DNA of 64,000 nucleotides from Bacilli bacterium (GTDB lineage Bacteria > Bacillota_I > Bacilli_A > RFN20 > CAG-826), in contig JAXFZD010000009.1 in NCBI GenBank assembly GCA_034185265.1, forward strand, positions 3,558-67,557, written 5' to 3'. Numbering within the stretch: the first letter of the stretch is position 1; every line of letters starts with the position of its first letter. The position numbers and the translations under genes are program-made. Positions 1 through 64,000 of the stretch are shown here, one piece after another. Under the pieces are notes generated by a model that was not told where the DNA came from, made no database searches, and was given only the letters and a program-made list of their open reading frames with translations.

Positions 1-1980
1 CATTAATTTGGCTTGTTCTTTGGCTTCTAATGTATCTTTATTGAAAAGACCGATGCTAACATTGCTGATGTTATTATTAGTTGGGGAGCTATTCGGCACT
101 TTAAATTTTAAGAATGATTCCAATACTCTTCTCATACAGTTTGGTAGATGGTAAATATCGCCATCATCTAAAGAATCCGCAGTTTTATTAGATACATCCA
201 ATAATTCAAAGAAGTCATGTTCGTAAGGGGTGATTGTCGGTTTACCTATTTCTACACTCGAAACGCCACTTTTATCTTTTTTTATTTCAAAACTGCCAAA
301 ACTATTTTTGTCTGTATTATACAAAAGTTGACAATAGGCATCCCAATCATGAGTAAAAACAAAAACTTGAACATTATTCTGTTTGAACAATAATTGCAAA
401 ATAGAAATTAAATAAGCGCGATTATTATCATCTAAACTGGAGAGAGGATCATCCACAATAACATACTGTATATCTTCTTTAAAATGAGTTTGTTTATCAT
501 CGTCGAACAACTCAAAATAAAAGAAAAGTAGCGACAAAAGATTCCTTTCACCTTCGCTAATTTCATCGATATCGATTTCAGTATCGCTTTTTAACGGAAT
601 AATGCGATAATCTTCTTCAATAATATCTAATTTAAACTTAAAATCTAAATCGAGCAAAATACCATTGATAAAAATTGCAAAATCACTAGTTACTTTAACT
701 TTATTTTTTAAATTTCTTATTTGACTATTAAGTAGCAAATTTGACTCCTCAATGGCTTTTAGTTTGACTATCATTTCATTTGTTTCCTTGGCTAGTTCAT
801 TAATTTTTTTATTGCTCAAAATCTTTAATGCAATCGATCCTTTTAACAAGTCATTAAGTTTGCTTTCTTCCTTGGTCAATCTCGTTATGGAATCAGAAAC
901 TATATGTTTAATTGTGAACAAAGCGCCAGATGCAGTGGTTCGTTTAATTTCAATATCACCAAAGTCAGCAGAAATAATAGACTCAAATTTTGACAGTTTA
1001 TCATTTATTCTTTCGCTACAAAAACAAAGCCATTTTTTATAATCATCAAGAACTTTTATTTGTGATGAGATATTAATACCACAATTTTCAAACTTTTGCT
1101 CACAGCCAATAAAATCCTGTAATTTAAGTATTTCTTTGTTCAATACTTCAGAAAAAATAAGTAGTATTCTTTCGTCTTTTTGTTTAGTGGAATTAATGAA
1201 TCCTTTAAAATGCTCTACAATTTCATCATAATTATTTAAATCAGATCCACAGAACAAACATTTTTTGCTGTCTTTATTTAACGATATTCCTTGTTCAATC
1301 CAGTCAAGCACTTTCGTGGCTGGGATATCCTCCACTTTATATGGGGTATTAACTATTTCTGATGCTGTATTTAGATCACCAGTTAAATTTAATAAATCAA
1401 TAGCTGGCAAGGATTCAAGATCTGATTTTGCTCTTTCGAAATCAAAATCTACATTGATGGTTTCAAGTTTGTCTTCGGTTGTGATTTTTAATGCCGCTTC
1501 TTTCATACTTTGAAAAGTTTTTTTAAAATTAGACAACTCCTCATAATTAGTCACAGAAACATGGCGAATCTTTTTGGGTCCTCTTATCCCATCCTCGATA
1601 GTTTTAATCAAAGAATCAATAGATTTTAAGTTTGAAATAATTTCATTGGATAAAATTGTTGTATCCTGTATTTTTTCTTTTAGTTGTTCAATCTCTTCAT
1701 CATTTTTTACATTTTTATTTCCAAAAACAGCCTTGACTCCTTTAATTCTTCTTTTATCATTGACTAACTTAAGTTTTAAATAATCTTTTGAAAAGATTCT
1801 AAAGTCATTGTCAGTAATGCCTCGTTGGTCTCTAATTTCTTTCTCAATCCCTTTGGCCAAAGATGATTTTCCTTTACCATTATAACCAAAGAACACATTA
1901 TTCTTTTTAAACAACATGTTGTTTGGCGTGGTATAATTTTGAAAAGATTTTAACGAAAAGTTATTAATTTTATATATCAT
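1..1980 (-). CDS. AAA_13-type (RloC/PrrC-like) SMC/ABC-fold ATPase; the C-terminus runs off the window start
   Basis: Absent from the ORF track because it has no stop in the window. My reverse translation from the ATG at 1980-1978 stays open to position 1: MIYKINNFSLKSF..FFGYNGKGKSSLAKGIE (Walker A), KKCLFCGSDL (CxxC), a long helical insert, DEISEGERN (signature-like), YVIVDDPLSSLDDNN (Walker B), VFVFTHDW. Confidence 0.7.
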   Translation of the reverse strand, partial: MIYKINNFSLKSFQNYTTPNNMLFKKNNVFFGYNGKGKSSLAKGIEKEIRDQRGITDNDFRIFSKDYLKLKLVNDKRRIKGVKAVFGNKNVKNDEEIEQLKEKIQDTTILSNEIISNLKSIDSLIKTIEDGIRGPKKIRHVSVTNYEELSNFKKTFQSMKEAALKITTEDKLETINVDFDFERAKSDLESLPAIDLLNLTGDLNTASEIVNTPYKVEDIPATKVLDWIEQGISLNKDSKKCLFCGSDLNNYDEIVEHFKGFINSTKQKDERILLIFSEVLNKEILKLQDFIGCEQKFENCGINISSQIKVLDDYKKWLCFCSERINDKLSKFESIISADFGDIEIKRTTASGALFTIKHIVSDSITRLTKEESKLNDLLKGSIALKILSNKKINELAKETNEMIVKLKAIEESNLLLNSQIRNLKNKVKVTSDFAIFINGILLDLDFKFKLDIIEEDYRIIPLKSDTEIDIDEISEGERNLLSLLFFYFELFDDDKQTHFKEDIQYVIVDDPLSSLDDNNRAYLISILQLLFKQNNVQVFVFTHDWDAYCQLLYNTDKNSFGSFEIKKDKSGVSSVEIGKPTITPYEHDFFELLDVSNKTADSLDDGDIYHLPNCMRRVLESFLKFKVPNSSPTNNNISNVSIGLFNKDTLEAKEQAKLM

Positions 1981-2000
1981 AAGTCATTCCTGTCTCAACA

Positions 2001-2029
2001 ATTATAGCAAAAGTATCTTAGATGCCTAA
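2001..2029 (-). promoter_or_regulatory. Candidate sigma-70-type promoter of the AAA_13 gene
   Basis: On the minus strand: TTAGGC (2029-2024), 17 nt, TATAAT (2006-2001), about 20 nt upstream of the ATG at 1980. Confidence 0.3.
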
Positions 2030-2293
2030 ATATATTTCTTTAGTAACAATTTTACAAGTTTCAAACCTAATCATAATTCTAGAATTTAAAAACTCGTTTT
2101 ATATTGGCATAACATTTTCTAATGGTCATTTCTTTAAATATAGGGTGTTTGGATGAGTTAAGTTATATTTTACAATTATGATAATGAGATTTACTTCTTT
2201 TTTGAAATATCTACCTTAAAAATTCTTATCGACACATAAGTGTATTTGAGAGCAGTCATTAGCCTATTTGATGGCTTCTTTGTTATTGCCTAA

Positions 2294-2413
2294 TCAGTTT
2301 TTCTTAATAAATATGAAATCATCATCAAACTCATATGCTTCTTCACCATAAGCATTAGCAACAGATACGCTGCGACCATTTTCTTCGACAAAACCACATA
2401 GCCAATATGCATG
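2294..2413 (-). pseudogene. Remnant (last ~35 codons) of a second AlbA_2/HATPase_c_4-family gene
   Basis: Positions 2303-2400 are about 80% identical to 2728-2828 inside the intact gene. The remnant frame reads ..LCGFVEENGRSVSVANAYGEEAYEFDDDFIFIKKN* against CGFVEESGHGVPTVVKAYGEEAYEFDGDFIFVKIP in the full gene. An in-frame stop lies just upstream and there is no start codon. Confidence 0.75.
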
Positions 2414-2462
2414 TTAATAAAAAGACCTCCCAAATTGAAAAGACAAATATAAATATATTTGG

Positions 2463-3851
2463 TTAATCAACTACTTCCCAGTAACCACCTTTATCAGGTC
2501 CATGACGTATTATTCTTCCAGCCTTTTTTAATTGATTAAGATTGTATTGAATGGTGTCTTCTTTAATATTCAAAGTTTTTGATAAATCATTTCTTGATAA
2601 ACGTGGATTTACTCTAAGTAGATCGATTATATTTTCCTTGGTAGTTTTCTTGGTAGTTTTCTTGGTAGTTTTATCGTTTTTCTTGGTAGTTTCTTGTGTT
2701 TCGCTTAATCCTGTTTTGTCAAACGGAATCTTAACAAATATGAAATCGCCATCAAACTCATATGCTTCTTCGCCATAAGCTTTAACGACAGTAGGTACAC
2801 CATGTCCGCTTTCTTCAACAAATCCGCATGTTTTAAAAATGTCGAACAACTTCTCATTAACTGGTTTACTTATACCTTTTAAGAATTTAGATTTAGTCAA
2901 ATTCTTTGGAATACCGCCGAAGGATTCAATTTCTAATCTATCTGAATAAATATAAATACCAGGGTTGCTAGCCTCACTCCATTTATAATGGACGCAGGCG
3001 TTATACCAAGCTTCTTTAAAAGCATCGAAATTAAACATAGCTTTTTCTCTTCTTGGCCTTACTTTTGTATCAACATAAACATGGTTAATTGCATCAATAT
3101 AATCCTTGGCTTGTTCCATCGCCAATAAAAGGCATTTACCACCAAACTCTTTTCTCTCTAAATACTCAGTTTTGTCAGTTGTTGCAAAAGTAGCAACATT
3201 AATAACAATATCGTTGGTGTCTGATAGTAATTCCGCCATCAAGTTATATTCACCTTTATCGTTTCTCAATTGAAGATTAGATTCAAATGTGGCGTCTTGA
3301 TAATGATAATTATGTGAAGATAGATAGTTTTTAAATATTTTAAAAGAAAGGCTCTTTCTATGCGAGGCAATTTGAGTGATATCATCACTTCTATTAAGAA
3401 CACTCCATAATTCAGCTTCGTGCTGAGGGAATTTTCTTAAAATAACCTTACTAGAACTAATCCTCAAATATCTTTCTTTATCAAATTCGGTTGGAACTTT
3501 TTCGGCTGCAGGAATAGAAAGCACCACAACTCTTTCATTGTTTAATTCAAATGTTTCAAAACTAAATACGATTCTTGGTTCAAGCTGTCTTGCTAAATAA
3601 TGTTCAAATACTTCACCATCAACTTCTACATCATTTTTAAAAGAAGAACCAACAATTTTACGTGTTCCATTTTCTACACCCCAAATTAAATAGGCATATT
3701 TTTGTTTATTACATGCTGCGGCGTTGCTTAAAGCAGAAATATATTCACCGATTTCATGTTTGTGATCTTTTGCAGAATAATTGGTTTTATATTCCACCCA
3801 TTCGCTTTCTTCTTTATCGTTAATAATTTCTAATAATTGTTCTTTTGTCAT
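2463..3851 (-). CDS. AlbA_2 (Schlafen-like) DNA-binding domain + HATPase_c_4-like domain + C-terminal winged-HTH protein
   Basis: 462-aa ORF. N-terminal ESEWVEYK..HEIGEYISALSNAA pattern, central GFVEESGHGVPTV, C-terminal wHTH LSRNDLSKTLNIKEDTIQYNLNQLKKAGRI. Own extended -10 (TGTGATAAAAT) just upstream. Confidence 0.7.
   Translation of the reverse strand: MTKEQLLEIINDKEESEWVEYKTNYSAKDHKHEIGEYISALSNAAACNKQKYAYLIWGVENGTRKIVGSSFKNDVEVDGEVFEHYLARQLEPRIVFSFETFELNNERVVVLSIPAAEKVPTEFDKERYLRISSSKVILRKFPQHEAELWSVLNRSDDITQIASHRKSLSFKIFKNYLSSHNYHYQDATFESNLQLRNDKGEYNLMAELLSDTNDIVINVATFATTDKTEYLERKEFGGKCLLLAMEQAKDYIDAINHVYVDTKVRPRREKAMFNFDAFKEAWYNACVHYKWSEASNPGIYIYSDRLEIESFGGIPKNLTKSKFLKGISKPVNEKLFDIFKTCGFVEESGHGVPTVVKAYGEEAYEFDGDFIFVKIPFDKTGLSETQETTKKNDKTTKKTTKKTTKENIIDLLRVNPRLSRNDLSKTLNIKEDTIQYNLNQLKKAGRIIRHGPDKGGYWEVVD
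2637..2692 (-). repeat. In-frame 12-nt tandem repeat (cttggtagtttt x3 plus a fourth degenerate copy) encoding a (TTKK)n linker
   Basis: Units at 2637-2648, 2649-2660 and 2661-2672, plus 2682-2692. Translates to TTKKNDKTTKKTTKKTTK between the HATPase-like domain and the wHTH. Confidence 0.9.
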
Positions 3852-3900
3852 CTTGATTTGATTTTATCACATAGTGAGCCGCTATTCACTTCTATTTTAT

Positions 3901-3924
3901 AAAAAATAAGAGGAATATCCTCTC
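3901..3924 (-). terminator. Rho-independent terminator closing the leftward phage-like operon
   Basis: Minus strand: AGAGGA-tat-TCCTCT followed by TATTTTTT. Confidence 0.6.
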
Positions 3925-4016
3925 CAGGACACCCCCTATTTTTAAATTTCCCAGAATCATTTTCAAAACTCGAAAATTTGGCCTCGCGTATTTCTGAGGT
4001 GGGCTCACCGGTACTC

Positions 4017-4400
4017 CTAAATAGGTAGTTGAAGATGACCGGGGGGAGGGTCATTCAGCATTTTTATTGAAAACATTGCTTCAAATTTATCTACAGTCTC
4101 GCCTCTACCTTGGATGGTTGCGTGTTCAATAGAATAATTTTTAACAACGCATAAGGAAGAAATAATTATTAACATATTTGCTTCCGCTTGATTATCATCA
4201 TCTACGTATTCTTTGTAATAATTGATGTAGAATTCATTAATGCCTCTTTTATTAGCTTTAAGAATTGTTTTATAAATACTTTCAATTACCGGAATCTTTT
4301 TAGTGGTACCTGTGTAAGGATTTTTAATTGTAAGAATCATATTGCTACCGCTTTTTCTTCTTCCGGTAATAACACCAATGGCATCTTTACTCTTTATCAT
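4017..4400 (-). CDS. Hypothetical phage-like protein (127 aa)
   Basis: ORF overlaps the upstream gene by 14 nt in an operon. No recognisable motif. The last ~12 codons (DPPPGHLQLPI) run into unusually GC-rich sequence. Confidence 0.45.
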   Translation of the reverse strand: MIKSKDAIGVITGRRKSGSNMILTIKNPYTGTTKKIPVIESIYKTILKANKRGINEFYINYYKEYVDDDNQAEANMLIIISSLCVVKNYSIEHATIQGRGETVDKFEAMFSIKMLNDPPPGHLQLPI

Positions 4401-4728
4401 CTTGGTACCTTCTTTCTAAATATTTATCAGGATCAAATAAGATCGCAAAGTCAGTAAGTTCGGCAATTTCTTTTAGATAGACTCCTCCCATAAATAGAGT
4501 GCCTAAATAAGCGATATAAATATCAGTAAGCTTCTTATCAGGAGTTACTACACCTTCTTTATCCACTAGCTTAGCTAATTCCACTAATTCACCGGCGTTT
4601 CTAGAATATGTAAACAAGGCAGAATTTAGCTTTTTCACATCTTTAGCGCTTCTTGTATAAAGTAGATGCTTTAATCTATCGTAGGTTTCTTTCGCTACTT
4701 TTTCGTCCATTTTAATAGTGTTGTTCAT
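4387..4728 (-). CDS. Hypothetical phage-like protein (113 aa)
   Basis: ORF in an operon with the terS-like gene. No recognisable motif. Confidence 0.5.
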   Translation of the reverse strand: MNNTIKMDEKVAKETYDRLKHLLYTRSAKDVKKLNSALFTYSRNAGELVELAKLVDKEGVVTPDKKLTDIYIAYLGTLFMGGVYLKEIAELTDFAILFDPDKYLERRYQDDKE

Positions 4729-4746
4729 TTTTCATTTCCTTTCATA

Positions 4747-5340
4747 TTAATCAGTATCTTCTGGAGGGAGAGGACCAACCTCCTTCTCTAGTAATTTCTT
4801 TTTATCCTTAAGGGCTCTAATTCTTTTTTTACCTTCTAAGGCTTCTATTTCATGGATTAGCTCTTCCTCTTCATCAGACATATCAATCCACTGTTCAGGT
4901 TCACTTTTCTTTTCCATGATGTTGATTTGATCTTTCTTTGGATTATATTTACGGCCAAATTTAGTCTGAAGTAGATAAATCGCGGCTTGAGTGTCTGGTG
5001 GTATTTCTTTTTTAGTTTTAACGATGCGTTGTTTCTTTCTAGAGCCACCACCATCAACCATTTCATAGGTTTGAACTTCATCTTCGATTTTCATCCCTCT
5101 AGCTCTTTTTAATATGGCGTTTTCTAGTTCCACTCTTAAGATGTCATCTCCTTCATCAAAAGCCGCTGCGACTTCTTTATGTTTTTGCTTCAGCGTTATT
5201 AATGTTTTTTCACTAATATGAAGGCTTTTAGCGATTTGCTTTTGTGTGGCGTTATCGCTTACCCATCTTCTTATAGAAGATAAATATGTATCAGCGGTTC
5301 CATTTTTTACCCACTCTTGAAAGGTATCTAATTTCTTCAT
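4747..5340 (-). CDS. Phage terminase small subunit-like protein
   Basis: N-terminal HTH (QKQIAKSLHISEKTLITLKQK). The C-terminal EIPPDTQAAIYLLQTKFGRKYNPKKD resembles the PPD..A..FWLKNR tail of small terminases. Confidence 0.55.
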   Translation of the reverse strand: MKKLDTFQEWVKNGTADTYLSSIRRWVSDNATQKQIAKSLHISEKTLITLKQKHKEVAAAFDEGDDILRVELENAILKRARGMKIEDEVQTYEMVDGGGSRKKQRIVKTKKEIPPDTQAAIYLLQTKFGRKYNPKKDQINIMEKKSEPEQWIDMSDEEEELIHEIEALEGKKRIRALKDKKKLLEKEVGPLPPEDTD

Positions 5341-5520
5341 GCTGTAGTTATTCCTCCTAAAAACTGTAATTATTAACTTTATTCATTTCTTAGATGAAAC
5401 TTTTCTTCATCTATCACTAACCATTTAAATCTATGATTTATAAGCTAGTTAATTGTCCTATAGTGTCTATCCCTAATAACCGATAATATACATTAGAGGT
5501 ATTAAGACTATTTCTTATGA

Positions 5521-6291
5521 CTAGAATGGAAGGTCATCATCGTTCACTTCCGTACTATCTAAGTGGCCACTATAGTTTGAATCTATACTGGGATTAATTA
5601 GGTTATTGAAGGTATTAACAAAGTATTGATATCTTTCTCCCTCAATATCATCTTCATCAAAATCATCACCGAAGAATTCATTGATGTAATTTTCTAGTTC
5701 TTTAGTTGTTATTCCTTTTTTAATCAAATCCATAAAGTGAGAAACATATGGATCGCGATTGTCATATGAATCATATCGATGGTTAAGTAATAACAAGAAT
5801 AAATATCCAGCATCGTTATAAACCTTATTAGAAGATTCATTATCCTTAACTAACGCTTCGCTAGACTGAACTAAACTATTCTTATCTAATCTATTCTCTT
5901 CTATTCTTTCCTTATCTGTGGTTCCATTTTGTATACAATTTGTATCCAATAAGTAATAGACCTTATTTTCATCTTTACCTAATTGCCTTAATTCCTTCTG
6001 ATGCTTGCTTGGATTATATCTATCTTTTTGGATGAGATTATTAATCCTCCAGTGTTTAACAACGATAATGCCGGTTTCTTCAAAAGGAATAACAAATTCT
6101 TTAGCGATTAATATCTTTAAATCATCAAGAGAAGCGCCTATGCATCTTTGAATAGTTTTAGGATTGTTAACTACTCCATCATCATCCGCGGCTAATCCAA
6201 GATGAAAATAGAATGCTTGAGTGGATAAAGGCATATCTCTAAAAGCATCAGATTCAGTTATTTCTTTAGAAAACATACGTCTAGTTGCCAT
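5521..6291 (-). CDS. Phage replisome organizer / DnaD-like replication protein
   Basis: MATRRMFSKEITESDAFRDMPLSTQAFYFHLGLAADDDGVV is the typical N-terminal replisome-organizer motif. I prefer the ATG at 6291 (GGAGG 9 nt upstream) over the TTG at 6309. Confidence 0.65.
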   Translation of the reverse strand: MATRRMFSKEITESDAFRDMPLSTQAFYFHLGLAADDDGVVNNPKTIQRCIGASLDDLKILIAKEFVIPFEETGIIVVKHWRINNLIQKDRYNPSKHQKELRQLGKDENKVYYLLDTNCIQNGTTDKERIEENRLDKNSLVQSSEALVKDNESSNKVYNDAGYLFLLLLNHRYDSYDNRDPYVSHFMDLIKKGITTKELENYINEFFGDDFDEDDIEGERYQYFVNTFNNLINPSIDSNYSGHLDSTEVNDDDLPF

Positions 6292-6463
6292 TAAACATAC
6301 CTCCTTCAATTAGCTTTTGAAGCGAGTCGCCAAAGACTCTCCACTGGGAGCCCACTTTAAAGGCATCGAGCTTCTTGGCTTTGATGTAGCGGATCACACT
6401 TCTACGGCATAGTCCAAGTATCTCCATTACTTCATTAACGGAATAAGTTACTTTGTAAACCAT
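6281..6463 (-). CDS. Excisionase-family / MerR-type HTH DNA-binding protein
   Basis: VMEILGLCRRSVIRYIKAKKLDAFKVGSQWRV matches the HTH_17 pattern. The ATG at 6463 overlaps the stop of the upstream gene; the alternative start is 6478. Confidence 0.55.
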   Translation of the reverse strand: MVYKVTYSVNEVMEILGLCRRSVIRYIKAKKLDAFKVGSQWRVFGDSLQKLIEGGMFNGN

Positions 6464-7197
6464 TAACAATACCCCCATTCTTTTAATAAGCGATGGATAT
6501 TTTCTAAACCGATAACAGTAACTTTGGTTGTGAATGAAACATGAGTGCCATAATTATCGGTATAATCACTTTCAACAGACTTAAACCAGCCGCGTTCAAT
6601 GTACTCGCGATATGGTTTATTCTCTTCGTTTAAGATTTGATGTTCTCTTAGTATCTTGAATAGATTATTTCTCCCTATTCCTGGTATTGCTAAAGTATCA
6701 GCGACATCTTTCATATAGATAAGACTTTTAGATCCTTTTAAAGCGCGATATTTACTAGCGTCATCAGTAATGACATCCACCACTCTATCACCAACTTTAT
6801 TAATAAAGTCTTGGTTAGTTGCTAATGCATCAATAGTTACAGGAAGAGCATTATTCTCAATGGCCATAAAAAATCTAGATTTAATCCATTCCTTAATTTG
6901 ATTCGCATTATCAAGTTTGCTTCCTTGGCATAAGTCATAAAATCCGTTGGCATTAATAAACATCATTTCTCTTCTTTGAGTTCTGAACCTGACTGTCAAT
7001 TTTTGACGGTCAGCTTCTTGAACGTGATATTTAATAGCGCGGTTAGGACTAGCGTAGCCTAAAACTTCAGCAGCATCTAATCCGCATAACCAGGTTTCAC
7101 CATTTAAAGTGATGGTTCTAACTAAACCGAAATCTTTGTTGAAGTTATCAACAGCGACAATATCGTTTTGATTTGCTTTTAATAATTTATTGGCCAT
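6463..7197 (-). CDS. Phage antirepressor (BRO-N + KilAC domains)
   Basis: N-terminal FGLVRTITLNGETWLCGLDAAEVLGYASPNRAIKYHV (BRO-N), C-terminal ..LFKILREHQILNE..PYREYIERGWF (KilAC-like). ATG at 7197 with GGAGG upstream. Confidence 0.65.
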   Translation of the reverse strand: MANKLLKANQNDIVAVDNFNKDFGLVRTITLNGETWLCGLDAAEVLGYASPNRAIKYHVQEADRQKLTVRFRTQRREMMFINANGFYDLCQGSKLDNANQIKEWIKSRFFMAIENNALPVTIDALATNQDFINKVGDRVVDVITDDASKYRALKGSKSLIYMKDVADTLAIPGIGRNNLFKILREHQILNEENKPYREYIERGWFKSVESDYTDNYGTHVSFTTKVTVIGLENIHRLLKEWGYC

Positions 7198-7198
7198 A

Positions 7199-8122
7199 TT
7201 ATTTGACCTCCTTATGAAATAGTTTTGATGAAACAACTAACTCAGAATCGTTCTCCTCGCGCTTGAGAGAATGATTGTAGATTTGTGTAGTTGATATATC
7301 CCTGTGACGTAGTACTTGTTGTGCTTCTTCTAAAGAACCACCACTACGAAGGATTTCGCTACAGACGAAATGTCTAAGTGAATGCGCGGACATATTTCTA
7401 TCTTCAAGTCCAGCTTCTAATAAGAAGTTTTTAATAACTTCTCTAATAGTCCTGGTTCTAATAGGATTTCCATATGAGTTATGCCCATGAGTGATAAACA
7501 ATGGCGCATATTCATCTCTACGATTAGCGAGATAAGTTTCGATGAAGTCAAAAACTTCATCTGATATCTTGACGTACTCAGATTTATCATCGCGGCCTTT
7601 ACCTCTTACATAGAGAATATGAGTATTGTTTATCTTTGATAAATCAGCAACTTCCGCTCTTTCAACTTCAATAGTTCTAAGGCCAGTAGTCGCGATAAGA
7701 GAGAGCATCGCATAGTTACGATAATCTTCTAATGAGCGATATGATTTCTCCTTAGCGATATTTATAAGCGCGGTAACATCATCTACATTAAGGACATCCC
7801 TTTTCATAACCTTAGTGGTTTTCATGGGATTTAATCCTCCAGAAATGTCTGGATAGATTTCTCTACCAGCTAGGTATCGGAAGAATCTATGAAGCACCAC
7901 TATGACCTTCTGAACCGAATTAGGTGACAGTCTTTTTGATAGCGATTCTTTATATTCGATTAAGTGTCTAGTCTTAGGCTTCATGATGTCATTAGCTCTA
8001 AGGTAGATAGAGAAATCCTTAAGGATTTGTTTATAAGATGATTTCGTTATCGCGGATCTATCGAGATCTAAGACGAATGAATCAATATCTTCTTCAAAGT
8101 AATCAATTACACCAGATTCCAT
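7199..8122 (-). CDS. Tyrosine recombinase/integrase (phage integrase family)
   Basis: SAM-like N-domain. Catalytic-domain motifs ATTGLRTIEV, HSLRHFVCSE and LRHRDISTTQIYNH (R..HxxR..H..Y). Confidence 0.85.
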   Translation of the reverse strand: MESGVIDYFEEDIDSFVLDLDRSAITKSSYKQILKDFSIYLRANDIMKPKTRHLIEYKESLSKRLSPNSVQKVIVVLHRFFRYLAGREIYPDISGGLNPMKTTKVMKRDVLNVDDVTALINIAKEKSYRSLEDYRNYAMLSLIATTGLRTIEVERAEVADLSKINNTHILYVRGKGRDDKSEYVKISDEVFDFIETYLANRRDEYAPLFITHGHNSYGNPIRTRTIREVIKNFLLEAGLEDRNMSAHSLRHFVCSEILRSGGSLEEAQQVLRHRDISTTQIYNHSLKREENDSELVVSSKLFHKEVK

Positions 8123-8292
8123 ATTTACCCTTTCCGGATATGAAGGGCGACTGGATTCAAATTAACAAGCTGAATAACATCTCCAATTTGCAAGTAAGGT
8201 TCGTCAACACTATTTGTTAAGTTCAAATTCATATCGTCACCTTCACACCCTTATACAAAGTTCATTAGATAGATAAGATTAAGATGAAGTAA

Positions 8293-8532
8293 TTAGTATT
8301 TTTCTTTATCCAGTTCTAATGAATCTTGGTATTCACATTCAAGTTTGTAAAAATCATCTAAAGAGATATCTAACGCTTTAGCGATTCTACCAACGATTAA
8401 GAAGGAAACCTTTCCACCTCTTTCACCACTTTCAATCATTGAGTAGTGTTGAAATGAGATACCAGCTTCCCTAGCAACCTTTCTTTGTGATAATCCTTTT
8501 TCAAGTCTTATATTTGACAAGTAAAGTCTCAT
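8293..8532 (-). CDS. XRE-family HTH transcriptional regulator (Cro/CI-like)
   Basis: MRLYLSNIRLEKGLSQRKVAREAGISFQHYSMIESGER. ATG at 8532 with GGAGG upstream; the ORF-track start at 8574 is less likely. Confidence 0.75.
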   Translation of the reverse strand: MRLYLSNIRLEKGLSQRKVAREAGISFQHYSMIESGERGGKVSFLIVGRIAKALDISLDDFYKLECEYQDSLELDKEKY

Positions 8533-8574
8533 AAAGTTACCTCCGTTTTTTTTCAGCCATTTTTCAACTGACAC

Positions 8575-8755
8575 CGCTATTTTAAATGGCTATATAAAAT
8601 GCGTAAATTTCACCCGAAAAAGTAAAAAATTACACACAAAGCTGGTGTGTGTTTATACAACAGTAACTATACAAAGTGGTCGATTTTGCAAAACATTAAA
8701 TGTTGTGTTTCTTTTCTTTTTGTTATAATTTTTATGAAAAAGATGGAGTAATTTT
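8575..8755. promoter_or_regulatory. Divergent (lysogeny-switch-like) control region between the two XRE genes
   Basis: Extended -10 TGTTATAAT (8721-8729) for the rightward gene. 13-bp palindrome AACATTAAATGTT (8692-8704). Inverted repeat ACACAC..GTGTGTG (8631-8653). Confidence 0.45.
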
Positions 8756-9712
8756 ATGAATGAAGATGAGAATTTAACTGGTAAAGTAGATGAACCAGTA
8801 GACGAAGCATCAAAGGAATCGGATTTAGGTTCTTTAATAAAACTAAGCGAAGAAGACATGAAAAAGATTATGTCTCCTATAATTGCCGCGATTAAATCTA
8901 TTAACGATACTGCGATAGAAGGCGATAAAATCATGTCTCCTATTATTGAATCTTCAAGAAAGATTAAAGACGCAATAGAAGCTATTAATTCTAGTGAAGG
9001 CATGAAAGCTTTAAGAGAAGCGATTAGGCCAATGTGCTATACAGGACTAAATTTAGATCCATATTGTAAGGCCTCTAAAATAACTAAAAAGACTCTAGCT
9101 CAAATAATGGATGTCAGTTATGAAACGCTTCGTAGATATGAAAACGCGATAAAAGTTCCTCAAATAGATTTTGTTATTAGATTATCTTTTATCTTAAACG
9201 CTCCACTAGATTCGCTTTTGAAAAGATCATCATCTTATGTCCTTCCTCAAAATGCAGGTGGATTTGAAATATATGGATATGATAAGGAAGACCGTTCTTA
9301 TAGAAAAACAGGGAGAATCGCGAGAATCGATGAGAACATCCCTAGCGATAAAGGTGCTTATAATGCGTTTGAATTAGCATCTGACTCTCCTTTACTAGGA
9401 GCGAAGAAAGGCGCGGTAGTTTTTCTAAAGAAATCTGATTGGTATCATGGAAAAGGTTTGTTCAATTCTGATAGACCTACATACGCTTTAATTGATAAGG
9501 AATATCAGAATAATAGGCTTGTCGCGATTGAGCCATGTTTTATAAAGATAGCTCCAGTAATTGATAGATCTGGCAATTTCCAAAACGAAAGTCATGGTAG
9601 TCGCTTCTTCAATTACATCAAACATATTGGAGGAGCGATATCCACTATTACTTATCGCGATTTAGAAGCCATGGTTTCATATATTGTAATTAAATCAGTT
9701 ACCGATTATTAA
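8756..9712 (+). CDS. XRE-HTH repressor-like protein with an extended N-terminus and a C-terminal CI/S24-like region
   Basis: HTH segment ITKKTLAQIMDVSYETLRRYENAIKVPQIDFVIRLSFIL. GGAG RBS. The N-terminus contains an internal ~20-aa duplication (KIMSPIIAAIKSINDTAIEG / KIMSPIIESSRKIKDAIEAI). Confidence 0.55.
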   Translation: MNEDENLTGKVDEPVDEASKESDLGSLIKLSEEDMKKIMSPIIAAIKSINDTAIEGDKIMSPIIESSRKIKDAIEAINSSEGMKALREAIRPMCYTGLNLDPYCKASKITKKTLAQIMDVSYETLRRYENAIKVPQIDFVIRLSFILNAPLDSLLKRSSSYVLPQNAGGFEIYGYDKEDRSYRKTGRIARIDENIPSDKGAYNAFELASDSPLLGAKKGAVVFLKKSDWYHGKGLFNSDRPTYALIDKEYQNNRLVAIEPCFIKIAPVIDRSGNFQNESHGSRFFNYIKHIGGAISTITYRDLEAMVSYIVIKSVTDY

Positions 9713-9845
9713 AAAAGAAAGACTTAGTCTTTAAAAAACGTCCACACTAGATAATTGCGAAAATCTATCCATGATGATAGTCTAGATTCGCAAGTAAGAT
9801 AACACTAAAGAATAACATCTCCTTGGAAACAGGGAGATTTTATTT

Positions 9846-10049
9846 GTGACAAAAGATACCAGCTACGAATTTGAAGTAGCGATATTAGATAAGCTATTAA
9901 AAGAAAAGAAAATCAGCTACCAGGAATGGTACGTTCTTTTAATTGAACTTTGTCATAAATATAACCTCCCTTGTATTAATAATATCAATTATATTGATAT
10001 TAAGTCAGTATTGAGGCAATATACACATGATGGCAAAGGAAGTAATTAA
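9846..10049 (+). CDS. Small hypothetical protein (67 aa) overlapping the start of the first serine recombinase
   Basis: GTG start with GGGAG upstream; 23-nt overlap with the next gene. No recognisable motif. Confidence 0.3.
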   Translation: MTKDTSYEFEVAILDKLLKEKKISYQEWYVLLIELCHKYNLPCINNINYIDIKSVLRQYTHDGKGSN

Positions 10050-11727
10050 AGTAGCGAGTCCCGCTCAATATATCGCCTCTACTGGTTTAGAAAATAAAAT
10101 GAAACGTGTAGCGGCATACGCACGAGTGTCTACTGATAGCGAGGATCAGATTCACTCTTTTAAAGCACAAATTGATGAATACACCTCTAAAATAACCAGT
10201 AATCCTAACTGGGAATTTGTTGGCATGTATTCTGATGAAGGTATCTCAGGTACTTCTTTAAAGAAAAGAGACGGACTTAATGCCTTATTAAAAGAAGTTA
10301 AGAAAGGTAATGTTGACCTAATTTTAGTGAAGTCTATTTCTAGATTAGGAAGAAATACGTTAGATATCCTCACCATTGTTAGAGAGCTTAGAGAAATTGG
10401 CGTGGAGATTAAATTTGAAAAGGAAAACCTTTCATCTTTAGATACCAGGACCGATATGGTCTTAACATTCCACTCCTCCATTGCTCAAGAAGAAGCAAAA
10501 AACATCTCCGATAACGTTAAATGGGGAATTAGAAAAAGGATGAGAGATGGTAACTGGAAAGTACCAACTGAGAAGTTCCTTGGTTATACCAAAGATGAAA
10601 ATGGGAACATGATAATTGATGAAACTCAAGCTGATATCGTTAGAGCCATCTTTAATCTTTATCTCGCTAATAAGTCAATAAAAGAAATAATCGCTTATTT
10701 AGAAGGTAACCACTACTTAACTGGTTCAGGTAAAGAAAAATGGAGCCGCCAAAACATCATGCAGATTCTCCAAAATGAGAAATACAAAGGTGACTTAATT
10801 CTTCAAAAGACTGTTGTTATTGATTATTTATCTCATGAGTCTAGAAGTAATAAAGATGGAAAATACGCGGACATGTGGTTAGTTAAAAACCACCACCCTG
10901 CCATTATTTCTAGAGAGGCCTTTGATTTAGTGCAAACCATCATTGAGTATAAAAAGAACGATAGATTCCTTAGACCTAATATAGGTGGCCCATTATCCAC
11001 CAAGCTTTATTGTGGCCTATGTGGGAGACCACTATTTTATCAATCAAGGTGTGATGGAAAGAACATGTTCAGTTGCAATGTGTCTAGAAGAAATCTCCAA
11101 AGGAACAAATGCGAACTATCGCCAATTCAAGAAGAAGATATAAATGCCATCTGCATCCAAGCGATGAAAGCATATTATTCTGATAATTCTCTTACCGCTA
11201 ATCTTTTAGATTGCTTAACTTCTCTTGGTGAGGCTTCTCACAAGCAAGAGGAACTTAACAGGGTTAAAGAAGAGATAACCACTACTGAAAATAGGCTCAA
11301 AGACATTATTGAGGAAAAGATGGAAACCGATTCTGAAGAAGACGATGAAAGATTATCTAACGAATATAAAGAAGCCAAGAAGCATTTAAATGATTTAAAG
11401 GCTAAATTAGACACTTTATCTGGTGAAACATATCAATCCTTTATCTCCGAAGCTAGAAACAAGGAAATCGCCTCTTTAATAACAAATATGGATAACGATG
11501 AATGCTACTTAAAACTTATCGATGAAGTAATCGTTAATGAAGATAACTCTATCATCATAATCGATAATGCTGGTCACCACGTTTCTAAAGAAAACATCAG
11601 CAAAAACATCAAAAAGATAAACGGCTTAGAAGAAGTCATGTATGGTTACTACACTTCTCCTATAACCACTAAAGTTTTTAAATACAAAATTGTAAGATTG
11701 GAGGATTACCCATGGCTCAAGAAATAA
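10027..11727 (+). CDS. Large serine recombinase (resolvase/invertase N-domain + recombinase domain + zinc ribbon + coiled coil)
   Basis: RVAAYARVSTDSEDQ..S (catalytic Ser region), LILVKSISRLGRN, zinc ribbon CGLCGRP..C..C, C-terminal coiled coil. Confidence 0.9.
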   Translation: MMAKEVIKVASPAQYIASTGLENKMKRVAAYARVSTDSEDQIHSFKAQIDEYTSKITSNPNWEFVGMYSDEGISGTSLKKRDGLNALLKEVKKGNVDLILVKSISRLGRNTLDILTIVRELREIGVEIKFEKENLSSLDTRTDMVLTFHSSIAQEEAKNISDNVKWGIRKRMRDGNWKVPTEKFLGYTKDENGNMIIDETQADIVRAIFNLYLANKSIKEIIAYLEGNHYLTGSGKEKWSRQNIMQILQNEKYKGDLILQKTVVIDYLSHESRSNKDGKYADMWLVKNHHPAIISREAFDLVQTIIEYKKNDRFLRPNIGGPLSTKLYCGLCGRPLFYQSRCDGKNMFSCNVSRRNLQRNKCELSPIQEEDINAICIQAMKAYYSDNSLTANLLDCLTSLGEASHKQEELNRVKEEITTTENRLKDIIEEKMETDSEEDDERLSNEYKEAKKHLNDLKAKLDTLSGETYQSFISEARNKEIASLITNMDNDECYLKLIDEVIVNEDNSIIIIDNAGHHVSKENISKNIKKINGLEEVMYGYYTSPITTKVFKYKIVRLEDYPWLKK

Positions 11728-13364
11728 TTCAAATTAATAAAGCTACCCCGGTTGGTAAAAGAAGAGTATGTGCTTATACACGCGTTTCTTCTAAAAGCGA
11801 AGACCAGGAGAATTCTCTCACTTATCAAATTGAAGCTTACACCAAGATGATCATGACAAATCCTAGCTATGAGTTCTGCGGTGTTTTCGTTGATGATGGA
11901 GTAACTGGTACTTCTATTTATAAAAGAAAAGAGTTCCAAAAGATGATAGATAAAGCCCTAAGTGGTCAAATTGATTTAATCATCACTAAATCCTTATCTA
12001 GATTCTCTAGAAATACTGAAGATGCGATTAATATCTTAAGAGTTCTTAGGAATAACAATGTGGAAGTCTATTTTGAAACAGAGAATGTTTCTTCCTTTAA
12101 TATGGATAGCGAATTAGTCATTAACGTATTAAGTGCTCATGCCGCTAATGAATCGAAAGTCATCAGTGATAATGTTAGGATGAGCTACGCTAAAAACTTT
12201 AAAGATAAAAAGGCCTACTTCAATCCTGAACAGCTATATGGTTATCATCGCGGTAATGATGGAAGCATTGTTATCGATGAAAAAGAAGCTGAGGCAGTTA
12301 GACTAATCTATGACCTTTATTTAAAGGATTACACTAGACAGGCAATTATTGATGAGCTAGATAGGAGAGGACTAAAACCTAGATTCACTAAGAAATGGAC
12401 ATTCCAGGCATTTAGAAAAATACTTCATAACGAGAAACACATGGGTGCCGCTTATCTTCAAAAAACATTTGTTAAAGGAGTAAGAGGAAAACGACTTAAA
12501 AACGATGGAACGCTACCTACTATTCTAATTGAGAACAATCATCCCGCGATAGTCAGTAAAGAAGTATGGATGGCTGCTAATGAAAAGCTCAAACAAAAAG
12601 CAATTAAATATCAAAGTCAGGTTCAATATGATGAAAAGCGAGAGGGTAAAATCTGTTTTAATAAGAGCATTTATTCTGGTCTATTTATGTGTGGAAAGTG
12701 TGGTAAAAACTATAATTTCAAAATAAACAATAGAGGCAAGGCATCAGAGTCAAGAATCTTCCACTGTGCATCAAATCGAGAAAGAAAGATTTGTGAGAAT
12801 GATGATCTTCCTTTAGATGTTATCGATATCATTACTCTTAAGGTTGTAAACAAGATTATCACCAATAAAAAGAACTTCTTTGACTTGCTAGAGGAATCAT
12901 TCAATTCTAAAAATGATGTAGAGAAAAAGAAGAAAGAAATACAGGAATTGCAAGAAAAAATAGATGTTTTACAGGCAAAATTCAAAAAGTACAAAGATAT
13001 CGATGATGAGTTTTATCGCGAGGTCAATAAGGCTTATAAGGAGAAGCTTAAACCTCTATGCATGAAGAAAGTAGCCCTTGAGAATTCAATAAACACCGCT
13101 ACTAGCGTTAACGATTATCTCTATCAATTTAAAAAAGTCCTATCACCATACGATAGAACCATTTCTTCTTTAATCGACTTTCCGCTTAATAAAGTATTTA
13201 GTAGGGTAATCATACACGATAGAGATCATATCACTTTTGTTCTTGGGGAAGCTGGTGATATTTCCACCATCACTTCTATGGATGATGACATCCTAATTCA
13301 AACAGAACCATACCTAATTAGAAAAACAAAACATCTGCTTAAATACGGAATCTATATCAACTAG
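11712..13364 (+). CDS. Large serine recombinase, second copy, translationally coupled to the first
   Basis: RRVCAYTRVSSKSEDQ, LIITKSLSRFSRN, zinc ribbon CGKCGKN..C..C, coiled coil. GGAGG RBS and 16-nt overlap with the upstream gene. Confidence 0.9.
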   Translation: MAQEIIQINKATPVGKRRVCAYTRVSSKSEDQENSLTYQIEAYTKMIMTNPSYEFCGVFVDDGVTGTSIYKRKEFQKMIDKALSGQIDLIITKSLSRFSRNTEDAINILRVLRNNNVEVYFETENVSSFNMDSELVINVLSAHAANESKVISDNVRMSYAKNFKDKKAYFNPEQLYGYHRGNDGSIVIDEKEAEAVRLIYDLYLKDYTRQAIIDELDRRGLKPRFTKKWTFQAFRKILHNEKHMGAAYLQKTFVKGVRGKRLKNDGTLPTILIENNHPAIVSKEVWMAANEKLKQKAIKYQSQVQYDEKREGKICFNKSIYSGLFMCGKCGKNYNFKINNRGKASESRIFHCASNRERKICENDDLPLDVIDIITLKVVNKIITNKKNFFDLLEESFNSKNDVEKKKKEIQELQEKIDVLQAKFKKYKDIDDEFYREVNKAYKEKLKPLCMKKVALENSINTATSVNDYLYQFKKVLSPYDRTISSLIDFPLNKVFSRVIIHDRDHITFVLGEAGDISTITSMDDDILIQTEPYLIRKTKHLLKYGIYIN

Positions 13365-13390
13365 GGGATAAACAATATCCTCTTTTTTTA
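13363..13390 (+). terminator. Rho-independent terminator after the recombinase pair
   Basis: AGGGGATA-aacaa-TATCCTCT followed by TTTTTTT. Confidence 0.6.
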
Positions 13391-13400
13391 TGAGAGCAAA

Positions 13401-13500
13401 TTCGTGTACGGACAATTGGACTTTAAAACATATTAGGGTGCCGACAATTGGAGACATCATCGATGAAATATCCCCAAGGATTTTGTCCAAGGGGATTTTT
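13401..13500 (+). repeat. Cassette-boundary repeat copy R1
   Basis: Box a GGACAATTGGA (13410-13420), box b CGACAATTGGAGACAT (13442-13457), 32 bp apart. Followed by hairpin TCCCCAAGG..CCAAGGGGA and a T-run (13471-13500). Confidence 0.9.
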
Positions 13501-14764
13501 AAATGCCAATCATATAAATTGGACAATACCAGTTGTCTGCATTTATTGGAAACAAATCTTCTCGAGAATCAATCACTATTCCTTTTGAAACTGGCTTTCC
13601 ATATTTTTTTAAGAAATTAAAGTTAAAATTATTGCTTACTGGATTGATGCCTTTTTTAATTTCGATCGGAGATATATGGTCCACATAATCAATGATTAAA
13701 TCAGCTTCTTTTTTATCCTTATCGCGATAATAATAGAAATTTCTTCTATAATCCACACCAGCATTTATGTAGCTTTTAATAATTTCACTAACAGCATATG
13801 TTTCGTAAAAAGCACCATTCATTACACCGTTTTCAAGCATTTCGACATTTGGCCATTTACATAAATATGCACACAAGCCAGTATCCATGAAGTAAAACTT
13901 AGGGGCTTTGGTTATTCTATCAGACATATTTTTTGCATATGGTTCTAACAAAATAGCAATTCCCGAAGTAACTAAAATAGAAATCCAGTTTTTAACAGTT
14001 CTCACATCAATACCTATATTTCTCGAAATATCATCATAATTGATTTGTTGGGCGGTTCTTAAAGCCATATAATCTAAAAATCTTAAGAAGTCACCTTCTT
14101 TATCTACATTAATTATCTTTTTGACATCTTTTTCGATATATGTGGCAATATAAGAACTAAAGAAAGTATCTCTGTTTAAATCTTTAGCAATATATTCAGG
14201 CATTCCACCTTTAAATATTCTTTCAAAGATTTCCTTGCGATTGCGATAAAGATTTTTGTCTTTGACTTTGGCGTATTTTTCTTTCAAACAATCTAAATCA
14301 GGGTTAAAAATGTTTCCGTCTATTTCTTCTTCTAACTCATTATTTGCTAGCGATGCCATATTCAATATTGCAGTACGACCTGCCAGTGATTCAGATACCA
14401 TGTTTTGTAATTCAAACTGATTGGAACCAGTTAAAACATACATGAGTGGAACTGGCACATTGTTTTGCAAACATTTATTCTTTTCGCTATCCACCACTAC
14501 TTTGATTGCATCTAAAAGAGGTGAGGCTTTTTGTATTTCGTCGATAATAATTGGCCAAGGATGTGCTTCTAAAAAGAGCTTTGGGTTTTTATTTGCCAGC
14601 GTTCTATTTTCCAAATCATCCAAAGAAACAATGCCCATTTCTTTTCCGAAAACTTTACCAGCAGTTGTTGTCTTTCCGACCTGTCTAGCACCATAAATAG
14701 TGATGACAGCATATTCGTTTTTTATCTCATTGAGTTTTCTTTCAATTGTTCTAATATATTCCAT
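13499..14764 (-). CDS. AAA ATPase with C-terminal DUF4143-like domain
   Basis: Walker A GARQVGKTT, Walker B PIIIDEIQ, C-terminal ..FYYYRDKDKKEADLII.. pattern typical of DUF4143 proteins. ATG at 14764 (GAGG upstream) preferred over the TTG at 14773. Confidence 0.75.
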   Translation of the reverse strand: MEYIRTIERKLNEIKNEYAVITIYGARQVGKTTTAGKVFGKEMGIVSLDDLENRTLANKNPKLFLEAHPWPIIIDEIQKASPLLDAIKVVVDSEKNKCLQNNVPVPLMYVLTGSNQFELQNMVSESLAGRTAILNMASLANNELEEEIDGNIFNPDLDCLKEKYAKVKDKNLYRNRKEIFERIFKGGMPEYIAKDLNRDTFFSSYIATYIEKDVKKIINVDKEGDFLRFLDYMALRTAQQINYDDISRNIGIDVRTVKNWISILVTSGIAILLEPYAKNMSDRITKAPKFYFMDTGLCAYLCKWPNVEMLENGVMNGAFYETYAVSEIIKSYINAGVDYRRNFYYYRDKDKKEADLIIDYVDHISPIEIKKGINPVSNNFNFNFLKKYGKPVSKGIVIDSREDLFPINADNWYCPIYMIGI

Positions 14765-14840
14765 ATGATTCAACCTCGATCATATAATACAACATATTTT
14801 CGACCAAAACAACAGTGCAATGCTATTTTAGTCGAAGTAG

Positions 14841-14960
14841 TATGTTTATCGACAATTGGATTTTGAAATGTATTCATTCATCGACAATTGGAGACATCGA
14901 TTTGAAACTTCCCCCAAAATTTCGCCCAAATCAGGGTAAAATGGAAGGGGGGTTTTATTT
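14841..14960 (+). repeat. Cassette-boundary repeat copy R2
   Basis: Box a CGACAATTGGA (14850-14860), box b CGACAATTGGAGACAT (14882-14897), 32 bp apart. Followed by a C5..G6 hairpin and TTTTATTT (14909-14960). Confidence 0.9.
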
Positions 14961-15046
14961 ATGCCAAACAATACTCTTAAATACACCCGAGCGGAAATTG
15001 TCAAGACACGTACAAATTGTATATGTCTTTTTTATCTTATATACGT

Positions 15047-15338
15047 AAATGTCGTTAAATAACACCCCAGTATGAAAAATCCCATCTATGATAGACGGCA
15101 GGTTCATTTCCCAAGGACAGCAAAAGACAGCTTTTAGGCTAATTTAGATATTTCTTTTGAATATGGAAGCAAGTCATCAATCGACTTATTTTTTATATTC
15201 TCTAAAACATATTTGATGTATCGATATGGATCTAACCCATTTGTAATCGCAGTTCTTATAATTGATAATAGTTTAACTGTGTAAATAGCCCCAGCCTCAC
15301 TTCCAGAAGTTTGAAATACTTTCCTATTGATGCGATAA
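15047..15338 (-). pseudogene. IS66-family transposase C-terminal remnant plus probable terminal inverted repeat
   Basis: Minus-strand frame 15338-15134 reads NRKVFQTSGSEAGAIYTVKLLSIIRTAITNGLDPYRYIKYVLENIKNKSIDDLLPYSKEISKLA*, the conserved IS66 Tnp C-terminus. GTAAATGTCGTTAAATAACACCCC at 15047 resembles the GTAAGCG-type IS66 end. There is no upstream coding sequence. Confidence 0.65.
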
Positions 15339-15359
15339 TTTTAAAAGAGGTATTTTGGT

Positions 15360-17177
15360 ATGAAAATAGAAGATATTAAGAAATATCAATTAGATGGATA
15401 TTTTACTTTAAACGAAGATGGAGAGGAACTTGAAGATTTTACAAAAATCAAGCTTATCGAATTTTGCGCACAAGATATCCAAACTATTATTCGTTATCGT
15501 TATGGCATGCCAGAATTATTAGCAAGGATCAAAAAAGATGATGATGAACTTCTGATGGCTAAATATAGTGAAAAATATCACATCACTCCAGAAGACTTCT
15601 TGGTTAGATTTGAATTTGAAAACAACAATGAAAATGGCTTTGATTACGACGACATCTATAGTTGGAGTTACTCAGTGAACATTAAAGGAGTTACATCTCC
15701 TAATCTTGATGATAAATCACTAGAAGATTATAAAGATGTAACTGATTATCTTTTTGAAAATGACGATCATTTGCTAAAACATTGTATTAGAAAAATTAGA
15801 ATCATGAATTCTGATAAACCACAAAAAGAGTGGGAAGAATTGAATTCATTTTTAAAAGATATTATTGAACAAAATAAATTGCCAAGAAATCAAAGAACAT
15901 ATAAAGATTCCACCTTATCTCAAATACTTTATGAAATGTCTGCTGCATCATCATTTAATATTAAAACAAATGATGAATTTAATAGTTTTTATCACACAAA
16001 TGTTGAAAGGCTTGCTAAACAGGGAAATTACACTTGTATGAGACTTCTCGGATATAACTATTATGAAGGAGATGGCGGATTCCCTCTTGACCCAAAACAA
16101 TCTTTATATTGGTTAGAAAAGGCTTATCAAATTTCTCAAGACCCTGATTTGGCTAGAACCATCGGTTATATTTATTATTATGGAAGAACTACAGATGGAG
16201 TGCCTCAAGGAGATAAAGCATTTCAATATTTTGCGATTGGGCATTTCGCCGGTGGTTATTATGAAGCCACTTATAAATTAGCAGATTGTTATTTGAAAGG
16301 ATATGGTACTCCAGTTAACGAACAGGCTGCGTTCAATTTGGTAAGCAGCATATTCAAAGCAACTCAAGATAATTATTTATCTGGTGAAGATAGTAAATTT
16401 GCCGATGTTGCTTTAAGAATTGGTTCATATTTCAAAGATGGAGTTTATGTTGATAAGGATTTAATTATTGCTCAAGGTTGCTTACTTCAAGCAAGAGACG
16501 CAATTAAGACTCGTTTAGAGAATATGGAATATGTTGGTGATAGAAGCGTTGCTCTTTCTATATCGAAAGCTCTAAATGAAGTAGAAAAAGAATTACATAT
16601 AAAAGATAGAACTATTGTTAATAAAGGTTATGAATTGTTTGACTTAAATAATACATTTAAAGACTATGAAATCAGATTAAAAAAGTTACCAGATAATAGC
16701 ATTGAAGTAACCATTAAACCAAAAAAAGAAGACAGTAAATACATAATACCTATTTGGGAAAATCTTTCATACACCGAAAGGGCTGAAAGTATAAAATTGG
16801 TTCTAAAAAATAATTATATAAACGATAAAACTTTCAAAGATCATTATGATAAGAAGTGGCAAGCAATAGATTTCTATGGTAAGGAGATCTATTTATCAAG
16901 AAGTAAAGATGACTTTGTAATGTTGAGAGCAGAGCATATCATTTACATTCCACAAAAAATCAAAAAGTTAGGTAAAGATTATAAGATGGTCTCGGTCGAG
17001 TTTTATCCTGGTTCCAAACAATATGATTATTATTGTGAATTTGAAACCAAAGTAGGAGATATCGTTAAAGTTTATTCAAATGGTGAAAAGAAAGAGGCTC
17101 GAATCGTTTCAATTAAGATAGTTTATGAAGATCAGCTTCCATTACCAATGCAAAAGCTTTCGAAAGTATATAGATAG
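15360..17177 (+). CDS. Sel1-like repeat (SLR/TPR-like) protein with unknown N- and C-terminal domains
   Basis: 605 aa. Central repeats LAKQGNYTCMRLLGYNYYEGDGGFPLDPKQSLYWLEKA, ..YYEATYKLADCYLKGYGTPVNEQAAFNLV. AGAGG RBS. Confidence 0.6.
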   Translation: MKIEDIKKYQLDGYFTLNEDGEELEDFTKIKLIEFCAQDIQTIIRYRYGMPELLARIKKDDDELLMAKYSEKYHITPEDFLVRFEFENNNENGFDYDDIYSWSYSVNIKGVTSPNLDDKSLEDYKDVTDYLFENDDHLLKHCIRKIRIMNSDKPQKEWEELNSFLKDIIEQNKLPRNQRTYKDSTLSQILYEMSAASSFNIKTNDEFNSFYHTNVERLAKQGNYTCMRLLGYNYYEGDGGFPLDPKQSLYWLEKAYQISQDPDLARTIGYIYYYGRTTDGVPQGDKAFQYFAIGHFAGGYYEATYKLADCYLKGYGTPVNEQAAFNLVSSIFKATQDNYLSGEDSKFADVALRIGSYFKDGVYVDKDLIIAQGCLLQARDAIKTRLENMEYVGDRSVALSISKALNEVEKELHIKDRTIVNKGYELFDLNNTFKDYEIRLKKLPDNSIEVTIKPKKEDSKYIIPIWENLSYTERAESIKLVLKNNYINDKTFKDHYDKKWQAIDFYGKEIYLSRSKDDFVMLRAEHIIYIPQKIKKLGKDYKMVSVEFYPGSKQYDYYCEFETKVGDIVKVYSNGEKKEARIVSIKIVYEDQLPLPMQKLSKVYR

Positions 17178-17225
17178 GCGTCGTATCTGCTGTAGATAAT
17201 TCCTCTATTCTACTAACCAACTTGT

Positions 17226-17313
17226 GTGTGCCGACAATGGACTTTGAAACAGTTCGTGTGCGCGGACAATTAAAGACAAATCAAATCAAATAGTCCCAAG
17301 AAATTGGGATTTT
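17226..17313 (+). repeat. Cassette-boundary repeat copy R3 (most degenerate)
   Basis: Box a CGACAATGGA (17232-17241), box b GGACAATTAAAGACA (17264-17278), 32 bp apart. Followed by hairpin TCCCAA-gaaa-TTGGGA and TTTT (17294-17313). Confidence 0.8.
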
Positions 17314-17390
17314 ACTTGAAAAAAACAACGCTTATATTATAATATACTCGAAAGTTAGTAACTTTAAAGTATATAAAGGAGGTTTTGACA

Positions 17391-18749
17391 ATGTTTGTTG
17401 GAAGAGAAAAAGAATTAAAACAACTAAATAGCGCTTTTTCATCACAAAATAAAGAATTAGGTATTATTTATGGTAGGCGTAGAATTGGAAAAACAAAACT
17501 CATCGATCAATTTGTGAAAGACAAACCGCATTTGTTTTATCAAGCGAAAGAGGACAGTTCGTATGGCAATCTACGCTCATTTTCTTATGAATTAAATAAA
17601 TTAATGTCTTTGCCTTTGGATTTCGTGTATTCAAGTTGGCAAGCTGCATTAGATGCTTTATCTAACTATTTTAATGGCTCTAGATTTATTTTATGTATTG
17701 ATGAATATCCATTTATCACTAAACAGGATAAGTCTTTCTCGTCTATTGTTGAAGAATTTTACGATCATTCAAATGATAATTTAATGCTATTAATCTCTGG
17801 CTCCGATGTATCTTTCCTCAAAAAAGAGATTAGAAACAAAAAATCACCATTATATAAAAGGAAGACATTTGAGATGAATGTTCAAAAACTTCCATTAGAG
17901 GAGGCTCTACAATTCTTTAATGGTGTTGATAAAGAAACAATATGTTCTTTTCTTTCAATAATGTCAACTTTCCCTTATTACTTATCTGCAATCAATACAA
18001 ATAATACTTTTGAAGATGAAATAAAAAGGTTAGTAATAAACGAATATGGCCCTTTTTTCAATCTTCCAGAAAACGTTTTATCAAAATCAAACAAACCAGA
18101 TATTTATAATGCTATTCTATTTGCAATCGCCAATAGAAAAACAAATATATCAAGCATCTCTTCATTCATTAAAGAAGAAACAGGAAAAGTATCTAAATAT
18201 TTAACAACTCTTTTGGAGTCAGAAGTAGTCGGAAAAAGAACAACATTTAATGGAAACAAAAAGAACAATTATTATGTAATAACAGATCCTCTTCTTAAAT
18301 TTTGGTATAAAGCAGTATACCCAAATCAAAGCAGAATTATTATCAATCCAGATATGATTTTTGATGAAATAAAAGTCGACTTAAAACAGGCTGTCGAATT
18401 TGGGTTTGAAGACGTATCTTTACTATATCTCAATAAACTTAATAGAACCGGAAAGCTTGGTCGCGTTTATCCAGAAATCCAAACATTCAAAGCAGATAAT
18501 ACGAGATTGGGCAGATTCGTAGAAATAGATGGTTTGGCCGAGCAGGATGGCCATTTATTAGTGGTCGAATGCAAATATAGAAAAGAAAAATTTACAATAG
18601 AAATGTTTGAGCACCTTAAAGAAAGCGATTCTATATTTAATAAGAACCTCATAAGGGAATACTATCTATTTTCCAAATCTGGTTTCGATGAACAATTAAA
18701 AGAATCAATTAACGTTAAGTTAATCGATTTAAGTATCTTGTTCTCATAA
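17391..18749 (+). CDS. ATPase of the archaeal-ATPase/DUF234 type (STAND-like)
   Basis: MFVGREKELKQL..GIIYGRRRIGKTKL (Walker A), FILCIDEYP (Walker B), C-terminal DUF234-like region (EIDGLAEQDGHLLVVECKYR). ATG at 17391 with AGGAGG 9 nt upstream. Confidence 0.7.
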   Translation: MFVGREKELKQLNSAFSSQNKELGIIYGRRRIGKTKLIDQFVKDKPHLFYQAKEDSSYGNLRSFSYELNKLMSLPLDFVYSSWQAALDALSNYFNGSRFILCIDEYPFITKQDKSFSSIVEEFYDHSNDNLMLLISGSDVSFLKKEIRNKKSPLYKRKTFEMNVQKLPLEEALQFFNGVDKETICSFLSIMSTFPYYLSAINTNNTFEDEIKRLVINEYGPFFNLPENVLSKSNKPDIYNAILFAIANRKTNISSISSFIKEETGKVSKYLTTLLESEVVGKRTTFNGNKKNNYYVITDPLLKFWYKAVYPNQSRIIINPDMIFDEIKVDLKQAVEFGFEDVSLLYLNKLNRTGKLGRVYPEIQTFKADNTRLGRFVEIDGLAEQDGHLLVVECKYRKEKFTIEMFEHLKESDSIFNKNLIREYYLFSKSGFDEQLKESINVKLIDLSILFS

Positions 18750-18752
18750 TTC

Positions 18753-18858
18753 ATTACTCGACAATTGGACATTAATTGTATTCATTCATCGACAATTGGA
18801 GAAACGATTGATTATCGAGACACCTACGTAAAAGTGCGTGTTTTTTTCTTTTTTTTGG
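18753..18858 (+). repeat. Cassette-boundary repeat copy R4 (includes a terminator-like hairpin)
   Basis: Box a CGACAATTGGA (18759-18769), box b CGACAATTGGAGAAAC (18790-18805), 31 bp apart. Imperfect hairpin CACCTACG..GTGCGTG followed by T7CT8 (18821-18856). Confidence 0.9.
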
Positions 18859-18913
18859 CATTATTTGCTATATTTGGTTTGTGAATTAAACTTTATTCAA
18901 TTTGTAACTGGAC

Positions 18914-18953
18914 ATATAAAAACCCCGTGAAAAACTGGACGGACACGAGGTTT
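18914..18953 (-). terminator. Rho-independent terminator of the DUF4417/toxin-like/immunity-like operon
   Basis: Minus strand: AAACCTCGTG..CACGGGGTTT followed by TTATAT. Confidence 0.55.
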
Positions 18954-19007
18954 AAACTTACATAGTTATTCTAGGCTTCGACAAACATGCAGAATCTGCT
19001 TGCAAGT

Positions 19008-19469
19008 TTATTTGTTCTCTTCAACAGCTGTTTTTAATTTCTCATCAGTATATGGGTTGGCATCGAAATATTCATCTTGCTTAACAATTCCAGCTTTAAT
19101 TAAAAGCTCAATATAAATTGAATCATATGTTTCAAACATCATTTCCTCATCTTTAGAAGCAGGATCGCTATCTAATGATAATTCTAATCTATTTAATAGT
19201 AGTCCAAGGAAAGGATATGGGTCTGATGCTTTTAAACAGTGACCATCAAAATTGTAAAACGCTATCATAAAATTCCATGCGTCACGTCTACCATTTATTG
19301 AATTCTTTAAATATTTAAACCACTCATCAAAGACAACTTGGTCACCATATTCTGCGATTAATTGCTTTGCAATTTCTAGTAAACGATCAACTTCATCGTC
19401 TGAATAGTCGCTTTGAAAATTAATACTAAATAATTCTTTATTAATATTTTCATCGTATTCGGTTTTCAT
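19008..19469 (-). CDS. Acidic 153-aa protein, immunity-protein-like
   Basis: ORF 2 nt downstream of the toxin-like gene. Acidic, helical, no signal peptide. The call is by context only. Confidence 0.4.
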   Translation of the reverse strand: MKTEYDENINKELFSINFQSDYSDDEVDRLLEIAKQLIAEYGDQVVFDEWFKYLKNSINGRRDAWNFMIAFYNFDGHCLKASDPYPFLGLLLNRLELSLDSDPASKDEEMMFETYDSIYIELLIKAGIVKQDEYFDANPYTDEKLKTAVEENK

Positions 19470-19471
19470 AA

Positions 19472-20017
19472 TTAATTACCTCCTTTAAAATTAGGTGATT
19501 TAGGATATTTTGCAAATGCTTCATGAGCCCATTTAATTGATTTTGAATTTGGTCGATAATGACCACTTCTATCATCATATGAGACAATTTGACCACGTTT
19601 TACAACTAGTATTCCTGCCATCCTCACTTTCGGGTCCGTACCACCTATCAAAGTAGGATGCGGAGTAGGAAGAGCACCTAGCGCACGGCCATTTCCATTT
19701 CTGTTTCCAATTATAACTTCACCTTTGGTTGTGATTACATATGGTAGAATCATAGATCCATTGCGACCTCCAATGTATTTACCATCATAAATGGACTCTA
19801 GTGTTTTTGCTGTCGGGTTCATCGAATATCCAATACCTGGCTTATAAACACCATATTTGATATCTTTTTTCATCATTTTGGCGTAAACGGAATACTCTTT
19901 TTGATAGGGCTGAGAGTTTCCGCCTAGGGGCGATAAAGAATAAAAGCTGCAACTTCCTCCAGAACCACCACCAGAGAAATTTGAGAATAAAGGACTACTA
20001 CCCTTCATCGTTATCAC
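19472..20017 (-). CDS. 181-aa protein with a Gly/Ser-rich N-terminus and a conserved-looking C-terminal domain (candidate toxin module)
   Basis: NFSGGGSGGSCS linker, then ..PTPHPTLIGGTDPKVRMAGILVVKRGQIVSYDDRSGHYRPN. Overlaps the upstream gene by 20 nt. The family was not identified. Confidence 0.4.
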   Translation of the reverse strand: MITMKGSSPLFSNFSGGGSGGSCSFYSLSPLGGNSQPYQKEYSVYAKMMKKDIKYGVYKPGIGYSMNPTAKTLESIYDGKYIGGRNGSMILPYVITTKGEVIIGNRNGNGRALGALPTPHPTLIGGTDPKVRMAGILVVKRGQIVSYDDRSGHYRPNSKSIKWAHEAFAKYPKSPNFKGGN

Positions 20018-20702
20018 CTTCAGAAAGTCTGCGCTCCCTATCTTTAGCGTTTTCTTTCATTGTGTAAGAATCATAAGGATAAATAGGAATTCCCTTTAAT
20101 CTTACATAAGCAAATATCTCATCAGGAACTGGCCCATACACACAAATTCCAGTAGGCTCTAATGTGTCTACTATTTTTTGAACTTGTTCCGCAAAGATGT
20201 TGCGATTATCAGTTCTTTTGATAAATCCATTAGTGCCAATAGCAATTAATGTATGATGAGGATATGCCTCGAGAGAAGATAATGTTCTGTTGTCACCTAG
20301 TCTAACATTTGGGACGACTTTAATACCTTGAGAACCATAATAATAGGTTATTCCTAGATTTAATCCTATTTGGCTCTTTTGAACCCAAAGTGGCATATTA
20401 TCGTAAGGACTTGCATCAACACCAATTATCAATCCATATTTTCTTAACTTTTCAGTATAAGCTTTTGGGTTACCTAAAATTGGTTGAAACGCTGGATCGT
20501 TGCAATAAAATGACATTCCAGTTTCAGATGGATTCGTAACATCGCATCTTCTATCCCACTGAATTATTTCTTTTGGAGGCTCAGTGGCAACCATCCATTC
20601 CTCAATTATTGCGAAACCATCGGTTTCGGTTCGTCCAGCTCCGTCAATGAGGTAGGCGAGATAGACGTCCCTGATATAGGGAGATTTTGGTTTTCGTAAC
20701 AT
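19998..20702 (-). CDS. DUF4417-like protein
   Basis: 234 aa. The FYCNDPAFQPILGNPKAYTEKLRKYGLIIGVDASPYDNMPLWVQKSQIGLNLGITYYYGSQGIKVVPNV pattern matches my recollection of DUF4417 proteins. Confidence 0.5.
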   Translation of the reverse strand: MLRKPKSPYIRDVYLAYLIDGAGRTETDGFAIIEEWMVATEPPKEIIQWDRRCDVTNPSETGMSFYCNDPAFQPILGNPKAYTEKLRKYGLIIGVDASPYDNMPLWVQKSQIGLNLGITYYYGSQGIKVVPNVRLGDNRTLSSLEAYPHHTLIAIGTNGFIKRTDNRNIFAEQVQKIVDTLEPTGICVYGPVPDEIFAYVRLKGIPIYPYDSYTMKENAKDRERRLSEGDNDEG

Positions 20703-20867
20703 AAATCAATTTTTACCTTTTTACGGTTTTGCCGTGTATTTAAAATTGAGATATGCTACTATTTATTTGGTGATTGCTAATTCAGCATATCTCTAATCGT
20801 AACCATTCGCACTGGTTGCGATTTTTTAGCAAATGTGTTCATTCTGTTCATACATCCTCCTTTTTTA

Positions 20868-21284
20868 CTATTCTCTCATATTCTCATACCTACCACCTCC
20901 ATTCAAAAACTCGTCTTCAACATCATTAGATGTTTTAACTTCAATATTGTTCATAACGCATTTCTTTTGTAATGTTTTATCATCAGTGATGAGGCAATAT
21001 CCGTCGATAAAAGCATATGCCATACATAAACAATCATAAGTAGATAAAGATTCGTATTTTAGAGCAAATTCACTTGTTTTGGCTATTATCTCATCTTTAT
21101 CATTTGTAATTACAGTTACTGATTTTCTGACAATTTCAGCCAATTCATCTGGCTTAATTAATTCGCCTATTATTTGAGTTTCAGAAATATAAAATTGGTC
21201 TTTATATTGCGATAAAGAACCAAGTTTGCCATCTTGGTAAAAAGTTATTAGAAAACATGAGTCGCAATATAAAAATTTCTTCAT
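20868..21284 (-). CDS. PIN-domain-like protein (putative toxin ribonuclease)
   Basis: 138 aa. N-terminal FLYCDSCFL (Asp), ..LSTYDCLCMAYAF.. and CLITDDKTLQKKC match PIN acidic-residue spacing. The start lies 1 nt after the stop of the upstream gene. Confidence 0.55.
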   Translation of the reverse strand: MKKFLYCDSCFLITFYQDGKLGSLSQYKDQFYISETQIIGELIKPDELAEIVRKSVTVITNDKDEIIAKTSEFALKYESLSTYDCLCMAYAFIDGYCLITDDKTLQKKCVMNNIEVKTSNDVEDEFLNGGGRYENMRE

Positions 21285-21285
21285 A

Positions 21286-22335
21286 TTATTCTGTCCTCAT
21301 ATTTTGCATTACATCATAAAGCGGAACATGCAAAAATTCTGCCGCTCTAGAAATTGTTATTAATTCTTCAGATAAAGCTAAATACACTTGTTGGGTAAAA
21401 ATTGTTGGCTTTTCAGAGTCCTTAACAGAATCTAAAAGTGTTTTTTCCATTTTTCTGCCACCATTTCTATTTAAGAAAATAAAGTAGTTTTTGTGGTACG
21501 TTTCCGTAATAACACCTGTTTCTAAAAGTCTATTTAATAAACAAGAAGGAGCAATTTTATATTGCTTAGCAATTTCATTTCTAAGATATGTTGTTATATT
21601 TCTATTTGTTTTACCAAATATAGAATAAATATCTTCATCGGGAATTAAAACATTACCTGCGACTTGGTTGATATATTTTTCAACATCTTTTTCCGACATG
21701 TTTTCTTCAGAATTATTAAAGAATAAATGACACGTTTCGTGAATTAAGGTGAATCTTTGTCTTTCAATTGTTCTAATTTTGGAATTGAAGAATATATAAG
21801 GAATGCCGTTTACCAATCCATTAATTCCGTCAATTTCATCAGAGCACTCAAAAGAAAGAATGATGATACCTGCATGTTCTAAAACATTAGTAACAGAATA
21901 AATTGGTCCAGAAGATGGGAGACCCAGAATAGATCTTATTATTTTGGCGTTATTAGAAGCAATATTATTAAAAGATAGTTTTTTAGCCTTAAAAATTTTA
22001 AAATTCAGCAAACCAACAATATTCATCAAAGCAACACGCTCAAAACATTTATTTTCAATTTCACTTTTTAAAAGTTCGATATCATTTTTTGAGGCTTTTT
22101 GTTTTTTTCTAAAACTGACATGATTAAAAACCAAATTACTATTATTTCTAGAAAGTAATTCAGTCCATGGAATATCTAAAGCATTAGCGATATTTTTGCA
22201 AATATCAATGTTTGGCTCCCTTTCTTCATTTTCATATAAAGAAATAGCAGCTTTAGTGCATCCAATTGCTTTAGCAAGCTCTTCAGTTGTCATTCCTTTT
22301 TTTAAACGGTAATACTTGATTTTTTTGCCAATCAT
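21286..22335 (-). CDS. Fused XRE-HTH / ImmA-IrrE (COG2856) zinc metallopeptidase
   Basis: MIGKKIKYYRLKKGMTTEELAKAIGCTKAAISLYENEER (HTH) and FTLIHETCHLFF (HExxH). ATG at 22335 with GAGGTG RBS; the ORF-track start at 22389 is unlikely. Confidence 0.8.
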   Translation of the reverse strand: MIGKKIKYYRLKKGMTTEELAKAIGCTKAAISLYENEEREPNIDICKNIANALDIPWTELLSRNNSNLVFNHVSFRKKQKASKNDIELLKSEIENKCFERVALMNIVGLLNFKIFKAKKLSFNNIASNNAKIIRSILGLPSSGPIYSVTNVLEHAGIIILSFECSDEIDGINGLVNGIPYIFFNSKIRTIERQRFTLIHETCHLFFNNSEENMSEKDVEKYINQVAGNVLIPDEDIYSIFGKTNRNITTYLRNEIAKQYKIAPSCLLNRLLETGVITETYHKNYFIFLNRNGGRKMEKTLLDSVKDSEKPTIFTQQVYLALSEELITISRAAEFLHVPLYDVMQNMRTE

Positions 22336-22359
22336 ATTCTTCACCTCTGTAAACATTTT

Positions 22360-22388
22360 ATCATATTTTTTTATTTTGTTAACAGTCA
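22360..22388 (-). promoter_or_regulatory. Candidate promoter of the XRE-ImmA/PIN operon
   Basis: Minus strand: TTGACT (22388-22383), 17 nt, TATGAT (22365-22360). Confidence 0.45.
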
Positions 22389-22410
22389 ATTATTGTGAGT
22401 GAAAAAAATT

Positions 22411-22475
22411 GTCCGTGAATCGACAGTTGACCTTAAAACCATGTCCGTGTATCGACAATTGGAGACATAGAGAGT
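22411..22475 (+). repeat. Cassette-boundary repeat copy R5 (last copy, abuts the core genes)
   Basis: Box a CGACAGTTGA (22421-22430), box b CGACAATTGGAGACAT (22453-22468), 32 bp apart. Both boxes are preceded by GTCCGTG. Confidence 0.9.
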
Positions 22476-22518
22476 AAGGGAGATTAGTGTATTGGCTTTT
22501 TGATTACTAATATAAAGA

Positions 22519-22552
22519 AGAAAAAAGCTCCTAGAATTATAACTCTAGGAGC
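22519..22552 (-). terminator. Rho-independent terminator of the surface-protein operon
   Basis: Minus strand: GCTCCTAGA-gttataat-TCTAGGAGC followed by TTTTTT. Confidence 0.8.
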
Positions 22553-22602
22553 AAGAGCTTTTTCTTATATCTTATATATATAATAGGATATAGAGTTAGA
22601 TA

Positions 22603-25600
22603 TTATTCGAGTTTTCTTTTTCCGCCACGAACAATGACAATAGAGACGATTATTGTAATTAAAGCTATTCCGCCAAAGATAGAACTGATAATTATAATTA
22701 CTGAAGTTGCGCTTTCAGTAATTGCTCTAGGAGTAAACATAGGTCCATTTTCAAATGGCTTAAGTCCGTCAAAGTGAACTACTTCAATCTCTACATATTT
22801 ATCTCTAAAGTCAATAAATGATTGTTCAGCGTTGCTATCTCTAAGAAGAGTTTGAGCTTCTTCAGATAATTTATTCCACATTTCTCTAAATGAAGTTCCA
22901 TCAGGAGTCTCTTTTTCGTTCCAAATTCCTTTTAATGCATTAACTATATTGCTTGATGCACCAGGTTGAGCTAAAGCATCTTCAACTTGGGCTAAGAAAT
23001 ATTTAGCGAAATATTCAGCTTCAGCAGAAACTAAGACGTTATGATTTTCTACTAAAAGCTTTTCTGCGTCTGAAAGAGCATCATAAGCAGTTTGCGCTAC
23101 TTTAATCTTGTTAGAGCTCTCTTCTGTAGGATAAACATCTCCAATAGCATCAATCTTATCCATTACATCTTGCCAAGAAGCAACTTTAATTACTGTATTG
23201 TTTAATAAATATAAGTTAAAGAGCATATTTCTTTCTTCGCTAGTTAAATCAATAGTTTCTTTTCCTAAGCGGTTAAGCTCTTCTACTCTTTCGGATTGAG
23301 AATAATCTAAGATGCTATTACAAACTCTTTCGATTTCTGCATCAAGCGCAGCTAATAATCCAAATCTTTCTTCAAATTCTCTTATAGCAGAATCTAAAAC
23401 ATAATCGTTAACAACTAAAGATTTATTTTCATCGCTTAGATTATCATAAGCTGTTTTAGCTTCTTCTATTGCATCGATACATTCTTGAGTATATTCAATT
23501 TCTCCGATTGCATCGATTAATTCAATTACATGTTCAACTTCTTCAACTCTTTCTTCTTCTCCAATAGCAACTAGAAGTACATCGAAGTTATTGTCTCCTA
23601 AATCAGAAATAGTGACTTCATATCCTTCTACTTCTAGAGCGATAGAGTATTCAATTTCTTTTTGTTTTCCTTCTGGATAAACATATTTACTTAATAAATA
23701 TTGTCCAATCCAACCTGAGAGACCATCTTCAACAGTTTCCGTGATTTCAGGAGATAAAACTTCTACTCCATCTCCTAAAATATGAAGATCTACTTTTTCA
23801 GGTCTAGAAGCAGTTCCGTCATCAACCCAACGTAACGAAACTGATAAATTAGTTTTGATTGTTTCATGGATTGCAACAAAGTTAAATCCAACTGGAGACA
23901 TAAAGTAAGCATCTTTATGTTCCCAAGTAGAAGTATCTTTTATAACTACTTGGTAAATAATTGGCTCGCCATCTTTATATTTAGGTAAGTTGTTACCTAA
24001 TGAATATGACCAATCTCCTCCAGAGAAAGTATGAGTATCAAGCTCTTCTCCGGTATTTCTATTTATTAAAGCGACAGTTAATTCACCGTCATTAGGTCTA
24101 AGATGATCATAATTATCTTCATCATTCCAGAAGATAGTTCCGGAAATATGTTCATAATTTTGTGCTGAGTTAGTGTGAATTAGAGTTAATACAAAGCCTT
24201 TTTTAACATCACCTGTTAATTCATAGCGATATTTATTTGCTGTATCACTTCCGCCAACTCCTTCTCCAATTCCATCCCAAGAAGGAACTAAAGTATCTAA
24301 GACTCCAGTATAAGTAGCATGCCAAGAATCTTCTTCTTTAACGTTAACTACTTCAGAACCATTAATTAATAAATCTAAAGAAGTTGGTCTAAGTCCGTCA
24401 ATATTATTACAATCATTAAATATGACTTGGATAGAAACATCTCTAGTCATCTCTTTATTTGACCAAGAAGCAACAAATGTTGTATCTTCAGTGACTTTAT
24501 AGGTTTCTCCTGGTTTATAGAGCTTTTCTCCAACTCTCCATCCTTCGAAATAGTTATTGTTAGCTTTTTCATCGTAGACATAGTTGAAGTCAGGAACTTT
24601 AATTTCTGAGTTAAGCTCTACAGCATAAGTTTTATCTTTATAGTTATCATCATTTAAATTAGGTTTAACTGTGATTTGTGCTGAAGCAGCAGAATCTTCA
24701 AAGTAATTAGATCTCCAGATCTTACTCCACTCTTTTCCAGTAGCGCCATCAGTTTTAATCCATCCAACATATTGACCTACGATATCGTAGAAGCATCCCT
24801 CTTTTTCCCAGAATAATTCGGGTAAAAGATGATCAGAATGGTAAATTGGAGTTTCATCTGGCATACCGAGTTTTCCCCATTTTTGAGGAGCACAGTTTAA
24901 TCCAATTTTAAATAAAGTATTTTTATGATCCCACTCTTGACCTGCTTTAGGAAGAGCAATTTTATGTGCAGGATCAGCAAAGAAAGCATTTACGTCATCT
25001 CTTTTCTTATCCCAGAAAACTTTATAACCTGTGCTTTGGCCAGCAGTATTCATTCCCGCATTTTTATAGTTACGGAATCCTCCTACAGACCATTCTTTTT
25101 CAGTTTCAAGAAGAATCATTCCACGAACGTCTTTAAGCTTAGGCATGAATGTATAATCTTTTGTGATGTCGTTATCTTGGAGATAGACAAAAGGTCTACC
25201 TGTTGAAGGATTAACTGGGTTTTCTTCAATAAATTTCTCTAAGATAACTTTTAAACGATCTCTAATAATTGGATTTTCTTCTGTTCTATAAGTTTCTTCG
25301 GTAAATCCTAAAATTAAACATTCACTTGGATTACGAATAAGGAAAGATTTAACCCAATCTAAAACCATATTTAAGTTAATTAGATTATCATTTTCATCTC
25401 CTGCCCAATATGTTCCGCCTTCTTTTTTCCCGTGGGTTTGCCACAAATTTTCCCCATCATCAATAAGTTCGTTTTTCTTAAATTTGTGTGTTTTTACTTT
25501 ACGGTTATGAAGTCTAATATCCATATAACGGACACCTTCTTCAAGTTGTTCTTTTATATAACGCTTTTGTGTAATTGCATATTGATCGCCAAATCCAAAA

Positions 25601-27321
25601 GAAGATAAAGCACCCGCATTTCCTGATACTCTACGCATAGAAGTATCGTGAGTTCCTGGAATATTTATCTCGTTTAATGTACGTTCTCCAGAAATTCCAG
25701 ACATCCAGTTATTACTTGCAACTTTTCTAGAATCTAAAGCGACTTGATCAGAAGTGTTGACAAATGGTTCCTCTAAATAAGGATCAGTTTTCTTAGCTTC
25801 TTCACTAATTACAACTTTATCTCCATCTAAAGCGATTCCCATTGAATCATCGCTTGAGAAGAAAACATTTGCAGGATCTTCGGTGTTAAATTCTTGATAT
25901 CCCTTAGCAACTGCTCCTGTTTTTCCAGATTTGCTTACTCCAATAGTAGAACCTTCTAATGAACCTACAACGTTAAGTAATTTACCATCTTTTAAATAAA
26001 TATCTGGTCCATAAGCAGCAGTATTATAATCAGCTTTAATTGTTCCTTGGATGTTAATTGATTTACCATCTTTATTAAAATAGATAGCTCCACCTTCTGC
26101 TCCCGCAATGTTTTCAATAAAGCTTGCACTATTGATATTTAAGACTGCATCGTCAGAAAGTTGAACAGCGCCACCATTATTTTTAGTAGCTTCATTTCCT
26201 TGGAAAAGAACATCATTAATTGTAGTCACGCCATCTTTAAGTCTAAGCGCTCCACCGGTTTTTTCTGCGATATTATTTATAAATTTAGCTGAAGAAATCT
26301 TAACTTCGCTATCTCTATTAAATAAAGCTCCACCATCTTTTCTAGCGTAATTTCCTTCAATAACTGTATTAGTTTCATAGCTGCAGATTTCAAAATGGTC
26401 ATCATCTCCGCCATCCATATAGATTGCGCCACCGTTACCAGCTATATTGTTTTTGATTGTACATCCGTAAAGTTCAACAGATCCATTTTCAACATCGATT
26501 GCGCCACCGTAATCTTCACATTCGTTGTCAGAAATAACAGTGTCATAGATCTTTAAAACTTCGCCATTAGTATCAAAACTAATTGCGCCACCATCTTCAG
26601 TTTTAGATTTATTATTAGTAATTGTAGATTCTCTAATTGTTAAAGCTTTATCTGCATGAGCATTAATTGCCCCACCATCATTTTTAGCGGTACAGTTAGT
26701 AATTGTTGTTTTTTCAATATTGAAGAAACCTTCATCTGTATTGTAAATAGCTCCAGCAGTATCAGAAGCTTCACAGTCTCTAATCTCGCAGGAAACCATA
26801 GTAAGTTCTCCGCGATTATAAATTGCTCCACCATCTTTACTTGCGTAATTTTTCTCAAAAACAATTTTATCTAGAGTTAAGAATGAACCTTCGTGAATAT
26901 TAATTGCACCACCATGAGTTGCGTATCCTCCAGAAATAATTGAATTTTTATCTTCGGCCCCGTTACGAATTGTTACGATTGCATCGCCTTTAATTTCAAT
27001 TGCGTGTCCGTTAGTCGCACTCTTTTTTCTATTACGATTGATGTTATGTCCATTAAGATCGATGATGAGTTCATTTCCATCAATAACGATTCTGTCATCG
27101 CTATCTCCGCTAGAAACAATATCTTCATCTAAATAAATAGCTGTTTGTTTTTCAGCTTCTTTAATCGCTTTCTTTAGACCTTTCCAGTCACTAACATGAA
27201 CATCAGTCGAAGCTTTAGTCTCATTTGAAGAAGAAGAGCTAACTTTATAAGCTGTAAAAGCTGAAGTTCCTGCTCCTAGAGCAACTAAAGCAACTAAACC
27301 AAGTTTTGAGAGAATTTTCAT
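22603..27321 (-). CDS. Giant multidomain surface protein: signal peptide, beta-helix (GGAIY-type) repeats, PI-PLC X-domain, B-repeat and Cna-B-like domains, helical repeats, C-terminal TM anchor
   Basis: 1572 aa. N-terminal signal KLGLVALVALGAGTSAFTA. More than 10 repeats of ..GGAI[YN].. NEINIPGTHDTSMRR and VRYMDIRLH (PI-PLC catalytic His motifs). FEGWRVGEKLYKPGETYKVTEDTTFVASW (Listeria-Bacteroides-type repeat). DGLRPTSLDLLINGSEV / HLRPNDGELTVALINR (Cna-B-like). C-terminal IIIISSIFGGIALITIIVSIVIVRGGKRKLE. Confidence 0.8.
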   Translation of the reverse strand: MKILSKLGLVALVALGAGTSAFTAYKVSSSSSNETKASTDVHVSDWKGLKKAIKEAEKQTAIYLDEDIVSSGDSDDRIVIDGNELIIDLNGHNINRNRKKSATNGHAIEIKGDAIVTIRNGAEDKNSIISGGYATHGGAINIHEGSFLTLDKIVFEKNYASKDGGAIYNRGELTMVSCEIRDCEASDTAGAIYNTDEGFFNIEKTTITNCTAKNDGGAINAHADKALTIRESTITNNKSKTEDGGAISFDTNGEVLKIYDTVISDNECEDYGGAIDVENGSVELYGCTIKNNIAGNGGAIYMDGGDDDHFEICSYETNTVIEGNYARKDGGALFNRDSEVKISSAKFINNIAEKTGGALRLKDGVTTINDVLFQGNEATKNNGGAVQLSDDAVLNINSASFIENIAGAEGGAIYFNKDGKSINIQGTIKADYNTAAYGPDIYLKDGKLLNVVGSLEGSTIGVSKSGKTGAVAKGYQEFNTEDPANVFFSSDDSMGIALDGDKVVISEEAKKTDPYLEEPFVNTSDQVALDSRKVASNNWMSGISGERTLNEINIPGTHDTSMRRVSGNAGALSSFGFGDQYAITQKRYIKEQLEEGVRYMDIRLHNRKVKTHKFKKNELIDDGENLWQTHGKKEGGTYWAGDENDNLINLNMVLDWVKSFLIRNPSECLILGFTEETYRTEENPIIRDRLKVILEKFIEENPVNPSTGRPFVYLQDNDITKDYTFMPKLKDVRGMILLETEKEWSVGGFRNYKNAGMNTAGQSTGYKVFWDKKRDDVNAFFADPAHKIALPKAGQEWDHKNTLFKIGLNCAPQKWGKLGMPDETPIYHSDHLLPELFWEKEGCFYDIVGQYVGWIKTDGATGKEWSKIWRSNYFEDSAASAQITVKPNLNDDNYKDKTYAVELNSEIKVPDFNYVYDEKANNNYFEGWRVGEKLYKPGETYKVTEDTTFVASWSNKEMTRDVSIQVIFNDCNNIDGLRPTSLDLLINGSEVVNVKEEDSWHATYTGVLDTLVPSWDGIGEGVGGSDTANKYRYELTGDVKKGFVLTLIHTNSAQNYEHISGTIFWNDEDNYDHLRPNDGELTVALINRNTGEELDTHTFSGGDWSYSLGNNLPKYKDGEPIIYQVVIKDTSTWEHKDAYFMSPVGFNFVAIHETIKTNLSVSLRWVDDGTASRPEKVDLHILGDGVEVLSPEITETVEDGLSGWIGQYLLSKYVYPEGKQKEIEYSIALEVEGYEVTISDLGDNNFDVLLVAIGEEERVEEVEHVIELIDAIGEIEYTQECIDAIEEAKTAYDNLSDENKSLVVNDYVLDSAIREFEERFGLLAALDAEIERVCNSILDYSQSERVEELNRLGKETIDLTSEERNMLFNLYLLNNTVIKVASWQDVMDKIDAIGDVYPTEESSNKIKVAQTAYDALSDAEKLLVENHNVLVSAEAEYFAKYFLAQVEDALAQPGASSNIVNALKGIWNEKETPDGTSFREMWNKLSEEAQTLLRDSNAEQSFIDFRDKYVEIEVVHFDGLKPFENGPMFTPRAITESATSVIIIISSIFGGIALITIIVSIVIVRGGKRKLE

Positions 27322-27351
27322 ATAATAGTTCCCTTTCTAATAATAAATAAA

Positions 27352-30300
27352 TTAATTAACCGCCACAGGTATGAAGTTAAGGTAATAAGCGAAAACTCCA
27401 TAGTTATACCAATCTTCATAGTCTAAACAACCAACATTAGTAACATCACCAATACCGGCATAATTTCCTAATGGAGTTCCTACTGCGTTATAAGTAATTG
27501 CACATAAGCCATTTACTGTATCAAAATCGGCAAATGAATAAGCTTTTCCTTTAAAAGCATATGTATAATGACGGTCTGTATCAATACTCCATCCTGCAGG
27601 GAATTTCATATCATCAATTGTATCATCGTCATCTGTAAACCCGCCCATAGAGATAATAACTCCAAGCGTAAATTCCATCTTATCTTGAGGAATTAAGCCA
27701 ATTTGACATAGATATTCGCCAAAATTATAGGCTGTTCCCTTTAAGTTATTGTAAAGTTTAACTTTTAAAGCCATAAGTCTAACTGAGGCTTCGTCAATAC
27801 TTACAAGTTCTGCAGGTTCATCATGATTATATCGATCGTAAGTTTCTCCTCTATTAATAAAGGCTTTTTCTTTCCAACCATGATCATAATCTCCAGTAAC
27901 ACGTACAGCGATTCCATAAGCTTGAATGTCATAAGTTAAATATCCACCAGTAGAATAGCAATAAATTGTCTTATCATCGATATTGTTATGATAGAAACGA
28001 GTATCTGTGAATTCTTTTGCTACTGTTTTATCTAATTCTGTGTAACGAGAAGAGACAATTTCTCCTGCATTAATAAATTGAACTAAATTAAGAATTGATC
28101 TTGCACAGTAATAAGTAGATTCAATTTTGGAAACAATTAAATTGAATTGAGGTTCTAATTCAAAACCAAAATTGTAGACAGTTTCAAGCATGATGCGGTA
28201 GCAATCTAACGGAGTAATTCCTGCGTTAATAGTTGTTCCAAATTCAGTAGAAGTAAATGCTTGAACAAAATTAGTGAAAGTTGCGCTAAAGCCATCTAAT
28301 TTTTCTGCATCAGAGAAATGAGTTTGCATAGCTTGGAAACGTAGAGTCTTGATGATATCTCTAATTGTCGCTTCATCTAGATTTCCATAAGAGAATAAAT
28401 CCACAATTACATCTTCTTCAATTTCTGGATAAACGTGTCCATTATTACCGAATAATCCAATTAAAGAATGATTAAGTTGAGGAATAACGATTGTTACAGT
28501 TTTACTTTTATCAATAGGTTTTCCGTCAATTGATAAAGCAGGATTTCTACTTGGGAAAACTAAATTTCCAGCTCTATCATAATTTAATGTAACTGTAGGT
28601 TCTTTTCCTGCATAAGGATCATAAGAATCAACTACTATGTTATAGAAATAACGGAAATAATCGTTTGAATAAGAAACAATTGCATCTTTTAGCGGCATAT
28701 AGAAATCAGTTGTAAAAGCTTTCCAAGCTGTATGAGCTGCTAAATAATTAGAGAGTAAAGATTGTTGACCAAGTTGCTCAAGTTCAGCTTGGATAACATC
28801 TAATTGATCAATAATTGAGTCTATTTTTTGTTCAATTTCTAATAATTTATCGTAAATAGATGCTAAAGCGGAGAGGATTTTTGTAGTTGGATCAGCGATT
28901 GCTTCAATTCCTAGAAGCTTACTTGCTCCAGCTCTAAGAGTTGCAAAATCTCCAGAATATAAGCCATATCCAATCATTCCGATATTTGTTGCAGCGTTAA
29001 CTAGAGTTTCTGCATCATTAACATCATCGTTCATTTGTGGATCAAAAGTGTTTACTTCGATTTCACTTTTTACACTTCTATAACTTTGATTGGCGCTTTG
29101 AGTAACTGTTCCAGTTCCTCCTCCTGGGTCGACAGATTTGTCCAATTCATATTCTACGACTTGCTTAATTGGAATAATGTCTTGATCTTTATACCAATTT
29201 TTAACAAAACAAGCTTTACTTCCATCTTCAAGTTCAAATTCTGTTAAATCAACATAAGCAATTCCTAATTCACTTAAGTCTTCTGCAGCAATTATAAATT
29301 CTCCTGTAATAGTTGTTACATCAGGAACACTTAAAGAGGTAAGCGAAACTGTGTAATCAGGCATCGTTACGATGAAATCAACATTTTTTGGATAAACTAA
29401 AAATTTATCTAAATTATCTTTAAATGTATTTGTAACTAAGCAATCATGAAGTTTGACGTTGAAAACACCTTTATAATTTACTTCGCTATATTTAAGAAGC
29501 TTTACAGAGATTTCAAGGGCTGGTTCGAATAAATTTATAGAAAAATCTTGTGCTTCGTTACTTGTTAAAGCTTCCTTTTCTACATGAATTTTTACGTTAT
29601 CTAAAAGATCTTTTGCGAGGGCTTCACTTAATGCTTCAGGAAGATGTAAGCGGAATCTAAAAGCAGTAAAATCATCGCTAATTGAGATCATTTCTAAAGA
29701 ATATTTATCGGAAGGAGAAACACTAAAATACTTAATTTCTCCTGCATTAACTTTTTTCATGTAGTCTTCTTTAGATAAATTATCTTCATTCACAAGCTTG
29801 ATATTTTTCATATTAATTGTGAAATCAAGCAATTTACGTTCTTCATCTAGACGGAAAGAAGAAGTATCGATTTCAGCTCTTCTATCTGCTACAGGAATAG
29901 TTGAAGTAACATAGATTCCTTCTTCGTTAGTTTCTCTTGCTAAAGCGATATATCCATTTCCTTCATATAGTTTGCCTTCAGTTTTAATAGAAAGTCTTCC
30001 AGAATTTGAAGTTACACTCTTAACTTTCAAATGAGAAAAATCTCCGTGTAAATAGACCATATTCGGGGAAATATCATCTTTTAAAGAAATTACGTCAGTG
30101 GAGAAATCAAATTCAACGTCTTTTTGTCCATTAAAGAATAATTCTTCGGTTTGTAAAGGAGAATATGCAGGAAGATAATCCTTGTTATATCCTTCAAAAT
30201 AATCTAAAGGTATAAATGAGGCGTAGAGAGATAAATTGCTATTTACTGGGAGAGAAAAATCATAGGCTGTAGTTAAATCTACATCTGTACACCACTCTTT

Positions 30301-30537
30301 AAAAGAATATTCTTCTTTTGTTGGGTCTGCAGGTTTATTAACTGCACGTCCTTCTTCTACTTCTATAGAATTTAATAGAGTTGCACCATCATAAAAGCTT
30401 ACTGTATAAGTTGCTATAGAGCTACTAGAAGCAGCACTAGAAGAACTTTCACTAATTACTTGGCCTCCCCTAGGAGAACTACAAGAAACTAAAGTAAGAG
30501 CAGCTAGAGTAGCAATAATTGAACGTTTTATCTTCAT
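27352..30537 (-). CDS. Large surface lipoprotein with an N-terminal Listeria-Bacteroides-type repeat; rest unknown
   Basis: MKIKRSIIATLAALTLVSCSS (lipobox), YTVSFYDGATLLNSIEVEEGRAVNKPADPTKEEYSFKEWCTD. ATG at 30537 with GGAGG 6 nt upstream; the GTG at 30552 is less likely. Confidence 0.75.
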   Translation of the reverse strand: MKIKRSIIATLAALTLVSCSSPRGGQVISESSSSAASSSSIATYTVSFYDGATLLNSIEVEEGRAVNKPADPTKEEYSFKEWCTDVDLTTAYDFSLPVNSNLSLYASFIPLDYFEGYNKDYLPAYSPLQTEELFFNGQKDVEFDFSTDVISLKDDISPNMVYLHGDFSHLKVKSVTSNSGRLSIKTEGKLYEGNGYIALARETNEEGIYVTSTIPVADRRAEIDTSSFRLDEERKLLDFTINMKNIKLVNEDNLSKEDYMKKVNAGEIKYFSVSPSDKYSLEMISISDDFTAFRFRLHLPEALSEALAKDLLDNVKIHVEKEALTSNEAQDFSINLFEPALEISVKLLKYSEVNYKGVFNVKLHDCLVTNTFKDNLDKFLVYPKNVDFIVTMPDYTVSLTSLSVPDVTTITGEFIIAAEDLSELGIAYVDLTEFELEDGSKACFVKNWYKDQDIIPIKQVVEYELDKSVDPGGGTGTVTQSANQSYRSVKSEIEVNTFDPQMNDDVNDAETLVNAATNIGMIGYGLYSGDFATLRAGASKLLGIEAIADPTTKILSALASIYDKLLEIEQKIDSIIDQLDVIQAELEQLGQQSLLSNYLAAHTAWKAFTTDFYMPLKDAIVSYSNDYFRYFYNIVVDSYDPYAGKEPTVTLNYDRAGNLVFPSRNPALSIDGKPIDKSKTVTIVIPQLNHSLIGLFGNNGHVYPEIEEDVIVDLFSYGNLDEATIRDIIKTLRFQAMQTHFSDAEKLDGFSATFTNFVQAFTSTEFGTTINAGITPLDCYRIMLETVYNFGFELEPQFNLIVSKIESTYYCARSILNLVQFINAGEIVSSRYTELDKTVAKEFTDTRFYHNNIDDKTIYCYSTGGYLTYDIQAYGIAVRVTGDYDHGWKEKAFINRGETYDRYNHDEPAELVSIDEASVRLMALKVKLYNNLKGTAYNFGEYLCQIGLIPQDKMEFTLGVIISMGGFTDDDDTIDDMKFPAGWSIDTDRHYTYAFKGKAYSFADFDTVNGLCAITYNAVGTPLGNYAGIGDVTNVGCLDYEDWYNYGVFAYYLNFIPVAVN

Positions 30538-30599
30538 AATTCCCTCCTTCACTACTTATTTATTAATAAAAAGCAGTATTTTTCTAATATAACTAGACC

Positions 30600-30636
30600 A
30601 TTATACACGCGTGCGTGTCACAAAAGTGTCACAAAT
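30600..30636 (-). promoter_or_regulatory. Direct-repeat operator plus -10 box upstream of the surface-protein operon
   Basis: Plus strand: GTGTCACA (30615-30622) and GTGTCACA (30626-30633), 11-bp period. Gene sense: TGTGACAC-ttt-TGTGACAC, 9 nt, TATAAT (30605-30600). Confidence 0.7.
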
Positions 30637-30655
30637 TACTGTTAAAATTTAAAAT

Positions 30656-32173
30656 TTATTCTTCAACAAGTTCGCTTTCGTTATCTCCAGTATCTTTTTT
30701 AATTGTATAGAGGAAATAAATTAGGATTAATAGACCAATACATGAGAGTCCAATAATCTCAATAATTAATCCATCTAAAGCAAATTTAGAGTTCGGGAAC
30801 ACGTTATCAATTAGACCAACTATATCAACTCCTAAAATTAGTAGCGGCGCAACATATTTAATCATAAAAGCAAAAATAGTCGTGATTTTCCCTAGTCCTA
30901 AACCATCTTCTTCAAGTTTTTTAGCTAAAAACTTAAAGCTAAATAGCTCTTCTTTATTCGATGGCTTATACATAAACAAGCCTACAGATAAAGCAATAAA
31001 TAGCGCGGAAATAGGAATAAAAACTGAAGTAACTATTTGATCTAAAATCTCTAATAAACTTCGATTTCCTATGACCATAGTTGAACTATTATTTAGCGAA
31101 TAGCCTAGCGACATTCCTATAGGAATCGATATTAAAAAGATAAATGTAGCAACAATTAAACAAACTTTCTTTCTTTGTAATTTGTAGCGTTGAATTATGT
31201 ATTGAGCGACAACTTCTATTAAAGAAATTAACGAGGTAATCGCCGCAATCGCTACCATTCCAAAGAACAAGAAGGAAACAATTTTTCCTCCAATTCCTAA
31301 AGTATCAAATATCATTGGCATAGATTGGAAAAGCAAAGCAATTCCATTAACCTGCAAAGTTTGTCCAGTTTCAGCTTGATAGTGATATATAGCTGGGAAA
31401 ATAGCAAGTCCAGCAAGGAGAGCAACTAAAGTATCAAAAAAAGCGACCCACATAACGCATTTTCCGATCTTTACTTCTTTTCCTGAATAAGATCCATAAG
31501 CAAGTAAAGCTCCGACTCCAATAGAAATAGAGAAGAAAGCTTGACTCATCGCACTTAATATTCCTTTAGCTCCTAGGGCAGAAAAATCAGGATTTAGATA
31601 ATAATTTAGTCCTTCCCCAACTCCGCTCCCTAAGCACAAGCAGTAAATAACTATTCCAACTAAAATTACAATTAATGTCGGCATCAAAATCTTACTAGCT
31701 TTCTCAATTCCTTTTTTAACTCCAGCAGAAATAATAACCATGACTAGAGCTAAAAATATCCCAGAATAAAGAATTACTTCTCCAACATTTCCTGAAAAAG
31801 ACAGTAAATTCGTTGGAGTATCTGAGAAAGAATTTAGCGTGTATTTAACCGTATATCCGCCAATTACAACGTAATAAAAAGCTATTAAAAGAGCGGCAAC
31901 TATCGTAACTAATCCAACCCAACCAAGTTTTTTATTTATTTTTTTATAAGAAGTTACGTTATTTGCTTGAGCTCGTTTTCCAATAAAAATTTCTGCTACA
32001 GCTAAAGCTAAACCTAAAACAATTACGCTTAAGATGTAGACAATTACAAAGGCTGCCCCACCATTTTGACTGGTTTTATATGGAAAACTCCAAAGATTCC
32101 CTAGTCCAACAGAACCTCCAGCCGTAGCTAAAATAAACCCTATTCCACTACTAAACCCGTTTTTCTTCTTCAT
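30656..32173 (-). CDS. Sodium-dependent transporter, NSS/SNF family
   Basis: GFILATAGGSVGLGNLWSFPYKTSQNGGAAFV hallmark; about 12 TM segments. Confidence 0.85.
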   Translation of the reverse strand: MKKKNGFSSGIGFILATAGGSVGLGNLWSFPYKTSQNGGAAFVIVYILSVIVLGLALAVAEIFIGKRAQANNVTSYKKINKKLGWVGLVTIVAALLIAFYYVVIGGYTVKYTLNSFSDTPTNLLSFSGNVGEVILYSGIFLALVMVIISAGVKKGIEKASKILMPTLIVILVGIVIYCLCLGSGVGEGLNYYLNPDFSALGAKGILSAMSQAFFSISIGVGALLAYGSYSGKEVKIGKCVMWVAFFDTLVALLAGLAIFPAIYHYQAETGQTLQVNGIALLFQSMPMIFDTLGIGGKIVSFLFFGMVAIAAITSLISLIEVVAQYIIQRYKLQRKKVCLIVATFIFLISIPIGMSLGYSLNNSSTMVIGNRSLLEILDQIVTSVFIPISALFIALSVGLFMYKPSNKEELFSFKFLAKKLEEDGLGLGKITTIFAFMIKYVAPLLILGVDIVGLIDNVFPNSKFALDGLIIEIIGLSCIGLLILIYFLYTIKKDTGDNESELVEE

Positions 32174-32202
32174 AAAATTAAATTTACTTTTTTAAAATTA
32201 TA

Positions 32203-32218
32203 TTCTTCTTAAGAAGAA
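32203..32218. promoter_or_regulatory. Perfect 16-bp palindrome upstream of the NSS transporter
   Basis: TTCTTCTTAAGAAGAA, 30-45 nt upstream of the ATG at 32173. Confidence 0.35.
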
Positions 32219-32297
32219 ATTACTAAAAAAACTAAAAACTATTAACTAAAAATAAAAAGCTCCGCCAAATTTAACTTTAGTAGAGCTAATTTTTTAT

Positions 32298-34154
32298 TTA
32301 TTCAAATCTTTTTTTCAAGACAAGAATATTCTTATCGTTAATTCGATCATAAGCATATTCACTCATGATTTTCTTAACAATTACTAATCCTAATCCGCCT
32401 TCTTCAAAAGCTTTTCCTTCATCAAAAGTAGGATTATTTACAGCTAGTTGGTTGAATTCCTTTGCGTGATCAATGATTGAAATAACAAATTCGTTTTTGC
32501 CTTCATTGAATAGAAGTCTAACAAAAATATCTCCGCCTTTGTTTTGATATCCATGTCTAACTATGTTAGAAAGAAGTTCGTCTCCAACAATTAAAAGTTG
32601 GGTTATAAATTCTTCTGGGAAATTATGAAGATGACCAAAATCATCTATAAAAGATAGCATTTCTTCGATATTTTCTTGTTTTGCGTTAAACTTTCTTTCT
32701 TTATAAGTGTAACTTGTCCCTTGATATTTCATTGTTACAAAGGTTATATCATCGCTTTGAGGAGCATCTTTAACAAATTCACTTATATGATCTTTTATGG
32801 AATGATGGAGCTCAACTGTACAGGTGTAATCTTGCTTATTAAAAACTTTAAGAAATCGCTCCTCACCAAAGAAATCTCCACTAGAATTCCTAGCTTCAGT
32901 AATTCCATCTGTATATAAAGTTAGAGATTCTCCAGGTTTTAAGATAACTTCTTCATCTTTTAAGAAAGAATCTTTAAAGCATCCAAGTAAAAATCCTGAT
33001 CCACATTCAAGAAATCTATAATTTTGATTAGACCCAACTACTGGAGGATTATGTCCAGCGTTGCAATAAGCTACTTTTCCATTTCTTTTATCTAAAATCG
33101 CTAGGAAACAAGTAACGAACATGCTCGCTTTATTTCCTTTAAAAATAGAAGAATTAACTTCTCTTAAGATTTGAGAAGGAGATTTATTTGGTGCAGCAAA
33201 GTCTCTAAAAGAAGTTATAGTTTTCATCATAAACATTGCTGCAGGAACTCCTTTTCCTGAAACATCTCCAATTAAAACCGCGACATGATCTTCATCAATA
33301 TCTAAATAATCATAAAGATCTCCACCAACTTCTTTAGCAGCTTTAAGTTCCCCTACAATCTCAACTTCTTCACTATCAGCAAATTCTTCTGGAAGCGTAT
33401 TAAGTTGAATTTCTTTTGCAACGCTTAGCTCAGTTTTAGATTTTTCTTGTTCGTCATGGATTTTTATTTCGCTATCAAGAAGTTTATAAGTTCTTTTATT
33501 AAGTAAATTAGAGACCATGAAGAATAGCGTTATGATCATTGCTCTAGGGAAGAAATAATAAATTAAGACTTTTATATAGCGGTTATTTCCTTGAGCTTTT
33601 AGTGTGGCTATTAAATCTAATCTTTCCTGAAAAGTTTCGACTGTTCCTATAGTTCCATCAGGTTTAATTACGCCTCCCCCGAATAAATTCTCATCGAATT
33701 CTCCAAAAAACATCCCTAAATATAGACAAATAAGCATCGCTACAATAGAGATTAAATAAACTACTCTTCCAAATGTTGGATTATAGTAATGAGTCGCGAT
33801 TAATACAGCAAAAGGCCAGAATAACAGACTATGTTTAGGCAGCGCAATATTTAGTGCTATGATGACAATTAGTAAAGAAAGCAAAATAAAATATTTATAT
33901 CCAGGTCTTCTAATTAAACTAGTTTTAACTAAAAAAACAGGAATAAGCATTAATATTGAAATAAGAGGGAACATTATATTCACAGCGAGGAAGAAGTGAT
34001 CTGGGATAGTAAAAACCTTTGTGAGATATAAAACCCACATGATTAAAGCTAAAATGCCAGCTGCCATATTTACATATGACATGCATTTATTAGCGTCAGC
34101 TTCGTTTTCGTAATAAGCTCGCTGATATTCATTTTCTTGATTTTTTGTTGCCAT
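32298..34154 (-). CDS. Membrane-bound SpoIIE/PP2C phosphatase fused to an RsbW/SpoIIAB-like HATPase (anti-sigma-type Ser kinase) domain
   Basis: 618 aa. About 6 N-terminal TM helices. PP2C motifs GDLYDY, VLIGDVSGKGVPAAMFM, LYTDGITEA, QSDDITFV. C-terminal LLIVGDELLSNIVRHG and GGLGLVIVKKI. Confidence 0.75.
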   Translation of the reverse strand: MATKNQENEYQRAYYENEADANKCMSYVNMAAGILALIMWVLYLTKVFTIPDHFFLAVNIMFPLISILMLIPVFLVKTSLIRRPGYKYFILLSLLIVIIALNIALPKHSLLFWPFAVLIATHYYNPTFGRVVYLISIVAMLICLYLGMFFGEFDENLFGGGVIKPDGTIGTVETFQERLDLIATLKAQGNNRYIKVLIYYFFPRAMIITLFFMVSNLLNKRTYKLLDSEIKIHDEQEKSKTELSVAKEIQLNTLPEEFADSEEVEIVGELKAAKEVGGDLYDYLDIDEDHVAVLIGDVSGKGVPAAMFMMKTITSFRDFAAPNKSPSQILREVNSSIFKGNKASMFVTCFLAILDKRNGKVAYCNAGHNPPVVGSNQNYRFLECGSGFLLGCFKDSFLKDEEVILKPGESLTLYTDGITEARNSSGDFFGEERFLKVFNKQDYTCTVELHHSIKDHISEFVKDAPQSDDITFVTMKYQGTSYTYKERKFNAKQENIEEMLSFIDDFGHLHNFPEEFITQLLIVGDELLSNIVRHGYQNKGGDIFVRLLFNEGKNEFVISIIDHAKEFNQLAVNNPTFDEGKAFEEGGLGLVIVKKIMSEYAYDRINDKNILVLKKRFE

Positions 34155-34159
34155 TTTAA

Positions 34160-34453
34160 TTATAAAGTTTCAATTTTGATCATGTTTTGGAATCCGACCA
34201 TCTTGAAAATCTCATAGACTGGTTTAGGAGTATTAACTAAACTTGTGTCGTCGTATCTTTGTTTAATTCTTACAATAATTCTTAATCCAGCAGAAGAAAT
34301 GTAGCGAAGATCTTTTAGATCTAAAACTACTTTGCTTGGATTATTTGCAGCTAAAATAGCATCAATTTCTTCTTCCACTGCTTTAGAAGAAGATGAATTT
34401 AGTTCCCCTTCTAAAAATATAGTTAGAACATTATTTTCAAAAACATGTTTCAT
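34160..34453 (-). CDS. STAS-domain anti-sigma-factor antagonist (SpoIIAA/RsbV-like)
   Basis: 97 aa. VVLDLKDLRYISSAGLRIIV contains the conserved phosphorylatable Ser context. Confidence 0.8.
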   Translation of the reverse strand: MKHVFENNVLTIFLEGELNSSSSKAVEEEIDAILAANNPSKVVLDLKDLRYISSAGLRIIVRIKQRYDDTSLVNTPKPVYEIFKMVGFQNMIKIETL

Positions 34454-34465
34454 TTTTTTCTCCTT

Positions 34466-36646
34466 TTAAGCGTTATTATCTAATCTTTGTCTTTCGACTA
34501 ATTCAGCAAATTTGCCTTTTTTAGCAATTAAAGTCTCGTAATTGCCTTCTTCAATAATTTTACCACCTTCGAGCATAATAATTCTATCTGCTTTCATAAT
34601 TGTAGATAATCTATGGGCAATGACAATTCTTGTGCAGTTAAGTTTATCTATAGATTCGGTAATGCTCTTTTGAGTTTTGTTATCTAGAGCGCTAGTAGCT
34701 TCATCAAAAATAAGGATTTTAGGCTTATGAACAATTGCTCTAGCGATCATAATTCTCTGCTTTTGTCCTCCAGAAATGCCACCTTGTCCTTCACTAATTA
34801 CAGTTTTCATTCCCATCGGCATTTCTCTAATATCCTTAGCAATATCTGCGATTTCTGCAGCTTTCCAAGCGTCTTCTTCAGTTAAAGAAGGAGAAGAAAT
34901 AATTATGTTAGAGAAAATATCCGCGTGGAAAAGAGTTCCATTTTGCATGACTGTTCCTATATTTCTTCTTAAAGAAGTCAAGTCAACTTTATCTATATCG
35001 ATATCATCAAAATAAACTTTTCCTTCCAAAGGTTTTTCAAAACCTAATAGGATTCTAACTAAAGTAGATTTTCCACAGCCAGTTTGACCAACTATCGCAA
35101 TATATTCTCCTTGTTTAATATTTAAAGATAGGTTATCTAAAATTAGAGGTCCACTTTCTAAATATTTAAAGGTTACGTTATCTAATTTAATGTTTCCTTT
35201 AACTCCCTCTAGATGAATTTTTCCTTGGCTAGTCTCCGCCTGAGTTTCTAAAATTGGTCTAGCCATGTTATAAACTGGAGAAATCATCGTAAAGATTCCT
35301 ACCATAGAGACTAAGGAAGTAAAAGCTCCAGTTAAAACGCCATAGCTACTGGTAAAAGCCATGTAATTAGAAGCAGTTACGTTATTTTTTGCTGCTAAAT
35401 AATATATTGCTATATTCCCTAACAAGGTAATAAATAAAGAAATAGTCGTAGATAAACGAAGGATCATTGGTGGCTGATATTGAATTTTAGCCGCTCTAGC
35501 ATAGGCATTTGCCCATTTAGCAAACACTCTTTTTTCTGATCCAGATAATCTAATTTTCTGTATTCCGTTAATCATTTCATAAGTTACGCCAGCTTCTTTA
35601 GAAGATAATCTAAGATTTTTTTCTGTATATTTCTTTTGAATAAAGGAAATTGTTATCGTAAATGAAGAAGAAATAATTAGGATAAGCGCGACTGGAAGAA
35701 TTAAAACTGGAGCGAAAGAAATAAGTTGGAATAAGTAAGCTAAAGACATAACTACCGTGATTAAAGTAGTTAAAACGCTACTAACTATCATATTAGCTAG
35801 GCTGCTTATGCTAGCAAATCTAGCCGCTAATTCTCCAGTATTATATTTTTTAAAGAATGAAGTTGGTAAAGAAAGTACCTTCATCATCGCAGCTTTTTGC
35901 ACTTCTTTTTCAATTCGTAGAGATATTCGATTATTTACGTAACTTTGCATAGCGTTAGCTAAAAGCAGTCCAGTTGCAGTAGAAACTACATAAATCGAAA
36001 CTAAAATGAATAGTTTCATATCTTGACTAGAAACTACATTTCCAGTTAACCATCTAGTTAAATAAGGAAGAATCATTCCAATTCCTGTAGCTAAAGCGGA
36101 AAATAGCGCCAAGAAAAGCAAGTCTAGAGGTCTAATTGATTTGCGTAAATATTTCCAATATTCCTTGATTCCTACTTTTGTATTAGGAAGAGGTCTATAG
36201 AAACTTAGCGCTTCAAGTTCAAATTTATTAACTAAAGCAGCTTCGATATATTCTTTTTTTCCTGTGCTATAGTTAATGTAATAATATTTATCTTTTTTAG
36301 GGAATAGCACTACAGGAACTTCACTTAAAAAAGTAAAAAATAGAAGCGGAGTTCCATCTTCATTATTATAAGATTCATTAAGTTCAACTTTATGATAATA
36401 GATGTCACACTGACTTAAAACATAGTTAAGTTTATCGTTAAAAGAAGTAATTCCTTTAGGAATATCTATATTTTGACAGCGGAAATAAGAAAGAATTTGG
36501 TGAATAACAAAAGTATCTCTAATTTCTTCATCGCTTAGATTCTTTTTGTTATCAACTTTTAATCCAGCAAGCGACAAGAAAGAATCTTCGAAGGTTTTTT
36601 CATCGAGAGATTTTCTTTTCTTTACTTGCTCTTCAAACCAGCCCAT
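34466..36646 (-). CDS. ABC transporter permease/ATPase (NHLM/NHPM bacteriocin-system type, no peptidase domain)
   Basis: 726 aa. About 160-aa N-terminal domain, 6 TM, GQTGCGKST Walker A, ISGGQKQR signature, ILIFDEATSALD. Confidence 0.8.
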   Translation of the reverse strand: MGWFEEQVKKRKSLDEKTFEDSFLSLAGLKVDNKKNLSDEEIRDTFVIHQILSYFRCQNIDIPKGITSFNDKLNYVLSQCDIYYHKVELNESYNNEDGTPLLFFTFLSEVPVVLFPKKDKYYYINYSTGKKEYIEAALVNKFELEALSFYRPLPNTKVGIKEYWKYLRKSIRPLDLLFLALFSALATGIGMILPYLTRWLTGNVVSSQDMKLFILVSIYVVSTATGLLLANAMQSYVNNRISLRIEKEVQKAAMMKVLSLPTSFFKKYNTGELAARFASISSLANMIVSSVLTTLITVVMSLAYLFQLISFAPVLILPVALILIISSSFTITISFIQKKYTEKNLRLSSKEAGVTYEMINGIQKIRLSGSEKRVFAKWANAYARAAKIQYQPPMILRLSTTISLFITLLGNIAIYYLAAKNNVTASNYMAFTSSYGVLTGAFTSLVSMVGIFTMISPVYNMARPILETQAETSQGKIHLEGVKGNIKLDNVTFKYLESGPLILDNLSLNIKQGEYIAIVGQTGCGKSTLVRILLGFEKPLEGKVYFDDIDIDKVDLTSLRRNIGTVMQNGTLFHADIFSNIIISSPSLTEEDAWKAAEIADIAKDIREMPMGMKTVISEGQGGISGGQKQRIMIARAIVHKPKILIFDEATSALDNKTQKSITESIDKLNCTRIVIAHRLSTIMKADRIIMLEGGKIIEEGNYETLIAKKGKFAELVERQRLDNNA

Positions 36647-36657
36647 CTATCCCTTTC

Positions 36658-38841
36658 CTATTCATTAGTAACTAACTCGTAATAATAGCCTTTTAAGCTC
36701 ATTAACTGCTCATGGTTTCCTTGTTCAACTATATGTCCTTTATTTAAAACTACGATTAAATCTGCATCTCTAATCGTAGAAAGTCTATGCGCTATGACAA
36801 TAGTTGTAATTCCTCTATGCTTAATTGCTTCAACTACATCAAATTCAGTTTTTGCATCTAGCGCACTAGTTGCTTCATCTAAAATTATTATGCTAGGATC
36901 GCTAGCTAAAGATCTAGCAATCTCTAATCTTTGCTTTTCTCCGCCAGAAAAATTCTTTCCTCCTTCTAGAACTGGAGCATTATATCCGCCATCTCTAGAT
37001 TCAATCATTTTATGAATTTGCGCATCGTTACAGGCTAAAATAACTTCGTAATCCTCGATGGTTTCATCCCACATCTTAAGATTATTCATGATTGTATCTT
37101 CGTATAAAGTTATGTCTTGATCGACTACAGCAATAGAAGAAGTAAATATCTCGTGATCAATTTCTTCTATTTTCTTTCCATCAAATATAATCTCGCCTTC
37201 CCAAGGAGAATATAAACCTGAAATTAACTTAGATAATGTTGATTTTCCGCTTCCTGTAGAGCCAACAATCGCTACTTTTTGACCTTGCTTAATCTCTAAA
37301 TTAAAGTTACTTAAAACAGGTTGATCTAATCTAGAATAACCAAAAGTAATGTTTTTTAAAATAAGGTTCCCACTTATTTTAGAAATCTCTCCTCCTTCAA
37401 TCACTCTAGTTACATTTTTATCTAAAGGATATTCTAAAACATCATCAACTCTTTCCATCGAAGTACGCATTTCTTGAAGAGTTTGTCCGCTGCTAATTAA
37501 AGTCATTGCTGGAGACATAAATGATCCTAATAAACCTTGGAAAGCTAAAATAGAACCGATTGTAAATTCGCCTTTTATTGTGTAATAAACTCCTAAAATT
37601 AAAACGCCATAATTAGCAAGTAAAGACACAAAAGCAGGTAAAAGACCTAGGAATTGATTAGTTTTTGCCATTTTTATTCTTTGAGTAAACACATTATCTT
37701 GAGCTTCACTCCAAGAATCAAAATAAGCTTCTTCAGCTCCGTTGGATTTAATTGTTTCAACCATTTCTATTCCTTTAGAAGTCATAGAAGCAAGTCTAGA
37801 TTTATCCCTAGCTTGAACTCTAGAAATGTTGACTCTAACTTTAGAAATATATTGAGAAAGTAAAGCATTTATCACGATAGTTACTACGCCAACTAAAGTT
37901 AAAATCCAGCTCTTGTTGATCATGACAACTAGATAAACAACAATCATTATTGTGTTAAATAGTAACGGAGCCAAGACATTGACTAAAGTTTCAGCAATCG
38001 AAGCATTCTCACTTCTTCTACCTTGCAAATCTCCTACCATTCTTTGAGAGAAGAACTCTATAGGAAGTCGTAAGATCCTCCACATATAAGTCGTGGAGCC
38101 TATTAAATCTAATTTTCCTTTAATCTTATACGAATATAAGGTTTGAACTAAGCTGACAAGAACTTGAAGTAAACCTATTCCAGCAAAAATCAAAATGAAA
38201 GGAAGCAGCCACTCAGGGTTTTTTCCTCCAAGAAGATGGTCGACAAAAACTTGGTTAATTACAGGAGAAATTATGCTAAATAAATAAGCAATGATTGTAG
38301 TTATTGCAAAGAAAGCTATTAAAGCAACCGCACCTTTGAGTCGTTTTCTTGCAAAGGTGAGAATTGATTTTCTTTTACCTCCAGGAACAAATCCTTCATC
38401 AGGAGTAATTTCAAGATAAACTCCAGTAAAAATCTTATCAAAAGTTTCTAAATCCACTTTAACTAGTCCTTTTGCTGGATCATTTAAGATAGCTTTATTA
38501 CCTCTAAAACCATTTAAAACTACGAAATGGCCTCCGCCCCAATGGATAATTGCAGGAAATTTTCCTAATTCCTTTAATTTTGTGATATTTCTTGCATATC
38601 CAGTTGCTTTAAATCCATATTTCCTTGCTGCAGCGCAGATATTTTTTGCATTAGCTCCGTTTCTAGAAACTCCGCAATCAACTCTAACTTGCTCTAAGGC
38701 AACCCATTTTCCATAGTAAGCCATGATCATAGCTAAAGAAGCCGCTCCACATTCAAGAGCTTCTAACTGCATGATTATCGGAGTATTCGCTACTCCTTTT
38801 CCTGTTTTTGGCTTCTTTATCTCGCTCATTTTATTTTCCAA
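36658..38841 (-). CDS. Bacteriocin/RiPP export ABC transporter with N-terminal C39 peptidase domain
   Basis: QLEALECGAASLAMIMAYYGKWV (C39 catalytic Cys region), 6 TM, GSTGSGKST, FSGGEKQR, IIILDEATSALD. Confidence 0.85.
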   Translation of the reverse strand: MENKMSEIKKPKTGKGVANTPIIMQLEALECGAASLAMIMAYYGKWVALEQVRVDCGVSRNGANAKNICAAARKYGFKATGYARNITKLKELGKFPAIIHWGGGHFVVLNGFRGNKAILNDPAKGLVKVDLETFDKIFTGVYLEITPDEGFVPGGKRKSILTFARKRLKGAVALIAFFAITTIIAYLFSIISPVINQVFVDHLLGGKNPEWLLPFILIFAGIGLLQVLVSLVQTLYSYKIKGKLDLIGSTTYMWRILRLPIEFFSQRMVGDLQGRRSENASIAETLVNVLAPLLFNTIMIVVYLVVMINKSWILTLVGVVTIVINALLSQYISKVRVNISRVQARDKSRLASMTSKGIEMVETIKSNGAEEAYFDSWSEAQDNVFTQRIKMAKTNQFLGLLPAFVSLLANYGVLILGVYYTIKGEFTIGSILAFQGLLGSFMSPAMTLISSGQTLQEMRTSMERVDDVLEYPLDKNVTRVIEGGEISKISGNLILKNITFGYSRLDQPVLSNFNLEIKQGQKVAIVGSTGSGKSTLSKLISGLYSPWEGEIIFDGKKIEEIDHEIFTSSIAVVDQDITLYEDTIMNNLKMWDETIEDYEVILACNDAQIHKMIESRDGGYNAPVLEGGKNFSGGEKQRLEIARSLASDPSIIILDEATSALDAKTEFDVVEAIKHRGITTIVIAHRLSTIRDADLIVVLNKGHIVEQGNHEQLMSLKGYYYELVTNE

Positions 38842-39220
38842 TTACAAAATCAAACGGCTTCATTTCCTTTATAACAACAGTGTAAACATATTCTCCATCG
38901 CTTAGTTCCATAGAAGAAACTATTGGAGATCCATCGTCTTTAAAAGAAAGGATTTCCCCTGCTTTATCAACAATATAAACTTTCTGCCCTACTGCTAACT
39001 GACTTCTAGAAGATTTATCCACATTTAACGTAACTTCGTTATTAGAAATTAAAGCAGTTCCAGTTATCTTAATTGCAATTTTATAAACCATAGACCAAAC
39101 AAAAAAAGAGATAAGAACAGCAGTTATCGCTCCTAAAACTATCCAAGTAACTGGAGAAGTATATTGCAGATGCTTATCTAATTCATCTGGACTAGAAATA
39201 GTTTTTGGTCGTTTTTTCAT
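38831..39220 (-). CDS. Short HlyD-like secretion adaptor (single TM + barrel-sandwich fragment)
   Basis: 129 aa. N-terminal TM TWIVLGAITAVLISFFVW. Overlaps the ABC gene by 11 nt. The position matches the adaptor gene of NHLM-type export systems. Confidence 0.5.
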   Translation of the reverse strand: MKKRPKTISSPDELDKHLQYTSPVTWIVLGAITAVLISFFVWSMVYKIAIKITGTALISNNEVTLNVDKSSRSQLAVGQKVYIVDKAGEILSFKDDGSPIVSSMELSDGEYVYTVVIKEMKPFDFVIGK

Positions 39221-39254
39221 AAAATATAGAAATAATTATATCATTGATATAATT
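39221..39254 (-). terminator. AT-only hairpin between the maturase and exporter genes (possible attenuator or processing site)
   Basis: AATTATATC-att-GATATAATT (39234-39254), followed on the minus strand by ATTATTTCTATATTTT. Confidence 0.25.
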
Positions 39255-39281
39255 TGAGAAAAGTTATTATCTTCTCTATTT

Positions 39282-40676
39282 TTATAAATCTAGAGGTTTA
39301 CTTAAGTGTAAAAAGTTTAAAGTAGAGGTAACTTTTTCATACCAGCCATTTTCAAAGAATATACATTTTGTAATATCTTCGTGATAGAAATTAATGTCTT
39401 TAGAATAAAGAAGCCCTAAAGCCGGGCAGCCTCCGTTACAAACTTTATAATATTTACAATTTGCACATTTATCATTCTCTACAATCTGCTTAAATAGTGG
39501 CGCCATCGCTAGATTTAGATATTCACTTTCTGTAACTAACTGCTTTAGCGGAGTCTTAGTTACATTCCCTAAACTTATTTTATGTTCTAAGAAATATCCT
39601 GACATTTGTAAACAAGGAACGACTTCTCCACTAGAAGAAACCGCGATCATTCCTCTATTTCCTTTACACATTGGAATTCTAATATTAAATTCATCTTTAG
39701 AACAAGCAATAGGAACTAGAGAATAAATTTTATGTTTAGGATCAAGTCTAATAAACTGCCAAATATCGACGGTCATTTTCATATTTGAAGAAGCATAGAA
39801 CTTAGAAAATTCCAGCATTCTTTCATAATATTCTTCTATAGGTAGAGTTGAATCAGGAGAATTCTTTTCCCATCTAGGTGCTTCTGTAGTTCTAATAATT
39901 CTCATTTCTAAAACTCCCATCTCATTTAATAAAGAGGCAGTTTTCATCATCACATCTACATTTTTACGGTTACATTGAACTTGAGCTTTTACATCAAATC
40001 CGTTATCTATACATAATTTAATAGCTTTTAAAGTAAGTTCTTCTGCTTTAGGATGCTGTCTAATAATGTTATGATAGCCGACTCCATCAAAAGATATTTT
40101 TATTAAAGGATTGCAGCCTAATCTTTTGAATTCATCTAACATTTTTTGAGTTAAAAGAAGTCCATTTGTATTTAACTCAAAAATCATCATTTCTCTTTCA
40201 TAAATAGCTCTAACTATATCTAAAAAGCGAGGATGAACTAAAGGTTCTCCTCCCGTAAGAGTAAAGGCATGAACTCCGATATCTCTAGCTTGATCTAGGA
40301 TATCTAGAATTTGTTCGTAAGTTAATTCACTATTAAGCGGAGCGTTATCTTTTGCATTGAAACAGTGCAGACAATTTAAGTTGCATTTTCCTGTAATCAT
40401 TAGATTCATTCGAGGAAAATAGTAGTTTTCGTATTCTTTTAATTTTGACCAAGAAGAGGGCTCTTCTCCTTGGTTACATTCTTCAATTACTCCTCTAGAA
40501 AGAAATTTAGAAAGAAGCTTCGAAGGTTCTAAGTCATGATTTCCGTCACATAGACAAAGTAATTCAAAATCTTCTTTAGGAATGCTAAAAGCGCGATCAT
40601 TACCTTTTACATAAATCGCGCGTTCAACGTACTTCCACTTTCGTAGAGCAATATGTTCATTTAATCTATAGTACAT
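39282..40676 (-). CDS. Radical SAM/SPASM-domain peptide maturase with N-terminal RRE-like (PqqD-like) region
   Basis: ITGKCNLNCLHCFN (CxxxCxxC), C-terminal Cys clusters ..PMCKG.. and CANCKYYKVCNGGCPA (SPASM), N-terminal FELLCLCDGNHDL..LSRGVIEE. Confidence 0.85.
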   Translation of the reverse strand: MYYRLNEHIALRKWKYVERAIYVKGNDRAFSIPKEDFELLCLCDGNHDLEPSKLLSKFLSRGVIEECNQGEEPSSWSKLKEYENYYFPRMNLMITGKCNLNCLHCFNAKDNAPLNSELTYEQILDILDQARDIGVHAFTLTGGEPLVHPRFLDIVRAIYEREMMIFELNTNGLLLTQKMLDEFKRLGCNPLIKISFDGVGYHNIIRQHPKAEELTLKAIKLCIDNGFDVKAQVQCNRKNVDVMMKTASLLNEMGVLEMRIIRTTEAPRWEKNSPDSTLPIEEYYERMLEFSKFYASSNMKMTVDIWQFIRLDPKHKIYSLVPIACSKDEFNIRIPMCKGNRGMIAVSSSGEVVPCLQMSGYFLEHKISLGNVTKTPLKQLVTESEYLNLAMAPLFKQIVENDKCANCKYYKVCNGGCPALGLLYSKDINFYHEDITKCIFFENGWYEKVTSTLNFLHLSKPLDL

Positions 40677-40679
40677 TTA

Positions 40680-40871
40680 TTAATTTTCAAGTTTTCTGCG
40701 ATTATTTTTAGTAGATGCACTGCAGCCTCCACCATTTACTGCATCGAGTTGCTCATCAGTTAAAGTTACATCTTCATCTTTTGCAAGTTGGATTAAGTCA
40801 CTTACGTTTTCACATGCTTTTGCTTTTTCAATTTGTTCTGGGGTTAAACCTTTAAATAAATCTTTTTTCAT
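40680..40871 (-). CDS. RiPP precursor peptide with a Nif11-type leader and double-glycine cleavage motif
   Basis: MKKDLFKGLTPEQIEKAKACENVSDLIQLAKDEDVTLTDEQLDAVNGG-GCSASTKNNRRKLEN. ATG at 40871 with AAGGAG RBS. The 20 extra N-terminal codons in the ORF track overlap the operator and promoter. Confidence 0.75.
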   Translation of the reverse strand: MKKDLFKGLTPEQIEKAKACENVSDLIQLAKDEDVTLTDEQLDAVNGGGCSASTKNNRRKLEN

Positions 40872-40896
40872 GATATTAGCTCCTTTACATGATTTT

Positions 40897-40930
40897 ATTT
40901 TATCAAAATGGGTGTCACAGAAGTGCCACA
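40897..40930 (-). promoter_or_regulatory. Direct-repeat operator plus -10 box upstream of the precursor/maturase/exporter operon
   Basis: Plus strand: GTGTCACA (40912-40919) and GTGCCACA (40923-40930), 11-bp period. Gene sense: TGTGGCAC-ttc-TGTGACAC, 9 nt, TAAAAT (40902-40897). Confidence 0.7.
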
Positions 40931-40939
40931 CTTATAATT

Positions 40940-42133
40940 TTATTTATTTTCTTTACTTGCTAATTTATCTAGAGAGGATTTTTGCTGAGCATAAATTTCC
41001 ATAGCAAAATCTAAAACATCATCTTTAAAGAACTCACTTTTCCCTAATATTTCTCTAATTGTAGATTCAAAACCTATTAAATTATCTTTGTTATACCACG
41101 AATAATCCCATTCCGGATCAAGGTTTCCATAAGCAAAATAAATTAAAAGAAGGGTAGATTTACCGCGATTTTGGATAAAATTCTTCGCAGTTCCACTAGT
41201 CCCAAAAGAACCTCCTAGATCATAAATAGGAGCAATTCTAAGTTCTCCACTATTCATATTTTTAATCATAGAAATGTTATCAAAATGAAGATCGTTAATA
41301 AAACATAGAGACCTTAAACACGCTATCTTAATAAAGAAAAGATAAAGATCTTTATAGCCTTGGTCTAATAGGTTACTTAAGAACTTTTTATGGTTATTCC
41401 TATCTAATTTAATATTTAAATATTGCTTATAAAATTCAAGAGGGAGAACGTTAGAAAGAGGAATTAAAACTTCATCTAACCCAATCATAGGAGAACTTAC
41501 TGAAGCATATTTGCCATAAATTACTTCTAAATCATGCCCAACTACTTCTTCTTCCTTTAATAATTTTTTAGCTAATTTAGAAGCTAAAACTTCTCCTAAA
41601 ACTTCATCAGAATTATTTTGTATACCTAATTTATATAATCTAGGACCTTTTTCTAAGTCATATAGCCAGCCTTTAACTCCCCAACCTGCTGTAGCAATAT
41701 CAGGAACTTCTAAGCTAACTTTAGATAAAGCTGCGTAATTTTCTTTTATAACTTCTCTAGCAAAAGAATCATCCCACTTATTAGAAAAGAAATTTATATC
41801 CTTATAAGATAAGTTTTCTCCTTCTTTTTTAAACCAGTAATGATTAGACAGCGATAATCCATGTCCTTTAAAAAGGAGATTAAATCCGCTTTTACAGTGA
41901 GTTGCTTTTAGAATTTCTCTATATCCTTTTCTAGTTACAGGAATGGCCTGCTTAGAAAAAAACCATTTTATTTTGTTATCTAAAGAATCTTCATTATCTA
42001 AAAATCCATAAGGAGCTTTGTCAAAATACTCTTTCTTTTCGATAAACTTGACTTCTTTTTTTCTTAAATCAACAGTAAAAGAAAGAACTTCGTAATCCTT
42101 ATACATTAAAATATAGATTGTTTTTTTGCTCAT
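40940..42133 (-). CDS. HipA-like Ser/Thr kinase-fold protein
   Basis: 397 aa. INDLHFDNISMI (DxHxxN catalytic-loop-like) and RIAPIYDLGGS (APxYD-like). Confidence 0.55.
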   Translation of the reverse strand: MSKKTIYILMYKDYEVLSFTVDLRKKEVKFIEKKEYFDKAPYGFLDNEDSLDNKIKWFFSKQAIPVTRKGYREILKATHCKSGFNLLFKGHGLSLSNHYWFKKEGENLSYKDINFFSNKWDDSFAREVIKENYAALSKVSLEVPDIATAGWGVKGWLYDLEKGPRLYKLGIQNNSDEVLGEVLASKLAKKLLKEEEVVGHDLEVIYGKYASVSSPMIGLDEVLIPLSNVLPLEFYKQYLNIKLDRNNHKKFLSNLLDQGYKDLYLFFIKIACLRSLCFINDLHFDNISMIKNMNSGELRIAPIYDLGGSFGTSGTAKNFIQNRGKSTLLLIYFAYGNLDPEWDYSWYNKDNLIGFESTIREILGKSEFFKDDVLDFAMEIYAQQKSSLDKLASKENK

Positions 42134-42164
42134 TAATTAAAAATAAAAATTCCTTTATAGGCTT

Positions 42165-42198
42165 AATTTAACATTATCGATGCCACAAAAGTGCCACA
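42165..42198 (-). promoter_or_regulatory. Direct-repeat operator plus -10 box upstream of the HipA-like gene
   Basis: Plus strand: ATGCCACA (42180-42187) and GTGCCACA (42191-42198), 11-bp period. Gene sense: TGTGGCAC-ttt-TGTGGCAT, 9 nt, TAAATT (42170-42165). Starts 3 nt after the RR stop codon. Confidence 0.65.
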
Positions 42199-42201
42199 AT
42201 A

Positions 42202-42963
42202 TTAATAATCTGCATCAAAAATAGGCCATGAATATTGCATCATGTATTCTCCTCGATACATTCTTATTGCATCAGGATTTCCTTTTTTATATTCATAAGC
42301 ATCGCAATCAACTTTTGATGTATCTATATAACATTCGTTATGCCTTTTAATAAATACATCAGGGAAACCAGCTTTATTTAAAGTATTTTGTATATCGGCG
42401 ATTAAATTTCTTAAATAGGATGGATGATCTTCTTCCCACAAAACAGCATTTAATTCATTTACATTAATTGCTGAACCTTCTCTATCTACCAAATAAGCGA
42501 AAGCCTCTTTTGATTTTTTATAAGAGAATTTTAAAGGCTCTCCATTACAGAAAACTTCAAAATTACCGAAACATTTTATTTGTAATTTATTAGATTGTTT
42601 AAGTTCAATTTTCTTTCCTAATTCATCAATTTCTTCTTTTATCTTAGATTCATTAACGGGTTTAGTAATGTATCCAGAAGCATGAACCTTAAAAGCTTCT
42701 AAAGCATATTCGTTATAAGCTGTTACGAAAATAATCTTAGTTAGTGGATTCAATTTTTTAAGTTTCTTTGCAAGCTGAATTCCATTTAACCCAGGCATTT
42801 CAATGTCTAGAAATGCCACATCAATTTTATTTTCTTTTGCTTCTTCAAACGCTTTAACTGGATTTGAAAAAGAAACTAATTCTGCATCAGGCAGCACTTT
42901 TTTGCAGGAATTAACAAGTCTTAGAAGCTGCAACTCTTCATCATCTACAAGTAAAATAGTCAT
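42202..42963 (-). CDS. Two-component response regulator: receiver domain + OmpR/SARP-type winged-helix DNA-binding domain
   Basis: ILLVDDE..AFLDIEMPGLNG..IIFVTAY (receiver). LQIKCFGNFEVFCNGEPLKFSYKKSKEAFAYLVDREGSAINVNELNAVLWEE (SARP/Trans_reg_C-like). Confidence 0.8.
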   Translation of the reverse strand: MTILLVDDEELQLLRLVNSCKKVLPDAELVSFSNPVKAFEEAKENKIDVAFLDIEMPGLNGIQLAKKLKKLNPLTKIIFVTAYNEYALEAFKVHASGYITKPVNESKIKEEIDELGKKIELKQSNKLQIKCFGNFEVFCNGEPLKFSYKKSKEAFAYLVDREGSAINVNELNAVLWEEDHPSYLRNLIADIQNTLNKAGFPDVFIKRHNECYIDTSKVDCDAYEYKKGNPDAIRMYRGEYMMQYSWPIFDADY

Positions 42964-42965
42964 AA

Positions 42966-44231
42966 TTATCCTTTATAAAATTTTATCACTGCTTTAGCTC
43001 CTTTTCCAACCTCACTAGTGATAATTAAATCTCCATGGCACATAGTATGCAATCTATGCTTTATATTATTTATTCCAAAATGTTTATTTTGTTCAAAACC
43101 AACATCATTCATATCAAAACCAACTCCGTCATCTGTGATTTCCACTACGTAAGCATCTGAGGTTTCGTATGTTTTAAAGGTAACTGTTCCGCCTTCTATT
43201 TTCTTTAAAACTCCATGTTTTATCGCATTTTCTACGACAGGTTGAATACTTAGAGGAGGAACATTAAAGTCTCTTATTTTTATGTCGTAAACTATATTAA
43301 CACGATCATTAAATCTCATTTTTTCTAATGAAACGTAGGTTTCAATATGTCTTAACTCATCTTCAAAAGGAATTAACTTTGTCTCGGTTAATGAAGATAA
43401 ATTGTGTCTTAAATATTCTGTGAAATCATCGAGTTCTTGCTGAGCTTTTTCTGGATCAAGAATTATTAAAGAAGAGATGGCAGACAAGGAATTATAGATA
43501 AAATGGGGTTGAATCTGGGACATCATAATTCTTATTTGGGCATCCTTATTTTTCTCTTGTTCTTCAGCTAACTGAATATTTTTAGATACATTAACAAAGA
43601 AGAAAAGTATTTCGATAGCAATAATAATCGATGTATAAGCAATTGCATAGCCTGGTAGACTAATTTGGACAATAATTGCAACTAAAGGAAGTAAACAATA
43701 ACAGACAAAAGCCACTTTTTCTCTAATTACCAATTTCTTATTAAATAAAGTTGTAAATAGAACTATCGTAAGCATGATAAATTGATATCCTTGCGCAATA
43801 AACATTATTTTAACACGTACGTATTCCCCGTTTTCTGCTGTAAAGAACATGCGAGTAAAAATGTTAATAATGCATAAAAGGACAGAAATTGAAAATAAAG
43901 AAACATTTATGAGTGATAATATTTTCTTAGTTTTTAAGGCTTGTTCGAGATAAGTTAACGTATATAAAGCAAATAGCAATACTTCAATATTATTAAATAT
44001 GTAAAAAATCGTATAAAAGCTCATTACATATGCATTGCTTGTATAAACAATTTTGATCAACGTAAAAGTTAAATATGTTGCTAAATGAAACGCAGTAAAA
44101 GAAAGAAATAGTAAAAGTCTGCTCTCGTCTTTTCTTTTATTTTTTTTGAGTAGCAAATTAACGATATGAATGAGGAATATTGCGATTCCTATTGTACAAA
44201 CTGTTATGTTGAATATTACGTTTTCTGGCAT
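42966..44231 (-). CDS. Polytopic sensor histidine kinase, LytS/YehU-type (His_kinase + HATPase_c)
   Basis: 6-7 N-terminal TM helices, QIQPHFIYNSLSAISSLI (PF06580-type H-box), VENAIKHG, DDGVGF, GINNIKHRL. Confidence 0.85.
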   Translation of the reverse strand: MPENVIFNITVCTIGIAIFLIHIVNLLLKKNKRKDESRLLLFLSFTAFHLATYLTFTLIKIVYTSNAYVMSFYTIFYIFNNIEVLLFALYTLTYLEQALKTKKILSLINVSLFSISVLLCIINIFTRMFFTAENGEYVRVKIMFIAQGYQFIMLTIVLFTTLFNKKLVIREKVAFVCYCLLPLVAIIVQISLPGYAIAYTSIIIAIEILFFFVNVSKNIQLAEEQEKNKDAQIRIMMSQIQPHFIYNSLSAISSLIILDPEKAQQELDDFTEYLRHNLSSLTETKLIPFEDELRHIETYVSLEKMRFNDRVNIVYDIKIRDFNVPPLSIQPVVENAIKHGVLKKIEGGTVTFKTYETSDAYVVEITDDGVGFDMNDVGFEQNKHFGINNIKHRLHTMCHGDLIITSEVGKGAKAVIKFYKG

Positions 44232-44255
44232 GTTTTTAACTAATTTAAATTTTAA

Positions 44256-44942
44256 TCAAATAAATTTAACTACAAAATTGCTTACACTGCTATTTTTATC
44301 TACTTCAATTTTACCTTTATTTAATATTTCAACTAGCCAGAGAGGAATAGAATGTTTAACCTTAATTTCTAAAATGGCTTCACCTTCTTCTAATAAAGGA
44401 TTTCCATCAAAAGAAGAATGGAGGTTTAAATCGTTAACTCTATAACGAGGATTCATATCTAGAGTTACTCTTATATCTGAATTTTCTTGATAGAAAGCCA
44501 TTCTATCGTAGATGATAAGGATTTTTGGTTCTAATTCACCGTATTTTTCCCTAAAGCCTTCAAGTTCTCTAGAGATTTGGCTTTGGTCGAAATTTACTCC
44601 ACTATCTAAGAATGAATATGCTTTTTCTTCACTCGTCATAATTCTTCTTTTATACACTATCTTGTCATTCTTTCTTTTAATTTCTAAGAAGACTGGAGAA
44701 TCTATCTTTGCTAAGCCATAGCTTCTTAGTCTAATTTTTTCTTTGAAGAATGGTTTTTCAATAGATTTTCTAATCAAAAAATAGTTAGGAGTATCGAAAT
44801 AAATGGAACTAATGGAAGTAAGACCATATTTATCTAACTTAAGGTAAGAAGATACTTCATTTAAGAAATATTGGACTTGTTCCTTATTTAAACAATACTT
44901 TAATTCGTATCTTTTCATTACGGATATGATTTCTTTTTTCAT
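44256..44942 (-). CDS. VTC-domain (CYTH-like, polyphosphate-polymerase-type) protein
   Basis: MKRYELKYCL..ISSIYFDTPNYFLIR..KIRLRSYG..LEIKRK pattern. Lies 24 nt upstream of the HK gene on the same strand. Confidence 0.65.
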   Translation of the reverse strand: MKKEIISVMKRYELKYCLNKEQVQYFLNEVSSYLKLDKYGLTSISSIYFDTPNYFLIRKSIEKPFFKEKIRLRSYGLAKIDSPVFLEIKRKNDKIVYKRRIMTSEEKAYSFLDSGVNFDQSQISRELEGFREKYGELEPKILIIYDRMAFYQENSDIRVTLDMNPRYRVNDLNLHSSFDGNPLLEEGEAILEIKVKHSIPLWLVEILNKGKIEVDKNSSVSNFVVKFI

Positions 44943-45083
44943 TTAATTTCTCCTCCTTTTCGAGAATATAGTAAAAGATGAACCTTAAATTAAACTTAAA
45001 TGAAATTAGATTTTTTATTTTTTCTTTATATATCTTTATTAAGAAATATAGACATTTAGCGAAAATATTTTAAAATATGCGCT

Positions 45084-45650
45084 ATGTCAGAAAAGGCTCG
45101 TATTAGGTATTTTTCGATAAAGTTCGTTATTTTTACTTTTCTAGGAATAATGATCCTTGTTTTTAGGGAATCACATGTTGGAAATTTAAGATACTTTATT
45201 GGTGGATTAATGCTTATTTACGGAGTAGAAGGAATTTTCTACGAATCCTTAGAGCACCACTTAAATTTCATGATGAAAAATAGGACTTATCTTGGAATAG
45301 TCGAAATAATTTTTGGTGTCACACTACTTGCTTCTAATATCTCATTCGAAAGTGTTTGCATAATATGGGCAACTTGGTCGATTATTAGAGAGTCGTATGA
45401 ACTAAAAGAAATTGTATGTGACTTTAAATGTTATACTCCTAGAATTCTAAGCTTACTCGAATCAATCGCAGCTATTGTCTTCTCAATTATGTTGATATTA
45501 GAGCCGGGTCGTCATCATGCTTTACTTCATATAATATTGTTAAATATTGAATTAATATGCTCTCCTCTTGTTGTTCTATTAGATGAAATAATCATCGCTA
45601 TTAAGAAGAAAAGAAAAAAAGCAATAGAAATCGAAAAAGAAGAAAAATAA
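45084..45650 (+). CDS. Integral membrane protein (about 5-6 TM), function unknown
   Basis: 188-aa hydrophobic ORF with a Lys/Glu-rich tail. Confidence 0.55.
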   Translation: MSEKARIRYFSIKFVIFTFLGIMILVFRESHVGNLRYFIGGLMLIYGVEGIFYESLEHHLNFMMKNRTYLGIVEIIFGVTLLASNISFESVCIIWATWSIIRESYELKEIVCDFKCYTPRILSLLESIAAIVFSIMLILEPGRHHALLHIILLNIELICSPLVVLLDEIIIAIKKKRKKAIEIEKEEK

Positions 45651-45682
45651 AAATCCCTGATTAATAAACAGGGAATTTTTTA
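45650..45682. terminator. Bidirectional rho-independent terminator
   Basis: A-run, TCCCTG-attaataaa-CAGGGA, then TTTTTT, between convergent genes. Confidence 0.75.
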
Positions 45683-45691
45683 TTAATAGTT

Positions 45692-46762
45692 TTACTCGTA
45701 AGAATAATAGGTCATCTCAGTTTTATGGACATTTTCGCCATAAATTGTTTTGAAGTCATCGTGCATTGAGAAGATGTTGTAATTGTTCTCTCTCCATTCT
45801 ATCTCACGATCTCGTGTTTTCTTTCTTGATGGATAATCATCGTCATAATCATCTGCTAAGACCATGAATACTTCAGTTTTATATTTTTCATTGCTCTTAC
45901 AGTAGTTATGCATTGCACAATCTCCATCAGAGTTTCCAAATGAGAGAACTGGGATTTTTCCAATTTCTTTTTCAATTGCTTTGCATTTATTAGTTTTTAG
46001 ATTCTTTATAAGTAAATTATTTGTTCTAACTAAAGTTTCATCACTGCCCATGGTGTAAGTTCTTCCGTCTTCATCACCTTGTTTAGAAGCTTTTAATTCA
46101 ACATCCATTCCAATAATTTGATTAGATGGAATGTTTAAATTCTCCACTAATGTTCTGCAAAGATAACGATCTGAGCCAGAAACAACATAGGTTTTGAAAC
46201 CATTATCTTGTAAATAATCAAATACTTCAAGCATTGGCTTATAGAAACTAGTTGCATATGTCATTCCGGTAAATCCAAAAGGAGTATTTTGTGCGTAAGA
46301 CCTAGTATATTCAGCAAATTGCTTGACTGTCATGCCAGAATAAGCTTCTGCAGCGGCTTCTGCGTGAATAAGATCAAAATCTGAAGGTAAGGATGTTCCT
46401 TTAGTAACCTTGTCGATAATTGCTTTTGCTGCATCAACAACAAATTCAGGAGCTTTATCTTTATAACCTGGATCAACGATAGCTCTATAGACAAGCATGT
46501 TGTATTCAAAATATGTAGGATATAGTTCACCAACGAAAGTTCCATCCATGTCAAAAGTGGCTATTCTATCTGCTTTTGGAATAAAGTTAGAAGATTTTTC
46601 GTTTGTGACATCTTTAACATAATTAACTAAGGTGTTTAAAGCTGAATTATCTCTTTTGTTCCAATTTTGGAAATAATCCTTTTCGGGCTGAGAATTTTTA
46701 TTACAGCCAAATAAAGAAAGTCCAATAGGCAAAATAGATAAAATAAGAACTTTTCTCTTCAT
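45692..46762 (-). CDS. HAD-superfamily hydrolase lipoprotein
   Basis: Lipobox LSLFGCNK; IATFDMDGTF (DxDxT); FGNSDGD. Confidence 0.7.
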   Translation of the reverse strand: MKRKVLILSILPIGLSLFGCNKNSQPEKDYFQNWNKRDNSALNTLVNYVKDVTNEKSSNFIPKADRIATFDMDGTFVGELYPTYFEYNMLVYRAIVDPGYKDKAPEFVVDAAKAIIDKVTKGTSLPSDFDLIHAEAAAEAYSGMTVKQFAEYTRSYAQNTPFGFTGMTYATSFYKPMLEVFDYLQDNGFKTYVVSGSDRYLCRTLVENLNIPSNQIIGMDVELKASKQGDEDGRTYTMGSDETLVRTNNLLIKNLKTNKCKAIEKEIGKIPVLSFGNSDGDCAMHNYCKSNEKYKTEVFMVLADDYDDDYPSRKKTRDREIEWRENNYNIFSMHDDFKTIYGENVHKTEMTYYSYE

Positions 46763-46845
46763 AATTCCCTCCTTATTTTGCAGGTTAAATTTTGAAAAAA
46801 CCCTGCAAATCCCATTTAAAATTTTAAAATTCGATATTTTTGTAT

Positions 46846-46868
46846 CAAAAAAGAGGACTAGTCCTCTG
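46846..46868 (-). terminator. Terminator overlapping the stop codon of the 124-aa membrane protein gene
   Basis: Minus strand: GAGGAC-ta-GTCCTC followed by TTTTTT. The TAG stop lies in the loop. Confidence 0.6.
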
Positions 46869-47232
46869 TTTTTTCTTCGTTAACTTCAACTTCAATTGGT
46901 TCAGCTTCAATTGCAAGTCTTTGAGCTCTTCTTTGAGCTCTTTCAGAGTCTCTATCACCTGCTCTAGCGAAGAATGTTCCAACAAGAGTAGTGACAACAA
47001 CTGCAACCGCAATAAGAATTAATCCCCAATAACGATATCCAAGTTTTGACCAAGGATTTAGCCAAACATCTTCAGATACAAGGATGAAGTTTTGATGTAA
47101 AGGAACTGGCAAATAATTTCCAATGATTCCAAAAATAACAAAAATTAAACCAACTAAGCCTAAAGCTCCACAGACTACATAGAATCCAAGTTCAACTTTT
47201 GAAATTTTTAATTTAGATTTTTTCTTTGCCAT
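46858..47232 (-). CDS. Small membrane protein (2-3 TM), function unknown
   Basis: 124-aa ORF with hydrophobic segments and a charged tail. Confidence 0.55.
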   Translation of the reverse strand: MAKKKSKLKISKVELGFYVVCGALGLVGLIFVIFGIIGNYLPVPLHQNFILVSEDVWLNPWSKLGYRYWGLILIAVAVVVTTLVGTFFARAGDRDSERAQRRAQRLAIEAEPIEVEVNEEKTED

Positions 47233-47247
47233 AGTAATTCCTCTTTA

Positions 47248-48165
47248 TTATGCAGATTTGGAAGTATCTGCAGTTCCGCCAGCGGAAGCAGTTTCGCCTG
47301 CAGCACGCTTTGCATCATCTTCTTTAACTTGAGCTAATAAAGCTTGAATAAGAGGTCCATAACCTGCTCTGAAAGCAGCTTCGGCATCTCTAACATATAA
47401 GTTAATTGTTTCAACAGCTTCCTTCATGACATCTGGGAATTTCTTTCCAGCTGGAAGATCTCTTCTACCTGTCATCATTTCCATTAAGGAATTGATCTTG
47501 TCTTCCATATTTTTGTAGATAGCATCGGTTTGTCCAGCGTTTTGTTCGACAAAACGGATGTTTTGGATAACTGAAGAAATGTCATTTCCAATGAACTTAG
47601 AAGCAGGAGTTTCTTCACCTTTTGCTTCGTTTCTTGCTTGATTATATTCGTTGAATAAACGATTTAAGTCACCGACTAAAGTTAAGAAGGCAACAGCTCT
47701 ATACATAGCATCGGCTGTTTTATAAACTTTTTCAGCTTCAGCAATGTCTAAATTCTTTGTGTGTCCATCTTTAATAACGCCTTTGAGCATGGAGTTGATG
47801 TTTTCATAAACTGGTAAAACATATTTATAAATAGCTAAATGTTGATTGTGGTCAACTCTAACTACTTCTTTAGTTTCACCATTGTCACCAGCTTCAGTTG
47901 CTAAAGAAAGAATTGTGGAAGAATCTCCATAAACTTCAGCATGAAAATCACGGATTAGTTTTTCTAACTTTTCACCATTTTCGCCAGAATGATCGATAAT
48001 ATCTTTTAATGGGGTATGTTGATCAACTTCGACTAAAATAGATCTTTTCTTCTCTTTGTAAAGTGGAACCTCATAATGGTCTTTACGGATACAATATTCA
48101 AGAGTGTCTCTAACTGCAACTCCGTAATGGATTAATGTTGTAATAACTTCACTAATTTGATTCAT
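47248..48165 (-). CDS. Hypothetical cytoplasmic protein (305 aa)
   Basis: ORF overlaps the upstream HAD gene by 14 nt. No motif recognised. Confidence 0.55.
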   Translation of the reverse strand: MNQISEVITTLIHYGVAVRDTLEYCIRKDHYEVPLYKEKKRSILVEVDQHTPLKDIIDHSGENGEKLEKLIRDFHAEVYGDSSTILSLATEAGDNGETKEVVRVDHNQHLAIYKYVLPVYENINSMLKGVIKDGHTKNLDIAEAEKVYKTADAMYRAVAFLTLVGDLNRLFNEYNQARNEAKGEETPASKFIGNDISSVIQNIRFVEQNAGQTDAIYKNMEDKINSLMEMMTGRRDLPAGKKFPDVMKEAVETINLYVRDAEAAFRAGYGPLIQALLAQVKEDDAKRAAGETASAGGTADTSKSA

Positions 48166-49027
48166 TTTTATCTCCCTTTTGTTTTGGTTGGCTATCCGCC
48201 GATGGGTATAGCAAGCCTTCTAAGTCAGATACTTGTTTAATTATATACTTAGCTTTTTTCTTAACAGAACTTTTAGAGTGTTCCATGCAGTAAGAGTTCT
48301 CGTAGAAACGTGTAAACATCGGGACGTCATTCCCCGAATCGCCTACAACTATCAAATTATCTTCCTTAATTCGATTATAATCAAGATAAAAAGATAAAGC
48401 TGAAGCTTTAGAGCATGCGCGAGGAGTAATTTCTATAAACTGTTGACAGTCTACAAAATTGAAATTCGGATAGGCAACTTGAAGAATACTTCTAAGTCTT
48501 CTAGTTCTTCTTTTGGACCAAGAAACCCAAACCATCATACGTTGAGCGTTACGTTTTTCTATTTGAGTGTAGAAAGTTTCATCATCTCTAATCCAAGGTT
48601 CTCTATATACTCCCTGAGTTAATTCGTAGGAGAAATAAAGAAATTTTGGAATTGGTCTAGAGCCGTATTTAAGGAAAATAGTAGGCATTCCCTTTGCATT
48701 AAGCATAATTAGTGGAGAATGGACACGATTATAAAGATCCTTAATCAATATTTTTACTTCCTCAGGAGAAAAAGTAATATCTTGAATTTGTTTTCCTCCA
48801 GAAGTGATATAAGCTCCGTTAGATCCAATCATGTCTAAAGGTAAACCTATTTTTTCTTTGACCTTATCTAAAAAAGAATTTCCTCTAGAAGAAACTAAAA
48901 CCCACTTACCGCCATCGGCGATAAATTTGGTCATAAAACTCTTCGTTTGTTTAGTAATCATCCTAATTTTTTTCTTAGGATAAAATAGAGTTCCGTCTAA
49001 ATCAGTTGCAATTACTTTCCCTTGCAT
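48152..49027 (-). CDS. Cof-type HAD-IIB hydrolase
   Basis: VIATDLDGTLF and VVGDSGNDVPMF. ATG at 49027 preferred over the TTG at 49045. Confidence 0.75.
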   Translation of the reverse strand: MQGKVIATDLDGTLFYPKKKIRMITKQTKSFMTKFIADGGKWVLVSSRGNSFLDKVKEKIGLPLDMIGSNGAYITSGGKQIQDITFSPEEVKILIKDLYNRVHSPLIMLNAKGMPTIFLKYGSRPIPKFLYFSYELTQGVYREPWIRDDETFYTQIEKRNAQRMMVWVSWSKRRTRRLRSILQVAYPNFNFVDCQQFIEITPRACSKASALSFYLDYNRIKEDNLIVVGDSGNDVPMFTRFYENSYCMEHSKSSVKKKAKYIIKQVSDLEGLLYPSADSQPKQKGDKNESN

Positions 49028-49073
49028 ACGCCATATTTTACACAATTTTCATCTATATAAAAGTTTTTTATAA

Positions 49074-49106
49074 AATAAAAAACGCTAGAAGTTAAATCCT
49101 AGCGCT
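49074..49106 (-). terminator. Rho-independent terminator after hpf
   Basis: Minus strand: GCGCTAG-gatttaactt-CTAGCG followed by TTTTTTA. Confidence 0.7.
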
Positions 49107-49124
49107 TAGATAAATAAGAATTTT

Positions 49125-49676
49125 CTATTTGAGTTGGTTCTCTACTTCGATGACTCCGTATCCACCATCTAATCTCTTATAAGCAACACAAACTTGGTTG
49201 TCATCACTATCAAGATAGATGAAGAATGAATGTCCAAGGGCTTCCATTCTTGTAATTGCACTATCTAAATCCATTGGATCAAGATAGATAGATTTTGTTC
49301 TAACTACTTCTTCAAGTTCTTCAGCAGCTTCTTCTTCCTCAATTTCTTCTAGGACAATTGCTTTTCCTAATGAATCGGCTTTATTTGAGCGATCCATTCT
49401 GGTTTTTAATTTTCTCATTTGATCTCTTAATTTATCGATTGCTAAATCAACAGCAGCATAAAGATCATTATTTCTTACTTCTGTTCTAAATGTAAATTCT
49501 TTTGTAAATATTGTAATTTCAACTTTTGCGCCAACTGTATAAGAACGCACAACGACTCTTGCAAGAACATCATCATTGATGACGAAGAATTTGTCCATTC
49601 TAGAAAGTTTCTTTTCAACTTCATGACGAATGGAGTCGGTGACTTCAATATTCTTTCCGATTATTTGATATTTCAT
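49125..49676 (-). CDS. hpf: Ribosome hibernation promoting factor (long form)
   Basis: MKYQIIGKNIEVTDSIRHEVEKKLSRMDKFF.. plus the C-terminal dimerisation domain ..PMDLDSAITRMEALGHSFFIYLD. Confidence 0.9.
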   Translation of the reverse strand: MKYQIIGKNIEVTDSIRHEVEKKLSRMDKFFVINDDVLARVVVRSYTVGAKVEITIFTKEFTFRTEVRNNDLYAAVDLAIDKLRDQMRKLKTRMDRSNKADSLGKAIVLEEIEEEEAAEELEEVVRTKSIYLDPMDLDSAITRMEALGHSFFIYLDSDDNQVCVAYKRLDGGYGVIEVENQLK

Positions 49677-49762
49677 TTTTGCCTCCTTTCAAGGCTTTTT
49701 TGTTATCTTAATTTTAAGATATTTTTGCCAAATCTTAAAGAGGTAAATAAATAATTATTTAA

Positions 49763-50935
49763 TTATTTGAAAAGTATTTTCTTCAATTCTTCTACCTTAT
49801 CTAACTTCTCCCATGGTAGATTTAAATCAGGTCTGCCAAAGCATCCATAAATAGATATATCTTTATATTTAAAAGGTGGTTTACGTAAACTTAAATTTTC
49901 AATGATTGCACCAGGTCTAGCATCGAAAACCTTGTAAATCGCGGATAAAATATCGTTTTTCTTTACTTTTTCTGTTCCAAAAGTCTCTATGGCAATAGAA
50001 ATTGGGTGAGGAATTCCAATCGCGTAAGAAAGCTGCACTTCTAGTTTAGAAGCAGCTCCAGCAGCGACTAAATTTTTGGCAATATATCTTGCATATAAAG
50101 AAGCACTTCTATCAACTTTAGAAGGATCTTTTCCACTAAAAGCTCCTCCGCCATGTCTAGCACTTCCGCCATAAGTATCAACAATGATCTTTCTTCCCGT
50201 TAATCCAGTATCTCCTTCAGGTCCGCCAATTACAAATCTTCCAGTAGGGTTAATCCAATACTTAAAATCGGTGTTAAAGCCAAAAGAAGCGATAACGGGT
50301 ATCATTATTTGAGTGTAAATCATCTTTTTGAAAGCATCAATGTCGACATCTTCATCGTGTTGAACAGACATTAAAACTGTATCAACTTTTATATTGTTTG
50401 GGTCTGTATAATCAATTGTAACTTGAGATTTCATATCAGGTCTTGCACCTTTAAGAAGACCTTGCTTCCTTAAATTTGATGCATATCTTACTAACTTATG
50501 AGCCATTACAATAGGCAATGGCATATAGCCTTCATTTTCTGCTGTAGCATAACCAAACATAATTCCTTGGTCTCCAGCACCCATATCAAGAATGTTTTCT
50601 CTTTCAACGCCTTGTGCAATATCCCTAGATTGTTGATTAACTTTAACTAAAATCTCTGCAGAATCTGCCCCAATACCAAGCTTTTTATCAGTATATCCAA
50701 TTTCTCTAATTACTTTTCTTGCTATTTCTTCATAGTCGATAGAAACTCCTGGCTTTAAGGTAATTTCTCCTCCAATAAGGACAAATTCTTTAGTGGCAAA
50801 TACTTCACAAGCAACGTGAGCTTTGCTATCAAGCTCTAGACATTTATCTAAAATAGCATCAGAAATTTGGTCACAAAGTTTATCTGGATGTCCTTCAGAT
50901 ACAGATTCACTAGTAAATAAAATTTTGTTTTCCAT
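49763..50935 (-). CDS. metK: S-adenosylmethionine synthetase
   Basis: FTSESVSEGHPDKLCDQISDAILD, GAGDQGIMFGYA, GGGAFSGKDPSKVDRS. ATG at 50935 with AGGAGC RBS. Confidence 0.95.
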   Translation of the reverse strand: MENKILFTSESVSEGHPDKLCDQISDAILDKCLELDSKAHVACEVFATKEFVLIGGEITLKPGVSIDYEEIARKVIREIGYTDKKLGIGADSAEILVKVNQQSRDIAQGVERENILDMGAGDQGIMFGYATAENEGYMPLPIVMAHKLVRYASNLRKQGLLKGARPDMKSQVTIDYTDPNNIKVDTVLMSVQHDEDVDIDAFKKMIYTQIMIPVIASFGFNTDFKYWINPTGRFVIGGPEGDTGLTGRKIIVDTYGGSARHGGGAFSGKDPSKVDRSASLYARYIAKNLVAAGAASKLEVQLSYAIGIPHPISIAIETFGTEKVKKNDILSAIYKVFDARPGAIIENLSLRKPPFKYKDISIYGCFGRPDLNLPWEKLDKVEELKKILFK

Positions 50936-50947
50936 GCTCTTGCTCCT

Positions 50948-51103
50948 AAAAAAATAATACCCCCACACAAATTGGAAGTATTAAGAACATCCTCGCACAT
51001 CGATCCTTTTGTGGGAAAAGGCTCTCAACAGCACTTACTATCTATATTTAGATAGAGTTGCTAGCATCCTGGTTAGTCGAGAATAGATGCTTCTTGATGT
51101 GGT
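50948..51103 (-). ncRNA. Candidate SAM-I-clan riboswitch leader of metK
   Basis: RNA sense: P1 CACAUC (51101-51096) pairs with GAUGUG (51001-50996). Junction AUCAAGA. P2 GCAUC..GAUGC followed by UAGCAAC. P3 UCUAUCUA-aaua-UAGAUAG. Junction GUGCU. P4 CCUUUU-cccac-AAAAGG. Then CCCACA..UGUGGG plus a U-run before the SD. The canonical GGAGGGA/GGCCC of P2 is missing. Confidence 0.45.
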
Positions 51104-51176
51104 GAGCGTATTCTACATTAAATAAATGTAAGAAAAAAGTGTTTCCTTTCAAGAAAACACTATTTCATATTTATTT

Positions 51177-51437
51177 CTATAAATAAGGTTCAATTGCTAG
51201 AGACAATTGGTCAGGACAAGAAGTTAATTTTGTTCTACTTCCTCTACAAGCGATTCCGTGAAGTCGTTTATATGCTTCTTCTAAAGTCATTCCGACAAGC
51301 AGTTTGCTAACTCCTGTTGTATTTCCTTGGCATCCATGAAGGAAAGTAACTTCTTTAATTATCTTATTTTCATCGAATATTATATCTATCTGAGTGCAGC
51401 AAACATTCGATGGCTTAAATGTAATGTGTTGATCCAT
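51177..51437 (-). CDS. TSCPD-domain protein (TIGR03905-like)
   Basis: 86 aa. ..VCCTQIDI..FLHGCQGNT..TSCPDQL. The ATG overlaps the pduL stop (TAATG). Confidence 0.75.
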   Translation of the reverse strand: MDQHITFKPSNVCCTQIDIIFDENKIIKEVTFLHGCQGNTTGVSKLLVGMTLEEAYKRLHGIACRGSRTKLTSCPDQLSLAIEPYL

Positions 51438-52117
51438 TATTTATTTTCACAGCAGCAATGTCCTTCTTCACAACCGCATTCTTCGTCTTCACAGCAACAT
51501 TCTTCATTTAAGATGTAACCTTTTGCGTTTCCAGAAATTCCAGCTGCATTAGCTTCATCAGTATCTAAATGCATGGCAAGAGAGAATTTTGGAGAAACCC
51601 TGATAACTACGTCATCAAAAATTAAGCTTCTATCCTCACTAGCAACACCAACTAAAACTACATCACCATCTTTAACTTTATAGTGTTCTGCATCGGCTGG
51701 AGTCATGTGAATATGACGTTTTGCAGCGATTGTTCCTTCTTCTAATTTGAGTTCTCTTCCATTAGCTGGGTTAACAATGCTAATTCCAGCACTTCCTTTG
51801 ATATCTCCAGAAAGTCTTACAGGAGCCTTAACTCCTAAAGTACGAGCATCAGTTAAACTAATTTCAACTTGGTTTTCAGGTCTAAAAGGTCCTAAAACTG
51901 AAACGCCTTTAATAACTCTTGGCTTTCCTGTTTTTTCATTGACTGGTCCGACTAAATCAAACTTTGAATCAGAGGCAAATTGTCCTGGCTGGGAAAGTTC
52001 TTTCTTAACATTTAATTGACCATGTTGTCCTTCTTCTAAGCCCATTAAGAAATCAAATGCTTCTTGAGTTAAATGCATGTGACGGGCGGAAATTTCTACT
52101 AATATTGCTTTATCCAT
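51437..52117 (-). CDS. pduL: Phosphate propanoyl/acetyl-transferase PduL with a Cys/Glu-rich C-terminal tail
   Basis: Duplicated ISARHMHLT / AAKRHIHMT motifs, LSQPGQFA, HLDTDEANAAGI. Tail NEECCCEDEECGCEEGHCCCENK. Confidence 0.85.
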   Translation of the reverse strand: MDKAILVEISARHMHLTQEAFDFLMGLEEGQHGQLNVKKELSQPGQFASDSKFDLVGPVNEKTGKPRVIKGVSVLGPFRPENQVEISLTDARTLGVKAPVRLSGDIKGSAGISIVNPANGRELKLEEGTIAAKRHIHMTPADAEHYKVKDGDVVLVGVASEDRSLIFDDVVIRVSPKFSLAMHLDTDEANAAGISGNAKGYILNEECCCEDEECGCEEGHCCCENK

Positions 52118-52141
52118 ATTTTGTGTCCTCCAAACAATATT

Positions 52142-53218
52142 TTACTCTTTGCTAACGTTTTTTCTACGGAAATGCTTATTAGCAAAGATAATAGCCAAAT
52201 TAATGAAATACTTAATAACTCCTAGGATGAAGTCTACTAACATTTTTACGTAGACAAGCATTCCAAGTCCAATACCCTTTAGATAATAGTTAAAGAACCA
52301 TATCAAACCCCACGATCCAAAAGCACTAACAAACGCCAAAATGAAATATTTGAAGGCATTTTCGCGGAGTTTTCCGCGTGTATGGAATACTAAATACCTT
52401 AAAAGGAAGAACTGATATGGTGCAGAAAAACTTCTTGCAATTAAGACCATATAGAGCAGTTCAAATAGGCCTGGACCAATAAAGGCAGTATGTTCTAGAA
52501 TTGCAAAAACAGCGCAGTCAATACCCCAAGCAGAAACAGAAACAAATAAATATAAAATCGGAGTAATTAAGAATCTTAACGAGTCAGCGACAGGTCTAAA
52601 GTGACTATCAGCATTATTGTTGAGATAAATAGTTTGGATTGGAAGTTCAATAATTGGAAAATTTCTCGCGATTTCCATCAAAAAGTTCATCTCATATTCA
52701 TAGCGACTTCCTACCGAATAAAGACAAGCCTCAAACATGTCTTTATGAATTGCTCTTAATCCAGTCTGGACGTCAGTTAATTTTTTTCCAGTTGCAAGCT
52801 TAAAATACCTAGCTGACCAGACATTTCCAGATTTAGATTTCTTAGGAATATTAGTGAAATCTCTAACTCCGATAACTAAATCCCCTTCATGTTCTTGAGC
52901 AGCTTCTCTAATTCTTATGATGTCTTCGTAACAATGTTGTCCATCACCATCAGCGGTAATAACATAGTCGACATCGAGATTTTCTTTTATGTATCTAAAA
53001 CCTGTTTTTAAAGCAAACCCTTTTCCTTTATTTCCCTTATAAGAAAGGACTTTGAATAAAGTTTCTTCTTCTACTTTTTTCCAAATATCATCATATTGCT
53101 CTTCAGATCCATCATTGACGCAGATAAATTCGTCAAAATCATCTTTAGAAAAAGACTTCAAAAATGGAAGAACTAATTCTGAAGGTTGATAGATAGGAAT
53201 GAGCAATGCAAAACGCAT
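52142..53218 (-). CDS. Family-2 glycosyltransferase fused to a GtrA-like membrane domain
   Basis: LLIPIYQPS..CVNDGS..ADGDGQH (GT2 DxD region). C-terminal 4-TM GtrA-like region. Confidence 0.75.
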   Translation of the reverse strand: MRFALLIPIYQPSELVLPFLKSFSKDDFDEFICVNDGSEEQYDDIWKKVEEETLFKVLSYKGNKGKGFALKTGFRYIKENLDVDYVITADGDGQHCYEDIIRIREAAQEHEGDLVIGVRDFTNIPKKSKSGNVWSARYFKLATGKKLTDVQTGLRAIHKDMFEACLYSVGSRYEYEMNFLMEIARNFPIIELPIQTIYLNNNADSHFRPVADSLRFLITPILYLFVSVSAWGIDCAVFAILEHTAFIGPGLFELLYMVLIARSFSAPYQFFLLRYLVFHTRGKLRENAFKYFILAFVSAFGSWGLIWFFNYYLKGIGLGMLVYVKMLVDFILGVIKYFINLAIIFANKHFRRKNVSKE

Positions 53219-53321
53219 GGATAAATTATCTTATTTATTTGCAAATTTAGAAAGAAAAAAATAAAAAAGTATTTTTTTATTATAAAAGCATTAAAATATA
53301 CGATATTCTTAAATAGGACTT

Positions 53322-54809
53322 ATGGAAAACGAGGAAAGAGAAGATTTATTGCCTAGTGTTGCAAAGATTACTGAGCAAGAACTAGAAGAAATGATTAAAG
53401 CAAAGAACGCCTCTGCTTTAAGAGAAGTTTTTATTAATGTTCCTACAATCGATATTGCTGATGCAGCAGATAATCTTGATCCAAAAGACTTGATTTATAT
53501 CTTTAGAACGGTTGAATCTTCTTATACCGCTGACTTCTTTGATGACCTATCTATAGAAACAAAAGAAGCTTTAATTTCCACTATGACTAACAAAGAATTA
53601 GTTGAAATTATCAATGCTTCTTATGCTGATGACATTGTAGACTTTTTAGTCGAAATGCCCGCAAATCTCGCCTCAAAAGTTTTAAAAGCTGCTGATAAAG
53701 AGATGCGTGCAGACATAAACAAACTATTAAAATACGAAGATGATACAGCTGGCTCAATCATGACCACCGAGTATCTAGAATTCCTTGATTCGACTACTGT
53801 AGAAAAAACAATTGATGTTATTAGAGAAAAAGGAAAAGACGCCGAAACTGTTTACACAATCTTTGTTAGAAATGCTTCTAGACATTTTGTTGGAACAGTA
53901 AACCTCGATGATTTAATTTTTGCTAAACCTACTCAAACTCTAGAAGAAATAATGAATAGAGACATTGTCTCTGTTAATACAAATACCGATCAGGAAGAAG
54001 TTGCTAAAACCTTCCGTAGATATGACTTAAACGCTCTTGCTGTTTTAAATAACGATGAAAGAATCGTTGGTATCATCACTATCGATGACGCTGTCGATGT
54101 TATGGAAGAAGAAAACACAGAAGACTTTGCTCGTATTTCCAAGATGGAAGCTATTGATAAACCTTACTTAGAAGTTTCTCCATGGCAAAACGCTAAAAAA
54201 TGTTTCCCTTGGTTAATTGTTCTTCTCGTTTTAGGAACGTTTACCACAATGGTCTTAAATAGATTAGAAAACCAAGCAATTTTCCTAATGATTCCACTTC
54301 TCATCGCCTTTATTCCAACTTTAATGGACACAAGCGGAAATGCTGGCGGGCAAACTACAGGTATGATGATTAGATCTCTCGCTTTAGGAGAAGTCACACC
54401 TAAAGACATAATTAAAGTTTTGTTTAAGGAACTTTGTTCAGCTCTGATTGTCGGATTATTTGTAGGATCTTTTGCTTTTATTTGGATAATTATTGAAGAA
54501 TACACCGGAGTTGTATCACTAGGACAAATAAAAGGCTACGATTTTGCAGGTGTAAATATTTGGAATGGAAACTGCTGGACACCTGAATTTGCCGGTATAG
54601 CAATAAGGACTGCCGGATTAACCGCGATAACAATGTTCTTTGCGATTGTTTTATCAAAATCTATCGGAACAATTCTTCCAATGTTTGCTGCTGCAATCAA
54701 AAAAGACCCAGCCCTTATTTCTCAACCTATGCTTACAACTATAATGGATGTTACTACTCTTATAGTTTATTTCGGTATTAGTTGTCTATTCTTTACAGAA
54801 TTTTTATAA
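53322..54809 (+). CDS. mgtE: Magnesium transporter MgtE
   Basis: MgtE N-domain, CBS pair (..IMTTEYLEF.., ..LAVLNNDERIVGIITIDD), 5-TM C-domain with PTLMDTSGNAGGQ. Confidence 0.9.
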   Translation: MENEEREDLLPSVAKITEQELEEMIKAKNASALREVFINVPTIDIADAADNLDPKDLIYIFRTVESSYTADFFDDLSIETKEALISTMTNKELVEIINASYADDIVDFLVEMPANLASKVLKAADKEMRADINKLLKYEDDTAGSIMTTEYLEFLDSTTVEKTIDVIREKGKDAETVYTIFVRNASRHFVGTVNLDDLIFAKPTQTLEEIMNRDIVSVNTNTDQEEVAKTFRRYDLNALAVLNNDERIVGIITIDDAVDVMEEENTEDFARISKMEAIDKPYLEVSPWQNAKKCFPWLIVLLVLGTFTTMVLNRLENQAIFLMIPLLIAFIPTLMDTSGNAGGQTTGMMIRSLALGEVTPKDIIKVLFKELCSALIVGLFVGSFAFIWIIIEEYTGVVSLGQIKGYDFAGVNIWNGNCWTPEFAGIAIRTAGLTAITMFFAIVLSKSIGTILPMFAAAIKKDPALISQPMLTTIMDVTTLIVYFGISCLFFTEFL

Positions 54810-54857
54810 AGAAAAATTATTGTAAAAGAATATTGCTCTTTGTATAATTCTCTCGCT

Positions 54858-54940
54858 GCGGAGGTGGCGGAATGGTAGACGCGTACGTTTGAGGGGCGTA
54901 TGGTTATGCCGTGTGGGTTCAAGTCCCATTCTCCGCACCA
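54858..54940 (+). tRNA. tRNA-Leu (anticodon GAG)
   Basis: Cloverleaf folded by hand: acceptor GCGGAGG/TCTCCGC, anticodon stem TACGT/GCGTA, loop TTGAGGG, long variable arm, GGTTCAAGTCC T-arm, encoded CCA. Confidence 0.95.
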
Positions 54941-54953
54941 ACTTGTCTAAAAG

Positions 54954-54976
54954 CTCGATGTAATCGAGTTTTTTTC
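54954..54976 (+). terminator. Rho-independent terminator after tRNA-Leu
   Basis: CTCGAT-gta-ATCGAG followed by TTTTTTT. Confidence 0.75.
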
Positions 54977-55038
54977 TTATTTATGCAAGTATCTATATTA
55001 TTTAAATATGATATAATAATCTTGTTAGATAAATTGAA

Positions 55039-56571
55039 ATGCCGCTAGTTGAATTAAAAAATGTAAACTTCAATTATGGAGATAAAGAGCTCTATAATAA
55101 TGTTAATCTCAAGATTAATCCAAAAGAGCACTGTTTTCTTGTTGGAGTTAATGGTTCAGGGAAAACTACACTATTTTCTCTTATTTCAAAAGAACTTAGA
55201 CCAGATTCAGGAGAAGTAATTCTTCAAGATAATTTGACTTTTTCTGTCCTAGATCAGCATTTAAAAATTCAAACAGACCAAACTGTAATCGACTATCTTT
55301 ACGGCGTTTATAAAGATCTCTTTGATAAAGAAAAAGAAATGAAAGATCTTTATGAAAAAGCCTCATATGACTTTGATAATTTCGAAAAAATACTAAATAA
55401 AGCCAACAATTTAAATGAATATCTAGTCGAGCAGGGTTTTTATGCTCTTCAGGAAAAAGTTGGAAAATTGATAAACGGATTAGGAATTTCCGACTTTCTT
55501 TTGGAAAGAAAACTTTCCACTCTTTCTTCTGGACAAAAAGAAAAAATCTATCTCGCTAAAATGCTCCTAGAAGACAACGATTTCTTATTGATGGACGAAC
55601 CAACAAACTTTTTGGATGCTAATCAAATCAAGTGGTTGTCTCAATTTTTGCAAAATTATCCAAACGCTTTCCTCATAATCTCTCACGATGTGGCGTTTAT
55701 GAAAACTGTCGGAGAAATCTTTTTCTCACTAGAAAACAAGACGCTCACTAGATATAAAGGGGATTACGACACATTTATAGAAGCTAAAAAATTAAATGAA
55801 GAACTTTATAAAAAGAACTACGCCGCACAACAACGTTACATTAAAAAAGAAGAAGATTTTATTCAAAAACATATTGTTAGAGCAACATCAGCAAAAGCTG
55901 CTAAATCACGAAGAGCTAGACTAGCTCACGTGACAAGATTAGCTCCTCCTGCTAAAGAAGAAGGACTCGTAAATTTTACGTTTCCATTTTCCAAATATGT
56001 TGGGGATGTTACAGTAAAAATAGAAGACTTAGAAATTGGCTATGACTTCCCACTTTTAGATCCAATTTCTCTTGAACTAAAAAAGAATGAAAAAATAGCA
56101 ATTATTGGCGAAAACGGAGTAGGAAAAACAACTCTAGTAAGAACTATATTGGGACAAATTCCTAAAATCGGAGGGAGTTTTGCGTTAATAAAAGACTTAA
56201 AGATCAATTATTTCAATCAAGATGAGCCTATTCCTTTCTCCCTTACTCCGTTTGATTATTTCAAGCAATTCTTTCCTAACTATTCCAATACAGAAGTTAG
56301 AACTGCCTTAGGTAATGTCGGGGTAAAAAAGGAGACAGCATTACGAAAAATGAGTGAACTTTCTGGAGGAGAAATTACTAAGACTAGATTAGCAATTCTT
56401 ACTAAAACTCCTTGCAACTTTTTAATCCTTGACGAACCTACAAACCATCTTGATCAAAAAGCAAAAATGTCCCTTTTTCAAGCAATCGCAGAGTTTCCAG
56501 GAACAGTAATTTTAATTTGCCATGAAAAAGATTTTTATGATGGCTTAGTTGATTATGAATTTAATATTTAA
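55039..56571 (+). CDS. ABC-F family ATPase (two tandem ABC domains, no TM domain)
   Basis: GVNGSGKTT / LSSGQKEK / LLMDEPTNFLD and GENGVGKTT / LSGGEITK / LILDEPTNHLD, with a charged linker between. Confidence 0.85.
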   Translation: MPLVELKNVNFNYGDKELYNNVNLKINPKEHCFLVGVNGSGKTTLFSLISKELRPDSGEVILQDNLTFSVLDQHLKIQTDQTVIDYLYGVYKDLFDKEKEMKDLYEKASYDFDNFEKILNKANNLNEYLVEQGFYALQEKVGKLINGLGISDFLLERKLSTLSSGQKEKIYLAKMLLEDNDFLLMDEPTNFLDANQIKWLSQFLQNYPNAFLIISHDVAFMKTVGEIFFSLENKTLTRYKGDYDTFIEAKKLNEELYKKNYAAQQRYIKKEEDFIQKHIVRATSAKAAKSRRARLAHVTRLAPPAKEEGLVNFTFPFSKYVGDVTVKIEDLEIGYDFPLLDPISLELKKNEKIAIIGENGVGKTTLVRTILGQIPKIGGSFALIKDLKINYFNQDEPIPFSLTPFDYFKQFFPNYSNTEVRTALGNVGVKKETALRKMSELSGGEITKTRLAILTKTPCNFLILDEPTNHLDQKAKMSLFQAIAEFPGTVILICHEKDFYDGLVDYEFNI

Positions 56572-57086
56572 GCAATTAATTGTTTTGGTTTAAGTTTGAA
56601 TAATATGCAAATATATTTAGTGTGTGGAATTTTAACCCAGTAGTTATATCCATTAACATCATAGTTATAAGCAATAATTGATTTGGAATATAGATTGTTA
56701 ATCTCTTTCAAGATAACTAGTTCCTTTTCGATTTCTTCATCATTTTCATTATCGAGAACGCCATAATTGACAGCTTGTTCCACTTTTCCAATTTTCTTAA
56801 CACATTCTTTAAACTTTGTAACGCTTGTAGAATCAAAATGCATTTCCTTCATTTCTTCAAGAATTTGAAGTTCGTTTTCCTGGAATGAGTAACCTTTTTT
56901 AAGCAAAAGATCAGATAATTTTTGTAATGTCTCAATTTTGTTAAGCATTACGACAGAAAGAGTTCTGACTCTATTTATTAAATTTTTCTTTATCTCTACA
57001 GCATAAGAGAGAACAACAATAATGTTGATCAAATACAAAAATACAAGAATGACAACAATAAGTAAAATAATCTGCCAAGGTTCCAT
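56568..57086 (-). CDS. N-terminally anchored hypothetical protein (172 aa)
   Basis: Single N-terminal TM (IILLIVVILVFLYLINIIVVL). No motif recognised. Confidence 0.5.
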   Translation of the reverse strand: MEPWQIILLIVVILVFLYLINIIVVLSYAVEIKKNLINRVRTLSVVMLNKIETLQKLSDLLLKKGYSFQENELQILEEMKEMHFDSTSVTKFKECVKKIGKVEQAVNYGVLDNENDEEIEKELVILKEINNLYSKSIIAYNYDVNGYNYWVKIPHTKYICILFKLKPKQLIA

Positions 57087-57212
57087 ACGTTAATTCTAAT
57101 TACTAAAGTAAAAGAAATAAATATTAAACTGGAATTTTTTATCGTTTTTTGCTGTTTTTCACCTTTTTTAATATTGTTAAATATATTAAAAACAACTAAA
57201 ATTACTACAACT

Positions 57213-58034
57213 ATGAATAAAAAACCAATTTGTGCGATTCTTTACGATTTCGATAGCACGCTTGCAATCACAGATATGCAAGCTTTTGATTTTATCCCTG
57301 CTTTAGGAATGGAACCTAAAGAATTTTGGGATGAGACAACTAAATTTTCTGAAGAAACAGGTTGCGAAAGAACTCTTTCCTACCTCTACACAATGAAGAA
57401 ACTTGCTAAAGAAAAAGGTATTAAAATTGACAAAGAATTCCTTAGAGCTTGTGGAAAAAACATCCAATTTTTCCCTGGCGTTACTACTTGGTTTAATAGA
57501 ATCAACGAATACGGAAAAGAGCACGGGGTTAGAGTTGAACATTACCTAGTTTCTTCTGGAAACAAAGAAATTGTAGAAGGCTGCTCTATTGCTAAAGAAT
57601 TCAAGGTTATGTACGCCTGTGAATATCTCTTTGATAAGAAAACAGGCGAGATTTACTGGCCAAAATTAGTTATAAATTACACACAAAAGACACAATACTT
57701 CTTTAGAATTTCTAAAGGTGTTTATGATGCAACTGACGATATTGGTGTAAATGAAAAGAAACCTGAAAGAAGGGTTCCTTACCAAAATATGATTTACATT
57801 GGAGATGGAATGACAGATATTCCTTCAATGATTATTGTTAAAAATAACGGCGGAAAATCTATCGCTGTTTATCCTAAAGGAAAAGAAGAAAAGATTAAAA
57901 GTTTAAAGCAAGATGGAAGAGTTAACTATGCTTGTTTAGCAGATTATTCTGCTGGAAAGAAACTCGAAAAAATCCTTCAATTTATTATTCAATCAATTCA
58001 AATTAATACAGCATTAAATAACGAAGAAAATTAA
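57213..58034 (+). CDS. HAD-superfamily hydrolase
   Basis: ICAILYDFDSTLA (DxDxT) and IYIGDGMTDIP. ATG at 57213 preferred over the TTG at 57174, but the start is uncertain. Confidence 0.7.
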   Translation: MNKKPICAILYDFDSTLAITDMQAFDFIPALGMEPKEFWDETTKFSEETGCERTLSYLYTMKKLAKEKGIKIDKEFLRACGKNIQFFPGVTTWFNRINEYGKEHGVRVEHYLVSSGNKEIVEGCSIAKEFKVMYACEYLFDKKTGEIYWPKLVINYTQKTQYFFRISKGVYDATDDIGVNEKKPERRVPYQNMIYIGDGMTDIPSMIIVKNNGGKSIAVYPKGKEEKIKSLKQDGRVNYACLADYSAGKKLEKILQFIIQSIQINTALNNEEN

Positions 58035-58045
58035 GAGGTCAACAT

Positions 58046-58750
58046 ATGAGCACTAGAAAGCAAATAGCTATTGTTTTATCTGGAGGAATAGGAAGTAGAT
58101 TTTCCGAAAGAACTCCAAAACAATTTATTATGATGGGCGATAAACCTCTTTTAATCCATACTCTTTATAAATTTTCTACCTCTATTGATGTTGATCGTAT
58201 TTATGTAGTTGCTCCAAAACAATATTTAGAAGAAACTAAAGAACTTATCGCGAAATATCATGTAAAGAAAGTTGCTTACGTTCTTCCTGGAGGACCAACT
58301 AGAGAAGAATCTACTCTTCATGCTTTAGATTTTATCTACAAAGAAGGAATAAATTTCTCTTCTCTTATCATGGTTCATGATGCTGATAGACCAAATGTTA
58401 CTCATAAAATAATTAAAGATAATTTCAGAATGGCATATAACACTGGAACTGCTGTTACAGCAGTTAATCCAGCCGATTCCATTGCTTATTCTAGAGAAGG
58501 TTTAATTTTGGATGCCTATTTAAATAGAAACCTAACTTATTTTATTCAAACTCCCCAAACATTTAGATTTGATATTCTTTATTCTTCAATGGTATCTTCA
58601 TTTAAGAAGGGGACTATTTACAAAATGACTGATGAAGCATCAATAGTAAAGGCAAACCACTACAAAATTAAAATAGTAGAAGGCGATCCAAATAACTTTA
58701 AAATCACCACTAGAGTCGATGCGGCAATCTTTATCGCGGGGCTAAAATAA
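58046..58750 (+). CDS. IspD/TarI-family sugar-phosphate cytidylyltransferase
   Basis: IAIVLSGGIGSRFSERTPKQFIMMGDKPLLIHTL N-terminal nucleotide-binding motif. Confidence 0.7.
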   Translation: MSTRKQIAIVLSGGIGSRFSERTPKQFIMMGDKPLLIHTLYKFSTSIDVDRIYVVAPKQYLEETKELIAKYHVKKVAYVLPGGPTREESTLHALDFIYKEGINFSSLIMVHDADRPNVTHKIIKDNFRMAYNTGTAVTAVNPADSIAYSREGLILDAYLNRNLTYFIQTPQTFRFDILYSSMVSSFKKGTIYKMTDEASIVKANHYKIKIVEGDPNNFKITTRVDAAIFIAGLK

Positions 58751-59116
58751 ATGTTTATTCCTGAAGTTGGAAAAATATACGAAGGAACTGTTGCAAAAGT
58801 CTTTTCAAACTACGCAATTTTAATATTTGAAGAGGGTTTTACGGGGTTATTGCATATTTCAGAGACTTCAGATAACTATATAAGAAGTTTTACTTCTTTA
58901 GTTAAAGTAGGAAAAATTTATAACTGCAAAGTAATTTCTTTAGATCCAAATGGACAAAATATTAAAGTTTCCATTAAGAAAATTACAGCTGAAGAAAGAA
59001 AGAATTATGAGAAATTTGTCGATGTTTCTCATCTAAAAACTGATTTCACATCATTGAGTTCGCATCTCGGTGGTTGGATAGATTCAAAAATTGGGAAGGA
59101 AGAAAAAAATGATTAA
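58751..59116 (+). CDS. S1 RNA-binding domain protein
   Basis: GKIYEGTVAKVFSNYAILIFEEGFTGLLHISE.. Confidence 0.75.
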   Translation: MFIPEVGKIYEGTVAKVFSNYAILIFEEGFTGLLHISETSDNYIRSFTSLVKVGKIYNCKVISLDPNGQNIKVSIKKITAEERKNYEKFVDVSHLKTDFTSLSSHLGGWIDSKIGKEEKND

Positions 59117-60380
59117 AGTTGATGACTCATTTATTTTGAACAAAATTGACTATGCGTCTTACTTAGACCAAGTTAAGCAAATCAACGAAGGAATAAACAA
59201 ACGTTCCTTAGTTGGTTCTGATTTCCTTGGCTGGGCAGATTATCCTTTAACTTATGATAAGGAAGAATTTGAAAAAATTAAGAAAGACGCTGAATATATT
59301 AGAAAGAACTTTGAAGTTCTTGTTGTTACTGGTATTGGCGGATCATATTTAGGAGCTAGAGCTGCAATTGAAGCATTAAACGGCTTATTCCCACAAAAAG
59401 ATATTGAAATTATCTATTTTGGACAAACTTTTGCACCTAGTTATGTTGCCCAAGTTCTTAAATATTTAGACAATAAAAAATTTGCTATTAATGTAATTTC
59501 TAAATCTGGTACCACTACTGAAACTGCAATCGCATTTAGATTATTAAAAGAAAAACTTGAAGCTAAAGTAGGCAAAGAAGAAGCCGCTAAAGCAATATTT
59601 GCTACTACAGATAAAGAAAAAGGTGCACTTTTAGAACTAACTAAGAAATATGGTTATTCTAAATATGTTCTTCCTGCTGATGTTGGAGGAAGATATAGTG
59701 TATTCACTGCTGTTGGTCTTCTTCCTATGGCTGTTGCTGGCATCAATATTGATGAATTCATGCTCGGAGCTAAATTAGCTAGAGAAGAATTCAGCAAAGG
59801 TGAAATTAATGAAGCTTATAAATATGCCATCATCCGTCACGAATTATATAAGAAATATCCAGTAGAAATGTTTGTTTCTTATGAACCAAGATTCGTTCAA
59901 TTAGGTGAATGGTGGAAACAATTATTTGGTGAAAGTGAAGGAAAAGAAAAGAAAGGTTTACTTCCAGATAGCGCCACATTCTCAACTGATTTACATTCCT
60001 TAGGTCAATTTATCCAAGATGGAACTCCAATCTTATTTGAAACGATTCTTGACATAGAAAAGCCAGCTATGGATGTAAATATCCCTCTAGATGAAGATAA
60101 TTTAGATAAACTTAACTATTTAGCCGGAAAAACTCTAGATTACGTAAATAAAAAAGCTGAAGAAGGTACATTAAAAGCTCACGTAGAAGACGGAAAAGTT
60201 CCTAACTTAGTCCTTAGATTAGAAGAAATGTCTCCAAAAGCTCTTGGATATCTCTTCTACTTCTTCATGAGAACATGTGCTATGTCAGCATACTTAAATA
60301 AAATAAATCCATTTAACCAACCAGGAGTTGAAATTTATAAAAAGAACATGTTTCATCTCCTAGGAAAGCCAGGCTATTAA
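59109..60380 (+). CDS. pgi: Glucose-6-phosphate isomerase
   Basis: VVTGIGGSYLGARA, ISKSGTTTET, GGRYSVFTAVGL, GESEGKE. ATG at 59109 preferred. Confidence 0.9.
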   Translation: MIKVDDSFILNKIDYASYLDQVKQINEGINKRSLVGSDFLGWADYPLTYDKEEFEKIKKDAEYIRKNFEVLVVTGIGGSYLGARAAIEALNGLFPQKDIEIIYFGQTFAPSYVAQVLKYLDNKKFAINVISKSGTTTETAIAFRLLKEKLEAKVGKEEAAKAIFATTDKEKGALLELTKKYGYSKYVLPADVGGRYSVFTAVGLLPMAVAGINIDEFMLGAKLAREEFSKGEINEAYKYAIIRHELYKKYPVEMFVSYEPRFVQLGEWWKQLFGESEGKEKKGLLPDSATFSTDLHSLGQFIQDGTPILFETILDIEKPAMDVNIPLDEDNLDKLNYLAGKTLDYVNKKAEEGTLKAHVEDGKVPNLVLRLEEMSPKALGYLFYFFMRTCAMSAYLNKINPFNQPGVEIYKKNMFHLLGKPGY

Positions 60381-60395
60381 TACCTAAAGACACAA

Positions 60396-60427
60396 CAAAA
60401 AGGTTCGAGATTGTCGAACCTTTTTTA
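60396..60427. terminator. Bidirectional terminator between pgi and htpG
   Basis: AAAAA-GGTTCGA-gatt-GTCGAACC-TTTTTT. Confidence 0.85.
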
Positions 60428-60438
60428 ATCCTAAATTA

Positions 60439-62358
60439 TTACTTTTTTACAATTAAAGAATTAATCTTTTTAACAAATCCAATCTTATCTTCAATCTCAA
60501 TTCCTTCTAACATAAGAGCTTCATCATAAAGTAGTGAGCCATATTCTTTAACTAAATCATCATCTTCAATAGAAATGATATTTTGAACTAATGGATGTTT
60601 TGGATTAAGCTCTAAGACCTTTTTAGAAGTTGGGAATGAAGCTTCTTCCTCAGATAATCTAGATTGATCTTTTAAGATTCTTTCCATGTTTAAAGACATT
60701 GAATCTTTAGAAGTTAGACAACATGGAGAATCAATTAATTTAGAAGAGAATATAACATCATCTACTTTAGAATTAAGAGATTCTTTTAAGTTATCTAAAG
60801 CGCGTTTATGTAAATTTGTTGCTTCTTCTATCGCTGCTTTTTCTTCATCAGATAAATCAGCTTCTGAATCCATTGAAATATTCTTAAATTCTTTATCTTT
60901 ATATGTATTCATCATGGATAAGACGAATTCATCAATAGCTTCAGAAAGAAGTAATACATTAATGCCTTTTTCTTTAAATTTCTCTAATTGAGGAAGATTA
61001 ACAACTTCATCATGGCTTCTTCCTGAGGCGAAATAGATATATTTTTGTTTCTTCTCCATAGATGAAACATAAGTATCTAAATCAATTAAATCTTCATCCT
61101 TAGTTGTGGAGAAAATTAATAGATCTTGGAGCAAGTCTTTCTTTTGTCCATAGCTTTCATAGATTCCGCCCTTAAGATAATTTCCATAAATCTTGAAGAA
61201 TTTCTTATATAAATCAAAGTTATTCTTCTTTGTTTCAGCTAGTTTATCTATCACTTTCTTTTCAATAGAAGATTGAACTCTATTCAAAAGAGAGGAGTTT
61301 TGCAGCATTTCTCTAGAAATATTAAGTGGGAAGTCCTCACTATCGACCACGCCTTTTACAAATTTAAGATAATCGGGAATTAACTCTTTGCAGTGATCTT
61401 TAATAAAGACACCTTTAGTATAAAGAGTTAAACCTTTCTCGTAATCATCTGAATAAATGTTATATGGAAGATGACTTGGGACAAATAATAAGGCTTTATA
61501 TGTAATAAATCCTTCAAGAGAAATATTTACATTTAGCATAGGATTCTCAAAGTCAGAAAATTTATCTTTATAGAAATTATTTAATTCTTCTTCAGTAATC
61601 TCTTTTGGATTCTTTTTCCATAAAGGAATCATTGAATTAAGAGTTTTAATTTCTTCTACATCTTCATATTTACCTTCGATTTCTTTTCCTTCTTTATCTA
61701 ATTTAGGTTTAGAAGTTTTAACTAACATCCTAATAGGATAACGGATGTAATCGGAATATTTCTTAATTAAAGACTCAATTTCATATTGTTCTAAAAATCT
61801 TGAATAATTAGTTTCCTTAGTATCGTCTTTTAAGAATAATGTAATTTCTGTTCCACTATCCATATCAGATTCAACGTCTTCAATTGTATATTTATCTTTA
61901 CCGACAGAAACAAATAAGTGAGCTTTTCCATCGATTGGTTTAGAAATAACTTCAACACGTTTAGCAACTATAAAAGCTGAATAGAAGCCAACGCCAAATT
62001 GACCAATAATGGATAAGTCGTTATTTTCTTTAAAGTCTTTATATTTCTTAATAAATTCACTAGATCCTGATTTTGCAATAGTGCCTAAATTCTTTTCAAT
62101 TTCTACTTTAGACATACCAATTCCGGTATCTCTAATAGTTAATGATTTCGCTTTTTTATCCACAGAAATGAAAATTTCATGGGACTTTTGCGGATATTTT
62201 TCAGAATTTGTTAAAGAAAGATAACGATATTTATCAATTGCATCTGACGCATTTGAAATAAGTTCTCTCAAGAAAATTTCTTGGTTTGAATAAATAGAAT
62301 TAATCATTAAATCCAGGAGCTGTTTCGATTCAGTTTGGAATTCTTTTTCTTCTCTCAT
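60439..62358 (-). CDS. htpG: Molecular chaperone HtpG (Hsp90)
   Basis: FLRELISNASDAIDK, IGQFGVGFYSAF. Confidence 0.95.
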   Translation of the reverse strand: MREEKEFQTESKQLLDLMINSIYSNQEIFLRELISNASDAIDKYRYLSLTNSEKYPQKSHEIFISVDKKAKSLTIRDTGIGMSKVEIEKNLGTIAKSGSSEFIKKYKDFKENNDLSIIGQFGVGFYSAFIVAKRVEVISKPIDGKAHLFVSVGKDKYTIEDVESDMDSGTEITLFLKDDTKETNYSRFLEQYEIESLIKKYSDYIRYPIRMLVKTSKPKLDKEGKEIEGKYEDVEEIKTLNSMIPLWKKNPKEITEEELNNFYKDKFSDFENPMLNVNISLEGFITYKALLFVPSHLPYNIYSDDYEKGLTLYTKGVFIKDHCKELIPDYLKFVKGVVDSEDFPLNISREMLQNSSLLNRVQSSIEKKVIDKLAETKKNNFDLYKKFFKIYGNYLKGGIYESYGQKKDLLQDLLIFSTTKDEDLIDLDTYVSSMEKKQKYIYFASGRSHDEVVNLPQLEKFKEKGINVLLLSEAIDEFVLSMMNTYKDKEFKNISMDSEADLSDEEKAAIEEATNLHKRALDNLKESLNSKVDDVIFSSKLIDSPCCLTSKDSMSLNMERILKDQSRLSEEEASFPTSKKVLELNPKHPLVQNIISIEDDDLVKEYGSLLYDEALMLEGIEIEDKIGFVKKINSLIVKK

Positions 62359-62495
62359 AAACTACCTCCATTATTTTCATGAAATACAATACTACTTTTT
62401 TTAGCAGTTGCAAGTCTTGAGTGCTAAAAATTATGAAAAAAGCCATAAAAAAAGACTTTCTGTTTGTCGAAAGTCAATTATCCCAATTTTTATGT

Positions 62496-62581
62496 TGGTG
62501 CCCGAGACCGGACTCGAACCGGTATGAGTTTGACCTCGAAGGATTTTAAGTCCTTTGCGTCTACCATTTCGCCACCCGGGC
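62496..62581 (-). tRNA. tRNA-Leu (anticodon TAA)
   Basis: Reverse complement GCCCGGGTGGCGAAATGGTAGACGCAAAGGACTTAAAATCCTT.. Long variable arm, GGTTCGAGTCC, CCA. Confidence 0.95.
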
Positions 62582-62587
62582 ATTTTT

Positions 62588-62662
62588 TGGTCCCTCGCGC
62601 GAGGCTCGAACTCGCGACCCCTTGATTAAAAGTCAAGTGCTCTACCACTGAGCTAGCGAAGG
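62588..62662 (-). tRNA. tRNA-Lys (anticodon TTT)
   Basis: Reverse complement CCTTCGCTAGCTCAGTGGTAGAGCACTTGACTTTTAATCAAGGGGTCGCGAGTTCGAGCCTCGCGCGAGGGACCA. Confidence 0.9.
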
Positions 62663-62664
62663 AT

Positions 62665-62739
62665 TGGCTGGGGTGGCTGGAATCGGACCAGCGCATCAGG
62701 GAGTCAAAGTCCCTTGCCTTACCGCTTGGCTACACCCCA
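62665..62739 (-). tRNA. tRNA-Gln (anticodon TTG)
   Basis: Reverse complement TGGGGTGTAGCCAAGCGGTAAGGCAAGGGACTTTGACTCCCT..CCACCCCAGCCA, with a U1-A72 pair. Confidence 0.95.
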
Positions 62740-62741
62740 AC

Positions 62742-62825
62742 TGGTGGGTGAAGATGGATTCGAACCACCGAACAATTAAGAGCTGATTTACAGTCAGCCG
62801 CGTTTGGCCACTTCGCTATTCACCC
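62742..62825 (-). tRNA. tRNA-Tyr (anticodon GTA)
   Basis: Reverse complement GGGTGAATAGCGAAGTGGCCAAACGCGGCTGACTGTAAATCAGC.. Long variable arm, CCA. Confidence 0.95.
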
Positions 62826-62854
62826 AATTTGCGCAACTTTTTCGCCAGTAGAGT

Positions 62855-62929
62855 TGGTGGATGCTACAGGGTTTGAACCTGTGACCCCCGCCGTGTAAAG
62901 GCGATGCTCTCCCGCTGAGCTAAGCATCC
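62855..62929 (-). tRNA. tRNA-Val (anticodon TAC)
   Basis: Reverse complement GGATGCTTAGCTCAGCGGGAGAGCATCGCCTTTACACGGCGG..GCATCCACCA. Confidence 0.95.
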
Positions 62930-63075
62930 GCGGTCGCACTAAATGCGCCTATGTATTATCTCATTATGACCTTGATAAGGCAAATACTTTTTTATTTTTT
63001 TATTTTCCTTAGATCTGGTCGAAGAAATACACGGATTTCTTAGCTAAAGTTGCAATTATATTAACGTATAAAAAA

Positions 63076-64000
63076 CTAGATATTATATGATTTTAGAACT
63101 TTTAATAAAGGTTTGACCGTTTTAGCAATAGTACCTTTAACAAATGGATCTTTCATCTTGTCCTTAGTTACTAAAGTTCTGAAAGGATATTTTCCACCCA
63201 TTGCACAAATCTTTAAGTAACGTTTCCAAGCTAAATCGTGGTTCTTTAAGTTCAAAAGTAAGAATTCAAATGCCATTACTTGTGCTAATGTGTAGTCAAT
63301 ATAATAGAATGGGCATTCAAAGATATGGGCTTGTAAGAGCCATCTTCTTCCACTATTCATATATTCACATTCTTTATAAACTTTAACTTTTTCTGGAGTG
63401 TATTTAAGCTCAAGTTCATGCCATTTTTGATTTCTTTCTTCTATTGTGGCATTAGGATTTTCATAAACCCAGTGTTGGAATTCATCAACTGTAACTCCAT
63501 AAGGAAGGAACATAATTGAATCAGAAAGGTGTAAATAACGATACTTCTCTGGATCATCGAAGAATAAATTCATCCAAGGATGTGCAAAGAATTCCATTGA
63601 CATAGAGTGAATTTCACAAGATTCTGCGGTAGGAGATCTATATTCAGGAATTTTGATATTTCTAGACATATAAGCTTGGAACGAATGTCCAAATTCATGA
63701 GTTAAAACATCTACGTCCCCACTAGTCCCATTAAAGTTAGAGAAGATAAATGGAATCTTATATTTCGGGAAATAAGTCATATATCCGCCAGATTGTTTTC
63801 CTGGTTTTGCTTCTAAATCTAAAACATGGTGATCGGCCATAAACCTGAAGAAATATGAAGTTTCTGGAGAAAGATCATCATACATTTTCTTAGCTTTTTC
63901 AATCTTTTCAGCAGTATCGCCTAAAGGCATTGGATTGCCGTCATTAAATTTAACTGCAATATCATAAATATGAGGGTCTTTAATTTGAGCTCTCTTAAAT
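63076..64000 (-). CDS. pepF: M3-family oligoendopeptidase (PepF-like); the N-terminus lies beyond the window end
   Basis: VLTHEFGHSF (HExxH). The frame stays open upstream of the ORF-track Met through 64000 (..FKRAQIKDPHIYDIAVKFNDGNPMPLGD..). Confidence 0.8.
   Translation of the reverse strand, partial: FKRAQIKDPHIYDIAVKFNDGNPMPLGDTAEKIEKAKKMYDDLSPETSYFFRFMADHHVLDLEAKPGKQSGGYMTYFPKYKIPFIFSNFNGTSGDVDVLTHEFGHSFQAYMSRNIKIPEYRSPTAESCEIHSMSMEFFAHPWMNLFFDDPEKYRYLHLSDSIMFLPYGVTVDEFQHWVYENPNATIEERNQKWHELELKYTPEKVKVYKECEYMNSGRRWLLQAHIFECPFYYIDYTLAQVMAFEFLLLNLKNHDLAWKRYLKICAMGGKYPFRTLVTKDKMKDPFVKGTIAKTVKPLLKVLKSYNI

Follow-up and report, generated by a model that had tools for sequence, protein, structure and literature searches.

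A probable composite island of small gene cassettes behind a pair of large serine recombinases in a rumen bacterium

Large serine integrases such as phiC31, Bxb1, A118 and TnpX/TndX act on attachment (att) sites that are imperfect palindromes of ~40 to 50 bp, with exchange at a central dinucleotide. Canonical large serine recombinases (LSRs) recombine attP with attB only; recombination with hybrid sites is known for CcrAB. The staphylococcal CcrAB recombinases act in trans to excise defence cassettes that lie in tandem and lack recombinases of their own, either one at a time or jointly (PMC11470126). A route of accretion plus decay is documented for tyrosine-recombinase elements, and the serine-recombinase IMEs described alongside them integrate within protein genes and have very short flanking repeats (PMC5704250). 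Here we describe a locus in a 64-kb stretch of Bacilli DNA (the window) that is likely to be a composite island produced by LSR site-specific recombination, with cassettes stacked behind an LSR pair. Sequence comparison demonstrates the anatomy of the sites, exact junctions and reassortment of modules; it further shows one polymorphism for the presence of a cassette, and boxes that co-vary with the recombinase clade.

A repeat search and an nhmmer profile of the five copies found exactly five copies of a ~60-nt bipartite repeat in the window, all on the + strand and together spanning 13398-22467, which bears out the five co-oriented copies of the preliminary description. The profile matches for copies 1 to 5 lie at 13398-13465, 14838-14905, 17220-17287, 18747-18813 and 22409-22476 (all +; E = 2e-13 to 7e-17), and there is no sixth copy in the window, the next-best nhmmer match having E = 0.1. 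The exact 11-mer CGACAATTGGA occurs six times between 13442 and 22463, always on the + strand, against a chance expectation of ~0.03 exact matches in 64 kb. Each unit consists of two ~18-nt boxes (consensus CGTGTATCGACAATTGGA) spaced 31 to 32 nt apart and ends in ...GGAGA-CA, the second box being followed by GA-CA. In copy 1 the boxes occupy 13403-13420 and 13436-13452, with the crossover CA at 13455-13456; copy 3 is degenerate in sequence, and copy 4 ends in AA instead of CA. We interpret the repeat as the right arm ("P") of an LSR attachment site.

Copy 1 (13398-13456, +) would be the P arm of the recombinase-bearing element. It is preceded by the genes for LSR1 (566 aa; 10027..11727, +; Pfam Resolvase, Recombinase and Zn_ribbon_recom) and LSR2 (550 aa; 11712..13364, +; identified by Pfam domains). 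As had been described earlier, a terminator ends ~10 nt upstream of copy 1; the intrinsic terminator of the recombinase operon is predicted at 13363..13390 (+), with a hairpin of -8.4 kcal/mol and then a T-run. A small ORF of 67 aa (9846..10049, +) travels with the recombinase pair: homology of the module among genomes begins at ~9861, within this ORF, which is 79 to 86% identical in loci L010, L029 and L037-L039. It has no match in Pfam, PHROG or NCBIfam and is a candidate accessory or directionality factor. Membership of LSR1 in the NCBIfam families CcrC/CcrB/XisF was rejected, its scores of ~100 to 117 bits being far under the cut-offs of 375 to 900, and LSR1 and LSR2 were likewise rejected as Ccr equivalogs (43 to 117 bits versus cut-offs of 700 to 900). 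LSR2 belongs to a narrow clade with members from metagenomes only, comprising ~9 full-length 90%-identity clusters at 73 to 98% identity, after which identity falls to 37%. Its homologues at 69 to 80% identity have bipartite boxes of their own, again phased at 32 nt and all ending in CA, and in L062 both arms are altered together (GACAT...ATGTC versus GACAA...TTGTC). Among the sequences compared, the boxes are shown to co-vary with the LSR2 clade, each subclade preceding bipartite boxes of its own.

As a whole the site reads CGTGTATCGACAAT-TGGAGA-CA-TCATCG-ATTGTCGAGACACG, an imperfect palindrome in which the P arm is the half left of CA and the P' arm the half right of it. On the P arm the box occurs twice in direct orientation, with the outer copy 32 nt away from the inner one, which accounts for the "bipartite repeat" noted earlier, and the inverted box of the P' arm doubles as the stem of a terminator hairpin. 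Where the left arm has this inverted box, the junction forms a 42-bp imperfect palindrome centred on CA, and such P.P' junctions have 12.7 of 24 positions symmetric, versus 6.2 ± 2.1 in shuffles; junctions without it have 6.8, which is chance level. In the DUF4143 and DUF234 cassettes the left arm has no inverted box and retains only the inner ~8 to 10 nt. Across 55 junctions, what precedes the break, up to ...GGAGA-CA, tracks the module on the left, and what comes after CA tracks the one on the right, CA itself being present at 53 of them. The 7 nt to the right of CA vary independently of both neighbouring modules, so a single 2-bp crossover does not account for them.

In related genomes, the left end of a module adjoins one of two things, a further P arm or the 3' end (...CCGCCA) of a tRNA-Ser gene (GGA, GCT or CGA), with the left arm of the cassette coming directly after it. 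At nine such loci the tRNA is followed by N7 and the inverted box (L005, L009, L018, L032, L043, L045, L048, L051 and L062), and at three by a looser, box-less left arm (L011, L021 and L026). These arrangements support the tRNA-Ser 3' end as the primary target. For the island in the window itself, the tRNA-Ser end is over 17 kb to the left, outside the sequence covered.

Four cassettes follow copy 1. Cassette 1 (13457..14896; 1,440 nt) opens with the left arm TCATCGATG and a terminator hairpin, encodes an AAA_14/DUF4143 ATPase (13499-14764, -; Pfam; PADLOC PDC-S01, E = 2.7e-86) and has copy 2 as its own P arm (14838-14896; CA 14895-14896). Cassette 2 (14897..17278; 2,382 nt) is a composite showing decay, in which the left-end remnant of another cassette (14897-14996), an inverted-box P' hairpin remnant (14997-15040) and a C-terminal remnant of an IS66 transposase (~15134-15301, -; PF13817, E = 3e-10) precede a gene for a Sel1-repeat protein (15360-17177, +) and a degenerate P arm, copy 3 (17220-17278; CA 17277-17278). 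Cassette 3 (17279..18804; 1,526 nt) has the left arm AATCAAATCAAATA and a terminator hairpin, after which the gene for an ATPase_2/DUF234 ATPase (17391-18749, +; Pfam; PADLOC PDC-S27, E = 5.5e-52) has its own predicted promoter; its P arm is copy 4 (18747-18804), with AA as the central dinucleotide. Cassette 4 (18805..22467; 3,663 nt), with every gene on the - strand, starts with a P' arm and conserved left-end module (18805..18960, +) made up of N7 (CGATTGA), the inverted box/terminator hairpin TTATCGAGACACCTAC...GTGCGTGTTTTTTT and a conserved block ...CTGGACGGACACGAGG; this module is conserved in 16 loci, which then diverge completely. It encodes DUF4417 (19998-20702; Pfam), a PIN-like gene (20868-21284), an HTH-peptidase M78 protein (21286-22389; PADLOC RmrA, the RosmerTA antitoxin, E = 1.6e-37) and two further ORFs (19008-19469 and 19472-20017), and its P arm is copy 5 (22409-22467; CA 22466-22467). 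The right flank of this last site, TAGAGAGTAAGGGAG (22468..22482, +), forms the outer boundary of the array, and the same 15 nt come after the first site in L044 and L045; genes for large surface proteins lie to the right of copy 5.

The PDC-S01 and PDC-S27 genes and the RosmerTA-like pair of the window are candidate anti-phage cargo, as are Fic, TIR and AbiH genes at other loci, and candidates of this kind make up most of the cargo. Another array behind an LSR pair, L070, holds cupin-HxlR, then TIR_2 with AAA_21, then AbiH with a deaminase. All seven metagenome samples with the strain of the window gave one order only (Sel1, DUF234, cassette 4, core), and the array is therefore stable here; at least two of its junctions look frozen, copy 3 being degenerate and copy 4 having AA for CA.

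Scanned public genomes contained the repeat at 34 loci; these come from 28 MAGs, each representing a species, of Bacilli, Erysipelotrichaceae and 'Mollicutes' of rumen and gut. Two other matches were due to chance, and no viral contig was matched in the scan. In these genomes and on metagenome contigs, discrete modules terminate in the repeat. From one species to another, the same modules are joined to other neighbours at the repeat, the combinations L2-R1, L2-R4, L3-R1 and L3-R4 all being present. The DUF4143 cassette recurs at 93 to 99% identity in L003/L036, L007, L021, L026 and L049, in L021 and L026 directly after tRNA-Ser. The DUF234 cassette is 98.6% identical over 1,525 nt to that of L011, from another species, where it stands alone directly after tRNA-Ser(GGA); the right-hand junction sequence is identical to that of the window, and the junctions read CCGCCA/AATCAAATCAAATAGTCCC in L011 versus AAAGACA/AATCAAATCAAATAGTCCC in the window. 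The DUF4417-to-HTH-M78 part of cassette 4 is found again in L044, where it is 77% identical and comes immediately behind what remains of a truncated recombinase. Between L042 and L066, which are 96.5% identical on both sides, the difference is exactly one cassette, a 1.43-kb DUF4143 unit present exactly at CA in L066 alone; homologous recombination does not account for it, given how dissimilar the flanking P arms TTTTGACATTTAAGGACA and TCGACAATTGGAGACA are. The shuffling and presence/absence of cassettes with breakpoints in the repeat that had been anticipated earlier are thus borne out, with breaks exactly at CA.

These comparisons also bear on whether full-size elements with recombinases integrated serially at tRNA-Ser and then shrank to CIME-type remnants, each losing all except a cargo gene and its att arms, the small units never having moved alone. 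Truncated related recombinase genes (L044, L045, L048 and L062), the IS66 remnant and the cassette remnants at 14897-15040 and in L005 are consistent with such pure decay, which has its precedent among the tyrosine-recombinase elements (PMC5704250). We nevertheless consider it unlikely, because units of 1.4 to 1.5 kb, 93 to 99% identical, keep nucleotide-identical boundaries from species to species, wherever they stand in an array and also when they sit by themselves at tRNA-Ser, and identical ends are not expected from independent deletions; the L066/L042 difference of a single cassette likewise argues against it.

In the composite island that we favor, the repeats would serve as attachment sites at the right ends of small, mobile gene cassettes. 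Exchange would take place at the CA common to the element and the tRNA-Ser 3' end (...CTCCGC-CA), leaving the tRNA intact and with a terminator supplied by the left end of the element, and an integrated unit would run from left arm (P' or the looser variant) through cargo to P arm. Head-to-tail stacking would arise through recombination of incoming circles also with junctions where a P arm or the tRNA end is already present. The unit bearing LSR1 and LSR2 is probably a phage-satellite-like element running left beyond the window, followed by four recombinase-less cassettes whose excision and insertion LSR1 and LSR2 would catalyze in trans. The two enzymes may form a hetero-complex for this, with help from the 67-aa ORF; circular intermediates and a route of cell-to-cell transfer are presumed. 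The observed junctions would require recombination with hybrid sites, which we assume for LSR1/LSR2.

It is very unlikely that the locus is instead an integron-like platform, in which a resident, non-mobile recombinase captures promoterless circular cassettes at an attI-like copy 1 and the array grows there only. A repeat copy does stand directly after the recombinase pair in many genomes, the cassettes are small (1 to 3.7 kb), each with its own site and in an order that varies among genomes, and the insertion in L066 relative to L042 is at the recombinase-proximal site. However, the recombinase module in L043 and L062 is bounded by the same sites, a tRNA-Ser.P' junction and a P.B' junction, and is therefore itself one of the mobile units. 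Moreover, cassettes occur at tRNA-Ser with no recombinase nearby in L009, L011, L018, L021, L026 and L032, including single-cassette islands with Fic (L009), cupin and HxlR (L032), DUF4143-like (L018) and DUF234 (L011) cargo; the cassettes have their own promoters and terminators and mixed orientation; and the recombinases are of serine type, with sites that are not attC-like. Of the two readings first offered, tandem accretion is the better fit, given tRNA-Ser as primary target, a mobile recombinase module and recombinase-less cassettes at tRNA genes.

A dispersed intergenic REP/MITE element, or a regulatory operator/promoter array with no part in recombination, in either case with modules shuffled by homologous recombination between copies, is largely refuted and scarcely credible: the direct-repeat boxes are phased at three helical turns, like some operator or iteron arrays, and some P arms are mosaic, one first half occurring with different second halves, which could reflect gene conversion, but the 64 kb hold no other copy, in other genomes the repeat is confined to module junctions close to recombinases or to tRNA-Ser, the repeat has no promoter-like consensus or enrichment of promoter-like sites, the array region has no Rfam match, and homologous recombination is ruled out because tRNA-Ser junctions and dissimilar P-arm junctions share CA only.

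How, then, does the composite island compare with described systems? With phiC31, Bxb1, A118 and TnpX/TndX it has in common the domain architecture, the size and imperfect symmetry of the att site and central-dinucleotide exchange; it differs in having two paired recombinases where those systems use one enzyme, and an extra outer box on one arm, and in apparently tolerating hybrid sites and left arms without the outer half-site motif. The term integron-like holds as a functional analogy, since discrete, small cassettes that can be exchanged form an array behind a recombinase; each has a recombination site at one end, their order varies by genome and their cargo is rich in defence genes. It fails as a statement of membership, because integrons (IntI, attI, attC) use a tyrosine recombinase and folded single-strand attC sites, whereas here a serine-recombinase pair would act on double-stranded palindromic sites with direct boxes, the cassettes lie in either orientation with their own promoters and terminators, a tRNA gene is the primary site and the recombinase module moves as well. 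In tandem accretion of ICEs, IMEs and CIMEs, for example those related to ICESt1/ICESt3, there is likewise integration at tRNA 3' ends, with recombinase-less, att-flanked units in tandem with a recombinase-bearing element (PMC5704250). Those elements use tyrosine integrases, and the tRNA end is rebuilt from long segments of identity, in contrast to the 2 nt in common with the target here.

The preliminary description knew of no system with this repeat or layout. For the repeat this stands, since we found no description of it, the tRNA-Ser target or the recombinase clade in the literature searched; the layout has a precedent in SCC/SCCmec with its CcrA/CcrB pair (PMC11470126). Several differences from SCC/SCCmec (CcrA/CcrB or CcrC) are evident: the target there is rlmH and here tRNA-Ser, LSR1 and LSR2 are not Ccr equivalogs, the att arm here is a ~60-nt bipartite direct repeat co-varying with the recombinase clade, the cassettes measure 1 to 3.7 kb with one to five genes versus 17 to 48 kb, and the hosts are uncultured rumen and gut Bacilli. 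In both, genes for two large serine recombinases lie side by side, the chromosomal target is fixed, being the 3' end of a conserved gene that is left intact, and units stand head to tail with direct att copies between them, one unit only keeping the recombinases. Both also have anti-phage defences on the recombinase-less units, whose excision in trans is shown for SCC and inferred here. The SCC tandem cassettes mobilised by CcrAB are thus the closest known system, and the array described here is probably their rumen-bacterial counterpart.

The five co-oriented repeats that the preliminary description had placed behind the recombinase genes were recovered both by a repeat scan and by a profile built from the five copies. 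All lie on the plus strand, at 13398-13465, 14838-14905, 17220-17287, 18747-18813, and 22409-22476 (E-values of 2e-13 to 7e-17 for the profile against the 64-kb window), and the gene content around them is as it had been described. Each unit of ~60 nt carries two boxes of ~18 nt (CGTGTATCGACAATTGGA) spaced 31 to 32 nt apart, the second of which continues into GA-CA; the boxes are direct, not inverted. An exact 11-mer, CGACAATTGGA, occurs six times in the window, always on the plus strand and always within the array stretch, against ~0.03 occurrences expected by chance. The profile found no copy outside 13.4 to 22.5 kb of the 64-kb window (next match, E = 0.1), and the sequence upstream of the recombinases, in the window and for ~6 kb past its left edge, had neither another copy nor an inverted-box site. 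An Rfam scan of the window at the gathering threshold matched tRNAs alone, with nothing in the array region. Promoters were considered as an identity for the boxes and rejected, there being no consensus and no enrichment of promoter-like sites.

One scan of species-representative genomes with the pattern GACAATTGGA-N19-22-GACAATTGGAG returned 36 loci (given L numbers here), 34 of them genuine and found in 28 MAGs of rumen and gut Bacilli, Erysipelotrichaceae, and 'Mollicutes'; the other two had no profile match and were discarded as chance hits, and the viral contigs scanned for the bipartite pattern gave no match. A dispersed REP/MITE-type element with copies at many unrelated intergenic sites is not what these data describe, given that the repeat occupies a single stretch of the window and only module junctions in the 34 public loci. 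When all copies were aligned, the sequence left of ...GGAGA-CA fell into a few classes (the 3' end of LSR2, the second large serine recombinase [LSR] gene, with its terminator; the DUF4143 5' end; the DUF234 3' end; and a few others). The repeat variant tracks this left class, and the sequence right of the CA is that of the next module. Clustering of the 250-nt flanks showed, for example, that left classes 2 and 3 each occur next to right classes 1 and 4; the recombinase end has at least eight different partners among the right-hand modules. The modules reassort freely.

The right-hand side of these junctions completes the site. Nineteen distinct right flanks open with 7 nt that vary and continue as TTGTCGAGACACGTAC-N5-GTGCGTG-T-run, an inverted copy of the box that also serves as a terminator hairpin stem. 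Joined to the box on its left, it makes up the full site, CGTGTATCGACAAT-TGGAGA-CA-TCATCG-ATTGTCGAGACACG, that is, a core of GACAA-N7-CA-N7-TTGTC with extended arms. The half left of the CA, which we call the P arm, is the repeat of the preliminary description and has one extra outer box; the inverted-box half to the right is P'. The repeat itself is not palindromic, and symmetry arises only where it joins the inverted box of the following unit: the 22 P.P' junctions have a mean of 12.7 symmetric positions out of 24, compared with 6.2 ± 2.1 of 24 for a shuffled-left control and a mean of 6.8 of 24 for the 33 junctions that lack the inverted box. The CA, which the P arm has in common with the tRNA end, is present at 53 of 55 junctions. 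LSR attachment (att) sites are recognized by their size, their imperfect dyad symmetry, and a central dinucleotide that does not vary. The site found here is an imperfect palindrome of ~40 to 50 bp with a shared central dinucleotide, and the recombinase pair has the catalytic, recombinase, and zinc-ribbon domains of an LSR element. Strict attP × attB partner choice is a further trait of LSR elements; both P.P' and P.X' junctions (X' being another right-hand module) were observed here, and they would imply recombination with hybrid sites.

The 7 nt between the CA and the inverted box come in a few variants (TCATCGA, CGATTGA, TCTTCAA, and others; e.g., window positions 13457-13463 and 18805-18811) that assort independently of the left and right modules, for which a single 2-bp crossover offers no explanation. 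Following the inverted-box hairpin is a non-coding module of ~160 nt (18847-18960 in the window) that includes AAACCCCGTGAAAAATCTGGACGGACACGAGGTTTAAAC and is conserved in 16 loci with unrelated cargo; it could act as a terminator for the minus strand, as one more binding box for the recombinases, or as a small RNA. The right-flank hairpins themselves were examined as attC-like folded sites, a reading we rejected in favor of plain terminators because all have T-runs and because the same order of tRNA, spacer, and terminator is present at an unoccupied tRNA-Ser gene.

The chromosomal target is the 3' end of tRNA-Ser. At several loci (L005, L009, L018, L032, L043, L045, L048, L051, and L062), the inverted-box arm stands without a left box directly after a tRNA-Ser 3' end (...CTCCGCCA), the anticodons being mostly GGA and also GCT and CGA. 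The CA forms the exact end of the tRNA, so integration of the elements takes place at its last two bases. This leaves the tRNA intact, with the element hairpin standing in for its own terminator. An unoccupied tRNA-Ser in L021 is followed by ~8 nt and a terminator hairpin, which is the native layout, and this downstream layout explains why the outermost right flanks consist of an A-rich stretch and then diverse terminators. A shifted copy of the box in the tRNA T-loop (TCGAA) was rejected as a probable coincidence. The window has tRNA-Leu(GAG) at 54858-54940 and a five-gene cluster (Leu, Lys, Gln, Tyr, and Val) at 62496-62929, and no tRNA-Ser in its 64 kb. In some genomes the repeat is found at two or more separate places (L012 and L017, on one 178-kb contig; L003/L036 and L013; L008/L034 and L031), as would be expected if a genome can have islands at more than one tRNA-Ser gene.

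The cassettes also occur as discrete units in other surroundings. The DUF234 cassettes of the window (17279-18804) and of L011 share 98.6% identity across 1,525 nt. In L011, the cassette lies right after tRNA-Ser(GGA) and ahead of a chromosomal terminator, and the 8-kb block of that locus has no recombinase; the left junctions are CCGCCA/AATCAAATCAAATAGTCCC in L011 and AAAGACA/AATCAAATCAAATAGTCCC in the window. In the window, L003, and L049, the DUF4143 cassette comes after the recombinase P arm; in L021 and L026, it comes directly after tRNA-Ser. L042 and L066 share a diverged recombinase type and a right chromosomal flank, with 96.5% identity on both sides, and a 1.43-kb DUF4143 cassette is inserted exactly at the CA in L066 and absent from L042. 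The P arms around the L066 cassette are too different for homologous recombination to have placed it there. The preliminary description had named cassette presence/absence or shuffling with breakpoints inside the boxes of the repeat as the pattern that would support its proposal, and such a pattern was found, with the breakpoints at the CA that ends the repeat (L066 versus L042, the flank reassortment, and L011, L021, and L026). Recombinase-less islands at tRNA-Ser carry HTH-Fic (L009), cupin and HxlR (L032), or a DUF4143-like ATPase (L018), while the array in L070 runs from an LSR pair through cupin-HxlR and TIR_2 plus AAA_21 to AbiH plus deaminase. The genomes compared are all of different species with unrelated chromosomal flanks, so cassettes that are 93 to 99% identical among them imply recent horizontal transfer.

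In L066, the inserted segment (11769-13200, versus ~3053 in L042) is a cassette with window-type boxes beside the P arm of a diverged recombinase (LSR2 77 to 78% identical, with other boxes), and at the sequence level this suggests cross-recognition between site variants. Short DUF4143 contigs (1.4 to 2.2 kb) ending in the repeat were rejected as a polymorphism, since they stop inside the repeat because of 31-mers common to the repeat copies of other genomes in the sample. Contigs with DUF234, retrieved by exact-protein look-up, all have the gene order of the window.

Both recombinases, LSR1 (10027-11727) and LSR2 (11712-13364), have Resolvase, Recombinase, and Zn_ribbon_recom domains, and a 67-aa open reading frame (9846-10049) always accompanies the pair. 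The LSR2 clade is narrow and known from metagenomes only, with ~9 full-length clusters at 73 to 98% identity and the next relatives at 37%; a metagenome scan with LSR2 yielded 15 loci. Homologues with 69 to 80% identity each have their own bipartite direct repeat, in which the 32-nt phasing is kept, the boxes differ, and all end in CA: ACGTGTCCTAACATTTAAGGACA in L040 and L043, TAGTGTGTTTTGACATTTAAGGACA in L041, L042, and L066, GTGTAATGGCAATTGCTGGCA in L047, and GGGTGCCGACATTTGAAGGCA in L062, where both arms are altered together (GACAT...ATGTC). Across the loci aligned, the boxes are seen to co-vary with the recombinase clade. In L043 and L062, the recombinase module lies between tRNA-Ser.P' and P.B' junctions (B' being the right-hand chromosomal flank at the island end), which makes it one of the mobile units and not a fixed platform. 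L062 was rejected as a complete minimal autonomous element because the catalytic domain of its LSR1 is largely missing. Three separate assemblies have one and the same truncated LSR2 (about residue 276-284 onward) a few hundred nucleotides past a tRNA-Ser.P' junction (L044, 110-1007; L045, 5627-6732; L048, 3702-4472); it has the look of a deletion derivative, recurrent or inherited, that has spread.

The recombinase-bearing unit of the window reaches left, past the window edge, through a phage-satellite-like block (1-9712, mostly minus strand). This block comprises an AAA_13 ATPase gene cut by the window start, a helicase with a C-terminal wHTH (2463-3851), a terS-like gene (4747-5340), a DnaD-like loader (5521-6309), an antirepressor (Ant; 6463-7236), a tyrosine integrase (7199-8122) that is the sole tyrosine recombinase and lies 5 kb from the array, and repressor-like HTH genes (8293-8574 and 8756-9712). 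The recombinase-bearing element apparently has this block as its body. In related loci, the region upstream of the LSR pair holds genes for a VapE-like primase and repressors and a terS-like gene, without the tyrosine integrase (absent from L037, L066, and L070). Neither a tRNA nor a P' arm was found within ~17 kb to the left of the P arm of the recombinase unit.

The four cassettes that follow end in repeat copies 2 to 5. Cassette 1 (13457-14896) is intact and holds an AAA_14/DUF4143 ATPase gene on the minus strand, likely starting with the ATG at 14764, that matches PADLOC PDC-S01 (E = 2.7e-86). Cassette 2 (14897-17278) is a composite of remnants and a plus-strand Sel1 gene: the left end and 3' gene remnant of another cassette (14897-14996, of which 14903-14971 is 81% identical to the post-repeat sequence of L013), a P' hairpin remnant with the inverted box (14997-15040), a minus-strand IS66 C-terminal remnant (~15134-15301; PF13817, E = 3e-10), and a P arm (copy 3, 17220-17278) with degenerate boxes. 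Cassette 3 holds the plus-strand ATPase_2/DUF234 ATPase gene (PDC-S27, E = 5.5e-52) with its own promoter, TTGAAA-16-TATAAT; its P arm (copy 4) has AA at 18803-18804 and not CA, and an LSR is not expected to join this AA to CA sites. Cassette 4 (18805-22467) opens with a full P' arm and the ~160-nt module and has five minus-strand genes, including DUF4417, a PIN-like gene, and the adjoining HTH-peptidase M78 gene, whose product matches RmrA, the RosmerTA antitoxin (E = 1.6e-37). The cassette order is identical in seven samples carrying the window strain. The copy 3 and copy 4 junctions are probably no longer recombinogenic, and at least part of the array is probably frozen. Directly to its right (22603-30552) are two very large surface-protein genes, of 1572 aa (Chlamydia-PMP repeats and Cna_B) and 1066 aa (Listeria-Bacteroides repeats), and the islands of L009 and L018 are likewise flanked by large surface-protein genes. 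Cargo is not confined to defense: in L034 and L024, the space separating LSR2 from the P arm is occupied by a Na+/H+ exchanger and an ABM monooxygenase. The cassettes offer a testable path for cross-species spread of single-gene candidate defenses (PDC-S01, PDC-S27, RosmerTA-like, Fic, TIR, and AbiH).

Tandem accretion by LSR site-specific recombination, the first of two readings in the preliminary description, is very probably the main explanation for this arrangement, with good support from the comparisons among genomes. The observations behind it are the site anatomy, the exact breakpoints at CA, the reassortment of modules, one presence/absence polymorphism, and the co-variation of boxes with recombinase clade. 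LSR1 and LSR2 would excise, in circular form, whatever lies between two CA sites, possibly acting jointly in the manner of CcrA/CcrB and perhaps helped by the 67-aa protein, and the circles would be inserted at tRNA-Ser or at junctions holding a P arm or a tRNA arm. Some left arms have no inverted box, and native-like left arms (A-rich with a terminator) may keep the tRNA target usable, allowing more insertions. Excision and circularization of units by the recombinases in trans would be part of this scheme; on the comparative side stands the presence or absence of a cassette at the CA in L066 versus L042.

The second reading, an integron-like platform, holds only as a functional analogy. An integron has an IntI-type tyrosine recombinase beside the array, whereas the genes here are of the Resolvase/Recombinase/Zn_ribbon_recom type; its attC sites are imperfect inverted repeats that act as folded single strands, whereas the repeat here has two direct boxes; and its promoterless, co-oriented cassettes share a common promoter, whereas these have mixed orientation and terminators at their starts. 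A discrete array of exchangeable cassettes is common to both. It is conceivable, if somewhat doubtful, that the system is a serine-recombinase counterpart of the integron, with a cassette pool, a tRNA-Ser stockpile, a satellite-borne pair, and divided recombinase roles. Very small, self-contained cassettes of 1 to 4 kb, all bringing along a promoter, a terminator, and an att site, would be traded among rumen and gut Bacilli of at least 28 species and stored at tRNA-Ser. A satellite-like element with the recombinase pair would leave for new hosts with any number of downstream cassettes, depending on site choice, and one recombinase would serve the box-bearing arm and the other the loosely defined arm.

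For tandem accretion, the closest described system is the composite SCC island, which shares the logic and differs in recombinase clade, target, site, and cassette size. The staphylococcal CcrAB pair excises SCCmec and adjoining recombinase-less defense cassettes, singly or together (PMC11470126). Tandem units between direct att repeats, some of them without recombinases, are likewise found here (the window, L070, and the tRNA-Ser islands). SCC elements use Ccr-family recombinases (CcrAB or CcrC) and integrate at the 3' end of rlmH (orfX), whereas the present recombinases score 43 to 117 bits against NCBIfam CcrA/B/C equivalog cut-offs of 700 to 900, so that they are not Ccr equivalogs, and their target is the tRNA-Ser 3' end. 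The preliminary description knew of no described system with this repeat or layout. In the open-access papers and preprints searched, we found neither the repeat nor this LSR clade described, nor any LSR pair that targets tRNA-Ser, but the logic of the layout is that of SCC islands (PMC11470126). Accretion of ICEs, IMEs, and CIMEs at tRNA genes by tyrosine recombinases is a further parallel; IMEs with serine recombinases integrate inside genes and have very short flanking repeats (PMC5704250). The defined sites and their natural co-varying variants provide material for studying how paired LSRs read asymmetric sites, and, with a conserved tRNA as the landing site, recombinases of this kind might be used as tools for insertion. 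In sum, the SCC logic of tandem cassettes moved by a serine recombinase pair reaches uncultured gut and rumen Bacilli, with another target, clade, and site architecture and with cassettes as small as those of integrons.

Follow-up and report, generated by a model that had tools for sequence, protein, structure and literature searches.

Candidate conflict genes in a repeat-bounded, four-cassette array of a phage-satellite-like mobile element

Background

Integron cassettes are already recognised as stores of defence genes, many of them compact (10.1101/2024.07.02.601686). The locus described here, found within a 64,000-nucleotide stretch of a Bacilli bacterium contig (the window), is similar to integrons in that a recombinase gene adjoins an array of small cassettes with repeated recombination sites between them, and in that cassettes are exchanged singly. 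It differs in that two large serine recombinases (LSRs), rather than an IntI tyrosine recombinase, adjoin the array, and double direct boxes with a terminator hairpin are found in place of attC hairpins. Cassettes C1, C2 and C3 bring their own promoters, whereas integron cassettes are promoterless and read from Pc, and the arrays are short, with 1-4 cassettes. Given no IntI next to the array, no attC sites and promoter-like sites within the cassettes, the array was not classified as an integron.

Paired large serine recombinases are also found in the SCC elements of staphylococci (CcrAB/CcrC, composite and pseudo-SCC), which share with this locus the tandem accretion of direct-repeat-bounded units, some without a recombinase of their own. 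The units described here, however, measure 1.4-3.6 kb against tens of kb, and the repeat differs; no rlmH target, as in SCC, was seen. Matches to the NCBIfam CcrC, CcrB and XisF models, with best scores of 117 and 108 bits, are far under the cut-offs of 900, and an SCC (Ccr-mobilised) element was discarded on this basis. The defence hotspots of phage satellites (P4-like elements, PICIs) also combine a satellite-like backbone with variable defence-type genes by the integration machinery, but here the variable region is split into repeat-bounded cassettes, found without the backbone too.

Two cassettes are full-length single-gene matches to PADLOC families, C1 to PDC-S01 (DUF4143 ATPases) and C3 to PDC-S27 (DUF234 ATPases). 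These, like PDC-S04 and PDC-S06, are candidate families and not validated systems, and their abundance could equally mean that they are selfish mobile genes. In rumen genomes PDC-S01, PDC-S27 and SoFic rank with the most frequent defence calls (PMC13356809); no published activity or mechanism was found for PDC-S01 or PDC-S27 in the searchable literature. Cassette C4 is comparable to RosmerTA (RmrT/RmrA), its HTH and M78 protein matching RmrA, with a small putative toxin gene directly after. RmrA-type ImmA antitoxins partner diverse toxins, PIN-like ones included (PMC10440598). Unlike RosmerTA, the PIN protein found here matches no RmrT model, and the DUF4417, p181 and p153 genes appear to be co-transcribed with the XRE-ImmA/PIN pair.

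Results

Extent of the element and boundary repeats

Within the window, a mobile element of about 18.6 kb (about 3,900-22,470) has its cargo section at 13458-22413. Two large serine recombinases come after its backbone, and four cassettes after these:

3890-4055, no strand assigned: left end of the element, a conserved end segment common to related elements (DNA search)
10027-11727, plus strand: large serine recombinase 1 (LSR1), 566 aa (Resolvase, Recombinase, Zn_ribbon_recom)
11712-13364, plus strand: large serine recombinase 2 (LSR2), 550 aa (domain matches)
13403-13457, plus strand: repeat R1, two CGACAATTGGA-type boxes about 32 nt apart, then hairpin and T-run
14843-14897, plus strand: repeat R2
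17225-17279, plus strand: repeat R3, the most degenerate of the five copies
18749-18802, plus strand: repeat R4
22414-22468, plus strand: repeat R5, the last

The backbone encodes a small terminase, a DnaD-like loader, an antirepressor and a tyrosine integrase (Pfam and phrog matches); domain and phrog searches found no capsid or tail genes in it, and it is phage-satellite-like. The sole tyrosine recombinase of the element, at 7199-8122, lies 5 kb from the cassette array. Large surface-protein genes come after R5. The host of the element is a rumen bacterium.

The predicted cassette organisation is borne out by five direct repeats of about 55 nt, all in the same orientation, which delimit the cassettes directly 3' of the LSR pair. 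Each repeat is a doubled CGACAATTGGA box, made of two direct 11-nt boxes, and includes a terminator-like hairpin; it is this delimitation which justifies the term 'cassette'. The repeat was found in 47 of the 401 genomes of the family (13 of 48 genera), whereas a reversed-pattern control returned zero repeats. Many genomes with repeats and cassettes have no recombinase or backbone close by. The stop codon of LSR2 lies about 40 nt upstream of R1; in its orthologues, found at 96-98% identity in four other genera, the repeat mostly lies within about 50 nt of the stop, and about 0.5-1.5 kb away in two genomes.

Cassette exchange

C1, C2 and C3 reappear at 93-98% identity in other genera, with differing neighbours. 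A 97% identical copy of C1 was found (G257:C23), as well as a 94% identical C2 cassette (G183:C14) and two copies of C3, 93% (G311:C20) and 98% identical (G257:C23). Homology begins past box b of the upstream repeat for C3, and stops at box a of the downstream repeat for both C2 and C3. The cassettes are units of exchange, swapped singly between related bacteria. Metagenome contigs vary: C1 is missing from some, R2 is joined to R5 in others, and in still others C1 follows a C3-type repeat. Sheep and goat samples from two studies contain the complete array.

The 34 ORFs counted in related arrays include 6 Fic (PDC-S04/SoFic), 3-4 DUF4143 and 2 DUF234 genes, the predominant kinds of cargo there, and one M78 plus DUF4417 unit. 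Of 12 single-gene cassettes with clear boundaries, about 10 match models of Fic/SoFic, PDC-S01 or PDC-S27. Cargo of other kinds is also present: 5'-nucleotidase, ABC/FtsX transporter, TMEM164, glycosyltransferase, Na/H exchanger and insertion-sequence genes.

Cassettes C1, C2 and C3

The gene content and domain calls originally predicted for the cassettes were all reproduced with Pfam, which confirmed the three genes below:

13499-14773, minus strand: C1, AAA_14-DUF4143 ATPase (Pfam AAA_14 and DUF4143, 5.7e-40)
15360-17177, plus strand: C2, 605-aa Sel1-repeat protein (Pfam Sel1)
17385-18749, plus strand: C3, ATPase_2-DUF234 ATPase (Pfam ATPase_2 and DUF234)

The match of C1 to PDC-S01 (2.7e-86) spans residues 4-421 of 424, and that of C3 to PDC-S27 (5.5e-52), counted as full-length, residues 1-422 of 454. 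Reading of the sequences revealed a Walker A (GARQVGKTT), a Walker B (IIIDEIQ) and a C-terminal D...E-x-K motif in C1, and a Walker A (GRRRIGKTK) and a C-terminal EIDG...VVECK in C3. The likely starts are the ATG at 14764 for C1 and, for C3, the ATG at 17391, downstream of AAGGAGG. Each protein combines, in one polypeptide, an AAA+ ATPase and a C-terminal domain that bears a PD-(D/E)xK-like motif; an ATP-driven sensor or switch may here govern a nuclease.

Within the C2 protein, Sel1 repeats are confined to residues 215-330, approximately, and PDB Sel1 matches cover 216-327 only; no Pfam domain was found in the N-terminal 210 or so residues or in the C-terminal 270 or so, and no PADLOC model matched. 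About 100 relatives of equal length are found, two relatives have housekeeping-gene neighbours, and C2 is without defence signal.

All three cassettes have a promoter-like site, together with RBS and hairpin (for C3, the promoter-like site is at 17316-17343, with 11/12 matches). The expectation that every unit would have its own promoter, RBS and terminator holds for C1, C2 and C3, and, as to promoter and terminator, fails for the DUF4417 trio of C4.

Cassette C4

The following genes are located between R4 and R5:

19008-19469, minus strand: p153, small acidic protein, third gene of the DUF4417 trio (no family match)
19472-20017, minus strand: p181, conserved small protein (no family match)
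19998-20702, minus strand: DUF4417 protein (Pfam DUF4417, 3e-24)
20777-20851, minus strand: possible ORF of 24 codons, strong RBS, located between PIN and DUF4417 (speculative, read in sequence)
20868-21284, minus strand: PIN-like protein (weak match to PF01850, 9e-4)
21286-22389, minus strand: fusion of XRE-HTH and ImmA/IrrE (M78) metallopeptidase (Pfam HTH_3 and Peptidase_M78)

The expected XRE-ImmA fusion was recovered, with an HETCH motif readable in the sequence and a likely start near 22335. It matches PADLOC RmrA (Rosmer) at 1.6e-37 over residues 15-344 and phrog_2439 at 2.4e-51, and scores under the cut-off of the NCBIfam spr1629-family antitoxin model. The PIN gene expected with it starts 1 nt past the XRE-ImmA stop, and one metatranscriptome contig crosses this junction. 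Acidic residues D8, E35, D84 and D101/102 are visible in the PIN-like protein, which matches none of the PADLOC models, RmrT included, even at E 0.1; RmrT toxins are a diverse group (PMC10440598). Relatives of C4 genes at 93-99% are contained in ruminant metatranscriptome contigs.

The trio had been described as DUF4417, toxin-like and immunity-like genes: the first assignment stands, whereas p181 and p153 match no family. The DUF4417 protein, which also matches phrog_8680 and phrog_940, has 470 relatives, the best 120 of them at 73-96% identity. Its model has a pLDDT of 82 and gave only weak TIM-barrel-like matches in a fold search; it is a strongly conserved alpha/beta protein and probably an enzyme. 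Remote homologues occur in 273 phage records, and phage relatives have been described (10.1101/2025.10.10.680097), so that a phage-side or counter-defence role is possible.

An alignment of p181 shows the invariant motifs RNGNG, TPHPTLIGG and SGH(Y/F)(K/R)PN. At least 180 relatives were found, in none of which a Pfam domain was detected; they are stand-alone proteins of 113-193 aa with a disordered, Gly/Ser-rich N-terminus (the search admitted 0.55-1.75 times the query length). The AlphaFold2 model has a pLDDT above 90 across most of residues 41-180 and no fold match in the PDB, and no p181 homologue was found in phages. The protein is a candidate effector or toxin. For p153, searches of Pfam, PADLOC, phrog and NCBIfam returned nothing; its homologues (18-68% identity) invariably come after p181 homologues, and it is a candidate immunity or partner protein. 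A polymorphic toxin-immunity pair was rejected for p181/p153, since no relative found within the admitted length range has a delivery domain and no PDB fold was matched.

The 165 nt between the PIN gene and the trio contain no promoter-like site, no minus-strand terminator and no boundary repeat; C4 therefore looks like one operon, probably a single unit of 5-6 genes, contrary to the prediction of single-gene modules. The trio is found as an operon in 8 other contexts, near type I restriction-modification, a ResIII/methylase conflict system, DUF4143 and ATPase_2 ATPases, HipA and MazE. An HTH and M78 pair is the immediate upstream neighbour in 3 independent contexts and also in a related array, the fourth case; the switch-plus-DUF4417 arrangement is thus found again beside restriction systems. 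The original prediction anticipated homologues near defence genes: in a small neighbourhood sample of 9 contexts, without background control, the trio lies beside restriction systems, and two Sel1 relatives sit among housekeeping genes.

C4 is most likely one inducible operon, repressed or neutralised by the RmrA-like XRE-ImmA protein. A phage or stress cue would cause the HExxH protease to lift this control, freeing the PIN RNase and a DUF4417/p181 effector pair, with p153 as protective partner. The effector roles of p181 and DUF4417 are guesses, as neither has a recognisable catalytic fold.

Left flank

To the left of the element the following features were identified:

1-3851, minus strand: left flank, AAA_13 ATPase and AlbA_2/Schlafen-like protein (Pfam, DNA search)
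1-1980, minus strand: AAA_13 ATPase, 721 aa in full on the contig (Pfam AAA_13)
2463-3851, minus strand: AlbA_2/Schlafen-like protein (SLFN_AlbA_2, HATPase_c_4, wHTH)

The AAA_13 ATPase matches PADLOC PDC-S06 (1.4e-33), and a dGTPase gene (1.4e-36) lies just left of the window. The domains of the AAA_13 and AlbA_2 proteins are as predicted, but their membership of the element is not sustained, as homology among related elements begins at about 3890-3970 (DNA search); together with the dGTPase gene they form a separate small island outside it.

Discussion

The cargo of this satellite-like element, exchanged cassette by cassette, consists mostly of candidate anti-phage or anti-plasmid conflict genes, a reading to which we assign a probability of roughly 60%. 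It starts from the observed gene content, repeat structure, cassette-level exchange, family matches and neighbourhoods; from sequence we infer the anti-phage role, as well as every biochemical activity of the cassettes. The PADLOC scan returned matches for C1, C3, the XRE-ImmA protein and the AAA_13 ATPase, and none for the Sel1 and PIN proteins. Validated defence genes are found in the neighbourhoods, namely the flanking dGTPase, a SoFic-type Fic in one related array and type I restriction-modification by the trio homologues. The defence/conflict island first proposed is partly supported: it is favoured by PADLOC matches for three of four cassettes, and weakened by the candidate status of the PDC models, by C2 and by the arrays with other cargo.

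An unlikely alternative is that the cargo, made of toxin-antitoxin-like units (XRE-ImmA/PIN, p181/p153) and selfish ATPase-nuclease genes whose loss harms the cell, serves mainly addiction or stabilisation, and keeps array and element in place like the toxin-antitoxin cassettes of large chromosomal integrons, with no phage-related role. The layout of C4, the HipA and MazE genes close to trio homologues and the intact arrays of sheep and goats are consistent with it. C1, C2 and C3, however, have no antitoxin partner; contigs without C1 or without C2-C4 exist, and loss is therefore tolerated; moreover, stabilisation and defence are mutually compatible. Equally improbable, in our estimate, is the absence of any common function: the array would gather whatever small self-expressed genes the recombination system accepts, and its defence appearance would reflect how broad the PADLOC candidate models are. 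The non-defence cargo of related arrays and the housekeeping neighbours of Sel1 relatives point this way; the share of single-gene cassettes matching Fic/SoFic, PDC-S01 or PDC-S27, the dGTPase and PDC-S06 match in the flank and the restriction systems adjoining the trio argue against it. Still less credible is a cargo at the service of the backbone, which would act at induction against a helper phage, or against competing phages and satellites, instead of giving the host general protection. Such a role would suit a backbone with terminase, loader, antirepressor and integrase and without capsid or tail genes, and the frequency of DUF4417 relatives among phages, but many genomes hold repeats and cassettes far from any recombinase or backbone, and trio homologues also sit far from phage-like genes.

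If, as in the preferred reading, the cassettes protect against phage, they would represent a second, integron-independent route for banking and trading immune genes, cassette by cassette and driven by serine recombinases, in a phage-rich ecosystem. A bolder proposal, tentative and with the odds leaning against it, is that the double-box array is a serine-recombinase counterpart of the integron, a platform for cassette exchange through which self-expressed immune modules, most of them of one gene (Fic, DUF4143 and DUF234 ATPases), pass between rumen and gut Firmicutes of at least 13 genera. One cassette would be a multi-effector system, inducible and so far undescribed, made up of XRE-ImmA switch, PIN, DUF4417, a p181 effector of unknown fold and a p153 partner. 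This could explain why the Fic, DUF4143 and DUF234 families top rumen defence censuses. The locus supplies short self-contained pieces (1.4-3.6 kb, each with its own promoter) bearing on PDC-S01 and PDC-S27 as defence genes, and draws attention to a conserved system of switch plus DUF4417, the central proteins of which match no known fold.

A minor feature was noticed in the C2 leader:

15137-15310, minus strand: remnant of an IS66-family transposase C-terminus (DDE_Tnp_IS66_C, 3.9e-10)

This segment is missing in the G183 copy of the C2 cassette.

Gene content and boundary repeats

All the domains named in the original prediction were reproduced by Pfam searches, which gave no family match for the two ORFs following DUF4417 (p181 and p153).

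Genes and boundary repeats of the array and its left flank. Gene families are Pfam assignments.
1-1980, AAA_13 protein
2463-3851, SLFN_AlbA_2 protein
10027-13364, two large serine recombinases (LSR1 and LSR2)
13499-14773, minus strand, AAA_14 and DUF4143 (cassette C1)
15360-17177, plus strand, 605-aa protein, Sel1 repeats confined to its middle, no domain assigned to either end (cassette C2)
17385-18749, plus strand, ATPase_2 and DUF234 (cassette C3)
19998-20702, minus strand, DUF4417 (cassette C4)
20868-21284, minus strand, PIN, weak match (cassette C4)
21286-22389, minus strand, HTH_3 and Peptidase_M78 fusion, or XRE-ImmA (cassette C4)
13403, 14843, 17225, 18749 and 22414, five copies of the boundary repeat (R1 to R5), all in the same orientation

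Motifs read from the sequence include Walker A and Walker B in both the C1 and C3 ATPases, each with a D...E-x-K motif in its C-terminus, HETCH in the XRE-ImmA peptidase, and four acidic residues in the PIN protein. The leader of the C1 gene contains a long hairpin of 16 pairs (14799-14836, minus strand), between its promoter-like site and the start codon. Rfam found no structured RNA in the array apart from a terminator hairpin that was spuriously matched to a microRNA.

The boundary repeat is about 55 nt long and contains two CGACAATTGGA-type boxes (a and b) about 32 nt apart. Its copies delimit four units, for which cassette is an apt name: C1, with the DUF4143 ATPase, C2, with the Sel1 protein, C3, with the DUF234 ATPase, and C4. 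The predicted single-gene modules correspond to the first three, while five or six genes are found between the repeats of C4.

Within the family of the source genome, 47 of 401 genomes contain the repeat, distributed over 13 of 48 genera, and a reversed-pattern control found none. Four other genera have LSR2 orthologues (96-98% identity), and in most of them a repeat lies no more than about 50 nt from the stop codon. The cassette structure is both real and widespread. Serine-recombinase-linked cassette arrays of this type were not described in any paper that we found, an absence to be taken as tentative. Fragments of LSR2 (85-88% identity, some with stop codons) adjoin repeats in two other genomes (G184:C12, 2015-3488; G265:C18, 29048-29221), and appear to be decayed platforms.

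A sixth, solitary copy is present in the source genome on contig C21 (locus C21:1-2900), at 1620-1680, preceded by a 411-aa DUF4143-type ATPase at the contig start and followed by an apparently chromosomal gene (1776-2843). Since no second recombinase pair was found in this genome, the ATPase with its repeat looks like an orphan cassette. A terminator-like segment of about 80 nt is common to C21:180-260 and window positions 18870-18957.

Exchange of cassettes between genomes

Close relatives of single cassette genes were found in other genomes, in each case with different neighbours: C1 has a 97% identical gene in G257, C2 a 94% identical one in G183, and C3 shares 93% with a gene of G311 and 98% with one of G257. 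In pairwise DNA alignments, homology of C3 begins just past box b of the upstream repeat, that of both C2 and C3 extends as far as box a of the repeat downstream, and outside these limits the sequences are unrelated. The alignments indicate that cassettes travel as units.

Two studies have sheep and goat samples in which the full array is present. Other arrangements appear on metagenome contigs of further studies: the recombinase end fused to R2 without C1 (two runs), box a of R2 fused to box b of R5, and a C3-type repeat with C1 after it. In these joints, the matching sides measure just 21-52 nt. They show that other organisms have the cassettes arranged differently, and do not show excision in the source genome. 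An apparent loss of C2 in a goat sample (joint 14901 to 17294) was actually the second repeat locus of the source genome, on contig C21.

Defence-model matches and cargo census

The PADLOC-type scan gave matches for C1 (candidate family PDC-S01, 2.7e-86), C3 (PDC-S27, 5.5e-52), XRE-ImmA (RmrA of Rosmer, 1.6e-37) and AAA_13 (PDC-S06, 1.4e-33), and none for the Sel1 protein, PIN or the DUF4417-p181-p153 trio. In order to classify related cargo, 34 ORFs from repeat-bounded intervals of 14 related loci were surveyed. They include 6 Fic proteins (PDC-S04; one SoFic match, 3.6e-36), 3-4 DUF4143 ATPases, 2 DUF234 ATPases, one Sel1 protein and one HTH, M78 and DUF4417 unit; other cargo comprises a 5'-nucleotidase, an ABC/FtsX transporter with TMEM164, a glycosyltransferase, a Na/H exchanger, a methionine ABC transporter and insertion-sequence genes. 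Roughly 10 of about 12 well-bounded single-gene cassettes show PADLOC matches. In a rumen survey, PDC-S01, SoFic, PDC-S27 and PDC-S04 are among the commonest calls, the PDC families still being candidates (PMC13356809).

The Sel1 cassette does not fit the defence reading. About 100 relatives of the same length occur in gut and rumen samples; the two examined lie among housekeeping genes (PolC, carbonic anhydrase, glycosyltransferases, TetR), and no defence gene was seen in either neighbourhood. C2 has no support for a defence role. The C-terminus remnant of an IS66-family transposase (15137-15310, minus strand) lies inside the 460-nt leader of C2, and is absent from the G183 copy.

For the cargo as a whole, the predicted role in defence or conflict is the best-supported reading, on the basis of matches to mostly candidate models and a small neighbourhood sample, the Sel1 cassette being the one that does not fit. 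We put the probability that the greater part of the cargo is devoted to phage or plasmid conflict at roughly 60%.

C4, a probable operon

Each unit had been predicted to possess its own promoter and terminator; this is not borne out in the 165-nt gap between PIN and DUF4417, where neither a promoter-like site nor a minus-strand terminator was seen. No repeat separates the two genes either, and the genes of C4 probably make up one system. Between PIN and DUF4417 there is a possible 24-codon ORF (20777-20851, minus strand), whose AAAGGAGG ribosome-binding site is strong, and a 69-aa ORF occupies the matching position in a related locus (L075).

The trio forms an operon of three overlapping genes that is conserved in 8 other contexts, in 3 of which an HTH and M78 pair lies directly upstream. 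Its neighbours include type I restriction-modification and a ResIII/methylase/CTD11 conflict system and, further, DUF4143 and ATPase_2 ATPases, HipA, MazE and RhuM.

A cassette of a related array (L034, G122:C63, 10824-15089) contains HTH, an M78 peptidase, DUF4417, two overlapping small genes and an IS3-type transposase, the HTH and M78 pair being again directly upstream. It was rejected as a variant of the trio: DUF4417 alone is shared, and neither partner gene is related to p181 or p153, so that DUF4417 seems to be paired with interchangeable two-gene partners. On one metatranscriptome contig, DUF4417 is conserved at 93% identity and the p181/p153 region is largely replaced. The XRE-ImmA, PIN and DUF4417 genes have 93-99% relatives on contigs of ruminant-gut metatranscriptomes, and one contig bridges the XRE-ImmA/PIN junction; since these contigs are products of assembly and may reflect carried-over DNA, they are weak evidence of expression.

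None of the relatives of p181, of which there are at least 180, has a Pfam domain, and their alignment reveals strongly conserved motifs. AlphaFold2 gave a confident model of p181; an HNH/EndoVII-type or other known toxin fold was rejected, as Foldseek found no PDB match (best E 0.34). BFVD gave two unnamed weak matches only, a PDB sequence search nothing useful, and the phage collection no homologue. DUF4417 is highly conserved: it has 470 relatives, and the 120 best of them are 73-96% identical. A nucleotide-processing Rossmann/SLOG-type enzyme was likewise rejected, the fold search giving just weak TIM-barrel-like matches (E >= 0.02, TM <= 0.41). Remote relatives occur in 273 phage records, often adjoining or fused with DNA methylase annotations, in agreement with ParB-DUF4417 fusions reported in prophages (10.1101/2025.10.10.680097).

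Comparison with known systems

The nearest functional analogue is the integron in its role of banking defence cassettes (10.1101/2024.07.02.601686), although recombinase class, site type and expression logic are all different. SCC elements share paired serine recombinases and repeat-bounded accretion, but LSR1 and LSR2 score far below the cut-offs of the Ccr family models. The XRE-ImmA/PIN pair fits the pattern of Rosmer, in which RmrA-type antitoxins partner varied toxins, PIN-like ones included (PMC10440598); only the RmrA side is matched by PADLOC.

Element limits and left flank

Genes inside the element specify a small terminase, a DnaD-like loader, a Bro/KilAC antirepressor and a tyrosine integrase; this predicted set is satellite-like. 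DNA homology to related elements starts at about 3890-3970. Both AAA_13 and AlbA_2, correctly recognized by the original prediction, are therefore outside the element. At its left end, segment 3970-4055 is conserved in at least 6 related elements with otherwise differing interiors, and may be an attachment or other cis-acting site. A search for an attachment core common to both element ends gave no noteworthy shared 9-mer.

Just left of the AAA_13 gene, C9:98-2857 (contig of the window) encodes a 308-aa tyrosine recombinase and an HD-domain protein, which matches the PADLOC dGTPase model (1.4e-36). These two, AAA_13 and AlbA_2 make up a small defence-type island, separate from the element and adjoining it. 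The full AAA_13 gene (C9:3372-5537) encodes 721 aa, and its PADLOC PrrC match spans the ATPase part only. In the C-terminus of the protein, an R-x-x-x-E motif (MRRVLES) is followed by a downstream His (SQSHEAA), an arrangement resembling, by eye, the PrrC/RloC anticodon-nuclease triad.

Follow-up and report, generated by a model that had tools for sequence, protein, structure and literature searches.

The attachment sites of serine integrases such as those of A118/LI, Bxb1, phiC31 and SPbeta (SprA) adjoin the large serine recombinase gene, and the element and its target have only the crossover dinucleotide in common. Approximately 40-50 bp suffice for these sites and no accessory sites are needed; each is composed of quasi-palindromic half-sites of ~23-25 bp (25 bp in the case of the attP half-site) around a non-palindromic 2-bp crossover (PMC3783163). 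The repeat array described here lies in a 64,000-nucleotide stretch of DNA from a Bacilli bacterium (the whole stretch that was analysed, hereafter the window) and resembles these systems in all three respects: an adjoining recombinase gene, half-site geometry, and an identity between element and target limited to the crossover. It is unlike them in having two recombinase genes in tandem and a further box (box a) 31-32 bp outside the normal ~50-bp site. In addition, unlike in the systems listed, a tRNA gene serves as the target, at its CCA end, and hybrid sites appear to be reused for array building.

Composite SCC/SCCmec (CcrAB) islands and the Enterococcus cassette chromosome likewise have a large serine recombinase pair, and their elements, whether or not they carry recombinase genes, accrete in tandem at a single chromosomal site with a repeat at each boundary. 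In contrast to SCC, which targets the rlmH/orfX 3' end and is bounded by a 15-20 bp target copy, the array described here is found at tRNA-Ser, its boundary is a 55-60 bp element-borne two-box arm, and its cassettes can be as small as 1.4 kb with a single gene. The two recombinases of the window, SerA and SerB, are not Ccr orthologues (best NCBIfam Ccr scores of 117 and 107 bits versus cut-offs of 700-900). The ssrA islands of Dehalococcoides (DsiB/DsiA), whose units without integration genes have been read as cis-mobilizable and formed by accretion (McMurdie et al. 2011, PMC3146451), are similar in having a CcrB-like serine recombinase and in lying, several in tandem, downstream of a gene for a small stable RNA. 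They differ in integrating into the T-loop of tmRNA, in being bounded by 20-bp direct repeats of that target and in having a small second recombinase, and a two-box arm is not described for them (PMC3146451).

Integron arrays share with the window small, often one-gene cassettes that have a recombination site at one end, are stacked beside a recombinase platform and are shuffled between genomes; the cargo here includes defence candidates. Unlike integrons, which use the tyrosine recombinase IntI and folded attC sites, this array is associated with serine recombinases and its site is double-stranded and unstructured. At least one cassette has its own promoter-like site, most begin with a terminator-like hairpin, and a common Pc promoter is absent. 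The two-box arm appears from its sequence to be a new site architecture in a kind of array that resembles SCC or the Dehalococcoides ssrA islands, and no description of this system was found in the literature searched.

We consider it highly probable that the repeat is the element-side arm (P) of an attachment site belonging to the SerA/SerB family, with accretion at tRNA-Ser and with box a probably serving as an accessory site. SerA and SerB, encoded directly upstream of the first repeat copy, would move the element family, and integration would yield the order tRNA/P'...element...P/B'.

With at most one mismatch, CGACAATTGGA matches the window eight times (0.8 expected), a number reached in 0 of 100 shuffles. 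Seven of the eight matches fall within four repeat copies, all on the + strand, and a profile search recovered a degenerate fifth copy (R3); a profile search of window positions 1-13,000 gave no further copy and no left-end site. The copies are as follows:

13399..13456, + strand, R1, at the right end of the island that carries the recombinase genes: box a 13410-13420, box b 13442-13452, crossover CA 13455-13456
14839..14896, + strand, R2, the copy of the original observation: box a 14850-14860, box b 14882-14892, CA 14895-14896
17222..17278, + strand, R3 (degenerate): box a 17232-17242, box b 17264-17274, CA 17277-17278
18748..18804, + strand, R4: box a 18759-18769, box b 18790-18800, AA 18803-18804
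22410..22467, + strand, R5, the last copy, ahead of surface-protein genes: box a 22421-22431, box b 22453-22463, CA 22466-22467

An earlier note on this DNA had described the unit as two 11-bp boxes with start-to-start spacings of 32, 32, 32, 31 and 32 bp in R1-R5, and this arrangement was reproduced in the five same-strand copies. The boxes stand but their extent does not: each lies within a half-site of ~23 bp that includes a GT-rich or TTCAT motif. Box b is likewise present without its last T, as the unit ends sharply at GGAGACA, before that T. Two subfamilies had also been proposed, and both TGTATTCATTCATCGACAATTGGAGA, common to R2 and R4, and the GT-rich motifs ahead of the R1, R3 and R5 boxes are found; the subfamilies are better described as variants of the distal part of the half-site. 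The central dinucleotide of R4 is AA in place of CA.

The five repeats form the boundaries of an array that includes four units without a recombinase:

9846..10049, + strand, conserved 67-aa ORF overlapping the SerA start; also upstream of SerA in L028, L029, L030, L044 and L045
10027..11727, + strand, SerA, large serine recombinase of 566 aa with Resolvase, Recombinase and Zn_ribbon_recom domains
11712..13364, + strand, SerB, large serine recombinase of 550 aa with Resolvase, Recombinase and Zn_ribbon_recom domains; terminator 13363-13390
13457..13500, + strand, DUF4143 cassette left end: hairpin 13471-13495 and T-run; same sequence directly after tRNA-Ser in L021 and after the repeat in L006, L040 and L044
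13499..14773, - strand, cargo AAA_14/DUF4143 ATPase (PADLOC candidate PDC-S01)
14897..14956, + strand, start of the unit after R2: C5...G6 hairpin 14910-14952, T-run 14953-14956
14997..15037, + strand, orphan alpha-type (P') half-site and hairpin without a left arm; decayed junction
15360..17177, + strand, cargo Sel1-repeat protein
17279..17313, + strand, DUF234 cassette left end: hairpin TCCCAAgaaaTTGGGA 17294-17309 and T-run; identical sequence directly after tRNA-Ser in L010
17385..18749, + strand, cargo ATPase_2/DUF234 ATPase (PADLOC candidate PDC-S27)
18805..18847, + strand, alpha-type P' arm after R4: inverted copy of the extended box, hairpin 18820-18841 and T-run
19008..22389, - strand, cargo: 153-aa and 181-aa proteins, DUF4417 nuclease-like protein, PIN-like protein, and HTH + M78 peptidase protein (RmrA-like)

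The cassettes are modular, and other genomes show a different cassette order. A cassette start similar to 14897..14956 follows the repeat in L011, and the 14 nt to the right of R5 (TAGAGAGTAAGGGA) are found again in L035 and L036. A promoter-like site (17316-17343) follows the DUF234 cassette left end. The 67-aa ORF has no match in Pfam or PHROG; that it encodes a helper or directionality factor is a guess. Exact-protein look-ups of the DUF4143 and DUF234 ORFs gave no match, probably owing to a different start codon chosen by gene callers.

The position of the junction is seen by comparing an unoccupied locus with an occupied one. In L056 (unoccupied), a tRNA-Ser(GGA) gene ending in CTCCGCCA is followed by GATAAGTAAATTAGTCCG and then by a FAD-oxidoreductase gene; in L028 (occupied), TTGGAGACA is followed by the same GATAAGTAAATTAGTCCG and the same FAD-oxidoreductase gene. 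The attB-like target of L056 can be written as tRNA-Ser followed by GATAAGTAAATT. The empty tRNA end (...CCGCCA) and the occupied repeat end (...GGAGACA) have only the dinucleotide CA in common, with no similarity between the repeat and the tRNA-Ser 3' end beyond it, and are followed by the same flank; this places the insertion of the island at the CCA end of the tRNA.

Further junctions show the same break. Four right flanks (B', the DUF234 cassette, the DUF4143 cassette and a sequence termed alpha) are each joined to a tRNA ending in ...GCCA or to a repeat ending in ...GACA, and the break point is identical across the four flank types: the DUF4143 and DUF234 ATPase cassettes follow either a tRNA or differing repeat copies, and the break is always at CA. 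In an alignment of 38 distinct full sites, conservation is 79-100% over the 16 nt left of the junction and at most about 70% immediately to the right, where 36 distinct 20-mers are found among the 38 sites. The tRNA-Ser isoacceptors targeted at their CCA end are GGA, GCT and CGA. Judged by sequence, these junction comparisons show the repeat to be a site-specific recombination site with crossover at CA, and the chromosomal target appears to be the 3' CCA end of tRNA-Ser genes. Extension of the window by ~5 kb to the left via a Logan contig revealed no tRNA and no alpha site, and the left junction of the island was not found. An empty site at the window's own locus was not found either: all four contigs with an identical 1572-aa neighbour have the same occupied arrangement.

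The junctions also bear on whether the cassettes could be shuffled solely by homologous recombination between the 55-bp repeats, with the repeat itself having another role such as an insulator or regulator binding site. A 55-bp direct repeat is able to support RecA-dependent deletion or duplication, and spacer variants are mixed among cassettes with the same left flank (the DUF4143 flank occurs with two spacer types), pointing to some within-repeat exchange. However, the same cassettes are joined to tRNA-Ser, a junction that homologous recombination cannot make because tRNA-Ser and the repeat have only CA in common, and the repeat is tied to, and co-varies with, the serine recombinase pair. 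We therefore regard this explanation as very unlikely and return to the attachment site.

Box b and the ~10 nt before it (GT-rich or TTCAT) would form a ~23-bp half-site abutting the crossover CA. This stretch is assigned as the P half-site because of the conservation edge, the L056/L028 junction and the cassette breaks at CA. Alpha, a common right flank, mirrors the extended box over 23 bp: counted by hand, the GT-type P arm agrees with the reverse complement of alpha at 19/23 positions. Sites in which the repeat is followed by alpha score 9-16/23, with 8 of the 12 sites reaching at least 12 (null mean 6.3), and form a ~48-bp quasi-palindrome about the non-palindromic dinucleotide CA. Half-sites of ~23 bp about a 2-bp non-palindromic centre correspond to the canonical serine integrase architecture. 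Many cassette left ends are poor as mirror half-sites (2-9/23); these may be inactive or recognised differently. Alpha is found after three tRNA-Ser isoacceptor genes (GGA, GCT and CGA); since native downstream sequence would differ after three different genes, alpha is element-borne. In L034, window-type alpha is paired with a diverged P arm. Co-variation of P and P' was considered as evidence and set aside: in L048, GACATT replaces the GACAAT of the window type in the two P boxes as well as in P', but L034, L036 and L044 disagree.

In the window, and likewise in 12 related loci, the repeat comes directly after the terminator of SerB (loci named: L014, L028, L035/L036, L040, L044, L045 and L048). 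SerB relatives at 69-80% identity retain the design of two direct boxes at a distance of 31-32 bp, with GGACAT or GGCAT at the end of the second. The sequences of their boxes are different (CCTAACATTTA, TTTGACATTT, GCCGACATTTG, ATGGCAATTG), and in these diverged lineages box a and box b are still identical to each other at 15-20 of 20 positions. Downstream of a more distant SerB relative (L052, 37% identity) the repeat is a different one, in which AAGTTCAAATCCG occurs twice at 22 bp, and the two-box 31-32 bp design is documented only for the 69-98% SerB clade. The earlier proposal that the fixed phasing marks a binding site for a recombinase or architectural protein gains support from the spacing, the CA junctions and the constant adjacency of serine recombinases, and we infer that SerA and SerB are the proteins that bind and recombine the repeat.

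By comparison, the tyrosine recombinase and XRE proteins of the window are inconsistently linked to the repeat, and are absent from the related, repeat-carrying islands L028 and L048. An integron-like reading, with the repeats as attC-like sites for the XerC/D-like tyrosine recombinase (7199-8122), would account for the array, in which most cassettes hold a single gene and each has a repeat at one end; the tyrosine recombinase gene lies ~5 kb away. The reading is nevertheless extremely improbable, given this patchy linkage, a score of 52 bits against the integron-integrase cut-off of 265, a repeat without hairpin potential, and ~23-bp half-sites around a 2-bp overlap rather than 7-bp core sites in a folded strand.

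The two-box spacing is conserved well beyond the window. The comparison set comprised ~65 related loci, and species-representative genomes were scanned with the two-box pattern, allowing a gap of 15-30. The scan found 23 places, all with a spacing of 31 or 32 bp, in uncultured rumen/gut Bacilli, Mollicutes or Erysipelotrichaceae-type MAGs, plus one labelled Tissierellaceae. Of the 38 distinct full sites, 33 are spaced at 32 bp and 5 at 31 bp, and the five diverged recombinase lineages, whose box sequence differs, keep 31-32 bp. The earlier note had named variable spacing in homologous loci as what would speak against its proposal; the spacing instead stayed at 31-32 bp, which bears out the phasing first noticed in the window. 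A distant blastn search with R1 against a plasmid collection and a two-box pattern scan of viral contigs gave no match.

Box a lies three helical turns upstream of box b, and so on the same DNA face. It appears to be a second half-site in the same orientation as box b, with no crossover-like sequence after it. Such an extra half-site is present 31-32 bp upstream in 38/38 full sites and in the five diverged lineages; this departs from the canonical site but is no ground for excluding the large serine recombinase family. Small serine recombinases use extra recombinase-binding sites at fixed helical phase (res sites II/III of Tn3/gamma-delta, and the direct-repeat site II of Sin), which belong to small resolvases, a system with dimer-binding sites and a topological filter. 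By analogy, box a may be likened to these in its fixed helical phase beside a crossover site; to our knowledge, there is no established precedent for an accessory half-site of this kind among large serine recombinases. Box a is most likely an accessory site that would bind an additional recombinase subunit and help in site choice, synapsis or directionality.

That box a is instead a functionless relic, an inherited tandem duplicate of the P half-site with only box b and the crossover mattering, seems unlikely. The known sites of serine integrases work without accessory sites (PMC3783163), the crossover-like sequence is missing after box a, and two single-box derivatives occur (L005 and L023). 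Both of these, however, are in visibly degraded junctions, and a neutral duplicate is expected to decay or vanish, whereas the two-box form is kept at 31-32 bp throughout the full sites and diverged lineages. Furthermore, both boxes changed sequence together in the diverged lineages, and box a is as well conserved as box b (82-100% over 38 sites) while the spacer between them is less so. We thus favour the accessory role for box a.

A hairpin and T-run had been noted after R1-R4 and were found at 13471-13500, 14910-14956, 17294-17313 and 18820-18847, with only a weak hairpin after R5. In most of the 38 sites a hairpin and T-run of variable sequence follow the CA by 12-40 nt, and the first 55 nt, folded as RNA, contain a stable hairpin near a T-run. 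A terminator scan called the R3 hairpin on the - strand only and did not call the hairpins after R1, R2 and R4. The hairpin is terminator-like and lies outside the repeat, apparently as part of the left end of the next cassette (P') or as the native tRNA terminator (B'). A P' terminator would replace the tRNA's own terminator or insulate the upstream cassette.

The presence of a terminator after almost every copy, and of XRE-family genes nearby, might suggest a transcription signal or small RNA: XRE operator boxes, a promoter, or an sRNA that stops at the hairpin. We consider this hardly credible. All five copies are on one strand regardless of gene direction, several of them at gene 3' ends, and conservation of the repeat does not extend to the hairpin, whose sequence moves with the downstream unit. 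A promoter reading was rejected, with no promoter-like match inside the repeat and no enrichment in the region (40 matches versus 48.5 expected). An RNA or attC-like reading was also rejected: there is no relevant Rfam match at the gathering threshold or at E<=1, and the repeat folds no better than shuffles (single-strand z-scores of -0.35 to +1.11 for R1-R5). The earlier statement that this is no simple promoter or terminator accordingly holds.

If the repeat is the P arm of SerA/SerB elements, further elements would join in tandem, many of them single-gene cassettes without their own recombinase. Tandem joining would therefore leave a P copy at each boundary, so that the repeat marks module boundaries in a single orientation whatever the gene direction. 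To recombine hybrid sites, canonical serine integrases require a directionality factor, and cassette-by-cassette accretion therefore needs relaxed site choice, which is assumed here. Relaxed site choice has been reported for A118 (PMC3783163) and, as to site pairs, for CcrAB (PMC3783163; see also PMC6222049). More speculatively, SerA/SerB and the two-box P arm could be the serine recombinase counterpart of the integron, box a enabling the use of hybrid P sites and the movement of single cassettes; we put this forward tentatively, as a possibility that is open to considerable doubt. Such a platform would capture, stack and exchange small self-contained cassettes, each provided with a terminator, a promoter and a P arm of its own, at tRNA-Ser, and its cargo would be mostly candidate anti-phage genes.

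The sites, crossover point, target and recombinase genes are now defined precisely enough for direct testing. If the proposed role of box a is true, this would be a natural large serine recombinase system with a phased accessory half-site, and would bear on site choice and direction control in enzymes widely used for genome engineering. For uncultured rumen and gut Bacilli, the system would be a means by which cassettes of one gene are stacked at tRNA-Ser genes and exchanged; several of the cassettes match candidate phage-defence families (PDC-S01, PDC-S27 and RmrA-like).

R is a repeat of approximately 58 bp that is present in five copies, all on the plus strand of the window:

13399-13456, plus strand: R1
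14839-14896, plus strand: R2
17222-17278, plus strand: R3 (degenerate)
18748-18804, plus strand: R4
22410-22467, plus strand: R5

Each copy carries two boxes (a, then b), CGACAATTGGA or near variants, with start-to-start distances of 32, 32, 32, 31 and 32 bp in R1-R5. With at most one mismatch, the 11-mer box occurs 8 times in the window (0.8 expected); a profile made from all copies recovered only R1-R5, with no sixth copy in the window. The earlier note had described this two-box repeat, its two subfamilies (R2/R4 and R1/R3/R5) and a hairpin with a T-run after R1-R4. These observations are confirmed: the G+C-rich hairpins lie within 12-20 nt of R1-R4 and are absent from R5. The reading of the phased boxes as a recombinase or architectural-protein site is also supported, and can be sharpened to a recombination site with a CA crossover: R is predicted to be the P arm (element-side arm) of a serine-recombinase attachment site, bounding cassettes accreted in tandem at a tRNA-Ser gene.

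The position of the crossover is indicated by loci from other genomes (a caret marks the junction). L056 is an unoccupied site, in which tRNA-Ser(GGA), ...CTCTTTCTCCGCCA^GATAAGTAAATTAGTCCGCATCATAGTCGGACTTTTTT..., is followed by an FAD-oxidoreductase gene. L028 has the same oxidoreductase (100% identical protein) and the same flank, here joined to ...TCGACAATTGGAGACA^GATAAGTAAATTAGTCCG... with a SerA/SerB island (the tandem large serine recombinases) upstream. The left sides of these two loci have only the dinucleotide CA in common; this CA closes the CCA encoded in the tRNA gene. In alignments, three more right flanks are joined either to the tRNA-Ser 3' end or to R, with the same break base:

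DUF234 cassette start: tRNA-joined in L010, R-joined at R3 of the window
DUF4143 cassette start: tRNA-joined in L021, R-joined at R1 of the window
alpha, a common right flank: L024 versus L026

Homologous recombination is ruled out as the source of these junctions, as the tRNA-Ser end and R share only CA. A 2-bp overlap is instead the signature of a serine recombinase, and the alignments argue for site-specific crossover at CA. Searches for the island's own left junction and for an empty version of the window's own locus found neither.

The extended box recurs in inverted form as the alpha flank (tcatcgATTGTCGAGACACGTACG...). By hand count, the GT-type P arm GTACGTGTATCGACAATTGGAGA matches the reverse complement of alpha, GTACGTGTCTCGACAATCGATGA, at 19/23 positions; R/alpha junctions score 9-16/23 (at least 12 in 8 of 12; null mean 6.3), giving a quasi-palindrome of approximately 48 bp centred on CA. 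The GT-rich motifs flagged in the earlier note form the distal portion of the half-site. In form, R/alpha resembles the attP of serine integrases, where the recombinase and zinc-ribbon domains contact 25-bp half-sites (PMC3783163). Since alpha follows three tRNA-Ser isoacceptor genes (GGA, GCT and CGA) and island DNA always comes next, alpha is taken to be the element's left arm (P'); tRNA/alpha would then be attL, and R joined to the chromosomal flank (B') attR. Two complete small elements were found: L048 (approximately 4.1 kb) comprises tRNA-Ser(CGA)/alpha, two small ORFs, a truncated SerA, SerB and R, and L034 (approximately 8 kb) runs from tRNA-Ser(GGA)/alpha to SerB and R. In many cassettes the left end shows no clear mirror half-site.

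R1 lies directly 3' of the terminator of two overlapping genes, each encoding Resolvase, Recombinase and zinc-ribbon domains:

10027-11727: SerA, large serine recombinase (566 aa)
11712-13364: SerB, large serine recombinase (550 aa)

For every SerB relative whose recovered sequence extends far enough, R lies 3' of the SerB terminator. The islands of the window, L044 and L045 carry the tyrosine recombinase; those of L028 and L048 lack it. SerB belongs to a tight clade (69-98% identity; next relatives at most 37%), and among lineages at 69-80% identity the site differs in box sequence but retains its architecture:

Boxes and spacing (bp) in diverged SerB lineages
L031 and L034: box CCTAACATTTA; spacing 32; second box ends AAGGACAT
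L032 and L033: box TTTGACATTT; spacing 32; second box ends AAGGACAT
L048: box GCCGACATTTG; spacing 31; second box ends GAAGGCAT
L038: box ATGGCAATTG; spacing 31; second box ends CTGGCAT
L044: box of intermediate form; spacing 32; second box ends AAGGGCAAT

Within each of these lineages boxes a and b are 15-20/20 identical to each other, and the site co-varies with the recombinase. Spacing is held in homologous loci, hence the phasing stressed in the earlier note is not accidental. The nearest outgroup recombinase pair (37% identity to SerB) has another direct repeat downstream (L052 11653-11760), made of two copies of AAGTTCAAATCCG at a spacing of 22 bp; this repeat resembles a tRNA T-loop. 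A 67-aa ORF overlapping the SerA start (9846-10049) is kept upstream of SerA in L028, L029, L030, L044 and L045; it has no family match and may act as a helper or directionality factor.

Searching species-representative genomes for the exact two-box pattern, with the gap free to vary by 15 bp, gave 23 matches, all with 31- or 32-bp spacing, in uncultured rumen/gut Bacilli, Mollicutes and Erysipelotrichaceae-type MAGs and one genome labelled Tissierellaceae. Loci gathered through SerB relatives and neighbouring genes brought the collection to 38 distinct full sites (32 bp in 33, 31 bp in 5). The 16 nt ending in GGAGACA are 79-100% conserved across these sites, with conservation at background level from the next base; 36 different right-hand 20-mers follow. 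Left flanks fall into few classes (SerB terminator, DUF4143 upstream region, DUF234 3' end and others) that pair freely with different right flanks, and the units are therefore modular; the R closing the DUF4143 unit has five kinds of following sequence across genomes.

Box a is 82-100% conserved, equal to box b, and the spacer much less so. The sequence after box a is not conserved across lineages and has no CA-centred partner, so box a stands as an unpaired half-site pointing the same way as box b; with an offset of 31-32 bp, approximately three helical turns, it faces the same side of the DNA. No counterpart is present in canonical serine integrase sites. The most economical reading of box a is an accessory site for a further recombinase subunit, which could come from SerA or SerB; such a site may aid the enzymes in using P-containing hybrid sites. 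That box a is a tolerated relic seems unlikely; each of the two single-box derivatives lies in a junction that is visibly decayed.

Sites with a single box are present in L005 (reverse strand, about 1007-981 and 777) and L023 (2822-2798). One of them lacks exactly 32 bp between boxes a and b, by deletion; its locus is crowded with fused pieces of cassettes, and there the start of the DUF234 cassette abuts a SerB 3' end. Truncated SerB remnants (from residue ~276-284 on; L035 112-912, L036 5837-6637, L039 4053-4472) lie directly after tRNA-Ser/alpha with R retained, and look like deletion derivatives of the island. A second insertion hotspot lies downstream of the SerB stop codon, ahead of the SerB terminator and R, with unrelated inserts of 0.5-3 kb, starting near GGAG^(C/T)TGGC, in four loci:

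L020 4706-4162
L026 764-2286
L041 554-1495
L045 11635-14637

Four independent short-read contigs (L001-L004, Logan) with identical SerB all end 136 bp past the gene, 43 nt beyond R1, at the hairpin opening the DUF4143 cassette; this fits a cassette that occurs in several copies, or at varying positions, in those samples.

In most of the 38 sites a stable hairpin and T-run, differing in sequence per unit, lie within approximately 40 nt right of CA. At the empty site (L056) the native terminator of the tRNA forms this hairpin; in alpha the distal half-site motif serves as the left stem, and the DUF234 cassette has its hairpin ahead of a promoter-like site of its own. No terminator was found ahead of R4 in the DUF234 unit or ahead of R3 in the Sel1 unit. 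Each element would thus bring a terminator at its left end, which on insertion may replace that of the tRNA or terminate the upstream cassette.

All R copies share one orientation regardless of gene direction; this speaks against a gene-linked function as promoter, operator or terminator. Promoter-like matches are not enriched in the region, and R does not fold and has no relevant Rfam match. The window's tyrosine recombinase is not an integron integrase, and SerA and SerB score far below the Ccr model cut-offs.

The island left of SerA (1-9712) carries phage-satellite or prophage-like genes: a small-terminase-like protein (4747-5340), a DnaD-like loader (5521-6309), a Bro/ANT antirepressor, an XerC/D-like tyrosine recombinase and XRE regulators. 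With one tyrosine and two serine recombinases, it looks like the remnant of a prophage or like a phage satellite; related contigs are listed in IMG/VR. Four units lie between the R copies:

13499-14773, minus strand: DUF4143 AAA ATPase (PADLOC candidate family PDC-S01)
plus strand: Sel1-repeat protein
17385-18749, plus strand: ATPase_2/DUF234 ATPase (PADLOC candidate family PDC-S27)
minus strand: five-gene block, the last gene encoding an HTH plus M78-peptidase protein (RmrA-like in PADLOC; match within cargo stretch 19998-22389)

The cargo also includes a PIN-like protein and a DUF4417 nuclease-like protein.

The arrangement is like the tandem accretion of integrative and cis-mobilizable elements (PMC5704250), SCC composite islands driven by a CcrAB pair, and the Dehalococcoides ssrA islands, which a CcrB-like recombinase stacks in tandem 3' of the tmRNA gene (PMC3146451). 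Unlike in those systems, the target is the CCA end of tRNA-Ser, the boundary repeat is an element-borne arm of 55-60 bp rather than a copy of the target, the two large recombinases are not Ccr orthologues, and the P arm has two phased boxes. In the literature, which was incompletely covered, we found no account of this system and no phased accessory half-site for large serine recombinases.

With its PADLOC candidate families, the array looks like a store of defence cassettes. An orphan alpha-type half-site with hairpin (ATTGTCAAGACACGTACAAATTGTATATGTCTTTTTT, 14997-15037) has no R on its left, and the R2-R3 stretch probably holds a decayed junction, hence two former units. R4 ends in GGAGAAA and not GGAGACA (18801-18804), which puts AA at the presumed crossover; in L008 and L010 this cassette end has CA. 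Judging from this substitution, the R4 junction is probably no longer recombinable and some junctions are probably frozen; if R4 is dead, the DUF234 unit would be fused to the next unit.
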